Source of the DNA: Acidobacteriota bacterium | GTDB taxonomy: Bacteria > Acidobacteriota > Thermoanaerobaculia > Multivoradales > UBA5704 | Direction of reading: 5' to 3' | NCBI GenBank assembly: GCA_046765915.1 | Contig: JBKPTH010000003.1 | Coordinates: 63,524 to 127,523, forward strand | Length of the DNA: 64,000 nt | Shown: positions 1 through 64,000 of the stretch, in pieces | How positions within the stretch are numbered: position 1 is the stretch's first letter | How the letters are laid out: each line of letters starts with the position of its first letter | The notes under the pieces: model-generated | Seen by the model: the letters and a program-made list of their open reading frames with translations, nothing else | Told to the model about the DNA's origin: nothing | Databases searched by the model: none | Program-made: the position numbers and the translations under genes

Positions 1-277
1 CGGGCAGCCCGGCGCCCTCCGGCCACGGCAGGATGCGCACTCTCGCCTCGGCGTGCGCATAGAGCTGGATGCAGCAGGTGTCCTCGTCATGGCCGGCGAG
101 CACCTGGCCGGGGCCGAACAGCCCGAGGAGGACCTCGCCCCCGTCGTCGTGGACCACCGTCAGCGCGACGATCCCCTCCTGCACCTCCAGCATGCTTTCC
201 GCGTCGAGGAGGATCCGCTCGCCGGCCCGGTATTGCTGCTGTGGCCTTCCACTGTATGTCCGATTCTGAGCCTTCAT
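1..277 (-). CDS. Partial (N-terminal) cyclic-nucleotide-binding domain protein, Crp/Fnr-like. The gene runs off the window start.
   Basis: Minus-strand frame reads MKAQNRTYSGRPQQQYRAGERILLDAESMLEVQEGIVALTVVHDDGGEVLLGLFGPGQVLAGHDEDTCCIQLYAHAEARVRILPW... The pattern matches a cNMP-binding beta-roll (G-E x I, FGpGqv.GE). AAGGAGG lies ~12 nt upstream of the ATG. This ORF is not in the ORF track because it is truncated by the window edge. Confidence 0.55.
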   Translation of the reverse strand, partial: MKAQNRTYSGRPQQQYRAGERILLDAESMLEVQEGIVALTVVHDDGGEVLLGLFGPGQVLAGHDEDTCCIQLYAHAEARVRILPWPEGAGLP

Positions 278-912
278 GTCCCTGAACGCCTCCTTCGCCG
301 GACGATGGCGTCCGGCGACTCCAGGTCCGAAGATCGCGCCGCGGCGGCCGGGATGGCCGGCGGCAGGTTCAGGACTCTCGCGAGGGATTCAGGCGAGGGG
401 AGGCGCCCGCGAGCCGGAGCTGCCGAGCGTCTCGCGGCCCGGCAGGGACGCGGCGGAGACGCCGGCGGTCCGGATGCGGACCGGCGGGGCGAGCCGCGGC
501 GCCGAGGGCCGATGGGCGCCGGCCGAGCGCGCCAGGTGCAGGCAGAGCATGCAAGGATCGGCGGCGTGCCCCGGTCCCGCGGCCTCGAGGTGCGAGTCCT
601 CCTGCGGATGGCACGCCTGCGGAAAGACGAGCTTGCCGGCGGACCGCCGAAGCGCGGGCTCCAGCCCGTGATGCCCATGGCCGCCGGCGAGGGTGGCGAG
701 CTGGGCCAGCAGGAGCAGCCCGAGGACGAGCCAGGATCTCGGCCCTTGCCTGGAAGCGTAGGAAGAGGGGACAGGCATGGAACTTTCCGTCGAGCGGTGC
801 GCCATTGATAGCCGACTCTCAGGCCCGAGTCAACCGAAAAAAGAGAACCCCGGGGACCACGCGTCCCCGGGGCATGGGAGGACTCGCCGGAGGACCGGCG
901 ACTGAGAGCGGT

Positions 913-1536
913 CTAATACAGGTCGTTGATGCCGTTGCGGTCGTCGGTCTCGATGGTGGCCGGGCCGTTGTTGCAGGCCGAGACCGACGGATACATGGTG
1001 GCGCCGCTGACGCTGCTGTGGCCGAGGCCCAGCAGGTGGCCGACCTCGTGCACCATGACGCCCTCGATGTAGAACTCCGTGCCGGAGCAGGTCTCGCCGA
1101 GCGAGGCCCAGTTCCAGGCGGTGTTGGTGACGATGTCGGCGTCGGTGATGCGGTAGGTGCCGTTGCCGCGGTTCTGGTAATAGCCGGTGAAGGTGGCCGC
1201 CAGGCAGTTGCCCGTGCAGGCGCCCACGGGATCGCGGAAGTTGAGCATCGGCCGGCCGTCGCCGAGGGTGAAGCCCGAGATCGAGCCCACCGAGGCGTTG
1301 AGGCGGGTGCCGGTGCCGGCGCCGTTCCAGGCGGAGCTGGAGGTGATGGCGTTGCGCGTGCGCGTGCGGCCGAAGTCGCCGTCGGCGATGCTGGACTGGC
1401 CGCGGTTGTCGACGATGACGGTCGGCGGGCTGTCCCAGGTGCGCCGCGGGCTGAGGAGGACGTAGGCCGAGAGGCTGCCCGCGAGCAGGCAGGCGAGGAC
1501 GATGATGACGGTCGCGAACGAAGCGATTCTCTTCAT
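913..1536 (-). CDS. Secreted zinc metalloprotease, metzincin/matrixin-like (HEVGHLLGLGHS).
   Basis: 207 aa with an N-terminal signal peptide (MKRIASFATVIIVLACLLAGSLSA). It carries the HExxHxxGxxH zincin motif plus a downstream Met-turn (ATMYP). RBS GGAGAGGAGACC. Paralog of 7686..8312. Confidence 0.85.
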   Translation of the reverse strand: MKRIASFATVIIVLACLLAGSLSAYVLLSPRRTWDSPPTVIVDNRGQSSIADGDFGRTRTRNAITSSSAWNGAGTGTRLNASVGSISGFTLGDGRPMLNFRDPVGACTGNCLAATFTGYYQNRGNGTYRITDADIVTNTAWNWASLGETCSGTEFYIEGVMVHEVGHLLGLGHSSVSGATMYPSVSACNNGPATIETDDRNGINDLY

Positions 1537-1559
1537 GGTCTCTGGTCTCCTCTCCTAGC

Positions 1560-2126
1560 CTAGTTCTCGAGCACGGCGCGGCCGGCGCGGCGGGCCTCGT
1601 TGCGGATGGACGCCTTGAGCAGGTCGAGACGCATAGCCTTGACCGCAGCCATCGGCCGGCCGTCGCGCGTGATGACGCCGGCCCCCTCGTCGAGCGTCGG
1701 CACGGCGAGCTCGACGCCCGCCTTGTCACGGACGATCCGGTAGTGCCCCTGCTGATAGCCGGTGACCCGCGAGACGCCGTCCTTCTCCGGCTCGAGGTAG
1801 AGCAGGACGCGCTCGTTGGCGCGGAACTTCGGGAAGCCGTGGGCCTCCACCGTGAAGCCGTTGACCGTGCCGCCGAAGGTGCGCACGACGACGACCGACG
1901 GCGCCTCGCCGAGGATCTTCTCCTGCACCTGGACCATGGCCTCCGTGACGATGATCCGGCCGCTGGGCTCCCAGAAGGAGCTGACCTTGAGGATCTCCCC
2001 CTGCACCACGGCCGCCGAGCCGCGGATCAGCTCGCCCGGGGTCATTCTGAGGAACGTAGAGGCTCCCCCTGGAGTGGCCGCCGCCACGACGAGCAGCAGG
2101 ATGCCGATCGACACCAGACGCTTCAT
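1560..2126 (-). CDS. Secreted hypothetical protein, metzincin-associated partner (copy 1). Paralog of 7099..7659.
   Basis: Internal start MKRLVSIGILLLVVAAATPGGAST (signal peptide), preceded by GACAAGGAGGTCCGC-ATG. 188 aa. Shared motifs with 7099..7659: VQG..LKVSSFWE, VRTFGGTVNGFTVEAHGFPKF, VTGYQQG.YRI.RDKAG. It lies immediately upstream of the metzincin in an operon-like arrangement. No known domain recognised. Confidence 0.7.
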   Translation of the reverse strand: MKRLVSIGILLLVVAAATPGGASTFLRMTPGELIRGSAAVVQGEILKVSSFWEPSGRIIVTEAMVQVQEKILGEAPSVVVVRTFGGTVNGFTVEAHGFPKFRANERVLLYLEPEKDGVSRVTGYQQGHYRIVRDKAGVELAVPTLDEGAGVITRDGRPMAAVKAMRLDLLKASIRNEARRAGRAVLEN

Positions 2127-2327
2127 GCGGACCTCCTTGTCTTCCAGACGACCGCCACCAGCGGCGGTCGGATTGAACACCAGGACGTTGTGCCCCAGGA
2201 CACTGCGCGTGGGCCTCACTAGTATCGGTACTCGAACCCCTGCGAAAGGAGACAAAAGTCGATGAAGCGGAGCGGAGGAAACGAGGAGCGGGGCGGCCGT
2301 GGTGGCCGCCCCGGGTTCTGGGCCTGA

Positions 2328-3956
2328 CTAGATGCAGCCCGGCTGCTTGAAGCTGCCGATGCGGGTCTTGAAGTCGAAGCTGCCGTTGTTGGCGTAATAC
2401 TCGGTGGTGTACCAGAAGGTGCAGCCGTCCGACGGATCGACGCTCATCGACGAGTAGTCGCCCCAGCGGTTGCTCGAGCTCTGCTGCACGCCGGCGCCGG
2501 CCTGCAGGGTCACCTCGGAGCCCACGGTGCCGAGCGGATCGCCAGCCGCCCGCGTGACGTAGCGGATCGAGGGTTTGACCTGCCGGCTCGACACGCTGTA
2601 GCCGACGGCGATGTTGCCCTGCTTGTCCTGGGCGATGCTGCCCGTCCAGCGGCTGTCGCCGGTCGGAGAAATGGTGCCGCTCTGCTGAAGGGTCCAGCCG
2701 CTGCCGCTGTTGCGCAGCTCGGCCCAGCGGACGCCGGCGACGTTGTGGCCGTTGACGTCGACCGTGTGATTGATCAGCAGGCTCTGGTAGCTGGGGAAGT
2801 TGCGGTACATGGCGCGGTACATGGTGAACTGGCCGATGGGATCCAACCGCTCGCCGGGCGAGGGCTGGACGATGCAGCCGCGGCTGAAGTTGCACAGGTT
2901 GGCGTCGAACTCAGCCGTGTTGACCTGCGGCAGCGCGGTGAACGTCGAGCTGCTCGGGGTCGTCCAATTGACGGCGAAGTTGAACATCCGGTAGCCGTCC
3001 GGTCCGGCGCCGGTGCCCCAGGTCTCGTCGTCCCAGGACTGGATGAACGGATTGGGCGCGCCCGCGGGCGGCGCCGTGCCGCCGTCGAAGTGCGCCGGCT
3101 GCATGCTGAAGTAGCACTCGGTGCCGCAGGTCAGGGGGCCGAACTTGACCATCTGCGCCGAGAGGCCGCTGAGCATCCGGCTGCGCTCGAAGGCCACGGC
3201 GATGACGCCCTCGAAGCTGCTGGCGAACTGGTTGGCGGTGATGTAATAGCCGTCCGGCCAGACGCCCATCTTCGGGTAATCGTTGAATTTGCCCGGGCTG
3301 ACCACGAAGTCGTAGCGGTAGAACGAGCCGGCCGGATTGCCGCTGGTCGACACCGCGACGCACTGGTGGCCGTCGGGGCCGCTGACGGCGAACTGGCTGA
3401 TCACCCAGCGGTCCGCCGCGTCGTCGTAGAGCACCGTGGGATCACCGTTGTTGAAGGTCTCGCAATCGCCGCCGAAGCCGGCCCACAGGTTGTTGATCTT
3501 CACCGGCCCGAAGGTCCGGACGCCTGCCTTGTTGTAGACCGCGTAGATGAGGTTGATCGTCTGCACGATGTCGCTCGGGCCGACGTCGAGGTTGGTATCG
3601 GGGGGCACGACCCGGCCGCCGACGACGACCGCGTTGTCGTCGTCGCTCAGCCCTTCGAAGCTGGCGCTCGGCGTGGGCGTAGCGCCGATGATGGGACCGT
3701 TGGCCAGCGGATCCGGAAGAGCGTCGTTGCCATGGTGCCGCTGCGCGAGGTCCGGCACCCGGTTGACGATCTCCCGGTTGGGTTGCGTCGCCGCGGCCTT
3801 GAGCGGCAGGAGCGCCAGCTCGGTGAACGGCGGCGAAACGTCGTGCCGGATGGCCTTGGACACCTGAGGCCGCAGGTCCGGGAAGTCCCCGGCTCGCAGC
3901 ACGCAGGGCGCGAACAGGACCACCAGACACAGGATGGCGGGAAGCGTTCTTCTCAT
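2328..3956 (-). CDS. Large secreted hypothetical protein (542 aa), possibly beta-propeller-like.
   Basis: Start MRRTLPAILCLVVLFAPCVLRAG (signal peptide) with RBS AGGAGAAAA. The ORF-track entry 2328..4100 has a longer, implausible N-terminus. No confident family assignment. Confidence 0.7.
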   Translation of the reverse strand: MRRTLPAILCLVVLFAPCVLRAGDFPDLRPQVSKAIRHDVSPPFTELALLPLKAAATQPNREIVNRVPDLAQRHHGNDALPDPLANGPIIGATPTPSASFEGLSDDDNAVVVGGRVVPPDTNLDVGPSDIVQTINLIYAVYNKAGVRTFGPVKINNLWAGFGGDCETFNNGDPTVLYDDAADRWVISQFAVSGPDGHQCVAVSTSGNPAGSFYRYDFVVSPGKFNDYPKMGVWPDGYYITANQFASSFEGVIAVAFERSRMLSGLSAQMVKFGPLTCGTECYFSMQPAHFDGGTAPPAGAPNPFIQSWDDETWGTGAGPDGYRMFNFAVNWTTPSSSTFTALPQVNTAEFDANLCNFSRGCIVQPSPGERLDPIGQFTMYRAMYRNFPSYQSLLINHTVDVNGHNVAGVRWAELRNSGSGWTLQQSGTISPTGDSRWTGSIAQDKQGNIAVGYSVSSRQVKPSIRYVTRAAGDPLGTVGSEVTLQAGAGVQQSSSNRWGDYSSMSVDPSDGCTFWYTTEYYANNGSFDFKTRIGSFKQPGCI

Positions 3957-4108
3957 CAATTTTTCTCCTTGCCTCCGGGGGCGGTATGGCGAGAAACGCG
4001 GCACGGTCGTACCTCTGCCGTCCCGCAGAATCGCAGATGTGCGCTGCTCTCCCTCAGCCCACCATCCCCTGATCTGGCTCTCTTTTTCTTGGGGGCTCAA
4101 CTAGTAAG

Positions 4109-5131
4109 GTGCTCAAGGCTCGACATTGCGAGACAGATTTTGCGAGCTACAATGCCGCTATGACCGTGCCTGCCCTTCGGGGGCCGCTTCTGACGATTCT
4201 GCTGTCGCTGTTTCTCGCCGCGGCGCCCGCCGCCGGCTGCTCGATCTGCCGCTGCGGCGATCCCACCTTCAACGCCCTCGGCACGGACGTCTACAAGGAC
4301 GGCGCCTTCCGCGTCTTCCTCGACTGGGAGCGCTTCGACAAGGAGCAGGGGAGCGCCGGCGAGGAGATCCTCGAGATCGCCAAGCACGAAGGGCACGAGC
4401 ATGGCGCGGCGCGCGAAGCCGTGGTCGAGAATCGCTTCACGACGTCGCTCTCCTACAGCTTCGGCGAGCGGGCGATCGGCGTCGCCCGTCTGCCGTGGAG
4501 CTCCCGCCGCCTCAGCGAGGAAGGGGAAGGCGGCGCCAGCGAGACCACCCGGGACCTCGCCGATCCGGAGATCTATGCCCTGGTGCGGCTATGGTCCTCG
4601 AAGTTCGCGCCGGACCTCGGCCGGCGCGCCTGGCTCTCCGCCCTCGGCGGCGTCAAGACGGACTGGGGGAAGAACGATCTCGAGCAAGGCGGGGAGAGGC
4701 TCGACGAGCACCTGCAGGCCGGCACCGGCTCGACCGACTGGTTCGGCGGCCTCTCCGGGCTCTACCTGCTCGACGCGCGCTCGGCGCTGTTCTCGTCCGT
4801 GCAAGTCCGCAAGACAGGCGCGAACGACTTCGGTTACGAGTACGGCGACCTGACGCTGGCCAACCTCGGCTACGAGCACAAGTTCTCCCAGCTCGCCGAC
4901 GGCGCGCTGGAGCTCAACTATCGCGACGCCGGAAGGGACCGCATCGACGCCGCCGGCACCCTGGACCCGAACACCGGCGGCGCCGTGCTCTACGTGACGC
5001 CGCGCCTGATCTTCGATCTCGGCCGCGGGCTCGTCGGCCGGCTGGCGGTGCAGGTCCCCGTCTACCGCGACCTCAACGGCGAGCAGACCGAGAAGGCGGT
5101 GGCGAACGTGGGCCTGACGTATCTGTTCTGA
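4109..5131 (+). CDS. Outer-membrane beta-barrel protein (C-terminal ...GLTYLF); alternative start at 4160.
   Basis: The signal peptide begins at MTVPALRGPLLTILLSLFLAAAPAAG (ATG 4160). The mature N-terminus has CSICRCGDP. Alternating amphipathic strands and a terminal aromatic F are typical of OM beta-barrels. A 64-nt copy of the 3' end is present at 45964..46027. Confidence 0.7.
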   Translation: MLKARHCETDFASYNAAMTVPALRGPLLTILLSLFLAAAPAAGCSICRCGDPTFNALGTDVYKDGAFRVFLDWERFDKEQGSAGEEILEIAKHEGHEHGAAREAVVENRFTTSLSYSFGERAIGVARLPWSSRRLSEEGEGGASETTRDLADPEIYALVRLWSSKFAPDLGRRAWLSALGGVKTDWGKNDLEQGGERLDEHLQAGTGSTDWFGGLSGLYLLDARSALFSSVQVRKTGANDFGYEYGDLTLANLGYEHKFSQLADGALELNYRDAGRDRIDAAGTLDPNTGGAVLYVTPRLIFDLGRGLVGRLAVQVPVYRDLNGEQTEKAVANVGLTYLF

Positions 5132-5238
5132 GCTCGCTTGACTCGCGGGGAGTGACTGTTTACCATGCCCGCGGTTCGAAGCATCCTGGCGCGATGAAAA
5201 AGCTTTCACTACGCTCGTCTCTGATCTGACCGCTGACA

Positions 5239-5308
5239 CCCTCTCCCGCCCGGCGTTTCGGGCGGGATTTAACCATGGATCCTCGACTCGGGGAGACAAG
5301 GAGGTTGC
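5239..5308 (+). promoter_or_regulatory. Conserved 5' leader module with a GC hairpin (CCCGCCCG-gcgttt-CGGGCGGG, 5245..5266) followed by the GACAAGGAGGT RBS. Shared with 7025..7098.
   Basis: ~85% nucleotide identity with 7025..7150, extending into the first ~50 nt of both CDSs (MKRLICFGVIALVLSA vs MKRIVWLGVIALLLAA). The hairpin is retained via a compensatory wobble in copy B. Confidence 0.6.
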
Positions 5309-6901
5309 ATGAAGCGTCTCATCTGCTTCGGTGTGATCGCGTTGGTCCTGTCGGCGGTTCCGGGCTTCGCCGCCCCGGTAGCTCTCGAAGACATCTTCGC
5401 GGCGGCGCCGCAGGCCATGCCGGAGACCGTCGGCACGCCGCGGGATTCGGGCGCCCACGCCGCTGAGATGCGGGAGCTGCAGAAGCGGCTGGCCGCGAGC
5501 CAGGTCGGCCAGGCGTTGCGCCAGGAGATCGTCGTCTCGCTGAGCGGCGCCGAGCGCAAGCAGGTCGACGAGCCCAGCGACCGCAACGGCAAGTACCTGG
5601 TGGGCGTGGCCAAGTCGGCCGGCGTGACGGTCGACTTCTCGCCCGTGCGCGGTGACCGCGAGGTCAACCTGGCGGCCGGCGCCGCCCGCAGCAGCGCCAA
5701 GGGCGGCTTCGTGTGGACGGCCTCGGTGCACTCGCCGGGCGCCACGGCGTTGCGCGTGCATCTCACCGGCCTCGATCTGCCGGAGGGCAGCGAGCTCTAC
5801 GTCTACAACCGCGACGGCCAGGCCTTCGGCCCCTATACCAAGCGCGGTCCCCTTGGCGACGGCGACCTCTACACCAATACCGTCTTCGGCGACACGCTGA
5901 TGCTGCAGCTCCATCATCCCGAGGGCGCCGAGCGGGCTCCGTCGCCGCTGCGCATCGAGAGCGTCGGCGTCATGGGCAAGCGCTTCCTGGCGCCGCGCTA
6001 CGGCCCGAACGGCGCTTTCGACATCAACAACCTCGAAGCGCTCTCCAAGGCCAGCAACCTCTGCGCGACCAACGCCAACTGCGTGGTCAACGCGGCGTGC
6101 ACGTCGAGCGCCGCCGTCAACACGGCCAAGGACGCGGTGGCCAGCATCCTGTTCCAATCGGGAGCCAACTTCTACATCTGCACCGGCGGCCTGATCGCGG
6201 ACAACGTAACCACCTCGGTGATCCCCCTCTTCCTTACCGCCCATCACTGCATCAGCAGCAGCGGCGAGGCCTCCAGCCTGGAGACCTACTTCGACTACCA
6301 GACCACGTGCAGCAACCCCAACTGCACGCAGCCCTACAACAACACGGGCGAGACGGTGGGCGCCACCATCAAGGCCACCAACTCTTCCAGCGATTACTCG
6401 CTGGTGCAGCTCTCGTCGACGCCGGTGACGCCCGACGGCGTCGCCGCCTACCTCGGCTGGCTGAGCACGGCGGTGGCCAACACCAACAACTACGCGCTCT
6501 ACCGCATCAGCCATCCCAAGGGCTCGCCCCAGGCCTACACCGAGGGCGTGGTCGACACCAACAAGCCCACCTGCCGCTCCTTGCCGCGCGGCAGCTTCAT
6601 CTACAGCCGGGACACCCTGGGTGCGACGGAAGGCGGCAGCAGCGGCTCGCCGGTGGTCAACAGCTCCGGCCAGATCGTCGGCCAGCTCTACGGCGCCTGC
6701 GGCACCAACCTCAACGACGTCTGCGACGCGGCGAACAACGCCACGGTCGACGGCGCCTTCGCGGCCAGCTATCCCGCCCTGGCGCCCTTCCTGAGCCCGG
6801 GCGGCGGCGGCTGCGGCGCGGCGGGCTCGAGCTGCACCAGCAACAGCCAGTGCTGCTCCAACAGTTGCAAGGGCAAGCCGGGATCGCAGACCTGCAAGTG
6901 A
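5309..6901 (+). CDS. Secreted S1-family (trypsin/lysyl-endopeptidase-like) serine protease with a C-terminal Cys-rich tail.
   Basis: 530 aa with a signal peptide. Catalytic His context LTAHHC and Ser context GGSSGSPVV. C-terminal CGAAGSSCTSNSQCCSNSCKGKPGSQTCK (6 Cys in 30 aa). Strong RBS GACAAGGAGGT. Confidence 0.85.
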   Translation: MKRLICFGVIALVLSAVPGFAAPVALEDIFAAAPQAMPETVGTPRDSGAHAAEMRELQKRLAASQVGQALRQEIVVSLSGAERKQVDEPSDRNGKYLVGVAKSAGVTVDFSPVRGDREVNLAAGAARSSAKGGFVWTASVHSPGATALRVHLTGLDLPEGSELYVYNRDGQAFGPYTKRGPLGDGDLYTNTVFGDTLMLQLHHPEGAERAPSPLRIESVGVMGKRFLAPRYGPNGAFDINNLEALSKASNLCATNANCVVNAACTSSAAVNTAKDAVASILFQSGANFYICTGGLIADNVTTSVIPLFLTAHHCISSSGEASSLETYFDYQTTCSNPNCTQPYNNTGETVGATIKATNSSSDYSLVQLSSTPVTPDGVAAYLGWLSTAVANTNNYALYRISHPKGSPQAYTEGVVDTNKPTCRSLPRGSFIYSRDTLGATEGGSSGSPVVNSSGQIVGQLYGACGTNLNDVCDAANNATVDGAFAASYPALAPFLSPGGGGCGAAGSSCTSNSQCCSNSCKGKPGSQTCK

Positions 6902-6929
6902 GCTGAGCATTTCCTTGCTGCAAGAGAAA

Positions 6930-6956
6930 GGGGCCTGCGGGCCCCTTTTCCTTTTT
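6930..6956 (+). terminator. Rho-independent terminator (GGGGCC-tgcg-GGCCCC + TTTTCCTTTTT).
   Basis: Perfect 6-bp GC stem followed by a T-tract, 30 nt after the protease stop. Confidence 0.8.
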
Positions 6957-7024
6957 CGCGTTTCCCAGTGACACGGATGAGCACTTCCGCGCACCTTTAA
7001 GATTGGTGCTCCTTGAACAGGCCT

Positions 7025-7098
7025 ACCCTCTCCCGTCCGGCCGTTCGGGCGGGATGAACCCATGAATCCCCGCTAGCGGGGAGACAAGGAGGTTTTTC
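7025..7098 (+). promoter_or_regulatory. Second copy of the conserved leader module (hairpin 7031..7052, CCCGTCCG-gccgtt-CGGGCGGG) plus the GACAAGGAGGT RBS.
   Basis: See 5239..5308. The identity continues into the signal-peptide coding region of 7099..7659. Confidence 0.6.
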
Positions 7099-7659
7099 AT
7101 GAAGCGTATCGTCTGGTTGGGTGTGATCGCGTTGCTGCTGGCGGCGATCCCGGCGGCGGCTTCGACCTTCATCGCGCTGAGCCACGCCGAGCTCGTGGCC
7201 GGGTCGGACGCGATCGTCCAGGGGAGGGTGCTGAAGGTGAGCTCGTTCTGGGAGAAGACCGGCCGCGTCATCGTCAGCGAGGCGATGGTGCAGGTCGAGG
7301 AGGTGGTCAAGGGCGCGGCACCGAGCGTGGTGATCGTGCGCACCTTCGGCGGCACCGTCAACGGCTTCACGGTGGAGGCCCACGGCTTTCCGAAGTTCGC
7401 CGTCAACGATCACGTCCTGCTCTATCTGCACGGCGCCGAGGGCACGGCCGAGGTGACCGGCTATCAGCAGGGCCAGTACCGCATCGCCCGCGACAAGGCG
7501 GGCAACGCGATGGCGGTGCCGTCCGTGGACGGCGGCGCCTTCCTGGTCGGCCGCGACGGCCGGCCGGCTCCCGGGGCCAAGGCCATGCGGCTCGAAACCC
7601 TCAAGAACTTGATCCGCGCCGAGGCCGCGAAGCCTGAAACCGGCCGCATCGCCAACTAG
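7099..7659 (+). CDS. Secreted hypothetical protein, metzincin-associated partner (copy 2).
   Basis: 186 aa with a signal peptide. Paralog of 1560..2126 (~60% identity by eye). Located directly upstream of metzincin 7686..8312. Confidence 0.75.
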   Translation: MKRIVWLGVIALLLAAIPAAASTFIALSHAELVAGSDAIVQGRVLKVSSFWEKTGRVIVSEAMVQVEEVVKGAAPSVVIVRTFGGTVNGFTVEAHGFPKFAVNDHVLLYLHGAEGTAEVTGYQQGQYRIARDKAGNAMAVPSVDGGAFLVGRDGRPAPGAKAMRLETLKNLIRAEAAKPETGRIAN

Positions 7660-7685
7660 CTCTTCCGGAGAGGTGAGATAAAACC

Positions 7686-8312
7686 ATGATGAATCGCAAG
7701 TCTTCCGTCACGGTCTTCATCCTTCTCGCCGTGCTCCTGGTGAGCTCGGCTTCGGCCTACGTGCTGCTCAGCCCGCGGCGCACCTGGGACGGCGTCGTCA
7801 ACATCACCGTCGACAACCGCGGCAACTCCAGCATCACCGACGTCGACGGCGGTGCCACCGCGGTGGTCACCGCCATCACCGCCAACGCCGCCTGGAACGG
7901 CGCCGGCACCGGCACTCGCGTCTCCGCCCAGAAGGGGTCGGTCGCGGGCTTCCAACTCGGCGACCGCATCGTCATGCTCAACTTCCAGGATCCCGTCCAT
8001 GCCTGCAACGGCTCCTGCCTGGCGGCCACCTTCACCGGCTACTACGAGCCGCGTGGCGACGGCACGAACCGCATCTACGACGCCGACATCGTGACCAACA
8101 AGAGGAATCCCCTCACGTCGACGCTCGAGCCGGACGGCTGCTCCGGCGAGTACTATGTCGAGGGCATCATGGTGCACGAGGTGGGGCACGTGCTGGGCCT
8201 CGCCCACACCACCGTCACCGGCGCCACGATGTACCCCTCGGTCTCGGCCTGCAACAACAATCCCGCCAGCACCGAGGCGGACGACCGCGCCGGCATCAAC
8301 GACCTGTACTAG
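7686..8312 (+). CDS. Secreted zinc metalloprotease, metzincin-like (HEVGHVLGLAHT). Paralog of 913..1536.
   Basis: 208 aa with a signal peptide, the HExxHxxGxxH motif and a conserved ATMYPSVSACNN...DDRAGINDLY C-terminus. RBS GGAGAGGTGAGA. Confidence 0.85.
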   Translation: MMNRKSSVTVFILLAVLLVSSASAYVLLSPRRTWDGVVNITVDNRGNSSITDVDGGATAVVTAITANAAWNGAGTGTRVSAQKGSVAGFQLGDRIVMLNFQDPVHACNGSCLAATFTGYYEPRGDGTNRIYDADIVTNKRNPLTSTLEPDGCSGEYYVEGIMVHEVGHVLGLAHTTVTGATMYPSVSACNNNPASTEADDRAGINDLY

Positions 8313-8337
8313 CCGCAAGCCGTATCGCGAAGATCGG

Positions 8338-8369
8338 GACCCTCCTGGCGAGGGTCCCTTTTCTTTTCT
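8338..8369 (+). terminator. Rho-independent terminator (GGGACCCTC-ctggc-GAGGGTCCC + TTTTCTTTTCT).
   Basis: 9-bp stem followed by a T-tract, downstream of metzincin copy 2. Confidence 0.8.
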
Positions 8370-8463
8370 GCGGTCGGACCTGTCTCGTTCCATGGGCCAG
8401 CCACACTAGAGGAATTGAGCCTGGAGTGATGCAGCGCCAGGAGATCATGGAAAGGAGTCGCTG

Positions 8464-8703
8464 ATGAAGAGACTCAAAATTCTCGCGCTCGCCGCGGCCG
8501 TCATGCTGAGCATCGTCGCCGTCGAGGCCTCGAACTGGACCTTCCAGGGTTGCTGGTCACCGTTCCCCTCCGGCACCTGCTACGACGTGTACACGGATTC
8601 CGCTGGAAACTACTGGCGGTGCAAGGCCTGCGGCACGACCAAGAACCCCAGCCCCAACACCTGCTTCCAGATCAATCCCTCGATCGGTTACTGGTGCTCC
8701 TGA
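8464..8703 (+). CDS. Small secreted Cys/Trp-rich peptide (79 aa, 6 Cys).
   Basis: MKRLKILALAAAVMLSIVAVEAS signal peptide with RBS GGAAAGGAG. Mature region WTFQGCWSPFPSGTCYDVYTDSAGNYWRCKACGTTKNPSPNTCFQINPSIGYWCS. Followed by a 10-bp GC hairpin at 8719..8750. Confidence 0.65.
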   Translation: MKRLKILALAAAVMLSIVAVEASNWTFQGCWSPFPSGTCYDVYTDSAGNYWRCKACGTTKNPSPNTCFQINPSIGYWCS

Positions 8704-8807
8704 AGCATCCCTGATCGGCGCGGCCCGCCTCCGCCGGTGGCGAGGCGGGCCGGCCGCCGGCCGAGTATGAAAAGATCCGAGCCCTCTCGTTCCTCGATGG
8801 AGGCTCC

Positions 8808-9605
8808 ATGATCTCGAAGCGAGCCGTTTTCTGGATGATCCTGGCGCTGGCGTCGCTGCCGGCCTTGGCGCACGACACCTGGCTGCTGGCCCGGAGCGGC
8901 GCCGTGGTGCCCGGCACCGCGGTCATCCTGGACCTGACGAGCGGCATGGCGTTCCCGGCCAACGAGACGGCGATCAAGCCCGAGCGTATCTCCCGGGCGG
9001 CCGGCCGGCTGGCGGGAGAGACTTCAGATCTCAAGGATCGGCAGACCGCCGCCAAATCCCTCGAGCTCACCGCGCGGTTGTCCAAGCCGGGCGTGGCGTC
9101 CTTGTGGGTCGAGCTGGCGCCGAAGTCGATCGACCTCACGCCGGAGCAGGTGAAGGAGTACCTCGACGAGATCGGCGCGCCCGAGGCGGTGCGGCGGGCG
9201 TGGGCCGCGATGCCGGCGCCGCGGCGCTGGCGCGAGCTGTACTCCAAGCACGCGAAAGCCTACGTGCGCGTCGGCGAGCCCGCGGACGACCGCTCCTGGG
9301 CCGAGCCCGTGGGCATGGGGCTGGAGATCGTGCCGGAGAAGGACCCGACGGCGCTGCGCCCCGGCGACGAGCTGCCTGTCCGCGTGCTGCGGAACGGCCA
9401 GCCCTTCGCCTCGTTCGCGGTCGGCCTCGTCGGCCCAGGAAACGCGCAGGGTGTTCTCAAAACGACGGACGATCAAGGGCGCGCGATCTTCCCCATTGGC
9501 AAAGCCGGCCGCTGGCTGCTGCGCGCCACCGACGTGCGGCGCTCCGCGAAGCCCGAAGCGGACTGGGAGAGCGACTTCACGACGGTGACGTTCGAGGTGC
9601 GGTGA
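8808..9605 (+). CDS. Periplasmic protein with signal peptide, DUF4198-like (family assignment tentative).
   Basis: 265 aa. Signal peptide followed by AHDTWLL... The HD-TW start of the mature protein is reminiscent of DUF4198 metal-uptake-associated proteins. Confidence 0.55.
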   Translation: MISKRAVFWMILALASLPALAHDTWLLARSGAVVPGTAVILDLTSGMAFPANETAIKPERISRAAGRLAGETSDLKDRQTAAKSLELTARLSKPGVASLWVELAPKSIDLTPEQVKEYLDEIGAPEAVRRAWAAMPAPRRWRELYSKHAKAYVRVGEPADDRSWAEPVGMGLEIVPEKDPTALRPGDELPVRVLRNGQPFASFAVGLVGPGNAQGVLKTTDDQGRAIFPIGKAGRWLLRATDVRRSAKPEADWESDFTTVTFEVR

Positions 9606-9626
9606 GGCGGCTATGATGCGTCCGGC

Positions 9627-10427
9627 ATGAATCCGCGTTTCCTCCTCTTGATCCTGGGCGGTGCCTTCGTCGGTCTCTTCCTGCTCGAGCGCCTTTTCCC
9701 GTTGCGCCGGCGGACCTGCTCGATCCTGCGTCGCCTCGTCGCCAACTTGTTCGTCGCGGCCCTGGCCTTCGGCACCGCGGCGGTCATGGTGCGGCCGGTC
9801 GTCCTCTCGCTGCTCGGCTGGACGGCGGCACGCGACTTCGGTCTCGTTTACCTGCTGCCGTTCCCGGCCGGCCGCGTCATCCTCGGTTTCCTGCTCATGG
9901 ATCTCGCCTTCTATTACTGGCATCGCGTCAACCATCGCTGGCCGTTCCTGTGGCGCTTCCACAACGTCCACCACATCGACCCGGACCTCGACGTCTCGAC
10001 CAGCTTCCGTTTCCATTTCGGCGAAGTGGCGTTCTCCGTCGCCTTCCGCGTGGTCCAGGTGACGCTCTCCGGAGTCTCCGTCTGGACCTACGGCGTCTAC
10101 GAGCTGGCCTTTCAGCTCAACACCCTGTTTCAGCACAGCAATCTGCGCCTGCCGATCGCCCTCGAGCGACCGCTCAACCGGCTGCTGGTGACGCCGCGGA
10201 TGCACGGCATCCACCATTCGCAGGTGCGGAGCGAGACCGATTCCAACTTCTCGGTCGTGCTCTCCTGGTGGGACCGCCTGCACGGTACGCTGCGGCTCAA
10301 CGTGCCGCAGGACGCGATCGCCATCGGCGTGCCCGCCTACACGCTCCCCGGCGACCGCACGCTCTGGCATGGATTGACGCTGCCGTTCCGCCGCCAGCGC
10401 GACTACTGGCGCCTCCCGGACGGCTGA
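9627..10427 (+). CDS. Fatty-acid hydroxylase / sterol-desaturase superfamily membrane protein.
   Basis: Histidine boxes HRVNH, HNVHH and HGIHH are present, with multiple TM segments. 266 aa. Confidence 0.85.
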   Translation: MNPRFLLLILGGAFVGLFLLERLFPLRRRTCSILRRLVANLFVAALAFGTAAVMVRPVVLSLLGWTAARDFGLVYLLPFPAGRVILGFLLMDLAFYYWHRVNHRWPFLWRFHNVHHIDPDLDVSTSFRFHFGEVAFSVAFRVVQVTLSGVSVWTYGVYELAFQLNTLFQHSNLRLPIALERPLNRLLVTPRMHGIHHSQVRSETDSNFSVVLSWWDRLHGTLRLNVPQDAIAIGVPAYTLPGDRTLWHGLTLPFRRQRDYWRLPDG

Positions 10428-10824
10428 GCGGTCGAACGCGATCCGGCCCAGTTGGGGCAGGACCTCTACAGGCTGGAGGAGTGACAACGGCCGAAAGACA
10501 TGGAGGTGACGGACATCACACTGGCCGGTTCGTCTTCCGGCCGCGAAGCGACAAGCCGACGGGCGGCTGCGCGTTCCGGAAAGCGGCCAGGTATTCCGTC
10601 TGGATGGAGAGCGGCGGCTCGGCGAGCTGCGCAGCAAGGCCTGAGAAATGTTTTTCGGCTACCGTAGTCGGTGGCGCCTTCCCGCCGCATCAGCTTCAGC
10701 TTGAGCGCCATTCCAGACGCAGGGCGCGTCTCAGAAGTTGCTCTCTGGTTGCCGCGCTTTCGGCCAGGGCCGCCATCACAACTGATAGTACGCCGGCTTG
10801 GGAGGGTGAGCCGGTAAGAGGCTT

Positions 10825-11070
10825 CAACCCGTCAGTTGGACTCTCCAACCCGCCGGTTGCGCTCTCCAACTCGCCAGTTGAGATCTCCAACCCGTCGGTT
10901 GCGCTCTCCAACCGGCCAGTTGGACTCTCCAACCCGCCGGTTGGGCTCTCCAACTCGGCGGTTGCGCTCTCCAACCCGCCGGTTGGGCTCTCCAATCCGC
11001 CGGTTGGACGGCTCAACTCGCCGGTTGGAAGCCCCAACTACTCAGTTGAAGAGTCCAACTCGCGAGTTGC
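10825..11070. repeat. 21-bp tandem repeat array, ~11.5 copies (consensus CCGCCGGTTG[CG]GCTCTCCAAC).
   Basis: Direct reading: ccgtcagttggactctccaac / ccgccggttgcgctctccaac / tcgccagttgagatctccaac ... with progressive degeneration toward the 3' end. Period 21 = 7 codons. It encodes SPTRRLR heptads on the + strand and LESPTGG heptads on the - strand. Confidence 0.9.
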
Positions 11071-12004
11071 CCGGCCTCATGATTCCCGCCTTGTACTGAA
11101 TCGCCTCCGCGAGATGCGCGGCGCGGATGGCATCGCTCCCTGCGAGGTCGGCGACGGTCCGGGCGACTTTGAGGGCGCCCGTCACCGCACGGACCGAAAG
11201 TCCGAGCTTCTCGACGGCCTGGTCGCGGAGGACGCTACCGGCAGGGTCGAGGCGGCAATAGTGTTGGCTCGCGGCTGAGGCGAGGGAGGCATTGAGCCGG
11301 CCGCAACGCTCCTGCTGGATCCTCCGGGCAGCGGCCACCCGGCGGGCCACGGTCTCGGAACACTCTCCGGCGCTGGATCTCAACTCCTTGAGGCTGACGT
11401 GCGGCACCGGCACGACGAGGTCGAGCCGGTCGAGCATCGCTCCGGAGATCGGGCTGAGGTAACGGGCGACCGCGCGCGGCGAGCATCGGCACGGTTCCTC
11501 ATGACGCCAGCCGCAAGGGCAGGCGTTCATCGCGGCGATCAGGAGGAACCGCGCCGGCAAGGTTCGGCTCCGCCGCAGCAAGGGCACCGTCACGGTCCCG
11601 CGCTCCAGCGGCCCGCGCAGCCCGTCGAGCACCTTCCGCCGGAAAAGCGGCAGCTCGTCGAGAAAGAGCGTCCCGTAATGGGCGAGACTGACCTCGCCCG
11701 GCTTCCCTCTGCCGCCGATCATGCCGGTCGGAGTCGTGGCCGGCGGCGGCCTGCGGAACGGCCGGCGGGGATTCGGCGGCGCGCCGTTCCGGCTCAGGGC
11801 GTAGATCCCGGCCACCTCGGCGGCCTCTTCGTCCGTCAACGGCGGCAGCAAGGAGGGCACCCTCTCCGCCAGCATGGTCTTGCCGGCGCCGGGCGGCCCC
11901 ACCATCAACAGGTGATGACCCCCTGCCGCCGCCACCTCCAACGCCCGCTTGGCGGTTTCCTGTCCGCGCACCTCGGCAAGATCCGGTAGCAGGCTCCGCT
12001 CCAC
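11042..12004 (-). CDS. YifB/ComM-family Mg-chelatase-like AAA+ ATPase lacking the N-terminal Lon-like domain (GTG start).
   Basis: Collinear with the E. coli YifB AAA+ region onward: VRGQETAKRALEVAAAGGHHLLMVGPPGAGKTMLAERVPSLLPPL, SLAHYGTLFLDELPLF, ARFLLIAAMN, LSVRAVTGALKVARTVADL, AIQYKA. The ~180-aa N-terminal domain is absent. The tail overlaps the first units of the 21-bp repeat. Confidence 0.8.
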   Translation of the reverse strand: MERSLLPDLAEVRGQETAKRALEVAAAGGHHLLMVGPPGAGKTMLAERVPSLLPPLTDEEAAEVAGIYALSRNGAPPNPRRPFRRPPPATTPTGMIGGRGKPGEVSLAHYGTLFLDELPLFRRKVLDGLRGPLERGTVTVPLLRRSRTLPARFLLIAAMNACPCGWRHEEPCRCSPRAVARYLSPISGAMLDRLDLVVPVPHVSLKELRSSAGECSETVARRVAAARRIQQERCGRLNASLASAASQHYCRLDPAGSVLRDQAVEKLGLSVRAVTGALKVARTVADLAGSDAIRAAHLAEAIQYKAGIMRPGNSRVGLFN

Positions 12005-12005
12005 T

Positions 12006-12248
12006 TCAGGAGTGAATCCTCTGGAGGAGGCCGTCCAGCTCGTCGAGCTTCCGGAGGGCGGGCTCGAGGTCGTCCGTGAGCAGACACTCCATGGTGCCCA
12101 GCAGATCCGTCTCAGGATCTTCCATCTCGTCCTCGGGGACTTCGGGCTGCTGCCGCCGCAGGAAGTCCCGCGCCTCGCGGCCGAAGTCGCTCATCTCCTG
12201 CTTCAGCCTGCGCGCTCTCTCTCGAAGCTCTTCCGCTCGTGTCTCCAT
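12006..12248 (-). CDS. Small acidic coiled-coil hypothetical protein (80 aa). Its stop abuts the GTG start of the YifB-like gene.
   Basis: GGAGGAGGAC-ATG start. TGA-a-GTG coupling to the downstream gene. Highly charged sequence METRAEELRERARRLKQEMSDF... Confidence 0.5.
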   Translation of the reverse strand: METRAEELRERARRLKQEMSDFGREARDFLRRQQPEVPEDEMEDPETDLLGTMECLLTDDLEPALRKLDELDGLLQRIHS

Positions 12249-12375
12249 GTCCTCCTCCAAGGCGGCGGCTCGGCTGGGCGCGACAAGTTGCGTCTCGGCG
12301 CGACCGACGCATCTTGCTCGTTTATACTGTCGCTTGCTATTTATGTCAATAGAAGACGAGTTGGGAGGTTCTCGA

Positions 12376-12404
12376 TTTGACAGTCAGGGGTCTGTGGGAT
12401 AGAC
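12376..12404 (+). promoter_or_regulatory. Sigma-70-like promoter TTGACA-17 nt-TAGACT; would give a near-leaderless transcript for 12414..12875.
   Basis: TTGACA (12376..12381), a 17-nt spacer, and TAGACT (12399..12404) 10 nt upstream of the ATG. Low-GC divergent intergenic region. Confidence 0.45.
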
Positions 12405-12413
12405 TTTCTGGCG

Positions 12414-12875
12414 ATGATGGAGGAGACGGAGCAGCTACTGAAGGTATTGCGCACCGCCGTGCGCGTCCTCGGCCACACAAATCAGGAGATCGAGGACAAG
12501 CTCGGCGTCTACCACGGTTACCTGGGCCGGCTGTTCAAGGGCGCCATCCAGCTCCAGTTCGAGGACATCGTCAAGATCGCGCATGCCCTCGACATGGAAA
12601 CGGGCGAGCTCCTCCAGTTCGTCTACCCGCAGACGTCCAAGCCCGCCACCGAAGGCGCCAAGCGGCTGCGCGAGACGCTGCAGCAACTGCAACCGGCGAT
12701 GGCCGTGCCCGAAGTGCCTGCCCCCACTATCCCCGAACCCGTTGCGCCTCCCGCTCCCGCCGCTGCTGCCGCTTCAGACCTGAGCGCCAGGCTCGCGCAG
12801 GACCTCGATCAGTTGGTGCAGCAGAAGCTCGAGCAGCTCGTGGCCGGGTTGTTCCGGGGAGCCGGGCGGGAGTAG
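12414..12875 (+). CDS. HTH (XRE/Cro-like) DNA-binding protein with a Pro/Ala-rich C-terminal region.
   Basis: GHTNQEIEDKLGVYHGYLGRLFKGAIQLQFEDIVKIAHALDMETGELL resembles an HTH_XRE helix-turn-helix. 153 aa. Confidence 0.55.
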   Translation: MMEETEQLLKVLRTAVRVLGHTNQEIEDKLGVYHGYLGRLFKGAIQLQFEDIVKIAHALDMETGELLQFVYPQTSKPATEGAKRLRETLQQLQPAMAVPEVPAPTIPEPVAPPAPAAAAASDLSARLAQDLDQLVQQKLEQLVAGLFRGAGRE

Positions 12876-12896
12876 CAGAGGCGAGCAGGCCTGCCT

Positions 12897-13892
12897 CTAC
12901 GGTTCGGCGAAGATCACGTCGTAGGTAGGCCAGGGCCTTAAATCGCCGGTTCCTGAGCGCATCTCGACACGGGCTACATAGCGAAAGAGATTGCCGTATT
13001 GATCTCGGACCCGAGTTTGCTTGTAGGCATATTCGAGAGCCGCGACCCGCACACTGTCTAGCGACTGGATCTCCTCTGCTTGGCTCACGCCATCCCGGTT
13101 CGTATCGTTCCATACGCAAAGCTCGCGAAACTTCGAATCACGCGCGTCAACCTTGCCGTCCTCGTTGCCACCAAGCTCAGGCCCGTCCAGTTCTTCGAGC
13201 GCTCTGTACCCGACCTTCGCCGGCTTTCCGGACGCGAGAGGAGTTGCATAGCCGAAGAGCTCGCGGCCGTCGTCAATGGCGCCGTTGTGGTTCCTGTCCC
13301 AGCAAAGAAACGCGTCGTTCCCGCCTGCTTCCGTCCAGGCAATTTCTTCCGCAGCTCCATCGGCGTCGATGTCGAAGCGGACAGGCGGATTGGAGCCTGA
13401 TAGATGAAAGCCATCCAGCCGCAAATCGAGGAGGATCGGGCAGTTCTCTTTCGGAGGCGGAGGAGGTGGCTCTCCTAGATGAATGTAGTCGGTGCAAGCC
13501 GGCCCTCTTATCTCGTTGCTGTGCAGATTGTATGCGTTAGCGTGAGCAACTGCCGTGGAAGTATAACATCCAAATTCGACATCCATAATGCCGGTCACGC
13601 TGTTGGCGTAGCCAATTGGCGACACGAACTGTTCTTGATAGCGGATCCTGTGGTTGTTGGAATTCTCGACTTTGTGGTTCAGATTGATCTCTTCATATAA
13701 CCTTCCATTCGGGCCATAGAGAGTCGCCCTGGCAAAGGAAGAGACGAATGCGGACGCCGAGTACTGATACGCCCATGCTGTAATCTCGCTGTCTATTAAT
13801 GCTTGGTATCCTGGCTCTTGTGCCGAAAGAGCGCGAGCCACCAGAAGACCCGGGATAAGCCATGCGGCTGGACTACGGAGCCCAGGAGTCAT
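12897..13892 (-). CDS. Secreted protein with dockerin/EF-hand-like Ca-binding repeats; markedly lower GC (~50%) than its surroundings.
   Basis: Start MTPGLRSPAAWLIPGLLVARALSAQEP (signal peptide) with RBS GGAGG. Repeats DIDADGAAEEIAWTEAGGNDAFLCWDRNHNGAIDDGRELFG and NEDGKVDARDSKFRELCVWNDTNRDGVSQAEEI (DxDxDG-like loops). GC drops visibly across 13000..13880. Confidence 0.7.
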   Translation of the reverse strand: MTPGLRSPAAWLIPGLLVARALSAQEPGYQALIDSEITAWAYQYSASAFVSSFARATLYGPNGRLYEEINLNHKVENSNNHRIRYQEQFVSPIGYANSVTGIMDVEFGCYTSTAVAHANAYNLHSNEIRGPACTDYIHLGEPPPPPPKENCPILLDLRLDGFHLSGSNPPVRFDIDADGAAEEIAWTEAGGNDAFLCWDRNHNGAIDDGRELFGYATPLASGKPAKVGYRALEELDGPELGGNEDGKVDARDSKFRELCVWNDTNRDGVSQAEEIQSLDSVRVAALEYAYKQTRVRDQYGNLFRYVARVEMRSGTGDLRPWPTYDVIFAEP

Positions 13893-14689
13893 TGGCAACC
13901 TCCTTCCCAGAAACGAGCTTGCACGGCGAGCTCGGCGGGTTCCGAGTCCGAGAACGAATACATGGTTCCGATAGTGGGAGCCACAGCTTCGTATAGCAGG
14001 CGGAGGAAGGGTTCTTCGCCGAATTCTTCCATCGCGGCAGCGAACGCCTGGGCTCGCGCTCGGCACTTGCGCATTGCCGCACGGTCTTTTTTGAAGTCGG
14101 CAAAGGATTTGGGCTGAGGGAGGCGCAGCCGCTCCGACTCGCGCTCTAACTCGAGGAAAGGAGCCGCCGCCTTCTCCAGCCGCGGCCAGAGATCCTCGCC
14201 AAAGCCGAGGGCGGCGGCCCGGGCCTCGATCGGTTCTCTTAACTCGCGATCGCCCGGCCTGTCAGCAGGAAAACCGCGATCTAGGAGAATGTTGAACAGC
14301 TGAGCGGGCATGAGAATCTCCGGTACCCTCTTCCCATCGATGACGTCTATGGGTGGCCTGGCCTGAGGGTCCACCTTAAAGAGAGGGTCGTCCTCCTCAG
14401 GGAGCAGGAGACGATCGCGAATGGCCTTCTGCTCGGCTTCCTTCTCCCGTACCCGCGTTGCCATCGCTTCGGGATCGAACCTTTTCGCCAGCCGTTCATC
14501 GAGCGTCCATTTCCAAGCAGGTTTCTGGATAGGTACCTCCGGCCGATTCGCGGCTCCAGGATCACGCGCAGTGTCCGGCTGCTCGCCGGCAGATTGGGCG
14601 TCTCCGGCGGGAGCCCGCATAGCCAGAAGCAGAAAGGTGAGAACCGGCCACAAGAGCAGGCCACTGCTACGACTGCCAAGACGGGTCAT
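13889..14689 (-). CDS. Secreted hypothetical protein (266 aa), translationally coupled (ATGA overlap) to 12897..13892.
   Basis: Start MTRLGSRSSGLLLWPVLTFLLLAMRAPAGDAQS with AAGGAGG 5 nt upstream. Its stop overlaps the downstream start. Confidence 0.65.
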   Translation of the reverse strand: MTRLGSRSSGLLLWPVLTFLLLAMRAPAGDAQSAGEQPDTARDPGAANRPEVPIQKPAWKWTLDERLAKRFDPEAMATRVREKEAEQKAIRDRLLLPEEDDPLFKVDPQARPPIDVIDGKRVPEILMPAQLFNILLDRGFPADRPGDRELREPIEARAAALGFGEDLWPRLEKAAAPFLELERESERLRLPQPKSFADFKKDRAAMRKCRARAQAFAAAMEEFGEEPFLRLLYEAVAPTIGTMYSFSDSEPAELAVQARFWEGGCQ

Positions 14690-14883
14690 GCATGCCTCCT
14701 TGCCTGAGCAGCGTGGCACCCTGCAGCGGACGGCGAAATCACAACGGAATCTCAGCCGGCCGTCTTTTACTTCAGGCCCTTCTTGTCTACCATGGTTCTG
14801 AGAGACAGGTCAAGGCTCGGCGCCAGAGAGAGTTGTCGTTCGAGCTTGAAAGGAACAGCTCAGGAGGGAGACACGCCCTACCC

Positions 14884-16164
14884 CTAGCGCTTCGCCTCCG
14901 GATCGCTCTCCAGCTTGCGCAGCTCGGCCGCCACCCTCTCGACCATCAGCCGCGTCGCCAGGCCGGCCTTGAGGCAATAGTGCAGGATGGCGATGCTGAC
15001 CAGCGCCTCGCGGTTCACCCCCAGCGCCAGGAAGACCTCGTAGGCGGTCGTCATCACCTCGCGCGCCTGACGGGTGTTTCCCCGGCCCAGGAGCACCCCC
15101 GCGAGGTCCAGCGAGGCGAGCGCGGCGTCGTAGGCGCGGCCGGCGGCTGTCATCCCGTCGCGCACTTCGAGGAAGGTCCGCTCCGCGCGCTCCAGCCTCT
15201 CGAGCCCGGCGTCGACGCGGCCCTCCAGCCAGCGCAGCTTGAGCTGGTTGATGCGGCCGCCCTGGTGAGTCTGCAAGGGCCGGAGCTCGAAGAGCTGCCG
15301 CTCCGCCTCGCGGAAGCGGCCACAGTCGCAGAGGATCCAGACCTGAGTCTGCATCGCGGCAAAGGCCAGGTCCGGGTCGCGCGAGTCCTCGATGAGGGCG
15401 AGGCTCCGCCGCAGGATGGCCAGGGCTTCCTCGGGATGGCCGGCGTAGGTCGCGCAGATGCCCAACTGGACGAGCGCTTTCCCGGCGAGGTGCTTGTCGC
15501 CGAGGGAGCGGTAGCCGCGGTAGACCTTCTTGAGCCTCGCGGCGGCCTCGTGGAACCGCCGCCGAGCAACGTCGAGGGGAGCCTCTCGTTCGAGGAGGAA
15601 GATCTCAAGCGAGAGATCCCGCGTGCCCAGCTCGAAGAGCTCGCGGGCGCGGCCCATGGCGGCGGCCGCCTCGTCGAGCCGCTGCGCCACCCGCAGGGCG
15701 TTGGCCACCGCGGCCTGGGCCCGGCACTGGAAGTCGAACGTCTGCTTGCAGCCATACCGGCGCGCCTTCAGGCGGATGGAAACCCGGTACGCCAGCCCGG
15801 CGAGCAGGAGCATGCGCTGCGGATTGTCGTGGCGGATTGCCCAGCTCCTCTCCAGGAGGGCCAGGAACCGCGCGTACATCCCGAAGTGGGAGGGGAGCTC
15901 CGCGGCGACCTTGACCTCGTCTTCGCTCTCGAACCAGGCGAGGATCTTCCTCGCCTGCGCCTCCTGGACGCGCAGGTGGCGCTCGAGCCCCGGGAGGCCG
16001 CCGAAGACCTTGTCGAGAACGTCGTCGTAATCGCGGTCCCGCGGCGCAATGGAGAGCGCGGCCGGCGGGCCGGCGCGGCGGCGGAGCGCGGCGAGCAGCC
16101 GGCCGCGGCAGCTCTCCCAGAGCCGCGCGAAACGGCCCCGCATCGTGTTGCCGCGGCGGGTCAC
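14884..16164 (-). CDS. TPR-like helical-repeat protein (paralog of 17355..18805).
   Basis: 426 aa. Shares the ...YDAALASLDL... block and overall helical-repeat character with the downstream + strand paralog. Confidence 0.65.
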   Translation of the reverse strand: MTRRGNTMRGRFARLWESCRGRLLAALRRRAGPPAALSIAPRDRDYDDVLDKVFGGLPGLERHLRVQEAQARKILAWFESEDEVKVAAELPSHFGMYARFLALLERSWAIRHDNPQRMLLLAGLAYRVSIRLKARRYGCKQTFDFQCRAQAAVANALRVAQRLDEAAAAMGRARELFELGTRDLSLEIFLLEREAPLDVARRRFHEAAARLKKVYRGYRSLGDKHLAGKALVQLGICATYAGHPEEALAILRRSLALIEDSRDPDLAFAAMQTQVWILCDCGRFREAERQLFELRPLQTHQGGRINQLKLRWLEGRVDAGLERLERAERTFLEVRDGMTAAGRAYDAALASLDLAGVLLGRGNTRQAREVMTTAYEVFLALGVNREALVSIAILHYCLKAGLATRLMVERVAAELRKLESDPEAKR

Positions 16165-16270
16165 GAGCTGATTCCCATGCGAGGCACTATTCTCTCATAA
16201 GCGGAAATCCAGGGCCAGCTCCGCAAAGGAAGGGCGGCCGCGCGGGGGCCGCCCCTACGGGAGATAGGCC

Positions 16271-16615
16271 CTAGTGGTCCGGGTCGGCTCCGCTTCCGGC
16301 ATTGCTCTGAGGCCGGCAGAGGGTGGAACCGCCCATCGGATCGATGCAGCCGCCTTCCTTTTGCCACGCCGGCGCGGGAGTCTCGGGCGGTCTCGTAATC
16401 CTCAAGGACGGGCAGGGGGTGGAACCGCCATCCGGATCGATGCAGCCCCCTGCCTTCTCCGCCCACAGCTCCGCGAGCCAGCTCCACGCGGCGTGAGCGA
16501 GGCCGGAGCCCGGCGCCCACTCCGGCCAGCCGAGCGCTCGGGCCGGAGCCGCCACGGCGAGCGCCGCCGCCAGGAGGGTGGCGGCGGCGGTAGATCGCAT
16601 CCATGTCCTCTTCAT
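16271..16615 (-). CDS. Small secreted protein with duplicated GGCIDPxGGSTxC motif (114 aa).
   Basis: MKRTWMRSTAAATLLAAALAVAAPARA signal peptide, RBS GAGGAGAGAC. Internal repeat AEKAGGCIDPDGGSTPC / QKEGGCIDPMGGSTLC. Other ORF-track entries over 16161..17227 were judged artefacts. Confidence 0.55.
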   Translation of the reverse strand: MKRTWMRSTAAATLLAAALAVAAPARALGWPEWAPGSGLAHAAWSWLAELWAEKAGGCIDPDGGSTPCPSLRITRPPETPAPAWQKEGGCIDPMGGSTLCRPQSNAGSGADPDH

Positions 16616-16952
16616 AGGTCTCTCCTCGGACCACGGGCCGGCCGGGCGCCGCCATGGCGCCAGCGCCCGCGGTCGCAACGTCCTGCCGTTGCCTGAAGCC
16701 CAAGTTTGGCACGCGGCGGGAAGAATTTTCCCGCCGGCGCACGCGCCGTTCCCGCCCGCCCAGGATTCCGCAAGCGACAGGCTAAGAACGTCATCGATTC
16801 CAGCTACTAGTTCTCTCAACAGACAACATCCTACGATACTAGACAAGGAATGCAAGTTTATGTCTGATAGAGTTGAAGATCGAGAGGCGCAATATGATAG
16901 ACTGGAATAACAGGCTGCAAGAAGCTGTTCGGCGGAGAAAGGAGCTTGCTGT

Positions 16953-17357
16953 ATGAGACAGACGAGCCATGATTCTGCGGCAAAGCTTGAGATTGTGCTG
17001 ACCCCTACCGAGCTGGAAGACCTGTCCGCGCGGATCGGGGAGCGGATCGTCCGCCTGCGCCAGCGGCGGGGATGGGACCGCGTGGAGCTGGCGCGGCGCC
17101 TCGGGGTGCGGCGCGAGAGGCTGGCGAAGTGGGAGCAGGGGAAGTGCGCGCCGCCCCTGGAGATGCTGATCCGCCTGGCCCGCACACTCGGTGTGTCCGT
17201 GGACGAGCTGATCACCGGCGAGCCCACGGTTCAGGGGTGTCTGACTCCGCGGCAGTACGAAGACCTGGAGCTCCTTCTCGAAGCCGTGCGGAAGGTGCTC
17301 CACGAGCCGGGGCCGGTTTCTTTGCTGGGCAAGGACGCCCAAGGAGGCAGGCGATGA
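16953..17357 (+). CDS. XRE-family HTH transcriptional regulator.
   Basis: LRQRRGWDRVELARRLGVRRERLAKWEQGKCAPPLEMLIRLARTLGVSVDELI is a canonical HTH_XRE. RBS AGGAG. The stop overlaps the ATG of the next gene (ATGA). The AT-rich upstream region carries direct repeats TGATAGAG/TGATAGAC (16865..16902). Confidence 0.85.
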   Translation: MRQTSHDSAAKLEIVLTPTELEDLSARIGERIVRLRQRRGWDRVELARRLGVRRERLAKWEQGKCAPPLEMLIRLARTLGVSVDELITGEPTVQGCLTPRQYEDLELLLEAVRKVLHEPGPVSLLGKDAQGGRR

Positions 17358-18805
17358 CATCCCTGACGGACCGGGTTGGAAAGGCTTTGAACCGCAAGAC
17401 CTACAGCGAGAGGCTGCAAGGCGTCCTGGCGGAGCTTTCGGAAGAGCGGAAAACGGACCTCCTGCACCTGCTGAGCTGCCCCGTCTGCCTGCCGGGTGCC
17501 CGCGAAAGCCTGCAACTCGCGCCCGGCCCTGACCTGCCCGAGCAGGCGCCGCCGGTGTACTCGGCGGAGTCCGGGGCTCTCCTCGCCGCGATGGAGGCCC
17601 GCGTGCCGGTCCTGGTGAAGCAGATGGAGGAGCAGAGGGCCGCGGCCCGGCGGCTTCTCGACGAGCTGCTGGCGCATCCGGCCGAGCGGCAGCTTGCGCT
17701 CGCCCGCAGCCCCGAGTTCGGCAGCCTCGATCTCGCCGACCTGCTTCTCGAGGAGAGCGCCGGAGCGCAGACAGACGATCCCGCGCGGGCCGAGGGCCTG
17801 GCCCGGCTGGCGCTGCCGATCCTCTATCAGCGCCATGCGGGAAAGGGTGCGGATCGGATCGCGGATCTGAAGGCCCGCGCCCTCGTTCTCCTGGGAAATG
17901 CCCGGCGCCTGCAAGGAGATCTCGAGGAAGCGGAGGCGCGGTTCCGGGAGGCGGCGTTTCACCTCACCGGTCCGCCCGACGGCATCGCGCGCGCCCTCTA
18001 CTGCCAGATGCTGGCCGCCTTGCGCCGGGACCAGCACCGGGAGGACGAGGCGATCGGATTGCTGTGGCGGGCGGCGCGGCTCTACGAGACGAACGGCGCC
18101 ATTCTCGATGCGGCGGCCTGCGCCGCCGAGCTGGGATTCCTCTATCTCGGGCAGGATCAGGTCCACGAAGCCTTCTGTCTCGCGGCAGCCGTCCCGTATC
18201 TGGATCTCTACCGCGACCTCCGGCTGGCCCTGCGGGCCCGGCTGGCGTTCGCCGTCGTCCAGGCGCGCCTCGGCTACAAATCGGCGGCGCGGAAATCAGT
18301 GGAGGAGGCGTGCCCGCTGTACTGCCACATCACCAGCTCGGCACAGATGGCGGAAGTGGCCTGGATGGAAGGCAAGGTGGCCCTGCTCACCGGTGACCGC
18401 GAAGACGCCGCGGCCCTGCTGGACACGGCGCGGCAGAGCTTCCTCTTGGTGGGGAACCTCTACGACGCGGCCCTCGCTTCGCTGGATCTCGTCCTGGCGT
18501 TTCCCAAGGCCCGCCGCCGTGCCGTGGAGGTGCACGCCCTGGTTCACGAGATCGTCGAGCGGTTCCCGGCGGGCCTGGACAGAGCCGAGGCCGTGAAGGC
18601 GTTGGCGGCCGTGGAGATGGCGGCCGCCGGCGTGGTGAAAGGAGGGTTCGAGGACGTGGTGGCCATGGCCGCCGAGCGGTTGCGCCGTGTCCGCCGCTAT
18701 CCGCAACTGCGCCTGCCGAGCCCGTTCCCGCCCTTCCACCCGCCGGCCCATGGAGCTGACGGTGAGAATCGCTCCGACTCAACGCTTGATCTCCGGAGGC
18801 CATGA
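17355..18805 (+). CDS. TPR-like helical-repeat protein co-transcribed with the XRE regulator.
   Basis: The start MTSLTDRVGK is preceded by AAGGAGG. 483 aa. Paralogous to 14884..16164. The long ORF-track entry 17072..18805 has an implausible upstream extension. Confidence 0.7.
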
Positions 18806-18836
18806 AGGCTTCCGGTGTTCCGAAAGGAGAAGCAGC

Positions 18837-19277
18837 ATGAACACGCAGACCGCAGTCGAACAGAAGACGCAGTACCCCGCCACGAAGCCCGGCACCGGCG
18901 ATCCCGCGGGCAGTGGCAGCGGGACCGGCGCCGGCGGCAACGGCACCGGTGGCCCCGGCACGCTGCCGGTGCCGGAGCAGCCGGGCGACGGCGAGCAGAA
19001 GCTCAAGTCCGAGCGGGTGCAGGAGGAGCTGAAGGCGATGGCCGGCTGGGCGCTGGCGCATGAGGAGCAGGCGGTCGAGAACGTGAAGACGTTCGCGACG
19101 CCGGGGCACGCCGGCCTCTACGGCGCCTTCGCGATCCAGTCCGCCGCCGCCAGCGGCTACCCGGTGACGGTGGGCCTCTCGGGCAACCAGGTGTGCGTCA
19201 CCGTTTTCGCGCCGGAGATCGACGGCTGCCTGGGCGAGGTGAGCTTGCCGGTGCTCGCCTTCGCGCGGCAGCTCTAG
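18837..19277 (+). CDS. Hypothetical protein (146 aa), Gly/Pro-rich N-terminal half.
   Basis: RBS AAAGGAGAAG then ATG. MNTQTAVEQKTQYPATKPGTGDPAGSGSGTGAGGNGTGGPGT... No signal peptide. Confidence 0.55.
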   Translation: MNTQTAVEQKTQYPATKPGTGDPAGSGSGTGAGGNGTGGPGTLPVPEQPGDGEQKLKSERVQEELKAMAGWALAHEEQAVENVKTFATPGHAGLYGAFAIQSAAASGYPVTVGLSGNQVCVTVFAPEIDGCLGEVSLPVLAFARQL

Positions 19278-19310
19278 AGAGGGTGAAAGCCCTCGGAAAG
19301 GAGAAGAACA

Positions 19311-19718
19311 GTGCCTAGCGTCAGCGCGTATGGCAAGGTCTTCCGCAAGTGGGAGAGAGTGGTCGGAGCCTGCAACGAGAACCTCAGCAAGCTGCCCGGT
19401 GTGGAGCCGATGAGGGACGAGGCCCTGGCCGTTCTCGAGGAGGCGAGAGCCCTCAAGATCCAGCAGGAGCAGCTCGAGGGCACCCGGAAAGCTGTGACGC
19501 AGCGGCTCAAAGGGCTCGTCGACGAAGGGTCGGTCAAGGTCCGCAAGCTCCAGTCCTTCGTCAAAGCCCATCTCGGTCCGCGCAACGAGCAGCTCCCGCA
19601 GTTCGGGGTTACTCCGGACCGGAAGCGGAGCGATCAGCCCAAGCGCAGCAAGAAGCCGGAAACCCCGGCTCCCGCACCAACCAACGATTCACCCGAAGCC
19701 GTCAAGGCGGCCGAATGA
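19311..19718 (+). CDS. Small basic hypothetical protein (135 aa); paralog of 19747..20106.
   Basis: GTG start with AGGAG 9 nt upstream. Shared block VKVRKLQSFVKAHLGPRNEQLPQFGVTP vs AIRLKCLVRAGFGRRDERLADFGMKP. Confidence 0.55.
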   Translation: MPSVSAYGKVFRKWERVVGACNENLSKLPGVEPMRDEALAVLEEARALKIQQEQLEGTRKAVTQRLKGLVDEGSVKVRKLQSFVKAHLGPRNEQLPQFGVTPDRKRSDQPKRSKKPETPAPAPTNDSPEAVKAAE

Positions 19719-19746
19719 GCCGGCTGCAGAAAGGAGGAAAGCTGTA

Positions 19747-20106
19747 ATGCCAAGGATAGGCATCAAACGCCGCGCCGAGCAGTGGAAAAGGCTGCTCGCC
19801 GCGGCCCGTGTCCATGAGATAGAGCTTCCCGTGATCGGTCCCTTCGCGGACGCGCTGGAAGAGTCTCTCGATGACGTGACCGCCACCCGGAAGCGGCAGG
19901 CGACCCTCAAGCGTCAGCAACAGGAGATCAGTCGGGAGCTCAGGGCCCACGTTTCTTCGGGCTCGGAAATGGCGATCCGGCTGAAGTGCCTGGTGCGGGC
20001 CGGTTTCGGCCGCAGGGACGAGCGGCTGGCCGACTTCGGAATGAAGCCCTTCGGCCTCTTCGCTCAGCCGGAAAGGAGGCAAAACGGCTCCCCCGGTTAC
20101 CACTAA
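19747..20106 (+). CDS. Small basic hypothetical protein (119 aa); paralog of 19311..19718.
   Basis: RBS AAAGGAGGAAAG then ATG. Confidence 0.55.
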   Translation: MPRIGIKRRAEQWKRLLAAARVHEIELPVIGPFADALEESLDDVTATRKRQATLKRQQQEISRELRAHVSSGSEMAIRLKCLVRAGFGRRDERLADFGMKPFGLFAQPERRQNGSPGYH

Positions 20107-20128
20107 GCGGCGAGCCTAGGCAGTAAGA

Positions 20129-20164
20129 GCCGGGGGCGTGTTGGAAGCACGCCCCCGGCGTTTT
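20129..20164 (+). terminator. Rho-independent terminator (GCCGGGGGCGTG-ttggaag-CACGCCCCCGGC + GTTTT).
   Basis: 12-bp perfect stem plus a T-run. A second palindrome GTTACC-tagaaa-GGTAAC at 20204..20221 probably serves the convergent minus-strand operon. Confidence 0.8.
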
Positions 20165-20423
20165 CCAGAGGAGCCTACACACATTATACCCCCAATAAAC
20201 TCAGTTACCTAGAAAGGTAACCGGGAGTTGATCATGCAAACCAACCGAGCTGCAGCGGGGCCGTGGCCACATGCTCGGCGAGGTCTGGACGGATTCTCAC
20301 TCGCCGATCTGGCTCCGGGCGATGATTTCCCTGATGCTCTGGGTACGCCGCATGGAGAAGGCAAGAAAGCTCGGGCAGCCGGTGGCCGGTCCGTTATGCG
20401 TTCTGACCGGGAGTCGCCGCGAG

Positions 20424-21428
20424 TCAGCCTGCTCCGCGCCGAACCGCGGCCCAGACCGCCCCCGCCAGTCCCGCTCCCGCCAGCGCCAGCAGGCCGCGGT
20501 GCGTCGTGGCCCAGAGCTGCGGGCTGTGGTCCGTGGCCCGGTCGTCGAAGCTGCCGTGGGCGCCGTGATCCCCCGGCACCGGCTCCCAGAGATTGTCGAG
20601 GCGGTGGGGGTCGGCGAGGCCGTCGTACTGCTGGGATTCGTAGCCGTGGCGCGCCAGGTAACGGTCGGCGAAGCCGGGAACGAGCTTGTTGCCGGCGATC
20701 GCCTTGACGGTAGGCCAGCCGACGTAGACCTCGCGGCGGCCGTGTCGCGCCGCCCACAGGATGGCGCGCGCCGCCACCTCCGGCTGGTAGATCGGCGGCA
20801 CCGGCTGCGGCTTCCTCGGCAGCCGGCTCTTCACCCAACCGAACTGCGGCGTGTTGAGCGCCGGCAACTGCACCATCGAGAGCCGCACGCGGCTGCCGTC
20901 GTGCAGCAGCTCGCTGCGCAGCGACTCGCAGAACCCCTGGATGGCGTGCTTGGCCGCGCAGTAGGCCGATTGCAGCGGGATGCCGCGGTAGGCGAGCGCC
21001 GAGCCCACCTGCACGATCGTGCCGCGATCGCGCGGCAGCATGCGGCGCAGCGCCGCGAGGGTGCCATAGACGGCGCCGAGATAGGTGACCTCGGTGACGC
21101 GCCGGTACTCTTCGGCCGTCATCTCCCGCACAGGGGAGAAGACGGAGGCCATGGCGTTGTTGATCCAGACGTCGATCGGTCCCAGCTCCTCCTCCACCTG
21201 CGCGGCGCCGAGCTCGACGAGGTCCGCCTGGGCCACGTCGAGCGGCAGCACGAGCGCGCGGCCGCCGAGCTCCTCGACCTCGCGGCGCGCCGCCTCCAGG
21301 CCGTCGCGGCCACGGGCGATCAAACCGATGTGAGCGCCGCGTTCGGCGAAGGCGCGGACCGTGGCGCGGCCGACGCCGGCGGAGGCGCCGGTGATAACAA
21401 CGACCTCGGGTTGTCTCGGTCTGGCCAT
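20424..21428 (-). CDS. Short-chain dehydrogenase/reductase (SDR) family oxidoreductase.
   Basis: [10 protein letters not shown] (cofactor-binding motif TGxxxGxG) and YCAAKHA (YxxxK). Start [16 protein letters not shown] with GGAGGTGA upstream. Confidence 0.85.
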
Positions 21429-21432
21429 GCGT

Positions 21433-22383
21433 TCACCTCCGCCGTTCATCCTGGCTCCGCTGGTTTCTCGACGACCTCGATCCCGCGAGGTTGGCCTGCA
21501 CCAGGAAAGAGAGGATCTGCCGCGTCGTCTCGAGGGAGAACCCGCGGTGCGGTAGGGCGCGCTCCGCGAGGGCGGTGCCGGTCAACAGTCGCCGCGCCCG
21601 CGGCATCAGCATTACAGCCGCATCCTCCGGGATGTTCTCTAAAGCATCGTAGCCGAGGGTCAGGGTCCGCAGTTTCTCCGCCCCCGGCTCTCCGGCCCAG
21701 ATGACGCGCGCCTTGGCTGCCCAGCGCGGATCGGTGCCGATGAAACAGACCGGCCGTTCGCTGAGCAGCTTCGTCACCTCGGCGCGGCGGCGCGGGTCGA
21801 GAGTGACGATGATGCAGGCCTTGCCGAGCCGGGCCGCGTATCGCCGGACCTCGCCGGCATGGAAGGAGGTCGAGACGAGCACGTCCGCTTGGCGCACGGG
21901 CAAGGGCGGCCCGGGCCGCAAGCGGTCGATCTCGACCGCCGCGCTCTCCAGGCCGAAGCCGATCTGGAGCTCCTGGCAGAGATAGTCGAGCTGATCCTGG
22001 TTGCACTCGATGCACGCGGCGCGCAGCCTGGCGGTGTCGAGGCAACGTCGCAGGCGCTCGGCGACTGCGGCCATCGGCAGCCCGCCGGCGAGCTCATTGA
22101 GGATGAATTCCGCGAGGCGATCGCCGAATCCCCGTAGCTGGTGACTTCGTGCCCGTGGCGACCGGCGGCCGGCGTAGAGACCGCCCCGCGGCCGGATCTC
22201 GAGCAGGCCATCCCATTCGAGCCCGCGCAGCGCGGCGACGACCGTCCGATAATCGGCCCCCATCTCGCGGGCGGTCTGGCGGGCGCTCCCGAGCCGGTCG
22301 CCGGGACGAAGCTGGCCCAGGTGCAGCCCGTTGGTCACGCGCTGGCGTAGACCCTCGCGAACCACTTCACGTCGGCTAGCCAT
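21433..22383 (-). CDS. GntR-family transcriptional regulator.
   Basis: The N-terminal winged HTH ([64 protein letters not shown]) is typical of GntR. The start MASRREV was chosen. The 475-aa ORF-track version has an implausible Arg-rich extension. Confidence 0.7.
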
Positions 22384-22541
22384 GGTCCTCTGTCCTCGCA
22401 GGGGTGTCAGAGCGCCCGCGAAGCCCCTGCTGATGCATGCCGCTACCACGTCTCTTGCATATCGTGCACCAGCGTTGAACGGGGTGACCGGGCGAGGGCT
22501 TTCGCTTTCGTAGTGTAGCCGCCCCGAGGAGGTCGACTTCC

Positions 22542-23912
22542 ATGTCCAGCGCGCGGCCACGTCTCCTGCTCCCCTCCCTGCTGGTCGGCGGCAGCTTGCT
22601 CGCCTTCGCCAATCTCCAACGCCCGGAGAAAGCGGGGGCGCAAATCTCCCCCGCGGACGCCGTGCAGCCGGTGAGCGCCCATGCCAGGCAGCCGGAGCAG
22701 GACGCCCTGCAAGCGATCGCCAGGGGGCGCCAGACCTTCCGCCACGACACCTTCGGCGACGAGGCCTTCTGGGGCGGCACCCTACATCTCGACGAGGCGA
22801 TCGCGGGTGCTGCCAACGGCGGGGTCGGTCCGGGTCTCTCGCCGCGCAACGCCCTCGCACTCGGCCTGAAGGTGGACATCGCGGCGTTGCCGAGGAGCGT
22901 CCGTCGCCAGCTCGCGGCGGGGACCGTGAACCTCGACGATCCCGCGGTCACGCTCGTGCTCCTGCAGAGCAACGCGGTGGTCGGCGTCAGGGGGTTCTTC
23001 TCCGGCGGCACGCTCGCCTCGGTCGGTATCCAGTGCGCGCTGTGCCACTCGACCGTGGACGATTCCTTCGCGCCGGGGATCGGCGAACGGCGCGACGGCT
23101 GGGCGAACCGCGATCTCAATGTTGGAGCCATCGTGGCGTTGGCGCCGGACCTCTCCGTCCTCGCCTCCCTGCTCGGTGTGTCCCAGGATACCGTCCGGCA
23201 GGTTCTACGCTCGTGGGGCCCCGGCAAGTTCGACGCCGAGCTCATCCTCGACGGCAAGGCCTTCCAGGACCCGCCCGCGAACACCAAGTCCGCGGCCACG
23301 CTCATCCCGCCCGCCTTCGGGTTGGCGGGGGTCAACCTCCACACTTGGACGGGTTGGGGCTCGGTGACGCACTGGAATGCCTTCGTGTCGAACTTAGAGA
23401 TGCACGGCAAGGGAACGTTCTTCGACCCGCGGCTGGAGGACGCCGCGCAGTTCCCGATCGCGGCGGCCAACGACTTCGGCAACGTTCGCAATACGCCCGA
23501 CCTCATCACCGGCAAGCTTGCGGACCTGCACTTCTATCAGCTCGCCATCCGGGCGCCTGCGCCGCCGGCAAGCAGCTTCGATGCCGCGGCGGCGGCGCGG
23601 GGTCGCGCCCTGTTCACCGGCAAGGCGATGTGCGCGACCTGCCACGTTCCGCCACTGTTCACCGAGCCCGGCTGGAACATGCACCTGCCCTCGGAGATCG
23701 GGATCGACAGTTTCCAGGCCGATCGGGCGCCGGACCACCGCTACCGGACATCACCGCTGAAGGGCCTATGGACGCATACCAAGGGCGGCTTCTACCACGA
23801 CGGCAGGTTCGCCACCCTGCTCGACGTCGTCAATCACTACAACAGCTTCAAGGGTCTCGGTCTGACGGCACAGGAGAAGTCGGACCTCGTCGAGTACCTG
23901 AGGTCCTTATGA
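22542..23912 (+). CDS. Secreted di-haem c-type cytochrome (two CxxCH motifs), possibly di-haem oxidoreductase (DUF1111-like).
   Basis: Signal peptide. Haem-binding motifs CALCHS and CATCHV ~215 aa apart. 456 aa. Tandem paralog of the next gene. Confidence 0.7.
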   Translation: MSSARPRLLLPSLLVGGSLLAFANLQRPEKAGAQISPADAVQPVSAHARQPEQDALQAIARGRQTFRHDTFGDEAFWGGTLHLDEAIAGAANGGVGPGLSPRNALALGLKVDIAALPRSVRRQLAAGTVNLDDPAVTLVLLQSNAVVGVRGFFSGGTLASVGIQCALCHSTVDDSFAPGIGERRDGWANRDLNVGAIVALAPDLSVLASLLGVSQDTVRQVLRSWGPGKFDAELILDGKAFQDPPANTKSAATLIPPAFGLAGVNLHTWTGWGSVTHWNAFVSNLEMHGKGTFFDPRLEDAAQFPIAAANDFGNVRNTPDLITGKLADLHFYQLAIRAPAPPASSFDAAAAARGRALFTGKAMCATCHVPPLFTEPGWNMHLPSEIGIDSFQADRAPDHRYRTSPLKGLWTHTKGGFYHDGRFATLLDVVNHYNSFKGLGLTAQEKSDLVEYLRSL

Positions 23913-23926
23913 GGCGAGGAGGGAAG

Positions 23927-25273
23927 ATGATGCGATGGAAATTGTTTGGGACGTTGCTCGCCGCCGCCCTTCTGGTCATCGCCTGTTTGCCGGCCATGAA
24001 GGGGGTCCCGAAGAACCCGGCCGTGGAAGCTGAAAAGACGCGGGCCGGGCACGATGCCAGGATCGACGCCTACGCCGCCAAGCTGCTGCGTGAGGGGCGC
24101 GAGATCTTCCGCTACGACAGCTTCGGCAGCGAGGACTTCTGGGGCGGGCAGCTACGCCTGCACGAGGCGATCCTCGGTGAAAAGCAAGGCGGCGTCGGGC
24201 CTGGCCTGACCCCCAAGCAGGCGCTGAAGCTCGGCCTCAAGGTCGACGCCGGCCAGCTTCCCGAGATCCTCGCCAGGGCGATCTCCGAGGGCTCGGTGAG
24301 CCTCGACAATCCCGAGACCACGGTGGCGCTGTTGCGGGCTCACTCGGTCGTCGGCGTCAAGGCGATCCTGCGTGACGAGAAGGTGGTCAGCATCGGCATC
24401 ACCTGCGCCATCTGTCACTCGACGGTCGATGACTCGATCACGGCCGGCATCGGGGCCCGCCTCGACGGCTGGCCGAATCGCGACCTCGACATCGGGCAGG
24501 TGGCGGCGCTGGCGCCGAACCTGAAGCCCTTCGCCGATCTCCTCGGCATCAGCGAGGACAAGGTACGGCAGGTGTTTCGCAGTTGGGGGCCGGGCAAGTA
24601 CGACGCCGAGCTCAACCAGGACGGCAAGGCGATGCGGCCGGACGGCAAGTCGGCGGCGACCGTGCTGCCGGCCGCCTTCGGTCTTGCCGGCGTCAACCTG
24701 CACACCTACACCGGCTGGGGCTCGGTGACGCACTGGAACGCCTATGTCGCCAACACCCAGATGCACGGCAAGGGCACGTTCTTCGATCCTCGGCTGAACG
24801 ACCGCCGGCAGTTCCCGGTGGCGGCCAAGGCCGGTCACGGCAACATACGCAGCAACCCCGACATGATCACGTCGAAGCTCGCGGCGCTGCACTACTACCA
24901 GCTTTCGATCCCGGCACCGGAGCCGCCCAAGGATTCGTTCGACGCGGCAGCGGCAGCGCGGGGCAAGCTCGTCTTCGAGGGCAAGGGGCAGTGCGCCACC
25001 TGCCACGTGCCGCCGCTCTTCGTCGAGCCTGGCTGGCCCATGCACACTCCCGAGGAGCTGGGAATCGACGATTTCCAGGCGAGCCGCTCGCCCGACCGCC
25101 GCTATCGCACGACGCCGCTCCGCGGTCTCTTCGTCCGGGCCAAAGGCGGCTTCTACCACGACGGCAGGTTCGCGACGCTGGACGACGTCGTGAACCATTA
25201 CGACCGTCACCGCAAGCTGCGGCTTGCACCGGAGGAGAAGAAGGATCTGGTAGAGTACCTCAAGTCGCTGTGA
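23927..25273 (+). CDS. Secreted di-haem c-type cytochrome, tandem paralog.
   Basis: RBS GAGGAGGGAAG. Motifs CAICHS and CATCHV. ~60% identity to the upstream copy. Confidence 0.7.
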   Translation: MMRWKLFGTLLAAALLVIACLPAMKGVPKNPAVEAEKTRAGHDARIDAYAAKLLREGREIFRYDSFGSEDFWGGQLRLHEAILGEKQGGVGPGLTPKQALKLGLKVDAGQLPEILARAISEGSVSLDNPETTVALLRAHSVVGVKAILRDEKVVSIGITCAICHSTVDDSITAGIGARLDGWPNRDLDIGQVAALAPNLKPFADLLGISEDKVRQVFRSWGPGKYDAELNQDGKAMRPDGKSAATVLPAAFGLAGVNLHTYTGWGSVTHWNAYVANTQMHGKGTFFDPRLNDRRQFPVAAKAGHGNIRSNPDMITSKLAALHYYQLSIPAPEPPKDSFDAAAAARGKLVFEGKGQCATCHVPPLFVEPGWPMHTPEELGIDDFQASRSPDRRYRTTPLRGLFVRAKGGFYHDGRFATLDDVVNHYDRHRKLRLAPEEKKDLVEYLKSL

Positions 25274-25311
25274 GTTCTTTTTAGATGGTCAATGCACGAA
25301 AGGAGATCTAC

Positions 25312-25680
25312 ATGGCGAGCAAGGATGAGCAGGCCTATCAGATTCTCCGCATTGGCTTCACCGTCGCCCCGATCCTCGCCGGCCTGGACAAGTTCTTCAA
25401 CCTGCTTACCAACTGGGAGCAGTACCTCGCGCCCTTCATCCCGCGGATGCTGGGTATGAGCGCCAGCACCTTCATGATGATCGTCGGCGTGATCGAGATC
25501 GTGGCGGGTCTCGTGGTGTGGTTCAAGCCGCGCTTCGGCGGCTATCTGGTCATGGCGTGGCTGTGGGGCATCATCATCAACCTGCTGCTGATCCCCGGCT
25601 ACTACGATATCGCCCTGCGTGACTTCGGCCTGTCGCTCGGCGCCCTGGCCCTCGCCCGGCTCGCCGAGTCGAGGAGCTAG
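25312..25680 (+). CDS. Small polytopic membrane protein, DoxX-like (tentative).
   Basis: RBS AAAGGAG. 122 aa with 3-4 hydrophobic helices (ILRIGFTVAPILAGLDKFF..., IVGVIEIVAGLVVWF..., AWLWGIIINLLLIP). Confidence 0.5.
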   Translation: MASKDEQAYQILRIGFTVAPILAGLDKFFNLLTNWEQYLAPFIPRMLGMSASTFMMIVGVIEIVAGLVVWFKPRFGGYLVMAWLWGIIINLLLIPGYYDIALRDFGLSLGALALARLAESRS

Positions 25681-25702
25681 CCTTCGCGCCCTCGCGCCCG
25701 CT

Positions 25703-27919
25703 TCACTTGGGCGGCAGCAACGCGCGCAGCCGCCGCCCGAATCCCACGTCGATCGCTTCCGGCGGCGGCTGCCGGATGAGGTGGAGGGGCCCGTCCTTTT
25801 CGAGGATGCGGGCATGCGTGCGGTCGTGCTCGTCGCGCCAGAAGCGCAATGACGCGGTGGTGCCGCCGACCCGGAGCCCGTGCAGCTCGACCGCCGGCAG
25901 CCAGGGCGGCAGGAGCGGATCGACGAGAAGGACGTGGCGGGCGGCGTAAGGCATGAGCCCGAGGAGCGTCTGCAGGACCAGCGACATGGCGCTGGCGTTC
26001 CACATCTGCGGGCTGTTCGACCGCGGGTAGGCCCCGGGGGTCGGGTGCTCGTCGGGCGCATAGCCGCCCACGGTCTCGGGCAGCCGGTCGCCGGCATAGA
26101 TCTCCGACAGCCGGAAGAGCGCCTCGGCCAGGCGCAGCGCTTCGACATCGAAACCCATCCGCCGCAGGCCGAAGCAGATGGTGGCGTTCTCGACCGGCCA
26201 CACCGTGCCGAGGTGGTAGCTCAGGGGGTTGTAGGACGGATGCCGAGTGGTCAGCGTGCGGATGCCCCAACCGCTGAACAGGTCGGGAGCGAGGAGGCGG
26301 TCGGCGACGTCGCGCAGATGCTCGCGGGCGATGATGCCGGTCGCCAGGCAGTGGCCGACGTTGGAGGTCGCGCTGCGCACGAGCCGCTTGTCGGGATCGA
26401 GCGCGAGGCCGTAGAAGCGCTCCTCCGGGTCCCAGAAGTCGCGGTTGAACCGCCGCTTGAGCGCGCGGGCGGCGCGCCAGAGCTCGCGGGCGCGGCGGCG
26501 CTCGCCGAGCACCCAGGCGAGCACCGCCATGAGCTGCTGGGCCGCATACCAGTACCCCTGCAGCTCGCAGGTAGCGATCGGCGCCGGCACCGGCCGTCCG
26601 TCCTCGTAGACGATGGCGTCGCCGCTGTCCTTCCAGCCCTGGTTCTTGGTGCCGGCGGGGGAGCGGGTCAGGTACTCCAGATAGCCGTCGCCGTCGCGGT
26701 CGCCATAGGTGCCGGCCCACTCCAGGATGCGGCAAGCGGTCCCCCAGTGCCGTTCGACGTCGGCGCGCTCTCCCGTCCAGGCGTAGAGATTGGCGAGCGA
26801 GATGACGTACATCAACGGGCTGGCGAAGTCGGCGTAATAAGCCGAGTAGGGATTGATCTCGAGCCGGGCGAGCGGACCCGCACGCACCTGGTACGGGATC
26901 CTGCCCGGCGCCTCGTCGCGCCAGGCGAAGTCTCTATCCGACTGCAATCTGCCCAGCCGGGTGAGGGCCGCGTCGAGCATCGCGCCGCGGTCGAGCAGCG
27001 CTCCCTGCCAGCCGGCGGTGAGGGCGTCACGGCCGAAGAAGGCGGGGTAGAGCGGCATGCCCGCCTGCAGCGCCAGCCACTCGTCGGGCTGTCCTTCGAG
27101 GCTCGGGAACGAGGCGAGGTCGTCGCCGGTGCGGCGAAGGATCCTCTCGGCGAGGGGATTGCCAGGCACCGTCACGCGGGTGAGGCCCTCCTGCCACCGG
27201 CGTAGGTGGTGGAGACGGGCCGCGCGGGCGGTCTCGTCCATCTCCTGGTCGGGATCGCAGGCGTCGACCTGTAGCTCGAACGTCGCCGCTGCCTGCGACG
27301 ACAGCTCGACACGGCTCGCCCAACGGTGGGGCTCCACGGTGATCCGGCCGCCGCCCGAGCCTTGGATCGTCGTGGCGAAGGCGAGCCGCGGATGCTCGTA
27401 GCGCAGGCGGATGACGCCCCCGGTGACGGTGGCGGCGACCGGGGCCTTCTGCTGGCGCCGGTCCTCGTGGGCCTCGAGCAGGTCCGCATAGTCGGCGGCG
27501 ACGACGAAGGCCACCTCGGGAGCCACGGGAACGCGCGAGCGGTTGTGGAGCCGCAAAGTGGCGCGCAGGCGGTGGGGCTCGAGCCGATAGATCAGGCGCA
27601 GGTCGAGCGAGCGGTGAGGGATGCCGTGCTCGTCCGTGGTCACCTCGTCGCCGGCGGCGCCGCTGCCGCCGCCGCCGAAACGGGCGAGCTCGGGGTGGAC
27701 GAAGACGAAGGCCAACTGCGTGGGGTCGGGACGCGCCCGCTCGCAGCACCAGGGCGCCACGCCGTCGATCTCGAGACGCAGGGTGGCGAGGTGGCGGGTC
27801 TCGCGCACGTAGAACCCGGTGAGCGGCTGGGCGTGCCCGCACTCCCCCTCGTGGTTGGTGATGAGCAGCGAGGGACCGAGCCAGGCGGCCGGCAGGTCCA
27901 TGCGAAGGGTCGCTGTCAT
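25703..27919 (-). CDS. Glycogen-debranching-enzyme-like protein (amylo-alpha-1,6-glucosidase, GDE_C family).
   Basis: 738 aa. The LFSGWGIRTLTTRHPSYNPLSYHLGTVWPVENA block is typical of bacterial GDE_C domains. Confidence 0.75.
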   Translation of the reverse strand: MTATLRMDLPAAWLGPSLLITNHEGECGHAQPLTGFYVRETRHLATLRLEIDGVAPWCCERARPDPTQLAFVFVHPELARFGGGGSGAAGDEVTTDEHGIPHRSLDLRLIYRLEPHRLRATLRLHNRSRVPVAPEVAFVVAADYADLLEAHEDRRQQKAPVAATVTGGVIRLRYEHPRLAFATTIQGSGGGRITVEPHRWASRVELSSQAAATFELQVDACDPDQEMDETARAARLHHLRRWQEGLTRVTVPGNPLAERILRRTGDDLASFPSLEGQPDEWLALQAGMPLYPAFFGRDALTAGWQGALLDRGAMLDAALTRLGRLQSDRDFAWRDEAPGRIPYQVRAGPLARLEINPYSAYYADFASPLMYVISLANLYAWTGERADVERHWGTACRILEWAGTYGDRDGDGYLEYLTRSPAGTKNQGWKDSGDAIVYEDGRPVPAPIATCELQGYWYAAQQLMAVLAWVLGERRRARELWRAARALKRRFNRDFWDPEERFYGLALDPDKRLVRSATSNVGHCLATGIIAREHLRDVADRLLAPDLFSGWGIRTLTTRHPSYNPLSYHLGTVWPVENATICFGLRRMGFDVEALRLAEALFRLSEIYAGDRLPETVGGYAPDEHPTPGAYPRSNSPQMWNASAMSLVLQTLLGLMPYAARHVLLVDPLLPPWLPAVELHGLRVGGTTASLRFWRDEHDRTHARILEKDGPLHLIRQPPPEAIDVGFGRRLRALLPPK

Positions 27920-27980
27920 GACCTCACCCTGGCGATGCGCCGCGGCCCGGCTGCGGTCAGCACGCCGGCGCTCGGGCGGA

Positions 27981-28598
27981 TCACGCCTTGTCGAACTTCG
28001 CCGGAAACTGGGCGATGATTCCGCTGCTCAGGGTATCGGCCATGTGCAAGATGTGATCGACGATGGCGTCGTAGTCCTTGATGTCCTGGTCGAACTTCCC
28101 TCCCAGCCGGTGGGTGGCCTCGTCGAGCGTCTGATCGAGGTGCGTCTTCATGGCCGACTGCAGTGCGGCCAGCGGCCAGTGGTCGGGGTTCGCCTTGTGC
28201 AGGAAGCCGGCGATGTCGTCGGCGTTGGCGTACCAGCGCTTCTTGGCGTCGGCGACCTTGGCCTGGTCTCCCGCCTTGGCCGCTCCCACCAGATCGGCGG
28301 CGATCAGGATGTGGTCCTTGAGCAGCGCCGTGAGCTGGTCGGCCGCCGGACGGCCGTAGAAGTCGGCGACGGCGTTGCCGATGTCGGTCTGATTGCGCAG
28401 CAGCCGGTCCGCGTTGAGCTTGGCGTCCGGAAGATTGCCCGCGACGCTGATGATGTAGAGCCGGGTCCACGCCACGTGGTCTTCCCAGAGCTTGCGCATG
28501 TCGTCTTGAAAGGTGCTCTTCGAATGCGCCCAGGCGGCGCTCGCCCCGGTGAGCCAGACAGCGAGCAGGGCGAGGATGAGTTTGGAAGGGCGATACAT
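27981..28598 (-). CDS. Secreted helical hypothetical protein (205 aa).
   Basis: Start MYRPSKLILALLAVWLTGASAAWAHS (signal peptide) with RBS GGAGGCTTCT. The ORF-track 246-aa version includes a non-coding extension. Confidence 0.65.
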   Translation of the reverse strand: MYRPSKLILALLAVWLTGASAAWAHSKSTFQDDMRKLWEDHVAWTRLYIISVAGNLPDAKLNADRLLRNQTDIGNAVADFYGRPAADQLTALLKDHILIAADLVGAAKAGDQAKVADAKKRWYANADDIAGFLHKANPDHWPLAALQSAMKTHLDQTLDEATHRLGGKFDQDIKDYDAIVDHILHMADTLSSGIIAQFPAKFDKA

Positions 28599-28730
28599 AG
28601 AAGCCTCCGGATGAGTGGTGAAGGCGGCAGCTTTATCGTGCCCCGATCTGTTAATTTCCTGCAAAAAACGCACCTGTCGCCTGGACGAGGCGAGGAGTTG
28701 AGCGGGATCGGCGCCGTACAACGGGGCTGC

Positions 28731-29288
28731 CTACACGCGGATGAACTCGTAGCCGCTGCGGTCGGCGGCCACCGGCGGCCGGCGCCCGTTGCCGTTGCCG
28801 GCGGGCGCGGCGCCGTTCTCCTGGGCGGCGACGGTGGGCCGGCGGAGCTGCTCCTGGCCGAACAGGCGCCGCAGGAACTTCATCGCCTCCTCCTCCACCA
28901 TCTCGGCGTCGAGCCGCTCGACGGACACCTTGGTGGAGAGCAGGCTGAAGCCGATGCCCTCGTGCATGATCTTCACCATCTGCGTCGCGTCGTCGCCGAA
29001 GAAGAGGAGCGAGCGCTCGTAGTCCTCCCAGCGGTCGAGCTTCACCTTGAGGCCCGCCGCGGTCGAGCGGTGGAAGATGGAAGCGGACTCGACCTTGCCC
29101 ACCATCACGTCCTTGATCTCCTCCAGGATGGGCATGATGACGGAGCGCGCGACGCGGCTGAACTGCTCGCGGAAGGGATCGTTCTGGCGCAGGATCTCCT
29201 CGGGACGGGTGCGCTTCTCCTCGATGATCTCCTCGTGACCCTTGAGCAGGATCTGCAGCCGCTCGAGATTGGATTTGGTCAGGTGCAC
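28731..29288 (-). CDS. Hypothetical cytoplasmic protein (185 aa, GTG start).
   Basis: AAAGGAACCACCC-GTG. No recognised domain. Confidence 0.5.
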   Translation of the reverse strand: MHLTKSNLERLQILLKGHEEIIEEKRTRPEEILRQNDPFREQFSRVARSVIMPILEEIKDVMVGKVESASIFHRSTAAGLKVKLDRWEDYERSLLFFGDDATQMVKIMHEGIGFSLLSTKVSVERLDAEMVEEEAMKFLRRLFGQEQLRRPTVAAQENGAAPAGNGNGRRPPVAADRSGYEFIRV

Positions 29289-29419
29289 GGGTGGTTCCTT
29301 TCTCGTCCGCCGGAGTGGTGGTGTTCCGGTGACGATCGGGTGTGCGAAGAGCGTGCCAGAGGGCGGGCAGAATCCGATCCCATCAGCTTCATGAATCCGG
29401 CCGGTGTCCGCGCCGCCGG

Positions 29420-29574
29420 CCCCTCACCTCCCCGGCCCTCCTCTCCCGCCTCACGCCCACCCTCCCGGGCGAGGAGGGAGACTGAAAAAGAAGAATTTCT
29501 TTGCTTTTTCCAACCCCCTCTCTCCCGGGGGAGGGCGTGCGGTGGGAGAGAGGGGGCAGGGGGGAGTGAGGGGC
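29420..29574. repeat. 155-bp MITE-like palindromic repeat element, copy 1.
   Basis: Near-identical to 35185..35339. Its two ~60-bp arms are imperfect reverse complements around an A/T-rich core (gagggagactgaaaaagaagaatttctttgctttttccaacccc). The 66-aa ORFs across both copies are not considered coding. Confidence 0.8.
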
Positions 29575-29616
29575 CTCGGCGGCGCGGAGAACCCTGAGGT
29601 TTAGTATTGCGGCGCC

Positions 29617-30108
29617 CTAGTCGTCCACCTCGGCCTTGATCGTCTGGGCCAGGAGGGAGCCGTCGGCCTGGCGGGCGCCGCGGCCTTCGACCCGGGTCGG
29701 ATCGCCGCCGGCCACGGAGGCGGCGACTTGCGCCAGGGAGGTGAGATCTCCGCGGGCGCTCCACTGGGTCTGGCCGTTGACGGCGATGCGGGTGCCGCCG
29801 GCGAGGACGATCGTGCCGCCGTTGACCGACGCCACGGTACCCTCGAACTCGGCGCCGGCCTGCGGAGGCTTCTGCCGGCCGTTGCCGCGGCCGCGGCGGT
29901 TGTTGTTGTCGGCCTGGCCGCCGCGATCGTCGCCGGCCGGATCGTCGGCGCCGTGCCGCTTCTCGCCCACGGTGGAGGCGGAGCTGGCGGCGGCGAGGGG
30001 CTCGTCGAAGGCGGGCTCGGTGGGGCTGTGGGCGTTCGAGCAGCCGACGGCGCCCACGGCGAGGGTGGAGAGGGAGGCGAGGAGGACGAAAGCGCGATGG
30101 CGGTTCAT
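29617..30108 (-). CDS. Lipoprotein (163 aa), DUF5666-like C-terminal region (tentative).
   Basis: MNRHRAFVLLASLSTLAVGAVGC fits a lipobox. RBS AAAGGAGCC. Confidence 0.6.
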   Translation of the reverse strand: MNRHRAFVLLASLSTLAVGAVGCSNAHSPTEPAFDEPLAAASSASTVGEKRHGADDPAGDDRGGQADNNNRRGRGNGRQKPPQAGAEFEGTVASVNGGTIVLAGGTRIAVNGQTQWSARGDLTSLAQVAASVAGGDPTRVEGRGARQADGSLLAQTIKAEVDD

Positions 30109-30167
30109 GAAAAGGCTCCTTTCATCGGTTTGAGGGGCGGCGAGCATCTCGGCCGCGGCCCGATTTC

Positions 30168-32660
30168 ATGCTCACTCCGATGAGACAGGCGCAGACGCCG
30201 GCGGGAACAGCGAAGTCGAGACTTTTTTCGGCCGCCCTGCTGAGCGCCGTCCTCCTCGCCGGCGCGCCGGCCGCGGCGCAGTCCATCGACGAGGCGATCT
30301 CCCTGCACGCCGCGGGACGGCTGCGCGAGGCGTTGCGCGCGTACCGGTCGGTGGCCGCGGCCACCGCCGGCTCGGATCCCGCCGCGGCGGCCACGGCGCT
30401 CAACAACGCCTGCGTCCTCCTCGGCGATCTGGGAGATTTCCGCGCCGCGCTCCCCGACTGCCGGGAGGCCTTGCGCCTGCGCCGCGTTCTCGGCGATCCG
30501 GCGGCCGTCGCCGAGACGCTCAACAACTTGGGGCTGACGCTCGAAGCGCTGGGCCGGCCGGACGAGGCGGAGCCGCCGTTCCGCGCCGCCCTGGCGCTCA
30601 ACCGCAAGCTCGGCGACGCCGAGGCGCAGGCCATCAACCTGGGGAACCTCGCGGCCCTCGCCCTCACCCGCGGCCGCTACTCCGCGGCGATGCGGCTCTA
30701 CGTCGAAGCCGGGGATCTCGCGGCGCGGCACCGCGGCGAGCCCTGGGCGGCCGGGCAGCGGGCCATCGCGCGCATCAACCAGGGCGTGGTCTTCGAGAAG
30801 ATGGGAGCATTCCGCGAGGCGCTCGGCCTCTACAAGGAGCTGCTCGCCGGCAGCGAGGCCCTGGAGCCGCGGCGGCGCGCCGCCCTGCTCGTCAACGCGG
30901 GGGTGATCCAGCGCAACCTGGGAGATCCGGTGAGCGCCGTGGCCGCCTTCCAGGAGGCCGTCGCCGTCTTTCGCCGCGGCGGGGATCTGGCGGGGCTCTC
31001 GAACGCGTTCCTCAACCTCGGCCTCGCGCTGCATCTCAACCTCGAGCGGCCGGCGGAAGCCGAGGCGGCGTACCGCGAAGCGCTCGCGCTGGCCCGGCAA
31101 AGCGGCGACCGCACGGAGGAGATCCAGGACCTCTTCTATCTGGGCCGCCTCCTCGTGGCGCGCCGGCGGCTCGCGGAGGCGGAGGAGGTCTACCGCCATT
31201 GTTTGGCGGCGGCGCAAGAGAGCGGCTCGGCGGAGGGCCTGTGGTCGGCCCGCGAAGGGCTGGGCCGGACGGCCGCGGCGCGCGGGGATCTCGCCGGCGC
31301 CCTGGCGCATTTCGAGCAGGCGCTGCGCGAGATCGAGCGGGTGCGGCAGGGCCTGACGCGCGAGTCGTGGCGCGCCGGCTACTTCGGCGACAAGCGCGCG
31401 GTGTACGCGGCCACGGTGGATGTTCTATGGCGCATGGAACGCCGGAGCCGGGGACGCGGCGCCGCCCGCGCTCTGGAAGTGGTGCAGCGGGCCAAGGCGC
31501 GGGATCTTCTCGACGCCTTGGGACCCGGTAAGGCGCCGGCGGCGCCGCTGCGCGCGGCCGAGATCCAGGAGCGGGCCGGGGAGGGGACGGTGCTCGAATA
31601 CTTCTTCGGCGAGGACCATCTCTATCGCTGGGAGATCCGCCGGAACGGCCTGCGGATGGCGGATCTCGGTCCCAAGCGGTCGGTGCTGGAGGCCGTCCTC
31701 CGGGTCCACGGCAGCCTGGCCCGCGGCGCCGAGCCTCCGCCGGGAGACGTGGCCCGGCTGTCGCGATCTCTCCTCGCGGCAAAAGAACCGGGAGGTCTCC
31801 TCCGCATCGCGCCGGACGGCCTTCTCCATTACCTGCCGTTCGAAATCCTCGAACGCTCGGGGGTTCCCCTGGTCGAGAGAGCGGCCGTGGTGTACCTGCC
31901 CAGCGCCTCGGTGCTCGGATCGCGGCGGACGGGAGGAGGCGGAACATCTCTCCGCTTGATCGGATTTGGAGCTCCGCGCCAACCGCGATCCGTGCCCCTG
32001 CCGGCCGCAACGCGGGAGCTGGCGGCGATCGGCCGCCTGCTCGGCGGGCGCAGCGCCCTGCTGCTGGGCGAGCGGGCGACGGAGGAGGCCTTTCGCCGCG
32101 CCGTGACCGGCGGCGCGCGGGTGGTACACCTCGCGACGCACACCGTGGTCGCCGAGGGCCCGGGCGGCGGCGCCGCGATCCTTCTCAGCCCCGGCGGCAA
32201 GGACGACGGCCTGCTGCATCCGGCGGAGATCGCCGGCCTCCGCGGCCGCTGCGATCTCGCGGTGCTCGCGGCCTGTCGCACGGCCCTGGGCTCCGGCGAG
32301 GAGGGGCGGGCCCTGGCCTCCCTCACCGGCTCGTTCCTCGCCGCGGGCTCGCGGTCCGTGGTGGCGACGCTGTGGGACGTCGGAGACGCTGCGACCGCCG
32401 TCTTCATGGAGCAGCTCTACGCGCAGCTCGGAGGCGGGCAGACTCCGGCCGAAGCCCTGCGCCAGGCCAAGCTGCGGCTGCGCGCCGATCCGCGGTGGAA
32501 CCGGTCCGCCCTCTGGGCCGGTTACGTCCTGGTGGGGGAGGGTCCGCGCGTGGCGCCGCGGCGCTGGCCGTGGGAAGCGGCCATGGGGGTCCTCTTAACG
32601 CTGGGCGGGCTCGCGGCCCTCCTCCTCAGCGGAAGGCGAGGGCGCCGTTCTCGATCTTGA
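30168..32660 (+). CDS. TPR-repeat + CHAT (caspase-like) domain protein with signal peptide and C-terminal hydrophobic anchor.
   Basis: N-terminal TPR repeats (LNNLG..., LGNLA...). The C-terminal CHAT domain carries a His/Cys dyad context HLATHTVVAEG ... CDLAVLAACRTALG. The tail WEAAMGVLLTLGGLAALLLSGRRGRRSRS is a TM helix plus basic residues, resembling a C-terminal sorting signal. Confidence 0.75.
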   Translation: MLTPMRQAQTPAGTAKSRLFSAALLSAVLLAGAPAAAQSIDEAISLHAAGRLREALRAYRSVAAATAGSDPAAAATALNNACVLLGDLGDFRAALPDCREALRLRRVLGDPAAVAETLNNLGLTLEALGRPDEAEPPFRAALALNRKLGDAEAQAINLGNLAALALTRGRYSAAMRLYVEAGDLAARHRGEPWAAGQRAIARINQGVVFEKMGAFREALGLYKELLAGSEALEPRRRAALLVNAGVIQRNLGDPVSAVAAFQEAVAVFRRGGDLAGLSNAFLNLGLALHLNLERPAEAEAAYREALALARQSGDRTEEIQDLFYLGRLLVARRRLAEAEEVYRHCLAAAQESGSAEGLWSAREGLGRTAAARGDLAGALAHFEQALREIERVRQGLTRESWRAGYFGDKRAVYAATVDVLWRMERRSRGRGAARALEVVQRAKARDLLDALGPGKAPAAPLRAAEIQERAGEGTVLEYFFGEDHLYRWEIRRNGLRMADLGPKRSVLEAVLRVHGSLARGAEPPPGDVARLSRSLLAAKEPGGLLRIAPDGLLHYLPFEILERSGVPLVERAAVVYLPSASVLGSRRTGGGGTSLRLIGFGAPRQPRSVPLPAATRELAAIGRLLGGRSALLLGERATEEAFRRAVTGGARVVHLATHTVVAEGPGGGAAILLSPGGKDDGLLHPAEIAGLRGRCDLAVLAACRTALGSGEEGRALASLTGSFLAAGSRSVVATLWDVGDAATAVFMEQLYAQLGGGQTPAEALRQAKLRLRADPRWNRSALWAGYVLVGEGPRVAPRRWPWEAAMGVLLTLGGLAALLLSGRRGRRSRS

Positions 32661-33615
32661 GCCGCAGCTTGCGGCCCCGCACGCTCAGCAGGTACGTGCC
32701 GGCGGGATCGAGCGTCACCGGCGACGAGGTGCCGACCGCGGCCGAGGCGCGCGTCGGCAGGCTGATGCCGAGGAAGGTTCCGGGCACGGTGTTGAGCGTC
32801 TTGTCCGGCGACTGGAAGTTGACGACGAGGACGCCCGGCGTCGAGCGGTCCACCTGGAACGTCGCCTTGCCGTAGCGGGGGTCGATGCGCACCGCCGCCG
32901 GGCCGGCGGCCACGGCGGGATTGAAGCGCAGGGTCACCCGGCCGCCGGAGACCGCGAACGGCTCGAAGGTCGAGACCCCCAACTCCGCCGTCTCGCCCGG
33001 CGCGAGCTCGTCCCCTTCGGCCTCGACGGCCAGCGGATCGGTGGCGGCGCGGATGGTGAGCTCGGCGTTGAGAGGCTCGATGGCGATCGCGCGGCCGGAG
33101 TCGTCCGTCAGCGAGGTGAGCCCCGGGTCCACCTCCAGGAGATAGGTCTCGCCGGGAGTCAGGGACGGGTCGAGGCGCAGGAAGAAGACCGCCAGCGGGC
33201 CGTCCGCGGCGTTGACCGTGGCGGACGGCGAGGCGAACTGCACCTTGATCGCCTGGCTCTCCGCAGCGCCGGAGAGGGAGGCCTGGTTGGTGGCGTCGAC
33301 GCGCGTGCTGTAGACGACGGCGCTCACCAGCGTGGCGATCGGCCGCAGCGGCTGGGTGAGCTCGGCGACGGTGAGCGCCGCCTTGGACGCCGGGCGCCGG
33401 CGGACGCGCAGCGAGATCTGCCCCTGGCGGATGGGGCGCGCCGCATAGGTGCGCAGCACGACGGCCGTGGTGCCGCCCGGCTTGCCGATCGCCGGATTGA
33501 CGCGCAGCTTCAACGTCCGCTCGCCGCGCCGGGCCGCCGCCTCCGGCACGCCGGAGAGCAGGACCGCCAGGGCGATCAGGGCGGAGCACAGGGGAAAACG
33601 CAGGGTTCGGATCAT
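32626..33615 (-). CDS. Secreted hypothetical protein (329 aa), last gene of the ECF sigma/anti-sigma operon.
   Basis: Start MIRTLRFPLCSALIALAVLLSGVPEAAA (signal peptide). The ORF-track 416-aa version is over-extended. Confidence 0.6.
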   Translation of the reverse strand: MIRTLRFPLCSALIALAVLLSGVPEAAARRGERTLKLRVNPAIGKPGGTTAVVLRTYAARPIRQGQISLRVRRRPASKAALTVAELTQPLRPIATLVSAVVYSTRVDATNQASLSGAAESQAIKVQFASPSATVNAADGPLAVFFLRLDPSLTPGETYLLEVDPGLTSLTDDSGRAIAIEPLNAELTIRAATDPLAVEAEGDELAPGETAELGVSTFEPFAVSGGRVTLRFNPAVAAGPAAVRIDPRYGKATFQVDRSTPGVLVVNFQSPDKTLNTVPGTFLGISLPTRASAAVGTSSPVTLDPAGTYLLSVRGRKLRLKIENGALAFR

Positions 33616-33632
33616 GATGCCAGCTCCCAGGA

Positions 33633-34421
33633 TTACAGCGGCCCTTCCGGTCGGGGTTTCGTCCTGAAGGAGATCGGTTCCGAGGCCGCGAGCACGGAAC
33701 CGTCCGCTCCCAAAGCCTCTACGTTCCAGGTATAGGTGACCGCCCGGTGCAGGCGGCCGGCCGCTTCGTCCGGCAGGCGGGCCGGCGGCGCGGGGACCAC
33801 GGACTCCCAGAGGACCGTACCGTCCACCGCGGTCAGCCGCACGCGGTAAGAAAGAGCACCTTGCCAAGGATTCCAACGCAACTCGCGGGGAATCTCTTCC
33901 AGCTCGCCGCGCGGCGCCAGCGCCTCGATCTCGGCGCTGCGCATCACGCCGCCCGTCTGCGGAGCGGGGAGCGGCGGCTGCGGCCGGTAGAGAGCCCGGA
34001 AGCCCAGCCCCGCGGCGAGGATGAGCACGGCCGCGGCGGCGAGGCGGGTGAAGGTGAAGGAGCGCGAGCGCGCGGGGGGCGCCTGAGGGCGCGGGCCGCG
34101 GAACGGCACGACCTTGGCTGCCGGCTTGGCAACCGGCGAGCTTTCCTCGAGCCTCGAGACGACGAACGCCACGTCCTCGGGGCGTGCGCCGGCCGCTTCC
34201 GGAGCGGCGTCCCAGAGGCGGGCGAGATCCCGCTCGGCGGCGCAGGCCGGGCAGCGGTCGGCGTGCTCGTCGAGGGCCCGCCGGGCGTCCGACGGCAGGG
34301 CGCCGGATTCCGCCTCCAGGTAGGCCTCGGGCGGCGGGCAGCCGGCGTCCGCGGACGCCTCTGGGGATGAATACGCGGCGCGCAGCCAGTCCTGCAGATC
34401 TCGGGGTGCGTCGGTCGTCAT
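33633..34421 (-). CDS. Anti-sigma factor (zinc-finger HxxxCxxC plus a single TM helix).
   Basis: LDEHADRCPACAAERD motif and TM FTFTRLAAAAVLILAAGLGF. Overlaps the stop of the upstream ECF sigma gene. Confidence 0.75.
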   Translation of the reverse strand: MTTDAPRDLQDWLRAAYSSPEASADAGCPPPEAYLEAESGALPSDARRALDEHADRCPACAAERDLARLWDAAPEAAGARPEDVAFVVSRLEESSPVAKPAAKVVPFRGPRPQAPPARSRSFTFTRLAAAAVLILAAGLGFRALYRPQPPLPAPQTGGVMRSAEIEALAPRGELEEIPRELRWNPWQGALSYRVRLTAVDGTVLWESVVPAPPARLPDEAAGRLHRAVTYTWNVEALGADGSVLAASEPISFRTKPRPEGPL

Positions 34422-35023
34422 GGCACGATCCCTTCAGCGGACTGGCGGGCGAGCCACCGTCCGAAGCGGCGCTTGAGCTTCCGCCCGCCGCTCACGATGT
34501 AGGCCTTGGCGCCCGATTTGTTGGCGAGCTGCAGCAGGTCCGTGATGCCGGCGAGCGGCATGCCGTCGACGTAGTGGAGGTAGAGGACCCTGGCTTCCAG
34601 CGGCTCCAGGTCCCGCGCCATGGCCTCGCGCAGCGCCGCCGCGATCTGGCCGCGTCCGAGCTCCTCGTCCGCTCCCGGAGAAGGCTCCACGGGCTCGGGC
34701 ACCGCTTCGTCGTCCAGGTCCTGGGTCTCCCGCCGCCGCGCCGCGATGCCGCGGTTGATGGCGACGCTCCGCGTCACCGTGTAGAGCCAGGTCGAGAACC
34801 GGCTCTCGCCGCGGAAGGAGCCGAGCCGCTCGTGCACCCGCAGGAACACCTCCTGCGCCAGGTCGGCCGCCTCCTGCCGGTCGCCCGAGATGCGCAGGCA
34901 CCAGGCGGTCACCTTGGCGTAGTAGCGCCGGTAGAGAAGGGCCAGCGCCGCGTCGGCCGCGGAGCCGGGCTGCCGCCGCGCCGTCTCGATCAGCTCTTTG
35001 TCGGTGAGGGTGTCGAAATCCAT
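34418..35023 (-). CDS. ECF (sigma-70 family, RpoE-like) sigma factor.
   Basis: Region 2 (LAQEVFLRVHERLGSF, FSTWLYTVTRSVAINR) and region 4 (ARVLYLHYVDGMPLAGITDLLQLANKSGAKAYIVSGGRKLKRRF). Confidence 0.85.
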   Translation of the reverse strand: MDFDTLTDKELIETARRQPGSAADAALALLYRRYYAKVTAWCLRISGDRQEAADLAQEVFLRVHERLGSFRGESRFSTWLYTVTRSVAINRGIAARRRETQDLDDEAVPEPVEPSPGADEELGRGQIAAALREAMARDLEPLEARVLYLHYVDGMPLAGITDLLQLANKSGAKAYIVSGGRKLKRRFGRWLARQSAEGIVP

Positions 35024-35184
35024 GCCGGAGGGTGTGGAGAGGGGCCGGCCTAGGATAACCGACGCAAGGCGCTGGGGAGAGGGCGAGGGCGTGCATCATG
35101 GGGTGAGACAGCGCCGGAGGTGCGGGGGAACAACTATCCGATCCGATTCTTCTCGATCATCGGAGCGTCTCCGTGCCGCCGAAG

Positions 35185-35339
35185 CCCCTCACCTCCCCGG
35201 CCCTCCTCTCCCGCCTCACGCCCACCCTCCCGGGCGAGGAGGGAGACTGCAAAAGAAGAACTTTCTTTGCTTTTTCCAACCCCCTCTCTCCCGGGGGTCG
35301 GGTGTGTGGTGGGAGAGAGGGGGCAGGGGGAGTGAGGGG
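35185..35339. repeat. 155-bp MITE-like palindromic repeat element, copy 2.
   Basis: See 29420..29574. ~93% identity. Lies in the intergenic region upstream of carB. Confidence 0.8.
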
Positions 35340-35421
35340 CCCGCCGGCGCCGACGACGCTGCAACCATCGTGAACGGCCGGATCGGAGCAACCCAGGCCC
35401 CTGCGATACACTCCCCTCCCA

Positions 35422-38648
<3,227 letters not shown>

Positions 38649-38652
<4 letters not shown>

Positions 38653-38828
38653 CTCGTACTTTGAAGCTGTTCCAAGCGCGTGCGCTGAAACGGCCCGCCG
38701 TTCGCAAAGCCTATGACGAGCTTGAAGAGGAATTTGCCATTCTCGACGAAGTGCTCAGAACTCGCGCCGAGGCGGGCCTTACACAAGCGGAGGTCGCGCG
38801 TGCTACGCAACCCGGCGGCGCGGAGTGA
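38649..38828 (+). pseudogene. Truncated remnant (59 aa) of an XRE-type antitoxin-like gene; its ATG overlaps the carB stop.
   Basis: [59 protein letters not shown] matches the N-terminal part of a common ~95-aa HTH antitoxin family, but ends inside the HTH. Not in the ORF track (<60 aa). Confidence 0.5.
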
Positions 38829-39102
38829 CCACCACGGAGACGGAAGCCCCTGCGTGACCTAGCATCTCGATCAGGCTATCGACGCTAAATCGATCAATCT
38901 TGCCGCGTGTGAGATCGCTGATCCTCGGCTGAGTTACTCCGAGAAGCTTGGCCGCTGCCGCCTGCGTGAGCTCCTGGGTCTCGATCAACTGCGTCAGCTC
39001 AATCATCAAGTCGGCTCGAATCTTGAGGTTCTCCGCCTCCTCTTTGCTGAATCCGAGATCCCTGAACACGTTGCCGCTGGAGCGGCGAACTCGGACTGCC
39101 AT
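38803..39102 (-). CDS. HigA-like XRE-family HTH protein (99 aa); orphan antitoxin-like regulator.
   Basis: MAVRVRRSSGNVFRDLGFSKEEAENLKIRADLMIELTQLIETQELTQAAAAKLLGVTQPRISDLTRGKIDRFSVDSLIEMLGHAG. RBS AAGGAGAAG. No cognate toxin ORF adjacent. Confidence 0.75.
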   Translation of the reverse strand: MAVRVRRSSGNVFRDLGFSKEEAENLKIRADLMIELTQLIETQELTQAAAAKLLGVTQPRISDLTRGKIDRFSVDSLIEMLGHAGASVSVVVTPRRRVA

Positions 39103-39175
39103 CGACTTCTCCTTTTTTCGCGCCGCATCGCTTCCACCTGCTGCAGGCGCCTGCGCCCTATCAGCCACCGGGCCA

Positions 39176-39195
39176 TTATACAACTGGGTGTATAA
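39176..39195. promoter_or_regulatory. Perfect palindrome TTATACA-actggg-TGTATAA in the AT-rich divergent intergenic region (candidate operator).
   Basis: 7-bp inverted repeat, 74 nt upstream of the HigA-like start and 73 nt upstream of the ATPase gene start. Confidence 0.5.
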
Positions 39196-39267
39196 ATCCC
39201 AGGCGCGCGGCAACACCTTGAAAATCGGGAGCCGGACTCCAGGATTTCAGGGTAAACTCGTCTCGTC

Positions 39268-40371
39268 ATGATCGGAGCCCGGCAGGTCGGCAAGACGACT
39301 CTCGCCATGGCTTTCGCCGCTGGCTTCGAGGGCGAGGTGACGCGGTTCGACCTGGAGAATCCCCGCGACCTGCATCGCCTCGACGATCCGATGTTTGCCT
39401 TGGAGAGCTTGCGCGGGCTGGTGGTTCTGGACGAGATCCAGCTCCGGCCGGAGCTTTTTCCGGTCCTGCGGGTGCTGGCCGATCGAGAGGCACGGCCTGC
39501 GAGCTTCTTGGTGCTGGGGAGCGCGTCTCCGAACCTGCTGCGGCAGACCTCGGAATCCCTCGCTGGTCGCATCGCCTATCACGAGCTCGGCGGGCTGAGC
39601 CTGGAGGAGGTGGGGAAGGAGAATGCCGATAAGCTGTGGCTCCGCGGCGGCTTGCCGCTGTCCTATCTCGCCGCTTCCGAAGCCGCCAGCAATCTGTGGC
39701 GCCAGCAGTTCATCCGCACCTACCTCGAGCGCGATCTCTCGGAGTTGGGGATCCGGCTCCCCGCCACCACGATGCGCCGGTTCTGGACCATGCTCGCCCA
39801 CTACCACGGCGAGATCTGGAACGGCGCGGAGCTGGCGCGCGCCTTTGGTGTCTCCGAGAAGACCGTCCGCAGCTATCTCGACACTCTCTGCTCCACTTTT
39901 ATGGCCAAGCGGTTGGAGCCCTGGTACGAGAACGTCGCGAAGCGCCAGGTGAAGTCCCCGAAGATCTATCTCGCCGACAGCGGCATTCTCCATCCCTTAC
40001 TGGCGTTGCAGTCTCGCGAAGATCTGCTCGGGCATCCCAAGGTAGGGGCTTCCTGGGAAGGTTTCGCCATCGGCGAAGTGGTGGCGCGCCTCGATGCCCG
40101 ACCTGAGGACTGTTTTTTCTGGAAGTTGCACAGCGGCGCCGAGCTGGATCTGCTGATCCGGCGCGGCAGCGTTCGCCGCGGTTTCGAGCTCAAGCTCACC
40201 AGTAGCCCACGAGTCACGCCCTCCATGCATTCGGCTCTGGACAACCTCGGCCTGGAAGAGCTGGTGGTCATCCATGCCGGCGCCGAGTCCTACCCTCTGG
40301 CTCCTCGCATCCGTGCGGTAGCCTTGAGACGGCTGTGGGAGGATCTGACGCCTCTGGATTCTGGGATCTGA
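39268..40371 (+). CDS. AAA+ ATPase of the COG1373 type (AAA_14 + DUF4143); N-terminus appears truncated (starts at the P-loop).
   Basis: MIGARQVGKTTL... with no upstream in-frame extension (stop 9 codons upstream). The remainder is collinear with DUF4143 ATPases (...KIYLADSGILHPLL...). Confidence 0.7.
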   Translation: MIGARQVGKTTLAMAFAAGFEGEVTRFDLENPRDLHRLDDPMFALESLRGLVVLDEIQLRPELFPVLRVLADREARPASFLVLGSASPNLLRQTSESLAGRIAYHELGGLSLEEVGKENADKLWLRGGLPLSYLAASEAASNLWRQQFIRTYLERDLSELGIRLPATTMRRFWTMLAHYHGEIWNGAELARAFGVSEKTVRSYLDTLCSTFMAKRLEPWYENVAKRQVKSPKIYLADSGILHPLLALQSREDLLGHPKVGASWEGFAIGEVVARLDARPEDCFFWKLHSGAELDLLIRRGSVRRGFELKLTSSPRVTPSMHSALDNLGLEELVVIHAGAESYPLAPRIRAVALRRLWEDLTPLDSGI

Positions 40372-40604
40372 CCGCTTGGTACAGCGGCGTCAGGTAGGCG
40401 CGCGTCCGCCGGCCTGTTAGACAGGCAGAATTGAGAGTCTCCGCGCCCCGTCCGATGCTGGTGGCCGCTTTTGCAGTGGACCTGCGTTTATCCAGGTAAG
40501 ACCGAACGGCCGTCCATTCCGGCCCAGAAGTCCGAGAGATCCATGAGGCCAATGAAATAGCGAGTCCCTATTAAACCGTGAGCCGGAGAGAGGAGGAATT
40601 TTCA

Positions 40605-41030
40605 ATGGACCACATCATCAACGTGAGTCTGATTGACGGACGAGTGCATGCCGATCCTAACCCCTTGCCGAGGAGACCACTACCCGTGGTTCTTGTGAAG
40701 TCAGGAGAGGCCGTAGCCTGGCTCTTTGACCGTGAGACTGTGGGAGACAGGGTGCTCACGGTGAAGTTTCAGGCAGTCGTTGACTTGGACCCAGAAACTG
40801 GGAAACCCAAAGGCTCGCCCACGTCTACCGATCGCTTTGACCCGTTCATTAGTTTTGAGCGCAGCCTCGGCATCGTCGGCCCGGACGTTCCTCAGGACAT
40901 CAGACAAGCCAAACGCTACCTCTACAGGATTCTCGACGAAGACGGTAACCCGCTCCTTTGGGACAACCCGGTGCCTGGGCAACCAGCGGACTTCGGCGGC
41001 GGCATCGATATCCCCGCGACACCTCCTTGA
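40605..41030 (+). CDS. Small hypothetical protein (141 aa), family A copy 1 (ends GGGIDIPATPP).
   Basis: RBS GAGAGGAGGAATTTTCA then ATG. Paralog of 41292..41702. Confidence 0.6.
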   Translation: MDHIINVSLIDGRVHADPNPLPRRPLPVVLVKSGEAVAWLFDRETVGDRVLTVKFQAVVDLDPETGKPKGSPTSTDRFDPFISFERSLGIVGPDVPQDIRQAKRYLYRILDEDGNPLLWDNPVPGQPADFGGGIDIPATPP

Positions 41031-41039
41031 TACTGCTGG

Positions 41040-41249
41040 CTAACTCGCGTCCTTGCCAGACCTGCGGGAGTCGAGGAGGGCTCGGAATTCCGGGTCCTCC
41101 TTGAAGGAGCGGAACTCGGGAATCGTGAACCCTCCCGCCGCAAGCTTTCTTGAGGTCGAGTAAAGCGTAGTTGTACGCGTCCGGCGCGATTGGCCGCCTT
41201 TCCCGTAGAGAAAAGTCGAGCATCGCGTCAATTCAGAAGAGAAAGCCAC
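41040..41249 (-). pseudogene. Decayed duplicate of the 3' end of the Ser/Thr kinase gene.
   Basis: ...GGFTIPEFRSFKEDPEFRALLDSRRSGKDAS* matches ...REWFTIPEFRSFKEDPEFRALLDSRRSAKGAS* of 41716..44463. Nucleotide identity ~85% over ~110 bp, then divergence. Confidence 0.7.
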
Positions 41250-41291
41250 TCGTGCCGAGCGGCTTCGATTTCAGAGAGGAGGAGCAATCCG

Positions 41292-41702
41292 ATGAACCAC
41301 AAGATCGATGTGTCGTTTATCGGCTCACAGGTGAGTGCAACACCGAACCCCTCGCCGGGGAGCGGAAACTTCGTGAAGCCCGGAGAAACGGTGACTTGGC
41401 GTTTTGACGAGGCGAAGGATCTGCAAGTGGTATTTCGGGAATTCGTTGACCTAGCTGCCGATGGAAGCGTTATTGAAACTACCCGCAAGCCTTCCAACCC
41501 TTTAGGTCCCCTCAGCGGTCTCTCGCTCGGTGCGGGCCTGCTCATCGGCACGATCCGCTCGGACGTTCCTCAGGGCACGCCGAGCAGGCGCTTCATCTAC
41601 AAGCTCGTCCAAGACGGGATCGATCTTCAGTGGGCGGCTCCGGTGCCCGGGGGCAGCGCGACCAATGGCGGCGGCATCGATATCCCTAGTACACCCCCGT
41701 AG
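41292..41702 (+). CDS. Small hypothetical protein (136 aa), family A copy 2 (ends GGGIDIPSTPP).
   Basis: RBS GAGAGGAGGAGCAATCCG then ATG. Shares N-terminal I.VS.I...V.A.PNP.P and C-terminal DVPQG...RYLYR/RFIYK...L.W..PVPG...GGGIDIP.TPP with copy 1. Confidence 0.6.
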   Translation: MNHKIDVSFIGSQVSATPNPSPGSGNFVKPGETVTWRFDEAKDLQVVFREFVDLAADGSVIETTRKPSNPLGPLSGLSLGAGLLIGTIRSDVPQGTPSRRFIYKLVQDGIDLQWAAPVPGGSATNGGGIDIPSTPP

Positions 41703-41715
41703 GGCATGCTGCCGG

Positions 41716-44463
41716 CTAGCTCGCGCCTTTGGCAGATCTGCGGGAGTCGAGGAGGGCCCGGAACTCCGGGTCCTCCTTGAAGGAGCGGAACTCGGGGATC
41801 GTGAACCACTCCCTCCGCAGACCTTTTTTGAGGGCGAGCAAAGCGTAGTAGCGGGCCGACACGCGGTCTCCGAGGAGCGCATAGAGCTGGGCCGCTTGGT
41901 TGAGGACTTGGACGTCCTCTGGTCTTTGTTTAAGCACTTCGTCGGCGATCTGTTCTGCGTCGGCCCCGTTGCCCGTCCGCGCGAGGCACTGCGCGTACAG
42001 CATGCGAGTGCGCGCATCTAGGAAAGGTGGTCCGGCGGCTAGTTCCTTCGCTAGGGTCCCATATAGGCGCCGCGCTTCGACAAGGTCTCCCTGGGCTTCG
42101 AGCGCAGTGGCCAGATTGAAGCGGGTCAGGAGGTGGCTAGGCTTCAAGGCGAGAGCCCGGCGGTATGCCTCGGCGGCCCCTGCATAGTCGCCGAGGAGGA
42201 AGCGGACGAAACCGAGATTCGTAAAGTAAGGGCGCGTTGGCCGGACGCGGATCAGCCTTTCGTACAGCGTCATGGCGCGCTTCAGGTCTCCGAAGCCTAC
42301 CTCCAGCGCCGCTATGTTCTCCAGTACGAACTGGTTGTCTGGTTGCGCCGCCAAGAGACCTTTAAGGCGAAGTTGGGCGCTGTCGCTCGCACCCAAGCGG
42401 AATTCAAGCGTTGCTACTTCCAGGATGTTGCGCCAGGTGGGCCGTCGGTGGGCGACTTCCTCTCTTAGATGGAAAGCCTGTTCCAACTCTCCCTGGGCCT
42501 CCAGGAGGTCGGCCCTGGCGCTCTGCACACGCGCGTCGCCGGGAGCCAGCTTCTCCAGCCGAGCTAGCGTAGTACTCGCCGCGTCGAGCTGCGCTGCCTC
42601 CAATTCGATTCGGATACGGGTGAAGAGGACCCCTGGATCATAAGGGGCGGTTTTCTCAGCTCGAGCCACATAGCCGAACGCTCGACCAAGGGTTCCTTGG
42701 TTGCGCGCGATGCCTGCAGCAAGCAAATAAGCGCCGACCAGGCCAGGTGAGGCCCGCAGTAGAGAATCCAACCGGGCAAGCTCGTCGTTTCCGAGACGTT
42801 CTCCGCGGTCAACCCGGTGCTCTAGCTGAATGTAAGCGGAATAGTCCTGGGGTCTAACTTTTCCGCTTGGCGATCCCGACCGGAGAGGATGGTCGGAGTA
42901 GATCTGCTGTACGTTGGCTCGCACTCCCTCAGCGAGCTGATGGGCGTTCTCGATACCCATCTGGACTTCGAATGGCCCGACCGTGGCCAGAACCTCACCT
43001 CCGAGCTTGCGGAGACGGCGGAAGACGACATGACACCAATCTCCCTGGCAGTTGAGGCGGGGGAGGAGCACCTCGTCCGCTTCCGCGGCGCGCAGTCTCT
43101 CGATTTCAGCGCCGCTCTTCTCATTCCGCTCGGGTGGATCAAGGGGCTGCAGACTCTTGAGGGAGACGAGCGTGGCGAGGGTTGCTTCCATCACGTCAGA
43201 GGCAACGAAGGAAAGCTCCGCATCTTTCCCGACTGACTTCACAACCGGGCGCAAGACCGCCACCCGCACTGGTGGCTTCGATGCGAGGCGCCAGGGTCGC
43301 CACAAGAGGACAATGATGAGTGCGCTGATTGCCAGCGCCGCAGTGACGAGGCCCTTCCACAGCCCTTTCCTGCTGGGGCGACGGAGAGTCGCCGACCCTT
43401 TCGGCAACTCCTCCGATTCGAGATCGGCCAGGAGCTCCGCGGCGTTTGCATAGCGCTCGGCCCGGTCTTTGGCCAATGCTCGGTCGACCACGCGGGCCAG
43501 ATCCGGCGGGCGGCCGCGCTTCAGCGGTTCAGGCTCATGGGTCAGGATCGCTGAGACCACCGCTTCCATGCTCTCGCCGTTAAAGGGTCGCTGGCCGGCG
43601 ACCATCTCATACAGCAGCACCCCCAGCGACCAGACATCAGTGCGGCTGTCCACCGGCTCGCCACGGATCTGCTCGGGAGACATGTAGGCGGGCGTTCCCC
43701 AACTTGCGCCGGTGCGGGTGAGGGAGACTTCGTCGCCCTTCAGGCGTGCGATGCCGAAGTCGAGGATCTTCGCCTCGCCGCGACGAGTCAGCATCACGTT
43801 GGCCGGCTTGATGTCGCGGTGGACGATCCCGGCTTCGTGAGCGCGCGCCAGGCCTCGCGCTATCTGGATCGCCACCTCCCGGGCCTCCGCGAGCGGCAGC
43901 GGCCCGCGCCGGATCCTCTCCCGCAGCGTCTCTCCCTCGTAGTAGGACAGGACGATGTACAGGCGGCTATCGCTTTCGCCGACATCGTGGATAGTGCAGA
44001 GGTTGGGATGGTCGACGGCCGCCGCGGCCCTCGCCTCACGAAGGAACCGCTCTTTCGCCTTGCGATCTCGGCTGAATTCCGGCGGCAGGACCTTGACCGC
44101 CACACGGCGTCCGAGCCGCGTGTCCTCCGCCTCGTAGACTGTTCCCATGCCGCCACCGCCGATCTCGCGGAGGAGCCGGTACGGTCCCACCTGGCGGCCT
44201 ACGAGATCCGTCACGACCTCGTCCTCGTCGGCCTCGTCACCGAACAGATCCGCGGCGTAGTCGCCAGCCGGCACACCGAGAAAGCTGCCGGCCTTCGCGT
44301 CTGCTACTAGGAGGGCTTCGACCTCTGCACGTAGGTCCGAATCGCCGGCGCAAGCTTGGTCGAGAAGAGCGCTGTGCTCCTCAGGGGGAAGATCCAAGAC
44401 AAGGTCGAGAATCGCTTCGATCCGCCGCCAGTGGGCGACATCCGTCGGCGAGTCTGTCCTCAT
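41716..44463 (-). CDS. Ser/Thr protein kinase with TM segment and C-terminal TPR repeats.
   Basis: Hanks kinase motifs GGGGMGTVYEA, VAVKVL, HRDIKPANVML, DFGIA, GTPAYMSPE. TM ALAISALIIVLLW. TPR-like C-terminal half. The start overlaps the upstream sigma stop (ATGA). Confidence 0.9.
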   Translation of the reverse strand: MRTDSPTDVAHWRRIEAILDLVLDLPPEEHSALLDQACAGDSDLRAEVEALLVADAKAGSFLGVPAGDYAADLFGDEADEDEVVTDLVGRQVGPYRLLREIGGGGMGTVYEAEDTRLGRRVAVKVLPPEFSRDRKAKERFLREARAAAAVDHPNLCTIHDVGESDSRLYIVLSYYEGETLRERIRRGPLPLAEAREVAIQIARGLARAHEAGIVHRDIKPANVMLTRRGEAKILDFGIARLKGDEVSLTRTGASWGTPAYMSPEQIRGEPVDSRTDVWSLGVLLYEMVAGQRPFNGESMEAVVSAILTHEPEPLKRGRPPDLARVVDRALAKDRAERYANAAELLADLESEELPKGSATLRRPSRKGLWKGLVTAALAISALIIVLLWRPWRLASKPPVRVAVLRPVVKSVGKDAELSFVASDVMEATLATLVSLKSLQPLDPPERNEKSGAEIERLRAAEADEVLLPRLNCQGDWCHVVFRRLRKLGGEVLATVGPFEVQMGIENAHQLAEGVRANVQQIYSDHPLRSGSPSGKVRPQDYSAYIQLEHRVDRGERLGNDELARLDSLLRASPGLVGAYLLAAGIARNQGTLGRAFGYVARAEKTAPYDPGVLFTRIRIELEAAQLDAASTTLARLEKLAPGDARVQSARADLLEAQGELEQAFHLREEVAHRRPTWRNILEVATLEFRLGASDSAQLRLKGLLAAQPDNQFVLENIAALEVGFGDLKRAMTLYERLIRVRPTRPYFTNLGFVRFLLGDYAGAAEAYRRALALKPSHLLTRFNLATALEAQGDLVEARRLYGTLAKELAAGPPFLDARTRMLYAQCLARTGNGADAEQIADEVLKQRPEDVQVLNQAAQLYALLGDRVSARYYALLALKKGLRREWFTIPEFRSFKEDPEFRALLDSRRSAKGAS

Positions 44464-45062
44464 CCCGCGGCCTGGCCGCCGAGGGCCTGAAAGAGAAAGG
44501 CTTTGGCCTTGCGCCAGTCGCGGCGCACCGTCCGTTCCGAGGTCCCCATCACCTGTGCCGTCTCCTCCTCGGTCAGACCGGCGAAGAACCGCAGCTCCAC
44601 GAGCCGGCTCAGCCGCTCGTTGAGAGCCGCGAGCGACGTCAGGGCGCGATCCACGGCGAGGACCTCGACGGCGCGCGCCTCGGCGTCCGGATCCGCTCCG
44701 TCCATGTGCAGCTCGTCGAAGGCGATCCGCACCTCCTCGCCGCCGCGTTTCTTCGCCACGCGACGGCGGGCGGAATCCACGAGGATCTGGCGCATCGCGA
44801 GGGCCGCCACGGAGTAGAAGTGGTAGCGGTCCTGCCAGGTGATGCCCTCGTGGTCCACCAGTTTCAGGTAGGCCTCATGCACGAGAGCGGTGGTGGTAAG
44901 CGTCTGTCCGGACCGGCGACGGCGAATCTCCCGGCGCGCCATGACGCGCAACTCGTCATACACCAGGGTCATCAGCCGGTGCGCGGCGCCGCCGTCCCCC
45001 TGGCGAGCTGCGGCGAGGAGGCCGGTGATCTCTCCCGTCGAGCCGAGGTTCTGCCGGTCCAT
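44460..45062 (-). CDS. ECF-type sigma factor of the kinase-associated class (TIGR02999-like).
   Basis: 200 aa. ...ALVHEAYLKLVD... and region 4 LVELRFFAGLTEEETAQVMGTSERTVRRDWRKAKAFL. Immediately upstream of, and overlapping, the STK gene. Confidence 0.8.
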   Translation of the reverse strand: MDRQNLGSTGEITGLLAAARQGDGGAAHRLMTLVYDELRVMARREIRRRRSGQTLTTTALVHEAYLKLVDHEGITWQDRYHFYSVAALAMRQILVDSARRRVAKKRGGEEVRIAFDELHMDGADPDAEARAVEVLAVDRALTSLAALNERLSRLVELRFFAGLTEEETAQVMGTSERTVRRDWRKAKAFLFQALGGQAAG

Positions 45063-45163
45063 GGGCTCCAGAGCTTTCGAGGACTCTGGAGAGAATAGCC
45101 GCGGCCCGGCGGGATTTCAAGCCGGACAGCGGCGCGCAAGGAAGTCGGCAGGCCCAGGGCAGT

Positions 45164-45850
45164 CTAGAAGGTGAACGAAGTCATCAGAGCCCAGCCGAAC
45201 CGTCCCTCCTTCTTGAACCTCACCGCCTCCTCGGAAGTTTCCTGGTCTTCCTTCAGCCCTCCGCCGAGAACCTGGACACTTGGATCGAACGACAGTCCAA
45301 TCCCAATGTTTGCACTGTTCGATTCCTTGACGTTTGTTCGGAATCCCCACATGACTCCCAGTGCCAGGGCATCAATGGCGCTGTCGTCGCTGCTTTGCAC
45401 AGCGATGAAGGGACCGAAACCCATGTGTGGAGGATCGGGCATAGTGGGCCGTTTTCCCTCAGCGTTCGCCATCCATCTCGCCTTTTTCTGCTGATATTCG
45501 CGCCAGCCTTTCACCTTGCCACCGTCTTTGGGGCCTGTAAGGAACATGTGCATCTCCAGGAACAGCTGTGGACGTAGATCGCCCTCTTCATCAACTCGCA
45601 CGATTTTATGGGCGTCGATCGAGGCCTTCTCGACAGCACGATCCCCTCCGAAGCGTCCCATCACGCCGATCCCGGTACCCCACTTCAATCCCAGGAAGTC
45701 CGTAGTGGCCACCTCTATCGTGGCCTCTTCCGCTTGGAGGCCCGCTGTGTTCCGGGCGGCCGCGTCGGCCTGAGCATCGGCCTGAGCATGTGCCGCCGCC
45801 TCGTAGCCGCCAATCAGCATTATCAGAGCAATCAACGCGATTCTTTTCAT
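45164..45850 (-). CDS. Small outer-membrane beta-barrel protein (228 aa; C-terminal ...MTSFTF).
   Basis: Start MKRIALIALIMLIGGYEAAAHA (signal peptide) with RBS AAGGAGG. Terminal F. Confidence 0.65.
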   Translation of the reverse strand: MKRIALIALIMLIGGYEAAAHAQADAQADAAARNTAGLQAEEATIEVATTDFLGLKWGTGIGVMGRFGGDRAVEKASIDAHKIVRVDEEGDLRPQLFLEMHMFLTGPKDGGKVKGWREYQQKKARWMANAEGKRPTMPDPPHMGFGPFIAVQSSDDSAIDALALGVMWGFRTNVKESNSANIGIGLSFDPSVQVLGGGLKEDQETSEEAVRFKKEGRFGWALMTSFTF

Positions 45851-45963
45851 GGCGCTCCTCCTTGCCTCGAAGAGCCAGCCCAGCATGGGTGGTCTCCTCT
45901 TCTGCAAACGCAGAAAGCCACCAAAGGCGGCCATCGCCGTTTTCCATCTAGATTCCGGTGGCC

Positions 45964-46027
45964 GACGACCTCAACGGAGACCAGGAGGAGCGGCCGATGG
46001 CCGACGTGGGCCTGACCTATCTGTTCT
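45964..46027 (+). pseudogene. Orphan 64-nt fragment matching the 3' end of OMP gene 4109..5131 (..DLNG..VGLTYLF*).
   Basis: cgacctcaacggagaccaggaggagcggccgatggccgacgtgggcctgacctatctgttctga vs cgacctcaacggcgagcagaccgagaaggcggtggcgaacgtgggcctgacgtatctgttctga (~80% identity). Confidence 0.6.
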
Positions 46028-46204
46028 GATCCCTGTCAACTACGGGCCAAACAGGTCAACCAGGTTCAATACGCAGGCTGTCCGATGCCCTACCTTGGCT
46101 CGGAAGGGAGAAAATGTTGCATTCCAACTGCTATGACAGATTGAAACCTTCAATCCACGAGGGCGTAACTAGAGTCCTGATGACTCAGTTGGAAGGGGTG
46201 CTTC

Positions 46205-47029
46205 ATGATCCCGGCCTGCCAGCCCTCACCCGCGCATCCCGTGCGCGTCCTGCGCGCGGTCGCCGTTCCCGGGTTTCGTTTCGCCCGCTGTGTCCATGAG
46301 GCGGACCTCGGTGAGCATTATCATGAAGTGGCGACTATAAGCATCCTGATCGCCGGCTCCTTCGAGGAACGTTACGCCAGACCGCGCTCGCCCGAGACGT
46401 GCGACCGCTTCGCCGTCCTGTATCGCGCGCCGGGCGAGGTCCACGCCGATCATTATTGCGAGGATGGATGTGACAACGTCAACATCGTCGTGACGGCGTC
46501 CGGTTGGGAGAGCTTCGAAGCCGTCCGGCCCCATCCCGTGCCCGTCGTGTGCCTGCGGCAGGCCGAGCTCGTCACACTCAGCCAACGCATCGTACGGGAG
46601 CTGGACGTCAACGACGCTGCGACTTCCTTGGGCCTCCAGGGATTAGGGTTAGAGCTGCTGGCAAGCCTCTGCAGGAGCGGGACGTTCGGCGCCAGCATGG
46701 TGCAGCCGCGCTGGCTGCGCCGCGTGCGCGACCTGTTGCACGAGCGCTTTCGGGACCAGGAGCTCGAGCTTCGGGCCCTCGCGCGGGAGACGCGGGTGCA
46801 TCCGGCGTCGCTGACGCGCGCCTTCCGGCACGCGTACGGCGTCACGCCCAGCGAGTACCTGCGGACGCTGCGTCTCCAGTGGTCCATGCAGGAGCTGCGG
46901 GAGGGAGAACGGTCCCTGTCAGACATTGCCTTCGAAGCAGGGTTCGCCGATCAGAGCCATTTTTCGCGCGCTTTTCGCCGGCAGTTCGGCACCACGCCGG
47001 GGGCGGTCCGGCGCGGAGCTTCGCGCTGA
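46205..47029 (+). CDS. AraC/XylS-family transcriptional regulator.
   Basis: C-terminal dual HTH: LARETRVHPASLTRAFRHAYGVTPSEYLRTLRLQWSMQEL...IAFEAGFADQSHFSRAFRRQFGTTPGAVRR. Confidence 0.85.
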   Translation: MIPACQPSPAHPVRVLRAVAVPGFRFARCVHEADLGEHYHEVATISILIAGSFEERYARPRSPETCDRFAVLYRAPGEVHADHYCEDGCDNVNIVVTASGWESFEAVRPHPVPVVCLRQAELVTLSQRIVRELDVNDAATSLGLQGLGLELLASLCRSGTFGASMVQPRWLRRVRDLLHERFRDQELELRALARETRVHPASLTRAFRHAYGVTPSEYLRTLRLQWSMQELREGERSLSDIAFEAGFADQSHFSRAFRRQFGTTPGAVRRGASR

Positions 47030-47153
47030 CGGCGCCGCGGGTCTTTCATGCCCGTTGCGGGCAAGACCCATCAAATCGATGCAATACATGTGTTTGTTCG
47101 CCGCCCTACGCTAGGAGCATGACACACGGGCTCAAGCCCAGAAAGGAAATGTC

Positions 47154-47465
47154 ATGAAAAAGTTCCGTTTTCTCCTGGTGATCGGCGGCTGTTGCGGGTT
47201 GTTCCTGGGTCTGTTCCCGTCGGGAGCGCAGGCGCTGGGACGCTGTTCCGTCGTGTGCACGCCTACCGCATCCTGCGATCTCCAGTGCGCGGCGATCGGG
47301 GGCGGCTCGCCGGAAATCACCACCTGCGGCGACTGGGGGCGCTGCGCCGGTTACGCCGCCAGCGATCTCTTCGCCCGCGAGGATTCCACCACTCCGTCCT
47401 TCGACGACGGTCTCACCTGCAGCGCCGTCGGAACCAACGCCGCGGCTCCCGTCGCGGTTCGCTGA
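47154..47465 (+). CDS. Small secreted Cys-rich protein (103 aa).
   Basis: RBS GAAAGGAAATGTC then ATG. Signal peptide MKKFRFLLVIGGCCGLFLGLFPSGAQA. Mature region LGRCSVVCTPTASCDLQCAAIGGGSPEITTCGDWGRCAGY... Terminator hairpin at 47480..47511. Confidence 0.6.
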   Translation: MKKFRFLLVIGGCCGLFLGLFPSGAQALGRCSVVCTPTASCDLQCAAIGGGSPEITTCGDWGRCAGYAASDLFAREDSTTPSFDDGLTCSAVGTNAAAPVAVR

Positions 47466-47479
47466 ACCGCGGCATCGCC

Positions 47480-47511
47480 GGGGCAGGCCGTCGACGGCCT
47501 GCCCCTTCGTT
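47480..47511 (+). terminator. Terminator hairpin (GGGGCAGGCCG-tcga-CGGCCTGCCCC + ttcgtt).
   Basis: Perfect 11-bp stem with a weak U-tract. Confidence 0.6.
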
Positions 47512-47538
47512 ACGGATCTCGCGATAGGATTCCTCGGC

Positions 47539-48042
47539 ATGAGGATCCGATCGCGCACCCCCGCTGGAATCATCGTTGCTGTTTGCCTGTCCCTGGGCGG
47601 CGGCTTCGTGGTGGAGGCGCAGGTCCAGAAGGAGGCTGCCGTGACTCATGCGAGCGGGACTTTCGACGTCAAGGTGACCCCGCAGGCGAACGACGAAGTC
47701 GCCGGCAGCGCGACCCTTGGCCGGATGTCCATCGACAAGCAGTTCCACGGCGATCTCGAAGGGACGAGCAAGGGCGAGATGCTCACCGCCATGACGAGCG
47801 TCCAGGGCTCGGCCGGTTACGTCGCGATCGAGCGGGTGAGCGGTACGCTGCACGGCCGCAGCGGCACCTTCGTGCTCCAGCACAACGCCACCATGACGCG
47901 CGGCGCGCCGCAACTGGCGATCATCGTGGTGCCCGACTCCGGCACCGGCCAGCTCGCGGGCCTCGCCGGCAAGATGACGATCAACATCGCGGACGGCAAG
48001 CACTCCTACGAATTCGAGTACACGCTTGCCGCCGCACCTTGA
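47539..48042 (+). CDS. DUF3224-family secreted protein.
   Basis: GTFDVKVTP...GRMSIDKQFHGDLEGTSKGEMLTAMTSVQGSAGYVAIERVSGTLHGRSGTFVLQHNATMTRGAPQLAIIVVPDSGTGQLAGLAGKMTINIADGKHSYEFEYTL matches the DUF3224 consensus as I remember it. Confidence 0.65.
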   Translation: MRIRSRTPAGIIVAVCLSLGGGFVVEAQVQKEAAVTHASGTFDVKVTPQANDEVAGSATLGRMSIDKQFHGDLEGTSKGEMLTAMTSVQGSAGYVAIERVSGTLHGRSGTFVLQHNATMTRGAPQLAIIVVPDSGTGQLAGLAGKMTINIADGKHSYEFEYTLAAAP

Positions 48043-48055
48043 GGAGGTCACGATC

Positions 48056-48709
48056 ATGAAGGGCCAGCTTCGAACCCTCTCGCGATGGGCCGCCGCGGCG
48101 GGGGCCGTCCTCATCCTTGGCTCCCAGTCCTCGGCATGGGCCATGAAGGGACCCAAGATTCCGGTCGGCGACGATCCGTCGATGAAGGAGGGCTCGCCCA
48201 AGCTCGTCCTGATCGAGGTCTCGGACTTCCAGTGACCTTACTGCGGCAAGGGCGCCCGTGAGGTGCTCCCGCAGGTCTACGAGAAGTTCGTGCGCCCCGG
48301 CAAGGTCGAGCTCATCTTTCTCGATCTGCCGCTGCAGATGCACCCCTACGCCTTCCAGGCGGCCGAGGCGGCGGCCTGCGCCGGCGACCAGAAGATGTTC
48401 TGGGACATGCATCACCTCCTGTTCAACAACCAGAACGCGCTCGCTCCCGAGAAGCTCCCGGGCTATGCCGAGGAGCTCGGCCTGGACGTCGCCGCCTTCA
48501 AGACTTGTCTCTCCAGCCGGCGGCACATGCCCGACATCCAGGAGGACATGAGGTTGGCCGAGATGCTCGGCATCACCGGCACGCCGGCGTACCTCTTCGG
48601 CCGCCGGGTGCCGGGCGGCGACAAGGTCGAGATCCTCGACAGCGTCCGCGGCCTGCCGCCTTACGAGGTGATCGAGCAGAAGCTCAACGCCCTGCTGGCC
48701 GCGAAGTAG
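48056..48709 (+). CDS. DsbA-like thioredoxin-fold oxidoreductase with in-frame TGA (48233..48235) at the first active-site Cys position; candidate selenoprotein (U-P-Y-C). The alternative is a nonsense-disrupted pseudogene.
   Basis: ATG at 48056 after GAGGAGGT. Signal peptide MKGQLRTLSRWAAAAGAVLILGSQSSAWA. The N-terminal ORF (track 48026..48235) ends ...KLVLIEVSDFQ-TGA, then in the same frame PYCGKGAREVLPQVYEKFV... (track 48263..48709, GTG-initiated in the track). DsbA-family consensus is [FY]xDFxCP[HFY]C; here F-Q-[TGA]-P-Y-C. See the SECIS-like hairpin 48241..48274. Confidence 0.6.
48241..48274 (+). promoter_or_regulatory. SECIS-like stem-loop beginning 6 nt after the in-frame UGA.
   Basis: Lower stem CUGCGG / CCGCAG (48241..48246 with 48269..48274). 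Asymmetric bulge. Upper stem GCGCC / GGUGC (one G-U pair). Apical loop CGUGA (48257..48261) with G and U about 23-24 nt past the UGA. This spacing is comparable to characterised bacterial SECIS elements. Confidence 0.5.
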
Positions 48710-48713
48710 CGGC

Positions 48714-51110
48714 TCAGCGCGTCTTCTGCAGGCGCATCCTCCAGCTTAGGGAGGCGCCCGGCTTGTTGAGGCGAAAGAGATTGCGCGCCGAGTGGAACTC
48801 GAGCACCGGCCGATCATCCACATTGCGATCGCGGGCCGTGGCGCGGAGCCTCCGGATCGCCGCCTCGTCGAGGTCGGGCTGCGAAAGAAAGGCGTCGACC
48901 TGCCAGGACATGACGCCGGCGTTCTGGAGGTCGGTGGCCACGGCGGGAGGCAGCCGGCGAGGCGTCGTCGCGGGCCTGCCGAACGGCAGCGGCGCGGACG
49001 AGGCCACGATGAGCGCCACCGAGCCGTTCGTCCAGCCCGCGAAATGGTCGAACTGCGTGCTCATGGTGGCCAGGGCCGTGGCGAAATCCTCTTCGCTGAA
49101 CTCGTAGAGCGGCAGCCATTGGCAGAGCAGGCCGCCGGGACGCAGGCGCGCGCGGGCGGCGCGATAGAACTCCTCGGTGAACAGTCCTGAGACGCCGGAC
49201 ACCCAGATGTTCGGCGGCTCGCTGACGATGACGTCGAAGCGGTCCTGCCCCCGCTCGATGAAGCTCCGTCCGTCGTCGATCACCAGACGCACGCGGGGGT
49301 CGTCGAGGGCGCGGCGGTTGGCGTTGGCGAACCAGGTGTGCGTCGCCTCGACCACCAGCGGATCGAGCTCCACCAGCACGATCTCGCGGGGCTCCGGATG
49401 GGCGGTGATGCCGCTGAGCGTCGTGCCGCCCCCCAGGCCGATGTTCACCACGCGCTCCGGCCGCGGATGGAGCAGCAGAGGCAGGTGCGCCAGGAGGTAT
49501 TGCGCGAAGTTGTCCTGCACGTTGGTGGAGGCGTCGGTCTTGCCGTTGTGCTTGAGGTAGAGGTCCTGCTGGGTGCGGCTGACCGTGACCTGGCCGTAGA
49601 AACCCTGGCGCCGGAAGACGACGGTGTGAGCGGCGTTGAGCTCGCGGTACTTCGCGTAGCTGCCCTGGCGCACGCCGCTGTAGTAGAGGGCGTTCCAGGG
49701 CGGCTCGAAGCGGCGCAGCGGGGGCGTGAGCAGGAGCGCCGCCGCGGCGAGGACGCCGACCGGGAGGGCCGCGCGCCGGCGGGCCCGCGCCGGCGCCAGG
49801 CTCCAGAAGAGAACGGCGCTGCCCAGGTAGATGAGCGTCACGGCGGCGAGCAGGCCGTCGAAGCCGAGGCGCGGCAGGATCAGGAACTCTCCCGCCAGCG
49901 CTCCCGCCACCGCGCCCGCCGTATTGACGAAGTAGACGCCGCCGAGCGTGCGCGCCTCCGCGTCCCGGCGCGGCGTGAGCAGGCGGACGACGGCGGGGAA
50001 GTTCGCGCCCATCGCCAGGGTCGCCAGCGCCACCAGGGCGAAGACGGTGAGGTAGACGCCGAGTTGGAAGCCCGCATAGCTCCTGGCGCTCTCGAAAAGC
50101 GTGAGGTAGATGCGCTCGAAGATCTCGCGGGTGCGGAAGACGAGCACGCCGCCGAGGGCCACCGCCGTCTGCAGAAAGGCGATCAGAACGGTCGTGTCGC
50201 CGCCGCGCTCGAGCCGCCGGCGCACGGCGGCGCTGCCGAGCCCGATGCCGGTGAGGAAGCCGGCGAGGACGGTGCTGAGCGAGAAGATGCTCGTGCCGTT
50301 GAGCAGGTAGAAGAAGCGGTTCCAGCCGGTCTCGAGCAGGAGCGCGGCGCCGCCGGTCAAAAAGAAGGACGCGAGAACGGCTCGCCGTGCGCCGGCGCTC
50401 AACTCGGGCGCCGGTCTGGCGCTCGCCGCCGCTTTCCCGCGCGCGCCTTTTTTCTTGCGTTGCCCGGCGGGCGGCTCTGTCTTCCCCGTCGCCGCCAGCG
50501 GGCCGCTGCGCAGGACGAGCGCGGCCATCCCGAGCGCGCCGGCGCCCAGCACCCAGGTCGAGGCCGTGAGGCCGAGCCGCGGCACCAGCACGAAGCCGCC
50601 GAGCAGGGCGCCGCCCGCCGCGCCCAGGGTGTCCGCGGCATAGAGCGCCGCCACGGCGCCGGCCGAGACGCGGCTGTAGAGCTGGGTGGCCAGCGGCAGG
50701 ATGGCGCCGATGGCGAAGGTCGGCGGCAGCAGGACCAGGACGAGGAGAGGCAGCCGCGCCGCCGCCCGTGCGGCCTCTGCCAGGCCGCCGGGCGCCAGGG
50801 CGAGGAAGAGCGAGCGCGCCGCGCCGAGCAGCGGCAGGCTCAGGGCGCACAGCACGCCGAGCGCTGCCAGCAAGATAGCCAGCCAGCGTTCCGGACGTTC
50901 GGCCCTGGCCGCCCGCCGGCCGCCCCATGCGGCGCCGCAGGCGAGGCCGGCGAGCACCACCGCCAGCACGCTGGCGAACACTCCGGCGGTGGCGCCGAAG
51001 AGCAGGTTGACCTTGCGCACCCAGACCACCTGGGCGGCGAGCGATACGAGGTTGGCGTAGAAGACCGCGGCGATGAGAGTGCCGCGGTTGGAAATCCGGA
51101 AGGTCGGCAT
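48714..51110 (-). CDS. Fusion protein: N-terminal polytopic membrane domain + C-terminal spermidine-synthase-like (aminopropyltransferase fold) domain.
   Basis: 798 aa with ~12 predicted TM helices. C-terminal VNIGLGGGTTLSGI...REIVLVELDPLVVEA...DDPRVRLVIDDGRSFI...RFDVIVSEPPNIW matches the SpeE signature layout. Confidence 0.75.
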   Translation of the reverse strand: MPTFRISNRGTLIAAVFYANLVSLAAQVVWVRKVNLLFGATAGVFASVLAVVLAGLACGAAWGGRRAARAERPERWLAILLAALGVLCALSLPLLGAARSLFLALAPGGLAEAARAAARLPLLVLVLLPPTFAIGAILPLATQLYSRVSAGAVAALYAADTLGAAGGALLGGFVLVPRLGLTASTWVLGAGALGMAALVLRSGPLAATGKTEPPAGQRKKKGARGKAAASARPAPELSAGARRAVLASFFLTGGAALLLETGWNRFFYLLNGTSIFSLSTVLAGFLTGIGLGSAAVRRRLERGGDTTVLIAFLQTAVALGGVLVFRTREIFERIYLTLFESARSYAGFQLGVYLTVFALVALATLAMGANFPAVVRLLTPRRDAEARTLGGVYFVNTAGAVAGALAGEFLILPRLGFDGLLAAVTLIYLGSAVLFWSLAPARARRRAALPVGVLAAAALLLTPPLRRFEPPWNALYYSGVRQGSYAKYRELNAAHTVVFRRQGFYGQVTVSRTQQDLYLKHNGKTDASTNVQDNFAQYLLAHLPLLLHPRPERVVNIGLGGGTTLSGITAHPEPREIVLVELDPLVVEATHTWFANANRRALDDPRVRLVIDDGRSFIERGQDRFDVIVSEPPNIWVSGVSGLFTEEFYRAARARLRPGGLLCQWLPLYEFSEEDFATALATMSTQFDHFAGWTNGSVALIVASSAPLPFGRPATTPRRLPPAVATDLQNAGVMSWQVDAFLSQPDLDEAAIRRLRATARDRNVDDRPVLEFHSARNLFRLNKPGASLSWRMRLQKTR

Positions 51111-51119
51111 CGGTAAATC

Positions 51120-51527
51120 CTAGATGACGCGGATCTCGATAAGGCTCTGCAGCCCCTCGAAATCTTCCATGTTCCGGGTATACAGCGGGAGGTGATTGGC
51201 CAGCGCGGCGGCCGCAATCCAGAGATCCATGACGCGAGCCCGCGGCTGGCGACCGGCGGTCTTGACCGCATGGGCGATGGTCGCGAAGGCTCGGGCTACT
51301 CCGGCATCAATGGAAATCGGTTGAAAGGTCGCCTCGATCACGCCCAGGCGGCGAAGCCGATGTTGCCGCGTCTCGTCATCTTTGGCGGCGAGGACGCCGT
51401 AATGCAACTCCGCCAGAGTTACAACGGAAATCGCGACCTCCTGGGGTAGAGACGCCTCGATGCCGGAGTCCTCCTCGCGCGCGATCAGCACGGAGGTGTC
51501 GAGAAGACCCCGGCTCAACGCTTCCAC
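51120..51527 (-). CDS. vapC: PIN-domain toxin (VapC-like).
   Basis: GTG start. LLDTSVLI (Asp1), TLAELHYG, DLWIAAAALANHLPLYTRNMEDF (conserved acidic residues of the PIN fold). Confidence 0.8.
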   Translation of the reverse strand: MEALSRGLLDTSVLIAREEDSGIEASLPQEVAISVVTLAELHYGVLAAKDDETRQHRLRRLGVIEATFQPISIDAGVARAFATIAHAVKTAGRQPRARVMDLWIAAAALANHLPLYTRNMEDFEGLQSLIEIRVI

Positions 51528-51772
51528 GGGTCTCCAAGGTCCTTCAACAGACCGCCCATATCTCCGAGATCCTCGAAGAAGGTCGGATCAGGACCTTGGG
51601 AGCGAAGGACGCGCAGGACCTCCGTTCTCGGCACCCACTGGCGCTTCTGGTAAGGGCTGAGCACGGCGACGGGACGGCCATCCACGGTGATCGCGAATTG
51701 CTGTCCAGCTTCAGCCTGCCGCAGGATTTCGCCGCTGTGGTTCCTCAGCTCGCGCTGTGCAATCGTCTTCAT
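51515..51772 (-). CDS. Antitoxin (Phd/YefM- or VapB-like, 85 aa).
   Basis: MKTIAQRELRNHSGEILRQAEAGQQFAITVDGRPVAVLSPY... overlaps the vapC start by 13 nt. The long ORF-track entry 51515..53269 is otherwise antisense to the lyase gene. Confidence 0.7.
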   Translation of the reverse strand: MKTIAQRELRNHSGEILRQAEAGQQFAITVDGRPVAVLSPYQKRQWVPRTEVLRVLRSQGPDPTFFEDLGDMGGLLKDLGDPWKR

Positions 51773-51874
51773 GAGGGGGAGTGTAGCATAAGCGCTACAG
51801 AGGGGATTTTCCGGAAGTTCGATACGATAGCCGCCGCTGTTGTGGGGTTTTTCACCCTTCGACTCAGGAGAGCC

Positions 51875-53293
<1,419 letters not shown>

Positions 53294-53710
53294 TCAGCGG
53301 GAGGTCGTATCCCGCCGCCGGCCGATCTCGATGAGCACCAGCAGGGCGAGGCCGGCGAGGAAGACGGCCGAGCCCAGCAGGCGGTCGGAGCGCGAGAGCG
53401 AGGCGTTGGGCAGCACGGACGAAGCGTTCAGCGCCAGACCGAGCAGGAGAACGGCCATCAGCAGCCACTCGCCGGGCGACCGGGAGGGGAAGGCGAAGCG
53501 CCAGATCCTGCCGCTGCGCCGCGTCCAGAGGGACCAGGCCGTCTCGGGCTCAGCCGCCGGCGGTGGCTCCGCGGGTTGCGGTGCGCGAGCCGGGGGGCCC
53601 AGATCCAGGGTGGCGTCGAGGCGTTGGGATGGAGCGGAGGACGGGCGCCGCGCGCGGCGGCGCCGGGTGACCGAGTCGGGGAGAGACGAGGCGCGATGGG
53701 GTTCGGCCAT
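53294..53710 (-). CDS. Hypothetical membrane protein (2 C-terminal TM helices).
   Basis: Start MAEPHRASS... with GGAG upstream. Pro/Arg-rich N-terminus. LLMAVLLLGLALNASSVL / AVFLAGLALLVLIEIG. Confidence 0.45.
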   Translation of the reverse strand: MAEPHRASSLPDSVTRRRRARRPSSAPSQRLDATLDLGPPARAPQPAEPPPAAEPETAWSLWTRRSGRIWRFAFPSRSPGEWLLMAVLLLGLALNASSVLPNASLSRSDRLLGSAVFLAGLALLVLIEIGRRRDTTSR

Positions 53711-53838
53711 GTTCGGGGCCTCCACTCTCCTAGTGACGGCCCGGCCGAGAACATTTCACGACTCCAGGTAAGCAAGAAAAAAGGAGGACGCCCGGGAGGA
53801 GGCGCCCGGTTGAGGTATGAGCCTGAGGGAGATCCGTC

Positions 53839-54081
53839 CTACTTGTGCCTCTCGGTTTTGATCACGCAGCCGGTGCCATCCATTCCCAGGCTCAAGTTCA
53901 GGCCTAGACCCTTGCCAACGGAGATAACCAAGGATTGTCCAGGCGCGAGGGTCCACTGGACCGGTCTTATCATTCCCTTGGTGTCGCGAGGCGGGGGGCC
54001 CCCGGGCGAGATCTTGACCGTCGTGTCGTCGTCGGCGGCGTCCTTGGTCGCATCATTGGCGGCGCTCTTTTCGGGGTACAT
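53839..54081 (-). CDS. Small hypothetical protein (80 aa) downstream of the anti-sigma gene.
   Basis: Strong RBS GGGAGGAAACTGTC then ATG. MYPEKSAANDATKDAADDDTTVKISPGGPPPRDTKGMIRPVQWTLAPGQSLVISVGKGLGLNLSLGMDGTGCVIKTERHK. Confidence 0.5.
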   Translation of the reverse strand: MYPEKSAANDATKDAADDDTTVKISPGGPPPRDTKGMIRPVQWTLAPGQSLVISVGKGLGLNLSLGMDGTGCVIKTERHK

Positions 54082-54141
54082 GACAGTTTCCTCCCAATGA
54101 AAATCCGCCGGCTAGGCGGGCAAGATGAGCTGATGGGCAGA

Positions 54142-55047
54142 TCACTGATTCTCCCGAAGGACTTCGAACTTCGTGGTGAGCGTTTCGGTTCCAGCCGTGA
54201 CCGCCAGGTCGTAGAGTCCCGTGGTAAGGCGCTGCGCCGGGATCTTCAGGACGAGGGCCGTGCCCCAATCCAGCCGTTTCGGCGTCAGGCCTTTCTTTTC
54301 CCATACGGTCCCCTCGGTCTCGCTCTTCACGGCCGCGTCGAACGATCTATAATCCTCCAATCCTTCTAGATCGACTTGGATCTCGACGAGTTCCGCGTTC
54401 GCCGGAATGGCGGATTTCTGGACGTCTTCGGCTCCGCGCAGGGTAGCCAGGGAGAGCACGAAGACGGTCTTGACGGGCTCGTGCCGAGAAGCCTGCTCCT
54501 CCTGTTGGGGCGTCGTCGGCTCGGGTGGCGGCTGCGGAACTGTCGGCTCAGGTGGCGGCTGCGGAACCGGCTGCTTGGGCGGCGGCTGCAGAACCGGCTG
54601 CTTGGGTGGCGGCTGCGGAGGGGGATTCGGCTGGAGGTTGTCTCGCCTCGGCAGGCCGAGTACCAACAGGAGAACTGCGGCGGCGGCCAGAGCGGCCCAA
54701 CGACTCGTCGTGAGCCGCGGAAACAGGGCGGTACGGCGGCGGAAAGGCACCACGGAAACCGCCGTCCGCTGGGCTTCCCGGGCGGCCGTGTTGAGGGAGC
54801 GCGCAAGGGCAAGGCGTCCCTCCCCTGCGGGAGATGAGGCGAGACGGCGGCGCACCTGCTCCTTCTCCGCTGCGGTAAGCTCGCCCCGATCGTAGGCGGC
54901 CAGGAGGTCAGCCTCCAGCGCCTCGCAGAGGTCGAAGAGCTCGTCGTCCTCGATCAGCCCCTGTTCGAGGCGGTCCATTTCTTCTTCCGGGAGCTCGCCG
55001 AGGAGATAGCTCCTCAGAAGCTCGGTGTTTTGTAGGTCTCCATCCAT
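54142..55047 (-). CDS. Anti-sigma factor (N-terminal anti-sigma domain, TM helix, Pro-rich linker, C-terminal periplasmic domain).
   Basis: MDGDLQNTELLRSYLLGELPEEEMDRLEQ... (anti-sigma N-terminal motif). TM WAALAAAAVLLLVLGL. PPQPPPKQPVLQPPPKQPVPQPPPEP linker. RBS GGAGGAGG. Confidence 0.75.
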   Translation of the reverse strand: MDGDLQNTELLRSYLLGELPEEEMDRLEQGLIEDDELFDLCEALEADLLAAYDRGELTAAEKEQVRRRLASSPAGEGRLALARSLNTAAREAQRTAVSVVPFRRRTALFPRLTTSRWAALAAAAVLLLVLGLPRRDNLQPNPPPQPPPKQPVLQPPPKQPVPQPPPEPTVPQPPPEPTTPQQEEQASRHEPVKTVFVLSLATLRGAEDVQKSAIPANAELVEIQVDLEGLEDYRSFDAAVKSETEGTVWEKKGLTPKRLDWGTALVLKIPAQRLTTGLYDLAVTAGTETLTTKFEVLRENQ

Positions 55048-55126
55048 AAGATCCAGGCCTCCTCCTCTCCAATCTCAATGACGAGTGCTCGCCAACACGA
55101 AAACATTTCGCGGGAGAAGGATCCCG

Positions 55127-55738
55127 TCAGTGTTCGAGATACTTGTGGACACAGCCCTCCAGCTTGCGGCGAACGCGGTGAACCCGGATGCGCAGCGCGT
55201 TGAGCTCGATTCCCATCTCCTGGGCGAGAGTCTGCCGGTTCCGGATGTTGTCCTCCCCTTGGTGGTAGCGGAGCATCAGGTCCCTCTCGTTCTCGGCCAG
55301 TTTGGCGAGGCACCGGCGAAGGCATTCGAGGAGGGGATCGTCGGCCTCGGGCACAGGCGGAGGTGGAGGCCATCCGCCGCTCTCCAAAGCTCGGCGTTGT
55401 CGTGAAGATTGCCGCAGAACCTCCTTGTAGACGAGATGGGCAACGCCACAGAAATACCCATAGGGATCGCTCGACCGGAGCTTGACCCCTTCCGCTATAC
55501 GGCGCGAGACGCGGTTGATGGTCTCGTCCGCCAGGTCTTCGGGAGCCTCGCACCCACGCCACTCGAAGAGCCGGATGAGCCTGCGACGGATCTCCTCGTA
55601 GAGTCTGGCCGCCCGGTCGCGGTCGTCCGGATCGAGCTGCGCGAGGAGCGCCTCGAAACCTTCCTTGGTCAAGCCTCGCGGCTGGCGCGGGGGCTTGCCA
55701 TTCTTCCCATTCTCGCCATTCCCTCTCGTCACCTCCAT
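55127..55738 (-). CDS. ECF sigma factor.
   Basis: Start MEVTRGNG... Region 2 (ARLYEEIRRRLIRLFEWRG..., DPYGYFCGVAHLVYKEV) and region 4 (ENERDLMLRYHQGEDNIRNRQTLAQEMGIELNALRIRVHRVRRKL). Overlaps the 3' end of the TPR-CHAT gene by ~10 nt. Confidence 0.8.
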   Translation of the reverse strand: MEVTRGNGENGKNGKPPRQPRGLTKEGFEALLAQLDPDDRDRAARLYEEIRRRLIRLFEWRGCEAPEDLADETINRVSRRIAEGVKLRSSDPYGYFCGVAHLVYKEVLRQSSRQRRALESGGWPPPPPVPEADDPLLECLRRCLAKLAENERDLMLRYHQGEDNIRNRQTLAQEMGIELNALRIRVHRVRRKLEGCVHKYLEH

Positions 55739-58700
55739 TCTCCCTGCAGTGAGAACCCGGCCCAATAGAAGGGCGATCTCCAACTCGGCTTGCGCGCCAC
55801 TTCGAGCTGTGCCTGACGCAGGGCGGCAGCGGGCGAGAGTCCGTCGCGGAGCATGCCGCGATAGAAGGTCGTCATCAGCTCGGCGGTGGCCCGGTCCTCG
55901 ACGCTCCACAGGCTGGCGAGCACGCGCGCGGCGCCGGCGTACATGAAGCCGCGCGTCAGTCCCACCAGCCCCTCGCCGCGGATCTCTTTGCCGAGGGCTG
56001 TCTGGCAGGCCGAGAGCACGACCAGGTCGGCCCGAAGGCGGAGGCTGTAGATGTCGCTGAGCCGCAAGTATCCATCCTGGTGTTGGCCGTTCTCATCGTA
56101 GAGGGACATCACCAGACGCGAGAGCTCCGGACGCTCGGTTTCGATGACACCGTGGGTGGCGAAGTGAACGGTGCGGAAGAGATTCAATCTGCCGTCCGTC
56201 ACGGCGGACCGCGAGGCGGCACAGCCTACCGCCTTGAAAACCTCTTCCGGAGGAAGGAGCGCCGCGATCGCGTCCGCCTCTTTCCCCGAAGCACGCAGAC
56301 GGCGAAGATCGGGTTCCACGGTCGATTCCGGAGCCTGGCCTCCCCGCGTTTGTTCCACGGATGTGGATGGCAGCGCGGACGGCCCTTCCGTGCTTGGGCT
56401 GTGCGAAATCCGCTTGTCGTCCGGCTCGAAGACCGGATCCGCGAAGATGGCCAGCCTCCGGGGTGCCGGCTGCCGGTCGCGAAGCTCGCGCCGCAGCACG
56501 GCCAACACGGAGGCGGAAGGCAGATTCACGATCTCGTGGCCGCTGACGAGAGGTTCTCCAGTCGAGGGGAGAGGCAACGCCGCGAACGGCACGTACTGCA
56601 GCGCGCCGTCAGCCACGATCAGCAGCGGACGATCGCCGAGGAGCGGCTCGGCCGGTTGGAGGATCAGCCGGGATAGGTCGCGGGCCACTTCCTCGACTTT
56701 GAGGTCGGCGGCGCGCCGCTCCTGCGCCGGAGGGCGCCCGCTGCGTACGGTGAGGAGCTGGTAATAGTCGCGGGCCGCCGCTTCGATCCGCGCACGCCCC
56801 GGCAGCTCGAAGCTGGCAAAGGAGTCGGCGGTGACAGCCCAGAGGAAGCTCTTCTCGACACCGAGGGAGTACTCGAGCAGCAGAGCCCCGCCATCCAGCA
56901 CCTGGCGCTGGATCTCCTCCAGGCTGAGGGGCTGCGCCTGGGTGAGCGCGGCATAGCGAGGGCTGCTCTGGCGCAGCTCCACCTGGGCTCGCCGATACGC
57001 ATCGAGGGCCTCTTGGAGCCTCCGCCGGGCTTCCGCCAGCTTCTCGGAGTCCGAGTTTTCCTGCTTCAGCAGCTCACGCAGATGGTAGTCGCGGGCGCTG
57101 AGGTCCTGCCGGGTTTGCCGCTCTCTTTCGAGGACGGCGGGCTCCGCTCCCAGATCGATCTGGGCTTGCGCTTCGTTCAGGATCTCGAGCAGGCTGCGCG
57201 CGCGGGCCCGCTCGCTCGCTCGCAGGGCCTCCGCCGCAAACCCCTCCATCGGCCTTTGTACATGGAGAGCCATCAGGGTGTTCATCTGGAGCTCGTAGAT
57301 CTCCTGCGTGGAGGCCAGGAAAGAGGTCTTCGTATCCGGGTCGACCAGTCGACCACGCCACAACTCGATCAAGTCGAGGATGGGACGGAGCCGCGAGAGG
57401 GTGCCATCCAGGTCGCCGCCTTCCCGGGCCAACCGCGCCAGGTCAAGGTTGATCTCGGCCTCGCGGCCGCGATCTCCCCGCCGGCCGGCGAAGGATAGCG
57501 CCTGCAAGAGCTCGGCTTCGGCGGCGGCTTTGTCGCCCAGATCCCGCAGGACGCTTCCCAGCGCGTAATGCGACATGGCCTGCTCTTCCCGCGTTCCGTC
57601 CAGGCTGACCGCTTCGCGAGCCCAAGCCGCCGCCTGCGTCGGCTGCTCCCCCCGCAGGAGGAGCGCGAGCCTCGCGAGCGCGAAGACTTGGATTTTCCGA
57701 TTCCCGATCTGGCGTCCCAAGGCCAAAGCCCGGCTGAGAGAGTCCCGCGCTTCTGCGAGCTCCCGGCGATGGCTGTAGACGTCCGCCAGATTGATCAGGA
57801 TCGTAGCGGTCATCCCGCGATCACCGGTCGAGACGGTCATGTCCAGGGCGGCCTTGTAACGATCGAAAGCCTTCTCCCATTCACCGAGAACGCGGTGGGT
57901 GCCGCCCAGGTTGGTCAGGATTCTGATCTCTGCCGAGCGGTTGGAGGATTGGCGGGCCAGGGTCAGAGCTTGTGTGTAGAGCCCGAGGGCAGTCTGCATC
58001 TCACCGAGATGGTCATAACCGATCGCCAGATTGTTCAGCACGTTGAACTCTGTCGTAAGATTTCCGGACTGCTGCGCCTTCTCGAGAGCCTGGCGCTGCA
58101 GGTCCACCCCTTGCCGACTCTCGCCCGCTTCGTCGGCGAGCCGGCCGAGGAGGTACAGGTTATCCGCCTGCAGCCCGGCTTCTCCCAACTCGCGGGCCAG
58201 GTCGAGCGCCTGATCGTGCGCTGCTCGGGCCTCCTCGGGACGATTGAGATTCCACAAACAGCGTCCGACCCAGGTGAGCGCTTCGGCCTGGAAAACCCTG
58301 CTCCGGCGGCTGGTCTGACCGCCCCAGTCCACCGCGGCCTGACGGAAGTCCGCTAATGCCTGGTCGGTTGCCGATTTGTAGCGGAGACGGCCAAGGCGGT
58401 AGAGGATCTCCGCGCCCTTTTCCCGGTCGCCCACTTGACGCCAGAGGGTAAGAGCGTGCTCGAAAGATCCGATCCGATCATCCGAGGAGAGGGCGTCCCA
58501 GGTAGCCCGGACCGCTGTGGCCCTCACCTGGTCCGCCTCGGTCGGTTTTCTTGGACCCTCGACTCTCAGGAAGTAACGGCCGGAGCCCTCGCCCGAAGCG
58601 TTCACCTCGAGCCGGTAGGACCCTGGGTTCGCTGCCACGACAGCGAGCTCCTGAGCGTCATCCGCATAGTCGTCGGGTCCTGGGGAATCCGCCCCGGTCA

Positions 58701-58980
58701 CCAAAGTCCCCGCAGGATCGACAAGTCGAAGCGCGAGCTTGACGCCGTTCTCTTCGGCCACGACCCGCAGGAACTGCCCCGTCCGGAGCTCGAAAGGGTA
58801 GACGTGCATCTCGCCGCCGTGGATCTCGCGTTCGATCGGTCGCTGCTGCGCGGTGGAGGCGGCGGTGGGAGAGGGACCTTCCGCGCAGCAGAGCACGGCC
58901 GCGAGGAGTCCGAAGAGGAGCCAGAGCGCGCCGCGGCTGAAGAGCGATGCAGATCGGCGAAAAACGGGTGAAGGCGTCAT
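55729..58980 (-). CDS. TPR-repeat + CHAT (caspase-like) domain protein with signal peptide; first gene of the CHAT / ECF sigma / anti-sigma operon (alternative start 59034).
   Basis: MTPSPVFRRSASLFSRGALWLLFGLLAAVLCCAEG signal peptide. Many TPR repeats (LNNLA/LTNLG...). C-terminal CHAT: HFATHGVIE..., LVVLSACQTALG. Confidence 0.75.
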   Translation of the reverse strand: MTPSPVFRRSASLFSRGALWLLFGLLAAVLCCAEGPSPTAASTAQQRPIEREIHGGEMHVYPFELRTGQFLRVVAEENGVKLALRLVDPAGTLVTGADSPGPDDYADDAQELAVVAANPGSYRLEVNASGEGSGRYFLRVEGPRKPTEADQVRATAVRATWDALSSDDRIGSFEHALTLWRQVGDREKGAEILYRLGRLRYKSATDQALADFRQAAVDWGGQTSRRSRVFQAEALTWVGRCLWNLNRPEEARAAHDQALDLARELGEAGLQADNLYLLGRLADEAGESRQGVDLQRQALEKAQQSGNLTTEFNVLNNLAIGYDHLGEMQTALGLYTQALTLARQSSNRSAEIRILTNLGGTHRVLGEWEKAFDRYKAALDMTVSTGDRGMTATILINLADVYSHRRELAEARDSLSRALALGRQIGNRKIQVFALARLALLLRGEQPTQAAAWAREAVSLDGTREEQAMSHYALGSVLRDLGDKAAAEAELLQALSFAGRRGDRGREAEINLDLARLAREGGDLDGTLSRLRPILDLIELWRGRLVDPDTKTSFLASTQEIYELQMNTLMALHVQRPMEGFAAEALRASERARARSLLEILNEAQAQIDLGAEPAVLERERQTRQDLSARDYHLRELLKQENSDSEKLAEARRRLQEALDAYRRAQVELRQSSPRYAALTQAQPLSLEEIQRQVLDGGALLLEYSLGVEKSFLWAVTADSFASFELPGRARIEAAARDYYQLLTVRSGRPPAQERRAADLKVEEVARDLSRLILQPAEPLLGDRPLLIVADGALQYVPFAALPLPSTGEPLVSGHEIVNLPSASVLAVLRRELRDRQPAPRRLAIFADPVFEPDDKRISHSPSTEGPSALPSTSVEQTRGGQAPESTVEPDLRRLRASGKEADAIAALLPPEEVFKAVGCAASRSAVTDGRLNLFRTVHFATHGVIETERPELSRLVMSLYDENGQHQDGYLRLSDIYSLRLRADLVVLSACQTALGKEIRGEGLVGLTRGFMYAGAARVLASLWSVEDRATAELMTTFYRGMLRDGLSPAAALRQAQLEVARKPSWRSPFYWAGFSLQGEWR

Positions 58981-59119
58981 CCTGTCTTCGATACCTGCAA
59001 CTTCCCCCGAGCGCATCAGAATTAGCGAAGGCACAACCTATTTTATCGCCTCCCGATCATGTCGCGGGACAGAACGGAAAAAGGGCGGAAATGCGGCGAA
59101 TTCGCGCTAAGCTAGCCCT

Positions 59120-60205
59120 GTGGAACCGGAGCCGGAGGAGGCGCGGAGCCGCCGCGTCCTGCACTGCGACATGGACTGCTTCTATGCCGCCGTGCATCAG
59201 CGGGACGATCCCTCTCTGCGCGGCAAGCCGGTGGTGATCGGCGGCCGGCCGGAGAGCCGCGGCGTGGTGGCCGCCGCGAGCTACGAGGTCCGCCGCTTCG
59301 GCGTCCACTCGGCGATGCCTTCCTCGCAAGCCAGGCGGCTCTGCCCGGAGGCGATCTTCATCCCTCCCGACTTCCGCCGCTACTCCCGGGAGTCGGAGAA
59401 GATCTTCGCCATCTACCGGGAGATCACCCCGCTGGTGCAGGCGGTGTCGATCGACGAGGCCTATCTCGACGTCACCGACCATCTCGGCGAAGCCGGCAGC
59501 GCCACCGCAGTGGCCAAGGAGATCCGGCGGCGGGTGCGCGAGGAGCGTGGGCTCACGGTGAGCGTCGGCGTGGGACCCAACCGTCTCGTCGCCAAGATCG
59601 CCTCCGACTTCCACAAGCCCGACGGCTTGACCGTGGTGCGGCCGGAGAAGGTGCAGGCCTTTCTCGATCCGCTGCCGGTGCGCCGGCTCCACGGCGTGGG
59701 CCCGGCGACGGAGAAGGCGCTGGCCGAGCTGGAGGTGCGCACGGTCGCCGAGCTGCGCGCCGTGCCGCTGGAAACCCTCTCCGTCCGTTTCGGCAAGCAC
59801 GGCCGTCTCCTCTTCGAGTTCTCCCGCGGCATCGACGACCGGCCGGTCGAGGTCCATAGCGAGCGCAAGAGCCTGGGGGTGGAGAACACCTATGCCGAGG
59901 ACCTCACCGATCTCGCCCGCATGGAGGCGGAGGTCGAGCGCATGGCGACGTCGGTGGCCGAGGCCTTGGCGCGCTCCGGCTTCGCGAGCTGCACCGTCAC
60001 CCTCAAGCTGCGCTATTCCGACTTCACCACCCTCACCCGTTCCCGCACCTTCCCCGTGCCGGTCTACGACGGCGCGGTGATCGCCGAAGTGGCGAAAGAC
60101 CTGCTGCGCCGCACCGAGGCCTCCTCGCGGCCGGTGCGCCTGCTCGGAGTCACCGCCTCGAACCTGGTGCGCGAGAGGATCGCGCAGTTGACGTTGTTCG
60201 CGTGA
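59120..60205 (+). CDS. dinB: DNA polymerase IV (Y-family translesion polymerase).
   Basis: [17 protein letters not shown]...[10 protein letters not shown]...[24 protein letters not shown] start at 59120. A TGTC-gcgg-GACA palindrome sits at 59060..59071 upstream. Confidence 0.9.
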
Positions 60206-60342
60206 TCCACTTCCTGGCACAAGCCTTGCTCAGGAATCAAACCGCCAGAGGCGATGACAACAAAGAATCGCCTACCGTGTGTGCCTCTGGCCTTTTCTCG
60301 ACTTCAACCGGCAAGACCGGTTTCAGCATAGGAGGAACGGTC

Positions 60343-60507
60343 ATGTTGCGATGGGCCCTGATCTTCCTGGTGGTGGCGCTGGTCGCGGCCCTCTTCGGCT
60401 TCGGCGGCATCGCTTCCGGCGTGGCGGGCATCGCGAAGCTCCTGTTCGTCCTCTTCCTGGTGGTCTTCGTCATCTCGCTGGTGATGGGTCTGGTGCGGCG
60501 GGCCTGA
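60343..60507 (+). CDS. DUF1328-family small membrane protein (54 aa).
   Basis: [64 protein letters not shown]. Confidence 0.75.
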
Positions 60508-60540
60508 ACGGCGGGGCGCCGGCGGCCGTAGAATGACCCG

Positions 60541-61665
60541 ATGTTGGAAGCCATCCGGAAGGAGCCTCCCGAGGAGGAGTACCCGCGCCCCGACCTCAGC
60601 AAGCTTCGCGAGGTTCTCCAGGGTCCCTTCGGCGTCCGCTCGCTGTCGCTGACCGGCCTGTTCCTGCTGGCCGCTTTTTACACTCTCTACCTCGGCCGGT
60701 CTTTCTTCCTTCCCATCACCCTGGCCATCCTGCTCAGTTTCCTGCTCAGCCCCGTCGTGCGCGGCATGAAGAAGCTCCACATCCCGGAAGGGCTGGGCGC
60801 CGCGCTGGTGGTCCTGGGACTGCTGGGGATCCTCGGTCTGGGCGTCGTCGAGCTCGCCACCCCCGCCTACGACTGGATGGAGCAGGCGCCGCAGAGCCTG
60901 CGCAAGGTGGAGAGGAAGCTCCGCGAGCTCAAGAAGCCCGTGCAGACGATGAGCAAGGCGACCGAGCAGGTGGAGAAGATGACCAAGGTGGCGGCAGGAC
61001 GGGAGCCGGCCAAGGTGACGGTGACCACCGAGACGCTTGGGCAGAGGGTCTTCAGCCGCGCGACCAACCTCGTCCTCAGCAGCGTGGTGATGTTCATCCT
61101 CCTCTACTTCCTGCTCGCCTCGGGGGATCTGTTTCTGCGCAAGCTGATCAAGGTGCTGCCCAGCCTCGCCGACAAGAAGCGGGCCGTCGACATCGCGCGG
61201 CAGATCGAGACGGAGGTCTCCACTTATCTCGCCACCATCACGTTGATCAATGGGGTCGTAGGGGTGGCGGTAGGGACGGCCATGTGGCTGATCGGCCTTC
61301 CCAACCCGCTGCTGTGGGGGGTGCTGGCGGCGGTCGCCAACTTCATTCCCTATTTGGGCGCCATCACCATGATGTCGGTGCTGGCGATGGTCGGCTTCCT
61401 CTCGTTTGACGATCTCGGCCAGGCGTTGCTGGCGCCGGGAGCCTTCATCGTCCTGCACCTGCTCGAGACCTACCTGCTCACCCCTCTGATCCTGGGGCGC
61501 CGGTTGACGCTGAACCCGGTGGTGATCTTCCTCGGCTTCACCTTCTGGGGTTGGATCTGGGGGATCACCGGCGCCGTGCTCGCGGTGCCGATCATGGTGG
61601 TGATCAAGATCGTCTGCGACCACAGCGAGCCGCTGGCGCCGATCGGGGAGTTTCTGGGGACCTAG
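60541..61665 (+). CDS. AI-2E family (PerM/UPF0118) transporter.
   Basis: 374 aa polytopic. The ...LWGVLAAVANFIPYLGAI... and ...VIFLGFTFWGWIWGITGAVLAVPI... blocks are typical. Confidence 0.85.
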   Translation: MLEAIRKEPPEEEYPRPDLSKLREVLQGPFGVRSLSLTGLFLLAAFYTLYLGRSFFLPITLAILLSFLLSPVVRGMKKLHIPEGLGAALVVLGLLGILGLGVVELATPAYDWMEQAPQSLRKVERKLRELKKPVQTMSKATEQVEKMTKVAAGREPAKVTVTTETLGQRVFSRATNLVLSSVVMFILLYFLLASGDLFLRKLIKVLPSLADKKRAVDIARQIETEVSTYLATITLINGVVGVAVGTAMWLIGLPNPLLWGVLAAVANFIPYLGAITMMSVLAMVGFLSFDDLGQALLAPGAFIVLHLLETYLLTPLILGRRLTLNPVVIFLGFTFWGWIWGITGAVLAVPIMVVIKIVCDHSEPLAPIGEFLGT

Positions 61666-62045
61666 ACCTCCTCCCCCTCCTCCCAGCGCTCCATGTCGCG
61701 CCGCTCCTTCTTGGTGGGACGGCCGGCTCCTCTCTCGCGCAGCGCGGGCGGACGGCGGAGCAGCCGCTGGAAGGGATCGGATTCCGGCCGCGGCGGGCTC
61801 TGGTCCTCGTAGAGGGTGCGCGCCTCTTCCTTCGACACCGGCTTGTCGCGCAGCTCCTTGACGATCAGCACGCGGTTCCACTCGCCGAGCTCCACCTCGA
61901 TGCGGTCGCCGGGGACGAGATTGCGGTGCGGCTTGACGGACTGGCCGTTGACGCGCACGCGGTTGAGATCGACGGCGTGCGTCGCCTGGGTGCGGGTCTT
62001 GAACACGCGGGCGACGTGCAGCCATTTGTCGAGGCGGACGGACAT
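61662..62045 (-). CDS. S4-domain RNA-binding protein (Hsp15-like).
   Basis: MSVRLDKWLHVARVFKTRTQATHAVDLNRVRVNGQSVKPHRNLVPGDRIEV. A longer N-terminal extension from the ORF track was rejected (Ser-rich, no RBS). Confidence 0.7.
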   Translation of the reverse strand: MSVRLDKWLHVARVFKTRTQATHAVDLNRVRVNGQSVKPHRNLVPGDRIEVELGEWNRVLIVKELRDKPVSKEEARTLYEDQSPPRPESDPFQRLLRRPPALRERGAGRPTKKERRDMERWEEGEEV

Positions 62046-62079
62046 GGCGGCAGTGTAGCGGACTGGTACTCTATGGGCC

Positions 62080-62442
62080 ATGCGGATCCCGCCCGAGGAG
62101 TTCGAGTCCCTGGTCGAGCAGGCCCTGGACGGGCTGCCCGAGGAGTTCGCCGAGCTGCTGGAGAACGTGGCCGTGATGGTCGAGGACGAGCCCGATCCGG
62201 AGGATCTCGAGGCGCTGGGCATGGAGCCGGACGAGGAGCTCCTCGGCCTGTATCAGGGCGTGCCCCTGGCGGAGCGCGATACCTTCTACCAGGCCGCCAT
62301 GCCCGACCGGGTGATCCTCTACCGCGGTCCGATCGTGCGCAGTTGCGAGAACCGCCGGCAGGTCATCCGCGAGATCCGCGACACGGTGGTGCATGAGCTG
62401 GGTCACCACTTCGGCCTCGAGGAAGACGACATGCCGTATTGA
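62080..62442 (+). CDS. Zinc-metallopeptidase-like small protein (HExxH; DUF1025/COG3824-like).
   Basis: ...VVHELGHHFGLEEDDM... 120 aa, acidic. Confidence 0.7.
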   Translation: MRIPPEEFESLVEQALDGLPEEFAELLENVAVMVEDEPDPEDLEALGMEPDEELLGLYQGVPLAERDTFYQAAMPDRVILYRGPIVRSCENRRQVIREIRDTVVHELGHHFGLEEDDMPY

Positions 62443-62546
62443 GGGCCTTCTAGAACCCCCCCCAATGCGGCGCTCCCGCCGAAGGCTCGCGATCCTGATC
62501 CTCGGCCCGCATGCAGGCCTCAGCCTTTGCGCTATCGTACCCTCCC

Positions 62547-64000
62547 ATGAGCGAGCCGCTCGGCCAGCACGAGGAGGAAGTCCTCGGTAAAGCCTACGAC
62601 GCCCGCCTGATGCGGCGGCTGCTGGGCTACGTGCGCCCCTACCGGCGCATGGCCTTCGGCGCGCTGGCGCTCATCCTCGTCTCCTCGCTCCTGCAGCTCG
62701 CCGGGCCGCTGCTGACGGCGGTGGCGATCGACCTGTTCATCCGCCCGCCGGGGCCGCGCTCCCAGCTCGCCACGCCGAGCCAATGGGTGCAGGGCCTGCT
62801 GCTGGCGCGCGGCATCGATCCCGGCCAGGTGGCCGCGCAGGGGGTGGCGGTGACCGCCGTCGTCTACGTGGTGGTGCTCGGGTTCGTCTTCGCCGCTCTC
62901 TACGCGCAAGGCTACGTGCTGCAGGTGATGGGGCAGTACATCATGTACGACCTGCGCCGGCAGATCTTCGGCCATCTGCAGCGCCTCTCCCTCTCCTTCT
63001 ACGACCGCAACCCGCTCGGGCGTCTGGTCACCCGCGTCACCACCGACGTGGACGCCTTGAACGAGCTGTTCACCGCCGGCATCGTGTCGATCTTCGGCGA
63101 CCTGATGCTGCTCGCCGGCATCGTCGCCGTGCTCTTCTGGCTCGACTGGCGGCTGGCCCTGGTGGCGTTCTCGATCGTGCCGCTGCTCCTCCTGCTCACC
63201 TCCTGGTTCAAGAGCCGGGTGCGCCAGAGCTTCCGCGAGGTGCGGGTGCGCATCGCCCGCATCAACGCCTTCCTCCAGGAGCACATCGGCGGCATGGCGG
63301 TGGTGCAGCTCTTCAACCGCGAGGAGCGCGCCTACCGGGAGTTCTCCGCCGTCAACGAGGCCCACCGCGACGCCAACGTGCGGTCGATCCTCTACTACGC
63401 CGTCTTCTTCCCGGGCGTCGAGCTGATCACCGCCATCGGCGTCGCGCTGCTCATCATGGTGGGCGGCGGCCGGGTGATCGCCGGCTTCATCTCGATCGGC
63501 GCCCTGATCGCCTTCCTGCAGTACGCCCAGCGCTTCTACCAGCCGCTCTCCGACCTCTCCGAGAAGTACAACATCCTGCAGGGCGCCATGGCCAGCTCCG
63601 AGCGCATCTTCCAGCTCCTCGACACGCCGGTGACCATCGCCTCGCCGCCGCGGGCGTACCGGCCCGACGTCGTCCGCGGCGAGATCGAGTTCGACGACGT
63701 CTGGTTCTCCTACAAGGAGGGCGAGCCGGTGCTGCGCGGGATCTCTTTTCGGGTGCGCCCCGGCGAGACGCTGGCCGTGGTCGGCCATACCGGCGCCGGC
63801 AAGAGCACCCTCGCCAACCTGCTGCTGCGCTTCTACGACGTCGACAAGGGAGCCGTGCGGGTGGACGGCGTGGACGTGCGCGAGTGGGACCTCGCCCGGC
63901 TGCGCCGCAGCGTCGCCATGGTGCTGCAGGACGTCTTCCTCTTCGCCGGCTCGGTGGCCGCCAACATCCGGCTGGGGGAGGAGTCGATCGACGACGAGCG
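62547..64000 (+). CDS. ABC transporter, fused permease/ATPase (type I exporter, MsbA-like); 3'-partial at the window end.
   Basis: Hand translation: six TM helices, then Walker A GHTGAGKST. Not listed in the ORF track because it runs off the window. Confidence 0.85.
   Translation, partial: MSEPLGQHEEEVLGKAYDARLMRRLLGYVRPYRRMAFGALALILVSSLLQLAGPLLTAVAIDLFIRPPGPRSQLATPSQWVQGLLLARGIDPGQVAAQGVAVTAVVYVVVLGFVFAALYAQGYVLQVMGQYIMYDLRRQIFGHLQRLSLSFYDRNPLGRLVTRVTTDVDALNELFTAGIVSIFGDLMLLAGIVAVLFWLDWRLALVAFSIVPLLLLLTSWFKSRVRQSFREVRVRIARINAFLQEHIGGMAVVQLFNREERAYREFSAVNEAHRDANVRSILYYAVFFPGVELITAIGVALLIMVGGGRVIAGFISIGALIAFLQYAQRFYQPLSDLSEKYNILQGAMASSERIFQLLDTPVTIASPPRAYRPDVVRGEIEFDDVWFSYKEGEPVLRGISFRVRPGETLAVVGHTGAGKSTLANLLLRFYDVDKGAVRVDGVDVREWDLARLRRSVAMVLQDVFLFAGSVAANIRLGEESIDDE

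Follow-up and report, generated by a model that had tools for sequence, protein, structure and literature searches.

The window, a 64,000-nucleotide stretch of an Acidobacteriota contig, carries one copy of a cassette conserved in Thermoanaerobaculia and other Acidobacteriota. The cassette has four kinds of component: a Sec-exported pro-peptide (SEC), the paralogous cytoplasmic TPR proteins TPR-A and TPR-B, the helix-turn-helix proteins HTH1 and HTH2, and the small proteins S1-S3. Such a combination of a secreted GIDPNG-type peptide with TPR and small DNA-binding proteins is apparently undescribed. The order HTH2, then TPR-A and the secreted peptide, then HTH1, TPR-B, S1, S2 and S3 was found again in 19 related loci, all of them from Thermoanaerobaculia/Acidobacteriota MAGs, and the neighborhood, which the first-pass annotation had marked for a conservation check, is thus kept. 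All genes listed in that annotation exist; a public gene call made independently on this DNA returned identical products of 426, 114, 134, 483, 146, 135, and 119 aa.

Table 1. Features of the cassette and its surroundings, in window coordinates
Feature	Position	Strand	Description
HTH2 promoter	12377..12405	+	TTGACA-17-TAGACT, from promoter scan; includes GATAGACT at 12398
HTH2	12414..12875	+	153-aa XRE-like helix-turn-helix protein; conserved cluster member
Two extra secreted-protein genes	12897..14689	-	331 and 266 aa; between HTH2 and TPR-A; public gene call
TPR-A	14884..16164	-	426-aa cytoplasmic TPR protein; TPR_12 E 1.2e-10; downstream of peptide gene on the same strand
Hairpin	16232..16254	-	GC-rich palindrome, then UUCCUUU; between peptide gene and TPR-A; RNA fold z -1.7, weak
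SEC	16271..16615	-	114-aa pro-peptide; Sec signal peptide, cleavage at about APARA/LGW; Trp-rich helix; two Cys-bracketed loops
Peptide-gene 5' leader and core promoter	16615..16727	-	structured, conserved; alignment and RNAalifold
HTH1 operon promoter	16873..16903	+	-35-like TTGAAG, 19 nt, -10 TAGACT; includes TGATAGAC
HTH1	16953..17357	+	134-aa XRE-family DNA-binding protein with C-terminal helical tail; Pfam HTH_3 E 8.8e-15
TPR-B	17354..18805	+	483 aa; ATGA overlap with HTH1
S1	18837..19277	+	146 aa; low-complexity N terminus; C-terminal domain resembling pterin-4a-carbinolamine dehydratase (PCD)/DCoH
S2	19311..19718	+	135-aa helical protein; basic, Pro-rich tail FGVTPDRKRSDQPKRSKK; lineage-specific family
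S3	19747..20106	+	119-aa S2 paralog; 28% identity over 90 aa, E 2e-12
Intrinsic terminator	20129..20166	+	14-bp GC hairpin, then GUUUUCC; closes the HTH1-TPR-B-S1-S2-S3 operon

Regulator genes and their small neighbors

HTH1 is the DNA-binding half of a split regulator. The earlier claim of a split HTH-TPR protein proved genuine, because sister lineages encode a single protein of 558 aa, a natural HTH1-TPR-B fusion with 50-53% identity. Fusions were present in P0009, P0010, P0012, P0017, L006, and L010, and those of L006 and L010 are in frame. The ATGA overlap of HTH1 and TPR-B was correctly recognized in the first-pass annotation, but the TPR start at 17355 was not; that frame has 8 in-frame stops, and the true start is 17354. 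The 4-nt overlap is also conserved in L003, L004, L005, and L007, and the two genes are translationally coupled through it. The pair is not universal, since HTH1 is missing from 10 of the 19 related loci; the peptide gene was found in 16.

TPR-B consists of an N-terminal 4-helix module with the sequence HLLSCPVC (HxxxCxxC), a long helix and about eight TPR-like helix pairs. As had been proposed, TPR-A is its paralog, with 28% identity over 325 aa (E 3e-7). Most TPR-A orthologs have an N-terminal LRHLLxxCxxCL, and the H..C..C motif is degenerate in the TPR-A of the window itself. Judged by its residues, the HxxxCxxC motif of TPR-A and TPR-B looks zinc-finger-like. In the best 148 representatives of the TPR family, the N-terminal motif (spacing H-x(3-6)-C-x2-C) and a fused HTH never occur together: 104 carry the former and at least 17 the latter. 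These alternative N termini parallel the effector domains of Rap versus NprR/PlcR.

HTH2 scored just under the Pfam cut-off for HTH_3 (E 1.2e-4; 22.4 bits, cut-off 23). Its homologs adjoin TPR-A in 12 loci, abutting the 3' end of TPR-A convergently in loci other than the window, and they also adjoin distant TPR-A-type genes in L022, L029, and L032. The two extra genes between HTH2 and TPR-A had no homologs in any of the 19 related loci and are an insertion in this genome only. The GC content of their region is 0.587 compared with 0.675 for the window, and they are probably not core to the system.

In the predicted operon S1-S3 are co-transcribed with HTH1 and TPR-B. Each is preceded by the ribosome-binding site GAAAGGAG, and S2 and S3 are paralogs, in agreement with the initial description of three small genes with strong ribosome-binding sites that include a paralog pair. 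S1 was found in 11 loci. Its C-terminal domain lacks the catalytic histidines of PCD/DCoH, and the protein matched NCBIfam PCD (E 0.032) and, as its sole PDB profile match, the putative PCD 3jst (E 0.069). For the S2 family there is no Pfam model. It has at least 136 members, all hypothetical proteins, and the named ones all come from Thermoanaerobaculia or Acidobacteria. All 19 loci have one or more members downstream of TPR-B, and tandem arrays of up to 4-5 copies of the S2/S3 family were found in L020 and L021.

Secreted peptide family and its genomic linkage

The 114-aa secreted peptide with a duplicated motif was recovered as first described, with a signal peptide and two CIDPxGGSTxC loops (GGCIDPDGGSTPC and GGCIDPMGGSTLC). 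Its family, marked by the motif (K/D)xGxGIDPNG, counts at least 155 proteins, which combine a signal peptide and a Trp-rich helix with 1-4 motif copies. The consensus over 222 copies was K/D-x-G-x-G-I-D-P-N-G, with hardly any variation between distant species. Among the matches listed, 118 of 120 family members have an AxA-type cleavage site, and 70 of 120 end with the last Gly of the motif. Because most members end exactly at the motif and the tandem repeats are each preceded by K or D, the family has the features of processed pro-peptides. In L022, L031, and L032, mini-peptides of about 45 aa that carry this motif but no signal sequence are encoded immediately upstream of TPR-A-type genes.

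The linkage of the secreted peptide with TPR and HTH genes held over large evolutionary distance and from both search directions. The search from TPR proteins reached five distant loci of TPR-A type, at about 30% identity, and four of them (L022, L023, L031, and L032) had motif peptides alongside; in L023 a fused HTH-TPR gene and the gene for a peptide with three GCSLDPxGCRM repeats are oriented divergently. Starting from peptides, all four divergent ones tested (L026-L029) adjoin XRE genes, and three of the four adjoin TPR homologs too (E 1e-11 to 1e-134). The specific pairing of the peptide with HTH1/TPR-B in the first-pass annotation was not borne out, as the constant neighbor in relatives is of the TPR-A type instead. 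TPR-A is the candidate peptide receptor.

Promoters, leader RNA and terminators

The AT-rich region noted earlier upstream of HTH1 has a GC content of 0.45, compared with 0.675 for the window. The direct repeats described in it, TGATAGAG at 16865 and TGATAGAC at 16895, are present, as is the hexamer context shared with the other HTH gene. The repeat 8-mer count was not above chance (3 found, 0.84 expected; at least 3 in 5 of 100 shuffles). The window contains just two copies of GATAGACT, at 12398 and 16896, and this count by itself is not significant either (at least 2 in 11 of 100 shuffles). Comparison across loci showed that it contains the -10 hexamer TAGACT of both HTH-gene promoters, and it was rejected as a regulator-specific repeat. 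The TGATAGAG/TGATAGAC repeats (TGATAGAx) are best read as promoter elements. Upstream of HTH2, TAnnnT was found at the matching position in 12 other loci; the -10 element lies about 8 nt before the ATG, and an mRNA with little or no leader is therefore expected. Upstream of HTH1, the pattern CTAGACA-N18-GTAGACT is conserved in 8 other loci, and the -35 assignment in the window is putative.

The peptide gene is preceded by a structured 5' leader with covariation, which is new and absent from the earlier annotation. It comprises a -10-like TGnCAnACT, hairpin 1, and an outer CCGCGG stem around the hairpin GGCGCC-AUGGC-GGCGCC, which end just before the ribosome-binding site. A search of 361 kb with the covariance model yielded 19 hits, solely upstream of peptide genes and 4 of them outside the seed. 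Paired cells amounted to 92%, compared with 81% in shuffles (0 of 500 reached 92%) and 34-45% when the structure was slid, and 9 pairs had changed on both sides. No Rfam match was obtained for the leader. The hairpin between the peptide gene and TPR-A is a possible partial terminator. The terminator at the end of the operon had an MFE z-score of -3.86, and none of 200 shuffles folded as well.

Proposed peptide sensing and alternative readings

By analogy, the cassette may work as a peptide sensor of the RNPP/Rap type, a tentative reading that is nearly as likely as not. The pro-peptide would be exported and then cleaved, with basic or acidic residues before each repeat, and the short peptide would re-enter the cell and bind the concave groove of TPR-A and/or TPR-B. 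Binding would alter the hold of the N-terminal module of the TPR protein on its XRE partner, a step modeled on Rap of pLS20 acting on the HTH repressor Rco. The outcome would be a transcription switch for the peptide gene, as feedback, and the HTH1-TPR-B-S1-S3 operon, with S1-S3 as output; S2 and S3 may bind DNA via their basic tails. The near-invariance of the motif across distant species counts against peptide sensing, as the pheromones of known quorum-sensing systems diverge to form pherotypes. In Acidobacteriota, with their two membranes, a peptide of about 9 residues would have to cross the outer membrane to act between cells and would need an importer; this and the absence of HTH1 from 10 of the 19 related loci also count against it.

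The gene adjacency fits equally well with the peptide as regulated product rather than ligand. A local XRE/TPR module, with the TPR protein as anti-factor for its XRE partner, would then control the secreted GIDPNG-repeat protein and S1-S3, and the secreted protein would act outside the cytoplasm, for example by binding metal or calcium, within the matrix or as an antimicrobial. This is possible, though rather unlikely. Regulators are often encoded beside their own targets, no transporter or importer gene was found within the cluster, and the invariance of the motif is easier to reconcile with a structural or chemical role than with a pheromone. The conserved His/Cys motif, held by the majority of the family representatives, suggests another input, zinc or redox, with zinc or thiol oxidation sensed through HxxxCxxC as in the zinc-binding anti-sigma factors (ZAS; Pfam zf-HC2), e.g. 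RsrA and ChrR. We take the TPR N-terminal pattern L..geLs.e.r..l..HLL.C..C to resemble the ZAS signature; a His lies about 25-30 residues upstream of HLL.C..C in many TPR relatives, and, like a ZAS, the TPR protein would be the cytoplasmic partner of a DNA-binding factor. However, zf-HC2 matched at the right position in only 2 of 10 relatives, never reached threshold and was not detected in the window proteins. Unlike ZAS, the TPR proteins have a TPR superhelix as C-terminal domain, no sigma factor gene lies in the cluster, and none for an ECF sigma factor is adjacent. The motif is degenerate in the TPR-A of the window, and fused relatives that carry an HTH in its place still keep the peptide gene. 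The motif-terminal protein ends, the K/D-preceded repeats and the signal-less mini-peptides upstream of TPR-A-type genes also count against this reading.

It is improbable that the cluster is the immunity or regulatory module of a mobile element such as a prophage, ICE or genomic island, with a cI-like XRE repressor, a TPR anti-repressor and small cargo genes, analogous to Rap/ImmR of ICEBs1 or Rap/Rco of pLS20. HTH1 does match phage repressor families (RstR, E 5.7e-14; PHROG repressor families), flanking genes vary between genomes, some copies (L029 and L003) have an IS200-type transposase gene or partial duplications inside them, and the adjoining ComM-like gene looks truncated. However, the loci inspected showed no genes for an integrase, for replication or conjugation or for phage structure beside the cluster, the non-HTH proteins had no meaningful PHROGs or PADLOC matches, the window has a single copy, and the divergence of TPR-B between loci (34-67% identity) resembles that expected from vertical descent in the class. 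At 68% GC, DNA often contains long spurious ORFs, but a chance grouping with some unreal small ORFs is hardly conceivable, since synteny and family membership already refute it: order, orientation and protein sequence of all eight genes are conserved in many MAGs, the small-protein families have over 130 members each, strong ribosome-binding sites precede the small genes, and a terminator ends the operon.

The peptide-sensing reading draws on likeness to the RRNPP(A) receptors of Bacillota (NprR-NprX, PlcR-PapR, Rap-Phr, AimR-AimP, Rgg-SHP, and PrgX). Shared features are a cytoplasmic TPR-superhelix protein encoded beside a small secreted pro-peptide, an XRE-type HTH as DNA-binding module (fused in P0009, P0045, and L026), and tandem peptide units with the motif at the extreme C terminus of the precursor, as in Phr and AimP. 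However, the relatedness to RNPP sensors suspected at first was not supported: no cassette protein had sequence or profile homology to any RRNPPA family (best match RapF, E 0.12), and the TPR fold matched these receptors no better than eukaryotic LGN/Pins. RRNPPA systems have been described only from Bacillota and their mobile elements, whereas the hosts of the cassette are Acidobacteriota. The cassette further differs in its separate receptor and HTH polypeptides in this window, its extra HxxxCxxC module, its lack of pherotypes, and the presence of two receptor paralogs along with two HTH proteins. For HTH and TPR functions on separate polypeptides, an arrangement that the first-pass annotation did not recognize as described, pLS20 offers a precedent, since there the Phr peptide controls the binding of Rap to the HTH repressor Rco. 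pLS20 Rap/Rco/Phr* and ICEBs1 RapI-PhrI/ImmR likewise combine an HTH-less TPR receptor, a separately encoded HTH repressor and an inhibitory secreted peptide. Their two proteins, however, are not homologous to the cassette proteins and are neither fission products of one gene nor translationally coupled, and Rap has as its N-terminal domain a 3-helix bundle that lacks the His/Cys motif. The cassette proteins also differ from the TPR-like regulators of the NsdA family and from MalT-type TPR sensor domains: they have no STAND ATPase domain, score below the family thresholds and have other partners. As far as its sequence indicates, the cassette has the layout of Gram-positive peptide quorum sensing, here met in a Gram-negative phylum.

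Gene content and recurring layout

The observation made in the first-pass annotation was confirmed. All of the genes it had named are real, and the corrections concern an off-by-one gene start and a reinterpretation of repeats. The window has a GC content of ~68%, and spurious open reading frames (ORFs) are numerous. An independent public gene call returned proteins of 426 (TPR-A), 114 (secreted peptide), 134 (HTH1), 483 (TPR-B), and 146, 135, and 119 aa (small proteins S1, S2, and S3). HTH1 matched the Pfam model HTH_3 with an E value of 8.8e-15 (54.9 bits; cut-off 23), and the second HTH protein, HTH2, scored 22.4 bits, slightly under the same cut-off. TPR-A was matched by TPR_12 (E 1.2e-10). 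Both proposed paralogies held: TPR-A and TPR-B share 28% identity across 325 aa (E 3e-7), and the 135-aa and 119-aa proteins matched each other with an E value of 2e-12. The ribosome-binding site GAAAGGAG precedes each of the three small genes, as had been indicated. The start of TPR-B had been placed at 17355; the frame 17355..18805 contains 8 stop codons, and the correct start is 17354. The 4-nt ATGA overlap between HTH1 and TPR-B (gcgATGAca) is present as described. No tRNAs were found in the window, and Rfam gave no match anywhere in it, the leader of the peptide gene included.

A homolog search with TPR-B returned 52 proteins, and a scan of species-representative genomes yielded 19 loci. 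The source-named proteins all came from Thermoanaerobaculia or Acidobacteria, and every one of the loci was a Thermoanaerobaculia/Acidobacteriota MAG. When related loci were compared by tblastn with the proteins of the window, one recurring layout was found, as the proposed check of neighborhood conservation had envisaged. On the minus strand the peptide gene is followed by TPR-A, toward which HTH2 converges from the plus strand; the divergent arm carries HTH1, TPR-B, S1, S2, and S3 on the plus strand. The conserved neighborhood extends beyond the interval originally delimited, and because of the recurring layout HTH2, first mentioned as the other HTH gene at 12399, is considered part of the system. 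At least one S2/S3-family gene lies 3' of TPR-B in all 19 loci, with tandem copies reaching 4-5 in some; S1 was found in 11 loci and HTH2 in 12. HTH1 is missing in 10 of the 19, and the HTH1/TPR-B pair is therefore an accessory elaboration and not the core of the cassette. In RRNPPA systems, the processed peptide returns to the cell through Opp and is then bound by the receptor. The cluster contains no transporter gene in the window or the related loci, and no sigma-factor gene, and hence no cognate ECF sigma factor, at any locus inspected. Coordinates are collected in the table.

Coordinates of features in the window and in related loci (L002, L004, cassette loci; L022, L031, L032, distant TPR-A-type loci; L027, L029, loci reached from divergent peptides)
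Feature	Position	Strand	Remark
Window: ComM/YifB-like gene	11042..12004	-	320 aa
Window: small ORF	12006..12260		80-84 aa
Window: GCAAGCGACAG (inverted match)	12327..12337; 16770..16780		HTH2 upstream; peptide/HTH1 intergenic
Window: two secreted-protein genes	12897..14689	-	331 and 266 aa
Window: TPR-A	14884..16164	-
Window: peptide-gene leader	16615..16727	-	~110 nt 5' of start codon; conserved across loci, with compensating stem changes
Window: inverted repeat (candidate operator)	16714..16736		GGGAAGAATTTTCCC / CGGCGGGAAGAATTTTCCCGCCG
Window: HTH1 promoter, -10 TAGACT	16898..16903	+	TTGAAG 19 nt upstream
Window: HTH1	16953..17357	+
Window: TPR-B	17354..18805	+
Window: operon terminator	20129..20166		14-bp GC hairpin, then GUUUUCC; z -3.9
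L002: duplicated TPR-A 3' end and HTH gene	158..708; 3132..3700
L004: tandem peptide genes	5537..5836; 5980..6234
L022: short ORF	4743..4868
L027: tandem peptide genes	3188..3535; 3720..4127
L029: transposase gene	6995..7657		IS200-type (Y1_Tnp)
L031: short ORF	3757..3930
L031: repeat ORF	5420..6088		two short-repeat runs
L032: short ORF	3641..3877

The C-terminal domain of S1 had a sole and weak PDB profile match, the putative pterin-4a-carbinolamine dehydratase 3jst (E 0.069), and matched the NCBIfam PCD model with an E value of 0.032. At the position of His-His-Pro, which we take to be the catalytic motif of pterin-4a-carbinolamine dehydratase/DCoH, S1 has LPV or YPV. The S2/S3 family has at least 136 members, the named ones all from Thermoanaerobaculia or Acidobacteria, and there is no Pfam model for it. 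In its proteins a helical domain (~100 aa) is accompanied by a basic tail rich in Pro, FGxxPxRKRxRK. The label "H-NS" is attached to a family member by one source. In the PDB, S2/S3 matched nothing but helical proteins that are designed or of low complexity, which gave no fold assignment. That these proteins act as a DNA-binding output is speculation. A defense or phage origin of the non-HTH proteins was considered and rejected, as PADLOC and PHROGs gave nothing meaningful; the top scores came from a generic TPR model (E 0.018) and, for S1, from weak matches of low complexity.

Several local departures were observed. Between HTH2 and TPR-A the window carries two secreted-protein genes, 3' of TPR-A and on the same strand, with a lower GC content (0.59) and present in the genome of the window alone among the loci compared. 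The larger product matched the Pfam model SPM and has Asp-rich, calcium-binding-like repeats. The nearby ComM/YifB-like Mg-chelatase gene (Mg_chelatase plus Mg_chelatase_C) seemingly lacks the usual N-terminal domain, an unrelated ORF occupying that place, and may be truncated. At L003, which shares a contig with L002, an HTH gene that is not HTH2-like overlaps and follows TPR-A, and the TPR-A 3' end together with this HTH gene is duplicated ~3 kb away. At L029 the cluster is canonical except for a transposase gene that separates TPR-A from HTH2.

The secreted peptide, its leader, and its linkage to TPR genes

The secreted peptide is the most informative part of the cassette. Its ORF carries a signal peptide and lies 106 nt upstream of TPR-A, an adjacent secreted pro-peptide of the kind expected in RRNPPA systems. 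The arrangement is kept in 16 of 19 loci and also occurs beside distant homologs. In these 16 loci the orthologs have a Sec signal peptide with an AxA end, a Trp-rich helix (W..W..LW), and 1-3 copies of G-[IVM]-D-P-[NDE]-G, and many terminate in GIDPNG. A profile search retrieved at least 155 proteins of ~90-125 aa, all hypothetical and none with a Pfam domain. Among the 120 listed, 118 have an AxA-type cleavage site, and 222 motif copies give the consensus K/D(185)-x-G(198)-x-G(180)-I(201)-D(219)-P(222)-N(182)-G(222). The final Gly of the motif is the exact end of the protein in 70 of the 120, and in 14, including the protein of the window, the motif is bracketed by cysteines (C-x-IDPxG-x0-5-C). 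The Phr and AimP pro-peptide systems described in the literature share two of these traits, tandem units that each follow a charged residue and a unit forming the very C terminus, and by analogy we infer that the GIDPNG peptides may be comparable pro-peptides. Candidate ligands are GxGIDPNG and KAGGCIDPDGGSTPC. Literature searches on GIDPNG, or on peptide quorum sensing in Acidobacteria, returned nothing relevant, and neither the cassette nor the motif was found described in the literature searched. Tandem duplicates of the peptide gene occur at L004, where each has its own copy of the leader, and at L027.

Linkage of the peptide to TPR and HTH genes was found from both directions. Distant TPR homologs (~30% identity; nearer to TPR-A by profile) served as starting points at five loci, and the motif peptide was absent at L024 only. 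L022 has a 46-aa ORF terminating in GGCVIDPDGRPFCQQ and a signal-less 41-aa ORF with VLDPDG, together with a second TPR-A-like gene and an HTH2-like gene. At L023 a gene for a 499-aa fused HTH-TPR is divergent from that of a 122-aa protein which has a signal peptide and three GCSLDP[NDS]GCRM repeats, the third of them at the C terminus. A mini-ORF of ~48 aa (GSILDPNGG, then GSILDPDGRT) lies immediately 5' of the TPR gene at L031. At L032 the TPR gene has GSGLDPDGRP upstream and, downstream, a signal-peptide protein terminating in GGGCLDPLGGGCHG; beyond these are another TPR-A-like gene and an HTH2-like gene in convergent orientation. In the reverse direction, four divergent peptides led to a small XRE gene and a fused HTH-TPR-A-like gene (E 1.6e-64) at L026, to a TPR-A-like gene and a divergent, overlapping HTH1-like/TPR-B-like pair beside the two peptide genes of L027, to a divergent HTH1-like gene at L028, and to the canonical cluster of L029. 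Of all the evidence for a joint function of the peptide and the TPR/HTH proteins, this reciprocal linkage is the strongest.

The short ORFs of L022, L031, and L032 (41 to ~48 aa) sit immediately 5' of the distant TPR-A-type genes. They have a hydrophobic, Trp/Phe-rich N terminus, no classical signal peptide, and 1-2 (I/V/L)LDPDG motifs, and are candidates for a second, shorter class of peptide. A further ORF 3' of the L031 TPR gene consists of two short-repeat runs (MTWAAAR, then PDDLGSC) and probably represents tandem-repeat DNA and not an ordinary gene.

A leader 5' of the peptide gene folds into two hairpins and an outer CCGCGG stem that terminates at the ribosome-binding site. It was also found in L001, L003, L004 (two copies), L006-L009, L011-L013, L016, L018-L021, L028, and L029. 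A covariance model gave 19 matches in 361 kb, all 19 immediately 5' of a peptide gene and 4 from non-seed loci. Pairing was possible in 92% of alignment cells, compared with 81% in shuffled alignments (0 of 500 reached the observed value) and 34-45% with slid partners, in an alignment that had been fitted to the model. Nine pairs were altered on both sides, most of these double changes stemming from one clade split. The leader is a candidate new cis-regulatory RNA. The outer stem has its 3' arm ending immediately ahead of the ribosome-binding site, which makes it plausible that the leader acts in translation or in mRNA stability.

An inverted repeat, a candidate operator, overlaps the -35 region of the peptide promoter, and nearer loci have similar GGAAGAA..TTCTTCC-type repeats in the same place. 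Between the peptide gene and TPR-A, a hairpin at 16232-16254 is a possible partial terminator. In eight other loci the region 5' of HTH1 has yTAGACa-N18-gTAGACT in common, a -35-like/-10-like pair. HTH2 is preceded in the window by TTGACA-17-TAGACT, with TAnnnT at the same position in other loci; its -10 element lies ~8 nt from the ATG, so that the mRNA would be almost without a leader. Two elements had been put forward as repeats. The count of TGATAGAS was not above chance, and GATAGACT, said to recur at the HTH2 promoter, does occur at two promoter sites only in the window, but its count is not significant and it is a -10 box that is not specific to a regulator. Both were rejected as operator repeats, since cross-locus alignment identified them as -35/-10-type promoter elements. 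The 11-nt sequence GCAAGCGACAG has an inverted match between the two HTH upstream regions (~0.025 such matches estimated by chance). It was rejected as an operator common to both HTH promoters because its core is not kept in other loci.

TPR proteins and their coupling to HTH domains

No RRNPPA model in Pfam or NCBIfam matched TPR-A or TPR-B. Homology to solved RNPP structures was rejected, as phmmer against the PDB gave nothing for TPR-B and RapF at an E value of 0.12 for TPR-A. RRNPPA receptors are cytoplasmic and sense the peptide by binding it in the groove of a superhelix of 5-9 TPR-type repeats. In the predicted TPR-B structure (pLDDT 87.7), four short helices at the N terminus are accompanied by one long helix and ~8 TPR pairs, and Foldseek returned a mixture of Rap, NprR, LGN, MalT, and proteasome lid subunits (E ~1e-4). 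For the model of P0045, a natural HTH-TPR fusion (pLDDT 86.5), the fold search ranked LGN (22.1) and Pins (21.2) above NprR (18.0, rank 4) and PlcR (14.4, rank 28). AimR, Rgg, and PrgX were absent among the 60 best matches listed, and P0045 did not retrieve full-length PlcR, AimR, or Rgg as bait. The suggested structural comparison was negative for sequence homology and gave no more than a partial resemblance in fold. From these models the TPR proteins would belong to the peptide-binding type of TPR superhelix, with RNPP receptors among the nearest solved examples, and are only partly RNPP-like. Positions invariant in the family include W-x-EG-K/R and R/N. The taxonomic distribution also differs: RRNPPA proteins occur in Bacillota and their plasmids and phages, and the literature treats the family as confined to Bacillota, whereas the source-named homologs of the cassette all belong to Thermoanaerobaculia or Acidobacteriota.

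The proposal that HTH1 and TPR-B form a split regulator was upheld by natural fusions and in-frame fused loci among relatives. P0009, P0010, P0012, and P0017 are 558-aa proteins with 50-53% identity to TPR-B and an N-terminal HTH_3 domain alignable to HTH1; in-frame HTH-TPR fusions also occur at loci L006 and L010. The 4-nt overlap recurs in L003, L004, L005, and L007. In DNA-binding RRNPPA proteins a single polypeptide carries the TPR and an N-terminal XRE-type HTH. The window encodes the two in separate ORFs, and an N-terminal HTH is found on the TPR polypeptide in P0009, P0010, P0012, P0017, P0045, L006, and L026. Gene fusion and translational coupling argue for an interaction between HTH1 and TPR-B.

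A second N-terminal module was found in the TPR proteins. TPR-B contains HLLSCPVC, its full-length orthologs keep LLHLLxCxxC with the signature HxxxCxxC, and most TPR-A orthologs keep LRHLLxxCxxCL, which is degenerate in the TPR-A of the window. An exhaustive profile search for the TPR family gave 4,458 cluster representatives at E<=1e-30. Among the best 148 of these, 104 have H-x(3-6)-C-x2-C near the N terminus, at least 17 have an XRE HTH in its place, and none has both. The H..C..C pattern resembles what we take to be the zinc-binding anti-sigma signature. Pfam zf-HC2 matched none of the window proteins or N-terminal fragments and was sub-threshold in 2 of 10 more canonical relatives (17.2 and 15.6 bits; cut-off 22.2). 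The N-terminal domain of Rap binds HTH proteins such as Rco of plasmid pLS20, and in Rap/Rco/Phr-type circuits a peptide relieves the interaction. By analogy with this partner-binding domain, the H..C..C module may be an adaptor for a separately encoded XRE protein. The TPR profile matched two stretches in each of seven very long homologs (P0293-P0297, P0301, and P0310; 720-1160 aa). HTH-like N termini occur in several of these homologs, which look like receptors fused in tandem.

Interpretation and significance

As judged from gene order and sequence, the architecture is that of a putative receptor-plus-propeptide cassette with a split HTH-TPR regulator. This part of the initial RNPP-like reading was supported, and no homology to the RRNPPA family was found. 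Tentatively, and with rather less than even confidence, we propose that two-membrane Acidobacteriota have peptide signaling of their own through a cytoplasmic receptor, either as an independent counterpart of RRNPP-type quorum sensing or as something very distantly related to it. The near-invariant (K/D)xGxGIDPNG peptide would be the signal, presented in some lineages as a disulfide-bracketed loop, and the TPR receptors would be the sensors. For output, the receptors would carry at their N terminus either an XRE HTH or a zinc-finger-like domain holding an XRE protein that is encoded separately, and the peptide gene would be under the control of the new structured leader RNA. The main rival account, in which our confidence is somewhat lower, takes the peptide as the regulated output and has the TPR proteins sense another cue, for example via the His/Cys module. 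The prevalence of that module among the closest family members is compatible with such sensing, and the reciprocal linkage suits a peptide on either side of the regulator; the resemblance to Phr and AimP pro-peptides points to the peptide as signal.

Even with the peptide as output, the peptide, S2/S3, and the H..C..C-TPR proteins constitute new protein families, three in all, and the leader is a candidate new cis-regulatory RNA. The fused HTH, the split but translationally coupled HTH, and the zinc-finger-like adaptor provide a natural experiment in the coupling of TPR domains to output. Under the signaling interpretation, the near-invariant motif offers a specific candidate ligand that can be synthesized, which makes it directly testable whether Acidobacteria use peptide signals. 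Peptide signaling via cytoplasmic TPR receptors is regarded as a hallmark of Gram-positive Bacillota, their phages, and plasmids, and a conserved receptor-plus-propeptide cassette in Acidobacteriota would bring this kind of signaling to a soil phylum that is abundant, has few cultured members, and has two membranes. If true, the receptor family, given the number of its representatives, could be a major unrecognized signaling family of soil and sediment bacteria.

Follow-up and report, generated by a model that had tools for sequence, protein, structure and literature searches.

We lean towards reading the two hairpin copies found in the 64,000-nt stretch of DNA analysed here (the window) as ORF-less, non-autonomous members of a DUF559-associated superfamily of nested palindromes of Thermoanaerobaculia (Acidobacteriota), which would have spread by nuclease-triggered copying. 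The family to which they belong is widespread in soil Acidobacteria, is multi-copy, dispersed and intergenic, is without target-site duplications (TSDs), diversifies within genomes, decays to halves and is linked to DUF559 genes. From the sequences of its relatives, we infer that the window copies themselves may have been mobilised by a DUF559 nuclease. The two copies lie on the same strand. Their positions, obtained from sequence reading and alignment, are as follows.

29419..29576 (+): core of copy A, nhmmer E = 1.7e-40
29419-29483: C-rich arm of copy A
29484-29511: A/T-rich apex of copy A
29512-29576: G-rich arm of copy A
29408-29587: hairpin of copy A including the GC clamp
35184..35341 (+): core of copy B, nhmmer E = 4.6e-43
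35184-35249: C-rich arm of copy B
35250-35277: A/T-rich apex of copy B
35278-35341: G-rich arm of copy B

The initial annotation had proposed two hairpin copies at these sites, and alignment, folding z-scores and shuffles all indicate that they are real. As had been described, the fold of each copy is one long hairpin with imperfect pairing, in which a C-rich arm on the 5' side and a G-rich arm on the 3' side enclose an A/T-rich apex; the stem is ~75 bp in both. The MFE was -148.4 kcal/mol for copy A (z = -10.5) and -126.7 kcal/mol for copy B (z = -8.2), with 0 of 200 shuffles equally stable in either case, and the reverse strand of each copy folds nearly equally. Core A and core B differ by 4 substitutions and 3-4 single-base indels, which corresponds to ~95% identity, and they are alike even across the apex, a part that is variable in other copies. 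With flanks included, blastn gives 93% over 186 nt, in line with the ~93% originally reported. In the window, sub-segments of 23-32 nt are present exactly two times (0 in 100 shuffles), and the profile HMM of the family finds copies A and B as its sole matches, with no third copy in the window. The 66-aa ORFs inside the elements, previously suspected to be artefacts, have one weak homologue among 5.8 billion proteins and are broken by frame-shifting indels between the copies, which agrees with that suspicion.

The window also contains repeats of other kinds. At 10789-11082 there are ~14 tandem copies of a 21-nt unit (repeat family D1), probably a 7-residue repeat inside a coding region, and a 27-nt unit (GGCTCGGGTGGCGGCTGCGGAAC-like), whose other strand probably encodes a proline/alanine-rich linker, is repeated four to five times at 54487-54619. 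Positions 913-2082 and 7140-8312 form a large inverted duplication of five collinear blocks with 72-85% complementarity, in which paralogous genes face each other over ~5-7 kb, and the upstream parts 5238-5363 and 7025-7153 also form a duplicated pair. Tandem paralogous genes ~1365 bp apart, with several blocks 71-86% identical, occupy 22724-25204, and two short direct repeat pairs were seen at 16315-16360/16411-16456 (87%) and 41030-41131/41706-41807 (90%).

The unit of 155 bp given in the initial annotation captures the obvious core of the element but not its extent, since homology reaches ~50 nt beyond each side and the full unit is ~245 bp. In this unit, a core of ~158 bp with arms of ~65 nt is flanked by interchangeable outer modules of ~50 nt, in the order outer module (X or Y), GC clamp, C-rich arm, A/T-rich apex, G-rich arm, clamp and outer module. 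The outer modules of the two window copies are listed below.

29369..29418 (+): left outer module of copy A, type X (AATCCGATCC...TCCGCGCCGCCGG)
29577..29612 (+): right outer module of copy A, inner part of type Y (CTCGGCGGCGCGGAGAACCCTGAGG...)
35137..35183 (+): left outer module of copy B, type X (TCCGATCCGATTC...GTGCCGCCGAAG), pairing with the right X module
35342..35381 (+): right outer module of copy B, type X inverted (...GGCCGGATCGGA)

Copy A is an X+core+partial Y unit (~29369-29612); its right module ends at the stop codon of a DUF5666 gene (29617), and homology to the related locus L052 stops at 29609. Copy B is an X+core+X unit. Base pairing beyond the core into the outer modules was noted for copy B, where the whole of 35137-35381 folds into one ~245-nt hairpin (-162.6 kcal/mol, z = -8.0). 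The module types of the family are the following.

Module X: sCCGATyCC...TCCGCGCCGCCGGG
Module Z: a variant of X
Module Y: ACGCGTTAACCTGACGyCGAGAGTTGTCGATGAAC...CCGCCGCCTCGGG
Modules W and S: two short types

Anchored flank displays show the combinations X+X, Y+Y, Z+Y and others. Core and outer modules reassort, because the cores of the window copies are ~95% identical whereas the X modules of copy A and copy B are only ~60% identical (by eye), and because the apex of window type is also paired with Y+Y ends in L016. The idea that the outer X and Y modules are pre-existing empty targets was rejected, since no outer module without a core was found among the loci. Terminal inverted repeats take the form GTTAACCTGACG...CGTCAGGTTAAC in L016 and CCGATYCC...GGRATCGG in X+X copies. 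The arms are palindromic in their turn, the left one as CCCTCCTCTCCC-N19-GGGAGAGGAGGG, the right one as CCCCTCTCTCCC-N18-GGGAGAGAGGGG, and the 65-nt C-rich arm holds its own 12-bp hairpin. Variants CTCTC and CCTCTC covary inside the right arm. Clusters of elements occur in L012, L040, L049 and L138.

Gene calls and Pfam matches place both copies between genes, in agreement with the earlier description of one copy 5' of carB and one between minus-strand genes. The DUF5666 gene (29617-30147, minus strand) and the ORF 28731-29288, also on the minus strand, flank copy A, which follows the stop of the former and precedes the start of the latter. For copy B, the neighbours are an ECF sigma gene (34418-35023, minus strand) and carB (35422-38652, +); it occupies a divergent promoter spacer, and its end is ~4 nt from an intact motif upstream of the sigma gene. 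This motif is a feature of the context, outside the element:

35104..35133 (-): ECF sigma upstream motif TGTTCC-N16-CTGTCTCA (gene strand)

Direct reading of aligned upstream regions shows that the motif is kept upstream of the ECF sigma gene in ~20 relatives (L053-L075 range) and that GGCTCGGrTATCCTTCGG comes after it. The motif and the sequence after it are candidates for an autoregulated promoter with its leader. In L067, a 21-nt unit (GACTGGTGAAGGCTCACCAAC) forms a long tandem array at 2570-2850, just upstream of the sigma-gene orthologue.

A metagenome scan with the sigma protein yielded 80 related loci. The block of sigma, anti-sigma-like, CHAT-TPR and DUF5666 genes (29605-35025) is conserved in relatives L052-L079 and the genes on either side of it are not. 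Both window copies coincide with the synteny breaks around this block, because carB adjoins the sigma gene in no relative examined and the next gene differs in L052. Locus L052 is the closest of the 80, with 87.6% nucleotide identity over the aligned block and collinearity from 34928 to 29609, and all that it retains at the site of copy A is a 'CCTCGGCCCCTCACC' remnant. Between the upstream stop codon and the sigma motif lies a slot that contains a hairpin and T-run terminator in L054, L055, L058 and L062, and a diverged sister element in L053, L056 and L066; in L053, the sister copy is followed by TTTTCTT. The slot is filled in L056 and empty of the element in L058 and L062, and this is a true presence/absence difference because both flanking genes are common to all three. 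We also considered a composite transposon in which the two direct copies bound the sigma-to-DUF5666 block, and rejected it, as relatives keep the block without a consistent flanking pair.

The repeat is dispersed and multi-copy, as had been anticipated. One exact-pattern scan (23-nt pattern from the left arm) of 185,579 species genomes gave 51 loci, of which 48 carry blast-confirmed copies, and by blastn these 48 loci hold ~60 copies or fragments that are 75-90% identical. The Streptomyces loci L013 and L034 are chance pattern matches without blast similarity, and one further locus also had no blast match. That the left arm is nearly invariant and that left halves are in excess is in part an effect of ascertainment, the seed having been an exact left-arm pattern, and the data are MAG and metagenome assemblies, in which palindromes are error-prone. 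The hosts are four Thermoanaerobaculia MAGs and one probably misbinned contig. This contig, L016 (DATMZP010000606.1, 3.1 kb), is binned as Hyphomicrobiaceae and carries the copy closest to those of the window (89.5% identical); the binning is probably an error caused by the repeat. Searches of plasmid sequences by blastn and of viral contigs by two pattern scans gave no match to the repeat.

A GC-frame gene caller placed 42 of 43 scorable copies between genes, with 30 in tandem, 9 in convergent and 3 in divergent spacers. The copies mostly fill the spacer, and for most of them a stop codon is found 10-70 nt upstream. Among the tandem cases of the Z/X+core+Y subfamily, 7 of 8, with copy A among them, have their Y end toward the upstream gene. 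Half copies and internal deletions are many. The nearest relative of a copy is usually found in the same genome at a non-orthologous site, which indicates proliferation inside genomes or concerted evolution.

The longer relatives with the same arms encode DUF559 and not a recognised transposase. In locus L037, two inverted arms surround ~430 nt that encode a 120-aa protein (L037:2351-2710, minus strand), which is a DUF559 protein (Pfam PF04480, E = 1.4e-36), and the arms match the left arm of the window at 61 of 64 and 62 of 65 positions (~95%). A tblastn search of ~0.9 Mb of loci gave three more DUF559 ORFs, so that four of four lie inside elements; L054 and L056 come from loci selected via the sigma gene and not via the repeat. 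The three are:

L012, 1299-1655 (-): DUF559 ORF between two full copies, with degenerate arm pieces
L056, 796-1092 (-): DUF559 ORF between sister-family arms, the inverted repeat continuing inward
L054, 20-244 (-): DUF559 ORF, then a sister-family arm

A protein search gave 301 DUF559 homologues, many of them on contigs of 1-2 kb. From these, eight further loci (L132-L139) were chosen by protein identity alone (52-71%); L138 and L139 share an identical protein and the same neighbour genes, which leaves seven independent loci. In all eight, the ORF is bracketed by or abuts arms that match the HMM of the window family at E = 1e-25 to 1e-8:

L132: arms of 67 nt, 99% complementary, the left arm identical to that of the window at 58 of 61 positions; ORF of 363 nt
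L134: arms of 67 nt, 97% complementary; ORF 2001-2354
L137: arms of ~150 nt, 94-97% complementary; ORF 1501-1812
L136: arms 1430-1495 and 2009-2080; ORF 1501-1902
L133, L135 and L138/L139: full ORF-less hairpins against the ends of the ORF

Altogether, the gene stands at the apex of superfamily arms or directly against them in all 11 independent DUF559 loci and in one duplicate contig, for homologues seeded from an element-borne gene. This adjacency is not due to chance, because the elements cover well under 1% of the repeat-independent loci. The gene at the apex of these relatives is of ~120 aa, and the residues invariant in the alignment (D52, E63, D65, H69 and D78) are the set expected of an active site of Vsr/EDxHD type. 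Arms are near-perfect in ORF-bearing copies, while those of ORF-less copies are mismatched 'heterodimers'. This difference fits the established instability of long perfect palindromes whose spacers are short. The DUF559 elements of L135, L136 and L137, which are from different assemblies, adjoin ligA, the gene for the NAD-dependent DNA ligase, and two of them come after msrB; either the insertion site is conserved or the elements were inherited vertically. DUF559 has been grouped with Vsr inside the PD-(D/E)xK superfamily, and one member of their clade is encoded by a group I intron (PMC3424549), namely the proven homing endonuclease I-Bth0305I (PMC3424549, PMC3384342). The latter is the founder of the EDxHD family, whose members occur in introns, in inteins or as genes that stand alone (PMC3239194, PMC3384342). 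In one large screen across bacteria, DUF559 genes are also enriched among predicted inversion targets, i.e. beside inverted repeats, with an odds ratio of 14.3 (PMC9881135). The DUF559 literature that we searched contains no link of DUF559 to palindromic repeats, and on that literature, beyond which reports are possible, we regard the association as not previously explained.

In the reading that we favour, a DUF559 nuclease would break the apex or the cruciform of a target, and repair by recombination from another copy would install the core or the ORF. Spread would be homing-like gene conversion, or a hairpin- or cruciform-directed break followed by repair from another copy, and the route would not be staggered-cut transposition. 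The nuclease would act in trans, its source being a copy with a DUF559 gene at another place in the genome. Both window copies would sit as passengers between operons, copy A directly behind a stop codon and copy B immediately upstream of the sigma motif. As RNA they would form very stable hairpins, and any influence on transcript ends would be a side effect. Several points count against this reading. Action of DUF559 in trans is assumed, since the 64-kb window has no DUF559 gene. DUF559 could itself be a passenger, a free-standing homing gene that landed in the apex, with the ORF-less hairpins moved otherwise. Finally, three DUF559 copies stand beside ligA in different genomes, a pattern that resembles stable vertical inheritance.

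The main rival is a REPIN-like element copied via ssDNA by a single-copy HUH Y1 transposase (RAYT or TIRYT), with DUF559 as a passenger homing to the apex. We consider it rather unlikely. Both models predict the same anatomy in the window and they differ in the necessary enzyme. REPINs are hairpin-forming pairs of inverted REPs that leave singlets as remnants and are associated with RAYTs, and the architecture seen here, in which inverted conserved units around a less conserved spacer form a long hairpin and decay to singlets, fits that description (PMC3116915). Other properties agree with it as well, namely the palindromic nature of each arm with its covarying variants on the right, the many half copies, the extragenic placement with few divergent spacers and no TSDs, and the orientation bias of the Y module. 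REPs bear GTAG or CGTC tags, and the Acidobacteria own a distinct clade of TIR-associated Y1 transposases (TIRYTs), in which the TIRs of Koribacter ORF1552 belong to a repeated DNA family (PMC3733652). However, the core consensus is without a GTAG tag, and CGTC occurs only inside GACGTC of the Y module and not as an end tag. The 65-nt arms and 155-245-bp units far exceed REPs (20-40 bp) and REPINs (~70-110 bp). No Y1/RAYT-like ORF was found in the ~0.9 Mb of loci by a weak test (tblastn with an approximate E. coli YafM query and a scan for the HUH...Y motif), and DUF559 is the sole recurrently embedded gene at the 11 independent loci.

We judge it quite improbable that selection maintains the hairpin as a host-functional structured element (terminator or insulator, mRNA-stabilising hairpin or small RNA) and that mobility plays no part. 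The position of most copies shortly after stop codons and the extreme stability of the fold would suit such a function, the L056 element occupies the slot of an ordinary terminator in L058 and L062, and the L053 sister copy is followed by TTTTCTT. However, a scan for terminators found zero terminator-like sites with a U-tract around either window copy, the sequence after both hairpins being GC-rich, and a promoter scan found no sigma-70-like promoter at either one. The REP-like structured RNA suggested at first stands as far as the inverted palindromic units, the hairpin and the extragenic position are concerned, but not as an RNA family: Rfam gave no match at gathering score, and permissive E-values brought only miRNA-hairpin noise (<=30 bits vs gathering scores of 55-128). 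RNAalifold recovers the long hairpin essentially without compensatory change, with a double change in 1 of 46 pairs and a covariation term of +0.3, the pairs being nearly invariant. G-U cells outnumber A-C cells (95 vs 18), which favours one strand, from only ~3 positions; yet among the 30 tandem cases there are 20 in which the strand that folds better runs antisense to the mRNA. Copy B is in a divergent promoter spacer, the element is present or absent among close relatives, and rapid decay to half copies is unexpected for a required element.

A classical MITE, i.e. an internal-deletion derivative of an insertion sequence with a DDE transposase that is moved in trans via its TIRs, is very improbable. 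The MITE-like aspect noted initially holds in that the element is short, ORF-less, multi-copy and dispersed and that some copies have terminal inverted repeats (L016 and the X+X copies). It fails on the target site: among 16 copies with defined ends, there is no TSD and no consistent motif, and the longest common flank string has a mean of 4.5 vs 4.1 for mismatched pairs (permutation p = 0.11). The lack of TSDs therefore makes staggered-cut DDE transposition unlikely. The outer ends are heterogeneous and interchangeable (X+X, Y+Y, Z+Y), no locus has a transposase between the arms, the sole DDE gene (L133) being outside them, and the ORF-bearing relatives encode DUF559. Local segmental duplication within this genome can practically be dismissed: the window copies are mutual nearest relatives (0.92, gaps counted) only 5.7 kb apart, but similarity collapses outside the element into unrelated flanks, the right outer modules are of different type (partial Y vs X), dozens of copies exist in other genomes, and nearest-neighbour identities of 0.90-0.95 are also found between unlinked copies elsewhere, so that the value of the window pair is high but not unique.

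The MITE/REP-like reading of the initial annotation is right in kind and wrong in boundaries, and the TSDs that it implies are absent. A broader proposal, which we make tentatively and would not be surprised to see fail, is that minimal nucleases of the DUF559 family act as mobilising or homing enzymes for a class of selfish elements not described before, TSD-less nested palindromes in which arm-DUF559-arm units are autonomous and the hairpins are derivatives or landing sites. The autonomous form would be the arm-DUF559-arm units of ~550-730 bp, and the 155-245-bp hairpins would be their ORF-less derivatives or landing sites. Each new layer would enter an existing hairpin at its apex, and this would account for the nesting of outer module, core and ORF. 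If this is true, a large domain family of unknown function (DUF559) gains a role, and the origin of many 'CCCTCAC...GGGAGAGGGG' intergenic repeats of soil bacteria is explained. Bacteria commonly have palindromic intergenic repeats, but the enzyme that mobilises them is known for the REP/RAYT and MITE/transposase pairs only; here, a repeat family of an uncultured acidobacterial class is consistently tied to a different, very widespread small gene. The link may also account for the published enrichment of DUF559 beside inverted repeats. On the practical side, the elements break assemblies, as the DUF559 homologues on 1-2-kb contigs illustrate, create spurious ORFs and coincide with synteny breakpoints.

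Among known systems, REPINs and their RAYTs (PMC3116915, PMC3337134) resemble the present family in having two inverted conserved units, a less conserved spacer and a long hairpin in ssDNA or RNA. They are likewise extragenic and multi-copy, form sequence populations within genomes, decay to singlets and have no TSDs. They differ in that the conserved part of a REP is ~16-25 nt, compared to 65-nt arms in a 155-245-bp unit without GTAG, and in that their enzyme is an HUH Y1 transposase, whereas the embedded gene here is a DUF559 nuclease of PD-(D/E)xK type and the weak test found no RAYT. BIMEs and the Neisseria intergenic mosaic elements are modular REP mosaics. Like the present family, they are mosaic, with a palindromic core and interchangeable modules, and are sometimes clustered (PMC3733652). 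The modules X, Y, Z, W and S are unrelated to theirs in sequence, and, in contrast to those elements, the outer modules of this family were never found without the core.

The Correia/NEMIS, ERIC and other bacterial MITEs are intergenic inverted repeats of 100-300 bp that form long RNA hairpins and may affect neighbouring transcripts. This family is similar to them in its intergenic inverted-repeat elements and long RNA hairpins. The Correia/NEMIS, ERIC and similar elements carry TSDs (e.g. TA for Correia), unlike this family. In TIRtrons and TIRYTs, tyrosine-transposase genes lie between long TIRs, and some of these form repeat families, with a distinct acidobacterial clade (PMC3733652). They share with the present elements a small gene between long, partly self-complementary inverted repeats, scattered ORF-less copies and the same phylum, but the gene inside is a Y1 transposase and not DUF559, and their GGGGWSAS TIR motif has no exact match in these arms (by eye, against the published motif text). 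The EDxHD homing endonucleases such as I-Bth0305I (PMC3239194, PMC3384342) are Vsr-like with conserved residues of catalytic type, and their genes reside in selfish DNA, with ORF-less homologous alleles that could serve as targets, as here. Their location is an intron or intein in a conserved gene, whereas the present one is a multi-copy intergenic palindrome, and the DUF559 protein is a minimal single domain of ~120 aa. The layout of an element borne by a homing endonuclease, with an embedded nuclease ORF and ORF-less homologous alleles, is present in the family (11 of 11 independent DUF559 loci), and the two window copies are its ORF-less form.

Follow-up and report, generated by a model that had tools for sequence, protein, structure and literature searches.

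Exported TPR-CHAT genes beside ECF sigma/anti-sigma genes at two loci of an Acidobacteriota genome: probable two-gene versions of the fused sensor DdvA

The window analyzed here, a 64,000-nucleotide stretch of contig JBKPTH010000003.1 from a member of the Acidobacteriota, contains two loci at which a gene for a TPR-CHAT protein lies next to genes for an ECF sigma factor and an anti-sigma factor. Both TPR-CHAT genes, both sigma/anti-sigma pairs, and a 329-aa secreted protein had been described in an earlier note made from the sequence alone, and all are present at coordinates that match the public gene calls for locus 1 and locus 2. The features of locus 1 are as follows:

29617..30108, minus strand: DUF5666 lipoprotein gene (Pfam DUF5666, E 3.1e-6; ORF reaches 30147), divergent from CHAT1
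30168..32660, plus strand: CHAT1, 830 aa, with signal peptide, TPR array, CHAT caspase-like domain with His-Cys dyad, and C-terminal TM anchor plus basic tail
30183..30208, minus strand: second sigma1-type motif, GTTCC-N15-CTGTCT, within codons 6-14 of CHAT1 but antisense to it, pointing at the DUF5666 gene
32626..33615, minus strand: sec1, 329-aa secreted protein with two tandem cohesin-fold domains, last gene of the sigma1 operon
33633..34421, minus strand: anti1, single-pass anti-sigma with cytoplasmic CHCC zinc domain, TM helix, and C-terminal periplasmic segment of ~115 aa
34418..35023, minus strand: sigma1, canonical ECF sigma factor
35106..35131, minus strand: sigma1 operon promoter motif, TGTTCC-N15-CTGTCT, an exact match, with a conserved leader of ~80 nt downstream

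Residues 543-791 of CHAT1 match the Pfam CHAT domain at 204.6 bits (cut-off 24), and the TPR array is represented by four Pfam TPR_12 matches. The His/Cys dyad claimed in the earlier note is indeed there, in the motifs HLATH and LAACRTALG, and it is invariant wherever covered in orthologs (His in 37 and Cys in 36 of 39 aligned rows, the remaining rows being gaps); this invariance of the dyad and its surrounding motifs argues for retained catalysis in the CHAT1 family. A signal-peptide-like segment can be read at the N-terminus, while the C-terminus consists of a TM helix followed by an Arg-rich tail, an arrangement conserved in family members with a cleanly read 3' end. The notion that this tail might be a sorting signal was not borne out, as it has no PEP or GlyGly motif and no match to sorting-signal models; judged by its sequence, it is a plain conserved membrane anchor, predicted to hold CHAT1 at the periplasmic face of the inner membrane.

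The sigma1 product scores 78.3 bits on TIGR02937 (cut-off 42.9) and E 9.3e-17 on Sigma70_r2, and anti1 overlaps the sigma1 stop by 4 nt. The assignment of anti1 to the zinc type holds, since C28/H53/C57/C60 are kept in the 19 readable of 21 orthologs, though Pfam zf-HC2 reaches only 16.7 bits, below its cut-off, and NCBIfam antisigma matches are likewise weak. A family search with sec1 gave no match. The sec1 and CHAT1 genes are convergent with overlapping 3' ends, an overlap that measures 35 nt in the window and is retained in two relatives (41 nt in L050, 62 nt in L052).

The sigma1 operon is probably autoregulated, and its promoter motif is found 5' of the sigma1 gene in 15/16 other loci that have this gene, the exception being L027; L050 and L052 have it there as well. 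The form GTTCC-N15-CTGTCT, which was defined from one of its two window matches, occurs exactly at those 2 sites, compared to an expectation of 0.03 in the window; none of 100 shuffles had two or more. If the spacer may be one base longer and the last position may be T or C, a like motif lies at the same CHAT-start position in L002, L003, L022, L024, L038/L034, and L039, and in L050 a sigma1-type motif sits between the CHAT and DUF5666 genes. Sigma1-type motifs thereby bracket CHAT1 on both sides. No sigma1-type promoter was found upstream of CHAT1 on its own strand, and therefore the regulatory logic proposed for locus 1 follows from adjacency only. The likely start of the DUF5666 gene, MNRHRAF..., and its lipobox, AVG-C, were read from the sequence and a Shine-Dalgarno site, and the gene also adjoins the CHAT gene in L002, L003, L022, L024, L038, and L050. 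It is a predicted member of the sigma1 regulon, whose predicted targets are secreted or envelope proteins, namely the cohesin-fold protein, the DUF5666 lipoprotein, and, in relatives, Calx-beta proteins.

Locus 2 comprises the following features:

53786..53807, minus strand: terminator-like hairpin plus T run, the probable end of the locus 2 operon
53839..54081, minus strand: small ORF of 80 aa downstream of anti2, its membership in the module uncertain
54142..55047, minus strand: anti2, single-pass, with N-terminal helical bundle, TM helix, Pro-rich linker, and Ig-like beta-sandwich of ~105 aa
55127..55738, minus strand: sigma2, divergent ECF-type sigma with four conserved Cys (CLxxC ... CVxxC)
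55729..58980, minus strand: CHAT2, 1083 aa, with signal peptide, N-terminal beta-rich region, TPR array, and CHAT domain; first gene of the operon

Locus 2 is an operon with the order CHAT-sigma-anti-sigma, in which the sigma2 ATG and the CHAT2 stop overlap by 10 nt. The CHAT domain of CHAT2 scores 227.6 bits, as measured on the longer reading 55729..59034, and the protein has no C-terminal anchor; we propose that it is soluble. Sigma2 itself falls below curated ECF cut-offs, and TIGR02989 gives weak matches, all below cut-off, in 22/22 members of its family; when the family profile was compared to the PDB, the ECF sigmas SigL (E 3.5e-4) and SigE were matched. Relatives of sigma2 number 1901 at E <= 1e-5. 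The anti2 sequence contains no zinc motif; its architecture is supported by an AF2 model, and the conserved beta-sandwich gives fold matches of a generic Ig-like kind. The anti2 linker is variable and made of 9-residue repeats, encoded by a 27-nt tandem repeat (54517..54619); being long, variable, repeat-built, and Pro-rich, it is proposed to be an accessible substrate. In relatives the position of the small ORF holds an ORF of 72-101 aa with weakly conserved sequence. No ECF-type promoter could be defined at locus 2, where a sigma70-like conserved -10 block alone was seen.

The earlier note regarded locus 2 as a recurrence of the same association, which is correct insofar as CHAT, sigma, and anti-sigma genes are all present there, but the gene order differs, the sigmas and anti-sigmas are unrelated, and anti2 lacks the zinc motif. 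The two loci are not duplicates: CHAT1 and CHAT2 are 30% identical, similarity is not detectable between sigma1 and sigma2 or between anti1 and anti2, and the convergent arrangement of locus 1 is replaced at locus 2 by co-directional genes with overlapping stop and start. L104 adds yet another order, sigma followed by a zf-HC2 anti-sigma and then TPR-CHAT, in which the sigma belongs to a third ECF family, so that the CHAT/ECF pairing involves at least three unrelated ECF/anti-sigma families in three gene orders.

Both arrangements recur in related genomes. The order and overlap of locus 2 were retrieved in 6/6 look-ups begun from anti2 or sigma2 homologs (42-65% identity), and a sigma2-family gene lies directly 3' of CHAT in 41 of the 55 evaluable CHAT-first metagenome loci (CHAT identity 25-60%, GC 0.51-0.74), a linkage that amounts to 30/43 after dereplication at 95% and 12/25 at 80%. 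Conservation within one class is partly a matter of shared ancestry, and dinB and fumC likewise stay beside locus 2 in relatives. For CHAT1, 42 relatives were found, all of whose loci belong to one class-level lineage, and the CHAT gene and the sigma1-anti1-sec1 operon converge in 17/32 evaluable loci of the family, including the deep branches L024, L026, and L027 (CHAT identity 49-51%); the flanking carB, by contrast, is retained in L002 only. Look-ups begun from sec1 found the CHAT gene in 2/3 cases. The locus 1 linkage is not obligatory: the sigma1 operon is absent from two nested CHAT1 clades, 'M16' and 'FAD', and from L003 and L004, and the L051 sigma1 operon has no CHAT gene within 8 kb. 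Another ECF operon, ECF-zfHC2-DUF4252, unrelated to that of sigma1, lies on the other side of the CHAT gene in 12 relatives. The possibility raised in the earlier note, that the neighbors are coincidental in this genome only, is contradicted by these recurrences, and a fused form, DdvA, is already known (PMC11506125). Because the CHAT-ECF association is conserved in many other genomes, it is more than chance, and a functional linkage between CHAT and the sigma/anti-sigma pair is well supported.

The single polypeptide of Myxococcus xanthus DdvA includes an anti-sigma domain of the CHCC zinc type, a TM helix, and, in the periplasm, a TPR-CHAT part, and fused homologs were found by its authors in Myxococcota and one Comamonas only (PMC11506125). 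In a comparison of the CHAT-domain profile to the PDB, DdvA was the best match (8ROT_B, E 1e-6), with separase and Csx29 at E ~0.01-0.03; by this measure the CHAT domains are closest to DdvA among solved structures. By a fusion ('Rosetta stone') argument, DdvA, which joins in one chain the parts that are separate here, would suggest that those parts work together. Given that many related genomes show the CHAT-sigma-anti-sigma pairing, we take it as the probable two-gene counterpart of a sensor for which the fused protein DdvA has been the sole known form.

Our tentatively favored reading, short of a firm conclusion, is that loci 1 and 2 are split DdvA-type ECF modules, in which an exported TPR-CHAT protease detects a signal and, in response, cuts the ectodomain of the anti-sigma. 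We infer a proteolytic mechanism in which CHAT and anti-sigma would physically interact, and the architectures and predicted topologies are compatible with a periplasmic encounter of the two. The TPR-CHAT cysteine protease and the single-pass anti-sigma would meet at the periplasmic side of the inner membrane, with the anti-sigma holding the ECF sigma in the cytoplasm. The TPR array would bind a signal, perhaps a protein, the CHAT His-Cys dyad would become active, and the protease would cut its presumed substrate, the anti-sigma, in the ectodomain or exposed linker (site-1 cleavage). An RseP-type intramembrane protease would then complete the cleavage, and the sigma, set free, would turn on the operon that encodes it and envelope genes close by. 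In the case of sigma1, the genes for the DUF5666 lipoprotein and the cohesin-fold protein, each behind a GTTCC-N15-CTGTCT promoter, would be transcribed.

A somewhat unlikely alternative is that the CHAT protease is an output, i.e., an envelope or extracellular effector (in protein turnover, antagonism, or defense, for example) under or coordinated with the neighboring ECF sigma, with the anti-sigma not its target. ECF operons often include their own targets, and CHAT2, which is co-transcribed with sigma2 and anti2, would be switched on together with these two should the operon be autoregulated; its first position fits a co-expressed output equally well, although placement before sigma with overlapping codons is typical of co-regulators rather than downstream targets. 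Sigma1 is predicted to act on genes for further secreted or envelope proteins, and some CHAT1-family members occur without the operon, but CHAT1's own strand lacks a sigma1-type promoter. As the authors of the ECF classification point out, context alone cannot separate regulators from targets (PMC7826278); nevertheless, a fused anti-sigma/TPR-CHAT protein, DdvA, exists and is nearest to the CHAT domains here, and the pairing with at least three unrelated families in three gene orders likewise speaks against an output role.

We consider it quite improbable that the TPR-CHAT protein is a non-proteolytic periplasmic sensor or co-anti-sigma whose TPRs bind the anti-sigma Ig-like ectodomain, like RseB on RseA, gating the access of another site-1 protease while the dyad is kept for another substrate or autoprocessing. 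In its favor, TPR arrays serve to bind proteins, and each of the two anti-sigmas has a small folded ectodomain on which another protein could dock; in DdvA, RseP is sterically blocked by the bulk of the TPR-CHAT, and catalytic mutants behave like wild type (PMC11506125). The invariant dyad and motifs, however, argue for retained catalysis, and the Thermoanaerobaculia loci contain no further conserved protease. Very improbable in our view, and applicable to locus 1 only, is inherited synteny without functional coupling, in an ECF-rich island around a common exported protease gene. The locus 1 genes are convergent and not co-transcribed, CHAT1 and the sigma1 operon each occur without the other, every locus comes from one class-level lineage, and the second ECF operon in 12 relatives makes the surroundings ECF-dense. 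Yet, as CHAT identity falls to 49%, the linkage persists beyond that of any other flanking gene, the CHAT/sec1 3' overlap is retained, sigma1-type promoters lie on both sides of the CHAT gene, and the independent arrangements at locus 2 and in L104 agree with coupling.

Known site-1 proteases are serine proteases or metalloproteases, usually encoded apart from the sigma, whereas the candidate here is a cysteine protease of clan CD whose gene lies within the operon or next to it. Classical anti-sigma intramembrane proteolysis is exemplified by DegS/RseP-RseA-sigmaE and PrsW/RasP-RsiW-sigmaW (summarised in PMC11506125), and the split modules would resemble it in that the anti-sigma crosses the membrane once and a site-1 cut in the periplasm is proposed to open the way to site-2 cleavage and the release of sigma. 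ECF54 of Actinobacteria, whose genomic neighborhood includes carboxypeptidase, subtilase, and CHAT proteins (PMC8999054, PMC7826278), is similar in having a conserved CHAT-domain gene beside an ECF sigma, with proteolytic control proposed, but it is actinobacterial and without an anti-sigma, whereas anti-sigmas are present at loci 1 and 2. In the Craspase of type III-E CRISPR systems, Cas7-11 with the TPR-CHAT Csx29 cleaves Csx30, freeing an RpoE-like ECF sigma (PMC10028731), and a TPR-CHAT protease is likewise wired to an ECF sigma by cleavage of a sigma inhibitor, which here is proposed. Craspase, however, is cytoplasmic and RNA-guided, with cas genes and an array, whereas CHAT1 and CHAT2 have signal peptides; a search of the window found no CRISPR array, PADLOC gave no defense match beyond a generic TPR model, sigma2 scores 27 bits on the III-E sigma model (cut-off 100), and Csx29 is a weaker PDB match than DdvA for the CHAT-domain profile.

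The comparison with DdvA-DdvS (PMC11506125, PMC6061681; PDB 8ROT) is the closest, both having an ECF sigma, an anti-sigma that spans the membrane once, and a TPR-CHAT part in the periplasm with a His-Cys dyad; anti1 also has the same CHCC zinc motif as DdvA. The differences are that the TPR-CHAT is here a separate gene product with its own signal peptide (and, in CHAT1, its own C-terminal anchor), that the anti-sigmas carry small ectodomains of their own, that anti2 lacks the zinc motif and sigma2 is a divergent Cys-rich ECF, that the flanks are carB, dinB, and fumC with no CBASS or CRISPR regulon near, and that the host is an acidobacterium rather than a myxobacterium. Self-cleavage of DdvA as site-1 protease ahead of RseP is its authors' proposal, proteolysis there being unproven and the H862A and C907A variants showing no phenotype in the absence of signal (PMC11506125). 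The same hypothesis, of CHAT as the site-1 protease ahead of RseP, would apply to the fused protein and the split modules alike.

The earlier note had described a TPR protein ending in a CHAT domain with a His/Cys dyad, converging on an operon of an ECF sigma factor, a zinc-type anti-sigma factor and a 329-aa secreted protein, and each of these genes was recovered as described. The reading frames used for both loci are reproduced by independent public gene calls, and exact copies of the window proteins are present both in an NCBI contig of 133 kb and in SRR20019834, as assembled by Logan. The GC content of the window is high (about 60-74%), and its nearest relatives in the CHAT1 scan are Thermoanaerobaculia (Acidobacteriota) metagenome-assembled genomes. 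The topology of all proteins in both loci was read from sequence. Locus 1 comprises the following features:

30168..32660, + strand: CHAT1, the TPR-CHAT protein, 830 aa, with a signal-peptide-like N-terminus, four TPR_12 matches, a CHAT domain and a C-terminal hydrophobic helix followed by RRGRRSRS
30183..30208, - strand: second copy of the sigma1-type promoter motif, within the first CHAT1 codons, aimed at a divergent DUF5666 lipoprotein gene
32626..33615, - strand: sec1, the secreted protein, 329 aa, with a signal peptide; it shares 35 nt at its 3' end with CHAT1
33633..34421, - strand: anti1, the anti-sigma factor, overlapping sigma1 by 4 nt; a zinc motif, then a single TM helix and ~115 residues on the outside
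34418..35023, - strand: sigma1, a canonical ECF sigma factor (78.3 bits on TIGR02937, cut-off 42.9; Sigma70_r2 E 9.3e-17)
upstream of sigma1, - strand: sigma1-type promoter motif TGTTCC-N15-CTGTCT, conserved in relatives

The CHAT domain of CHAT1 scores 204.6 bits against Pfam CHAT (PF12770, clan CD caspase-like peptidases; cut-off 24) and carries the motifs VHLATH and LAACRTALG. Both CHAT1 and CHAT2 of locus 2 belong to this Pfam family, scoring above the gathering cut-off and possessing the His...Cys catalytic dyad; in the CHAT1-family alignment its two residues are invariant wherever they are covered (37/39 and 36/39 aligned rows, the rest being gaps). The TM helix and basic tail at the C-terminus are kept in those CHAT1-family members that have a cleanly read 3' end. 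A sorting signal, for which the earlier note had proposed a check of this tail, was not found: no model for PEP-CTERM, GlyGly-CTERM and similar signals matched at E <= 0.01, and the residues ahead of the TM helix read PxVxPxRR(P)W, which is neither a PEP nor a GG motif. Because both motif and model match are missing, the tail is a plain membrane anchor.

With sigma2 and sigma4 domains only and a score above the TIGR02937 cut-off, sigma1 falls among the ECF (group 4) sigma-70 factors. The zinc motif of anti1 (C28/H53/C57/C60) is kept in all 19 readable orthologs (of 21), and the anti1 N-terminus retrieved no significant match in the PDB. Sec1, read as two putative tandem cohesin-fold domains, had no family match in profile searches, and a cohesin module is defined both by the nine-stranded jelly-roll cohesin fold and by membership in the sequence family. 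In one relative (L052, 6971-9026) the putative cohesin-fold gene sec1 is tandemly duplicated (335 and 341 aa).

The motif TGTTCC-N15-CTGTCT precedes the sigma1 gene in 15/16 other sigma1-bearing loci, the exception being L027. Its exact pattern occurs only twice in the 64-kb window, where 0.03 matches are expected and no pair appeared in any of 100 shuffles; one of these window matches served to define the motif. At the place equivalent to the second copy, a similar motif (with one extra spacer base and T/C allowed at the last position) is found in relatives, L024 and L038 of the deep branches among them, and also in L050. Motif copies lie on both sides of CHAT1, which places it between predicted sigma1-dependent units. 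L052 has an additional sigma1-type promoter copy (3623-3648) ahead of a Calx-beta gene. The sigma1 promoter is separated from the gene's ATG by a leader of ~80 nt (35024..35105, - strand) with conserved blocks such as GG(G/T)TATCC, and both this leader and its orthologs have an ATG a few bases past the -10 element, which together suggests a possible leaderless small ORF or RNA element. An Rfam search of the window, this leader included, gave no match.

The CHAT1 scan, limited to one genome per species, collected 42 CHAT1-family loci at 48-88% identity; gene maps of these and the other retrieved loci were drawn by ORF picking by GC3. Downstream sequence of 4 kb or more was available for 32 of the 42, and in 17 of those the convergent sigma1-anti1-sec1 operon lies beside the CHAT gene. 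On a simple neighbour-joining tree of the family, built without support values, the 17 include 12/14 members of the crown clade as well as the deepest branches L024, L026 and L027 (CHAT identity 49-51%). Two nested CHAT1 clades have no ECF neighbour and carry other genes instead, namely an OPT transporter, a histidine kinase and an M16 peptidase in one, and a halogenase-like enzyme and an E1 dehydrogenase in the other. In 12 relatives (L004, L005, L007-L010, L012, L014, L040, L042, L043 and L052) a second, unrelated ECF-zfHC2-DUF4252-DUF4252 operon lies divergently upstream of the CHAT1-family gene, mostly directly adjacent to it, and the protease gene of these 12 genomes sits between two ECF operons.

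The earlier note had also stated that the association recurs at 54142..58980. A TPR-CHAT gene with a sigma and an anti-sigma gene is indeed present there, but it is not a copy of locus 1: all three genes lie on the same strand, the sigma and anti-sigma factors are unrelated to those of locus 1, and anti2 has no Cys/His zinc motif. Locus 2 consists of:

55729..58980, - strand: CHAT2, 1083 aa, with a signal peptide, TPRs and a CHAT domain
55127..55738, - strand: sigma2, its ATG and the CHAT2 stop overlapping by 10 nt
54142..55047, - strand: anti2, followed by an 80-aa ORF and then a terminator-like hairpin

CHAT1 and CHAT2 share 30% identity, and neither the two sigma factors nor the two anti-sigma factors have any detectable pairwise similarity to each other; for these reasons the loci are two independent pairings rather than duplicates.

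The CHAT domain of CHAT2 reaches 227.6 bits (cut-off 24), scored on the longer reading 55729..59034. On TIGR02937, sigma2 reaches 24.5 bits and so falls short of the 42.9 cut-off, and TIGR02989 matches weakly in 22/22 members of the sigma2 family (best E 1.7e-14, under the 124-bit cut-off). The sigma2-family profile matches the ECF sigma factors SigL (E 3.5e-4) and SigE across the sigma2-sigma4 domains, and by these comparisons sigma2 reads as ECF-like but divergent. We also considered sigma2 as a type III-E CRISPR sigma factor and rejected this, as NF041236 gave 27 bits against a cut-off of 100, in 8 of 22 family members and more weakly than generic ECF models. The sigma2-family alignment has four conserved cysteines, two in a CLxxC motif where region 4 begins and two in a C-terminal CVxxC motif, which could serve in metal binding or redox sensing. 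In the predicted model of anti2, an N-terminal helical bundle is followed by a disordered stretch containing the TM segment, then by a linker and a well-predicted Ig-like sandwich. The linker is variable, Pro-rich and made of 9-residue repeats, a 27-nt tandem repeat (54517..54619, 3.8 copies) encoding the PPPxxPVxQ repeats of this periplasmic segment, and its length differs widely among orthologs. The small ORF 3' of anti2 is conserved in position, with sequence conservation too weak to call. No sigma2-type promoter could be defined, the dinB-CHAT2 spacers of 5 genomes showing only a -10-like block, GATAAAATAG, and a dinB-proximal block. A conserved block beside the divergent dinB gene, TAGCTTAGCGCGAA..CGCCGC.TTTCCGCC (59060..59119 in the window and in orthologous spacers), may be an SOS or other operator common to both divergent units.

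Elsewhere in the window, a third ECF sigma gene of the PF07638 type (44460..45062, - strand) has, immediately downstream, a gene for a Ser/Thr protein kinase with C-terminal TPRs (41716..44463, - strand); pairing of an ECF sigma factor with a kinase is known. A 21-nt tandem repeat lies at 10825..11028 (9.7 copies, 81% matches, consensus CAACCCGCCGGTTGGGCTCTC).

The association reaches beyond this genome for locus 2 as well. The order CHAT, sigma, anti-sigma, small ORF was found in 4/4 look-ups that started from anti2 homologs (42-61% identity) and in 2/2 from sigma2 homologs (61-65%), with the CHAT stop overlapping the sigma start in all six. The genes dinB and fumC flank the operon in those six as well, and the conservation is therefore due in part to synteny alone. 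Scanning metagenomes with CHAT2 yielded 69 loci at 25-60% identity, and among the 55 evaluable ones a sigma2-family gene lies directly downstream of the CHAT gene in 41, joined by an anti2-like gene in 33 (GC 0.51-0.74); dereplication leaves the CHAT gene with a downstream sigma2-family gene in 30/43 loci at 95% and 12/25 at 80%. In lower-GC lineages another gene abuts the CHAT gene of CHAT2-family loci. The sigma2 family has 1901 relatives at E <= 1e-5 in a 90%-clustered collection.

Two variants were seen among the related loci. In 25 metagenome loci (L098, with the gene at 3725-5272, L077-L084, L086, L088, L089, L091, L094-L101 and others) a clostripain-like Peptidase_C11 gene stands directly upstream of TPR-CHAT-sigma2-anti2 on the same strand, forming a four-gene module with two clan-CD proteases, of which C11 has no obvious signal peptide. 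In L098, integrase and Abi_2 genes then come after. L104 (1560-8940) encodes a CHAT-SAVED protein (1001 aa), a canonical ECF sigma factor, a zf-HC2 anti-sigma factor and a TPR-CHAT protein whose start overlaps the anti-sigma stop; this locus adds one more gene order and one more ECF family, the third of each, beside a protease of the cyclic-nucleotide-sensor type.

Conserved operon structure, at least three unrelated sigma/anti-sigma families, three gene orders and the existence of a fused form (see below) argue for a functional link between an exported TPR-CHAT protease and an ECF/anti-sigma pair, which we regard as highly probable for locus 2 and as rather probable for locus 1. The most likely mechanism, at a little under an even chance, is a split pathway of the type proposed for the fused Myxococcus protein DdvA. 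The TPR array would sense a periplasmic (protein) cue, the CHAT dyad would cleave the anti-sigma ectodomain or linker, and a site-2 protease and cytoplasmic proteases would then release sigma.

CHAT might otherwise be a co-expressed output protease, a reading that we hold to be unlikely; for it speaks the operon shared with the sigma gene in locus 2, against it that CHAT1's own strand has no sigma1-type motif. That the CHAT domain, with its invariant dyad, acts as a non-proteolytic docking partner seems quite improbable. For locus 1 only, the arrangement could be synteny without coupling, a decidedly improbable reading. There, carB persists in the nearest relative alone and DUF5666 in five, while look-ups starting from sec1 found a convergent CHAT gene on 2/3 contigs (3' overlaps of 41 and 62 nt); on the third (L051) the sigma1 operon adjoins a gene that was considered as a degraded CHAT gene and dismissed as unrelated on checking.

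Single-sequence PDB searches with CHAT1 and CHAT2 retrieved eukaryotic TPR proteins only, and a CHAT-domain profile built from both families was needed. Its top match is DdvA (8ROT_B, E 1e-6), aligned over the dyad region, with separase and the Craspase protease Csx29 weaker at about E 0.01-0.03; the CHAT domain of DdvA is thus the best solved relative of those in the window. In M. xanthus, the single polypeptide of DdvA joins a CHCC zinc anti-sigma domain, through a TM helix, to a periplasmic TPR-CHAT, and its partner is the ECF sigma factor DdvS (PMC11506125; PMC6061681). Its authors proposed signal-induced self-cleavage as the site-1 step ahead of RseP, which they could not trigger, and reported fused homologs from Myxococcota and one Comamonas only (PMC11506125). 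The N-terminal cytoplasmic CHCC zinc domain of the DdvA type is present in anti1 but absent from anti2, and whereas DdvA has TPR-CHAT fused to its anti-sigma domain, both window loci encode the two in separate genes. Nearly all of the anti2 homologs listed measure 273-349 aa and none is long enough for TPR-CHAT, so there are no such fusions among them. DdvA is further characterised by a dimeric arrow-shaped ectodomain and an active site without a three-helix motif.

Craspase, a type III-E system, is a cytoplasmic precedent for wiring CHAT to a sigma factor (PMC10028731). It is defined by a Cas7-11 effector, a CRISPR array, Csx30/Csx31, cytoplasmic Csx29 and a III-E RpoE, and neither window locus fits this description; in contrast to Csx29, CHAT1 and CHAT2 both have signal peptides, and the window contains no CRISPR-like array, the flanking genes being carB, dinB and fumC. 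Nor does the window lend support to a defence-system reading, with PADLOC returning a generic TPR model only and no CRISPR array; contexts of defence type are hinted at elsewhere, in L098 (integrase, Abi_2) and L104 (CHAT-SAVED). CHAT genes have been noted in the genetic context of the actinobacterial ECF54, which lacks an anti-sigma factor (PMC8999054). In the literature searched, we found no description of operons that combine a stand-alone gene for an exported TPR-CHAT protein with an ECF/anti-sigma pair.

It is conceivable, if rather doubtful, that the split operons make up a large class of envelope signalling modules, so far undescribed, in which a caspase-family protease is the dedicated site-1 protease of an anti-sigma factor. 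On this reading, the apparently cytoplasmic C11 protease that some lineages encode in the same operon could complete the destruction of the anti-sigma factor, making a two-protease cascade that controls a sigma factor. Through such modules, caspase-like proteolysis in signalling would reach the bacterial periplasm in a setting unconnected with defence, and with protease and putative substrate as two proteins, the proposed cleavage would be directly testable in vitro and by genetics. Split modules are common (1901 relatives for the sigma2 family alone) and involve several unrelated ECF/anti-sigma families, whereas DdvA was reported as narrow in distribution. If the class is real, DdvA would be one fused offshoot of it, and the CHAT-to-sigma logic of Craspase its cytoplasmic parallel.
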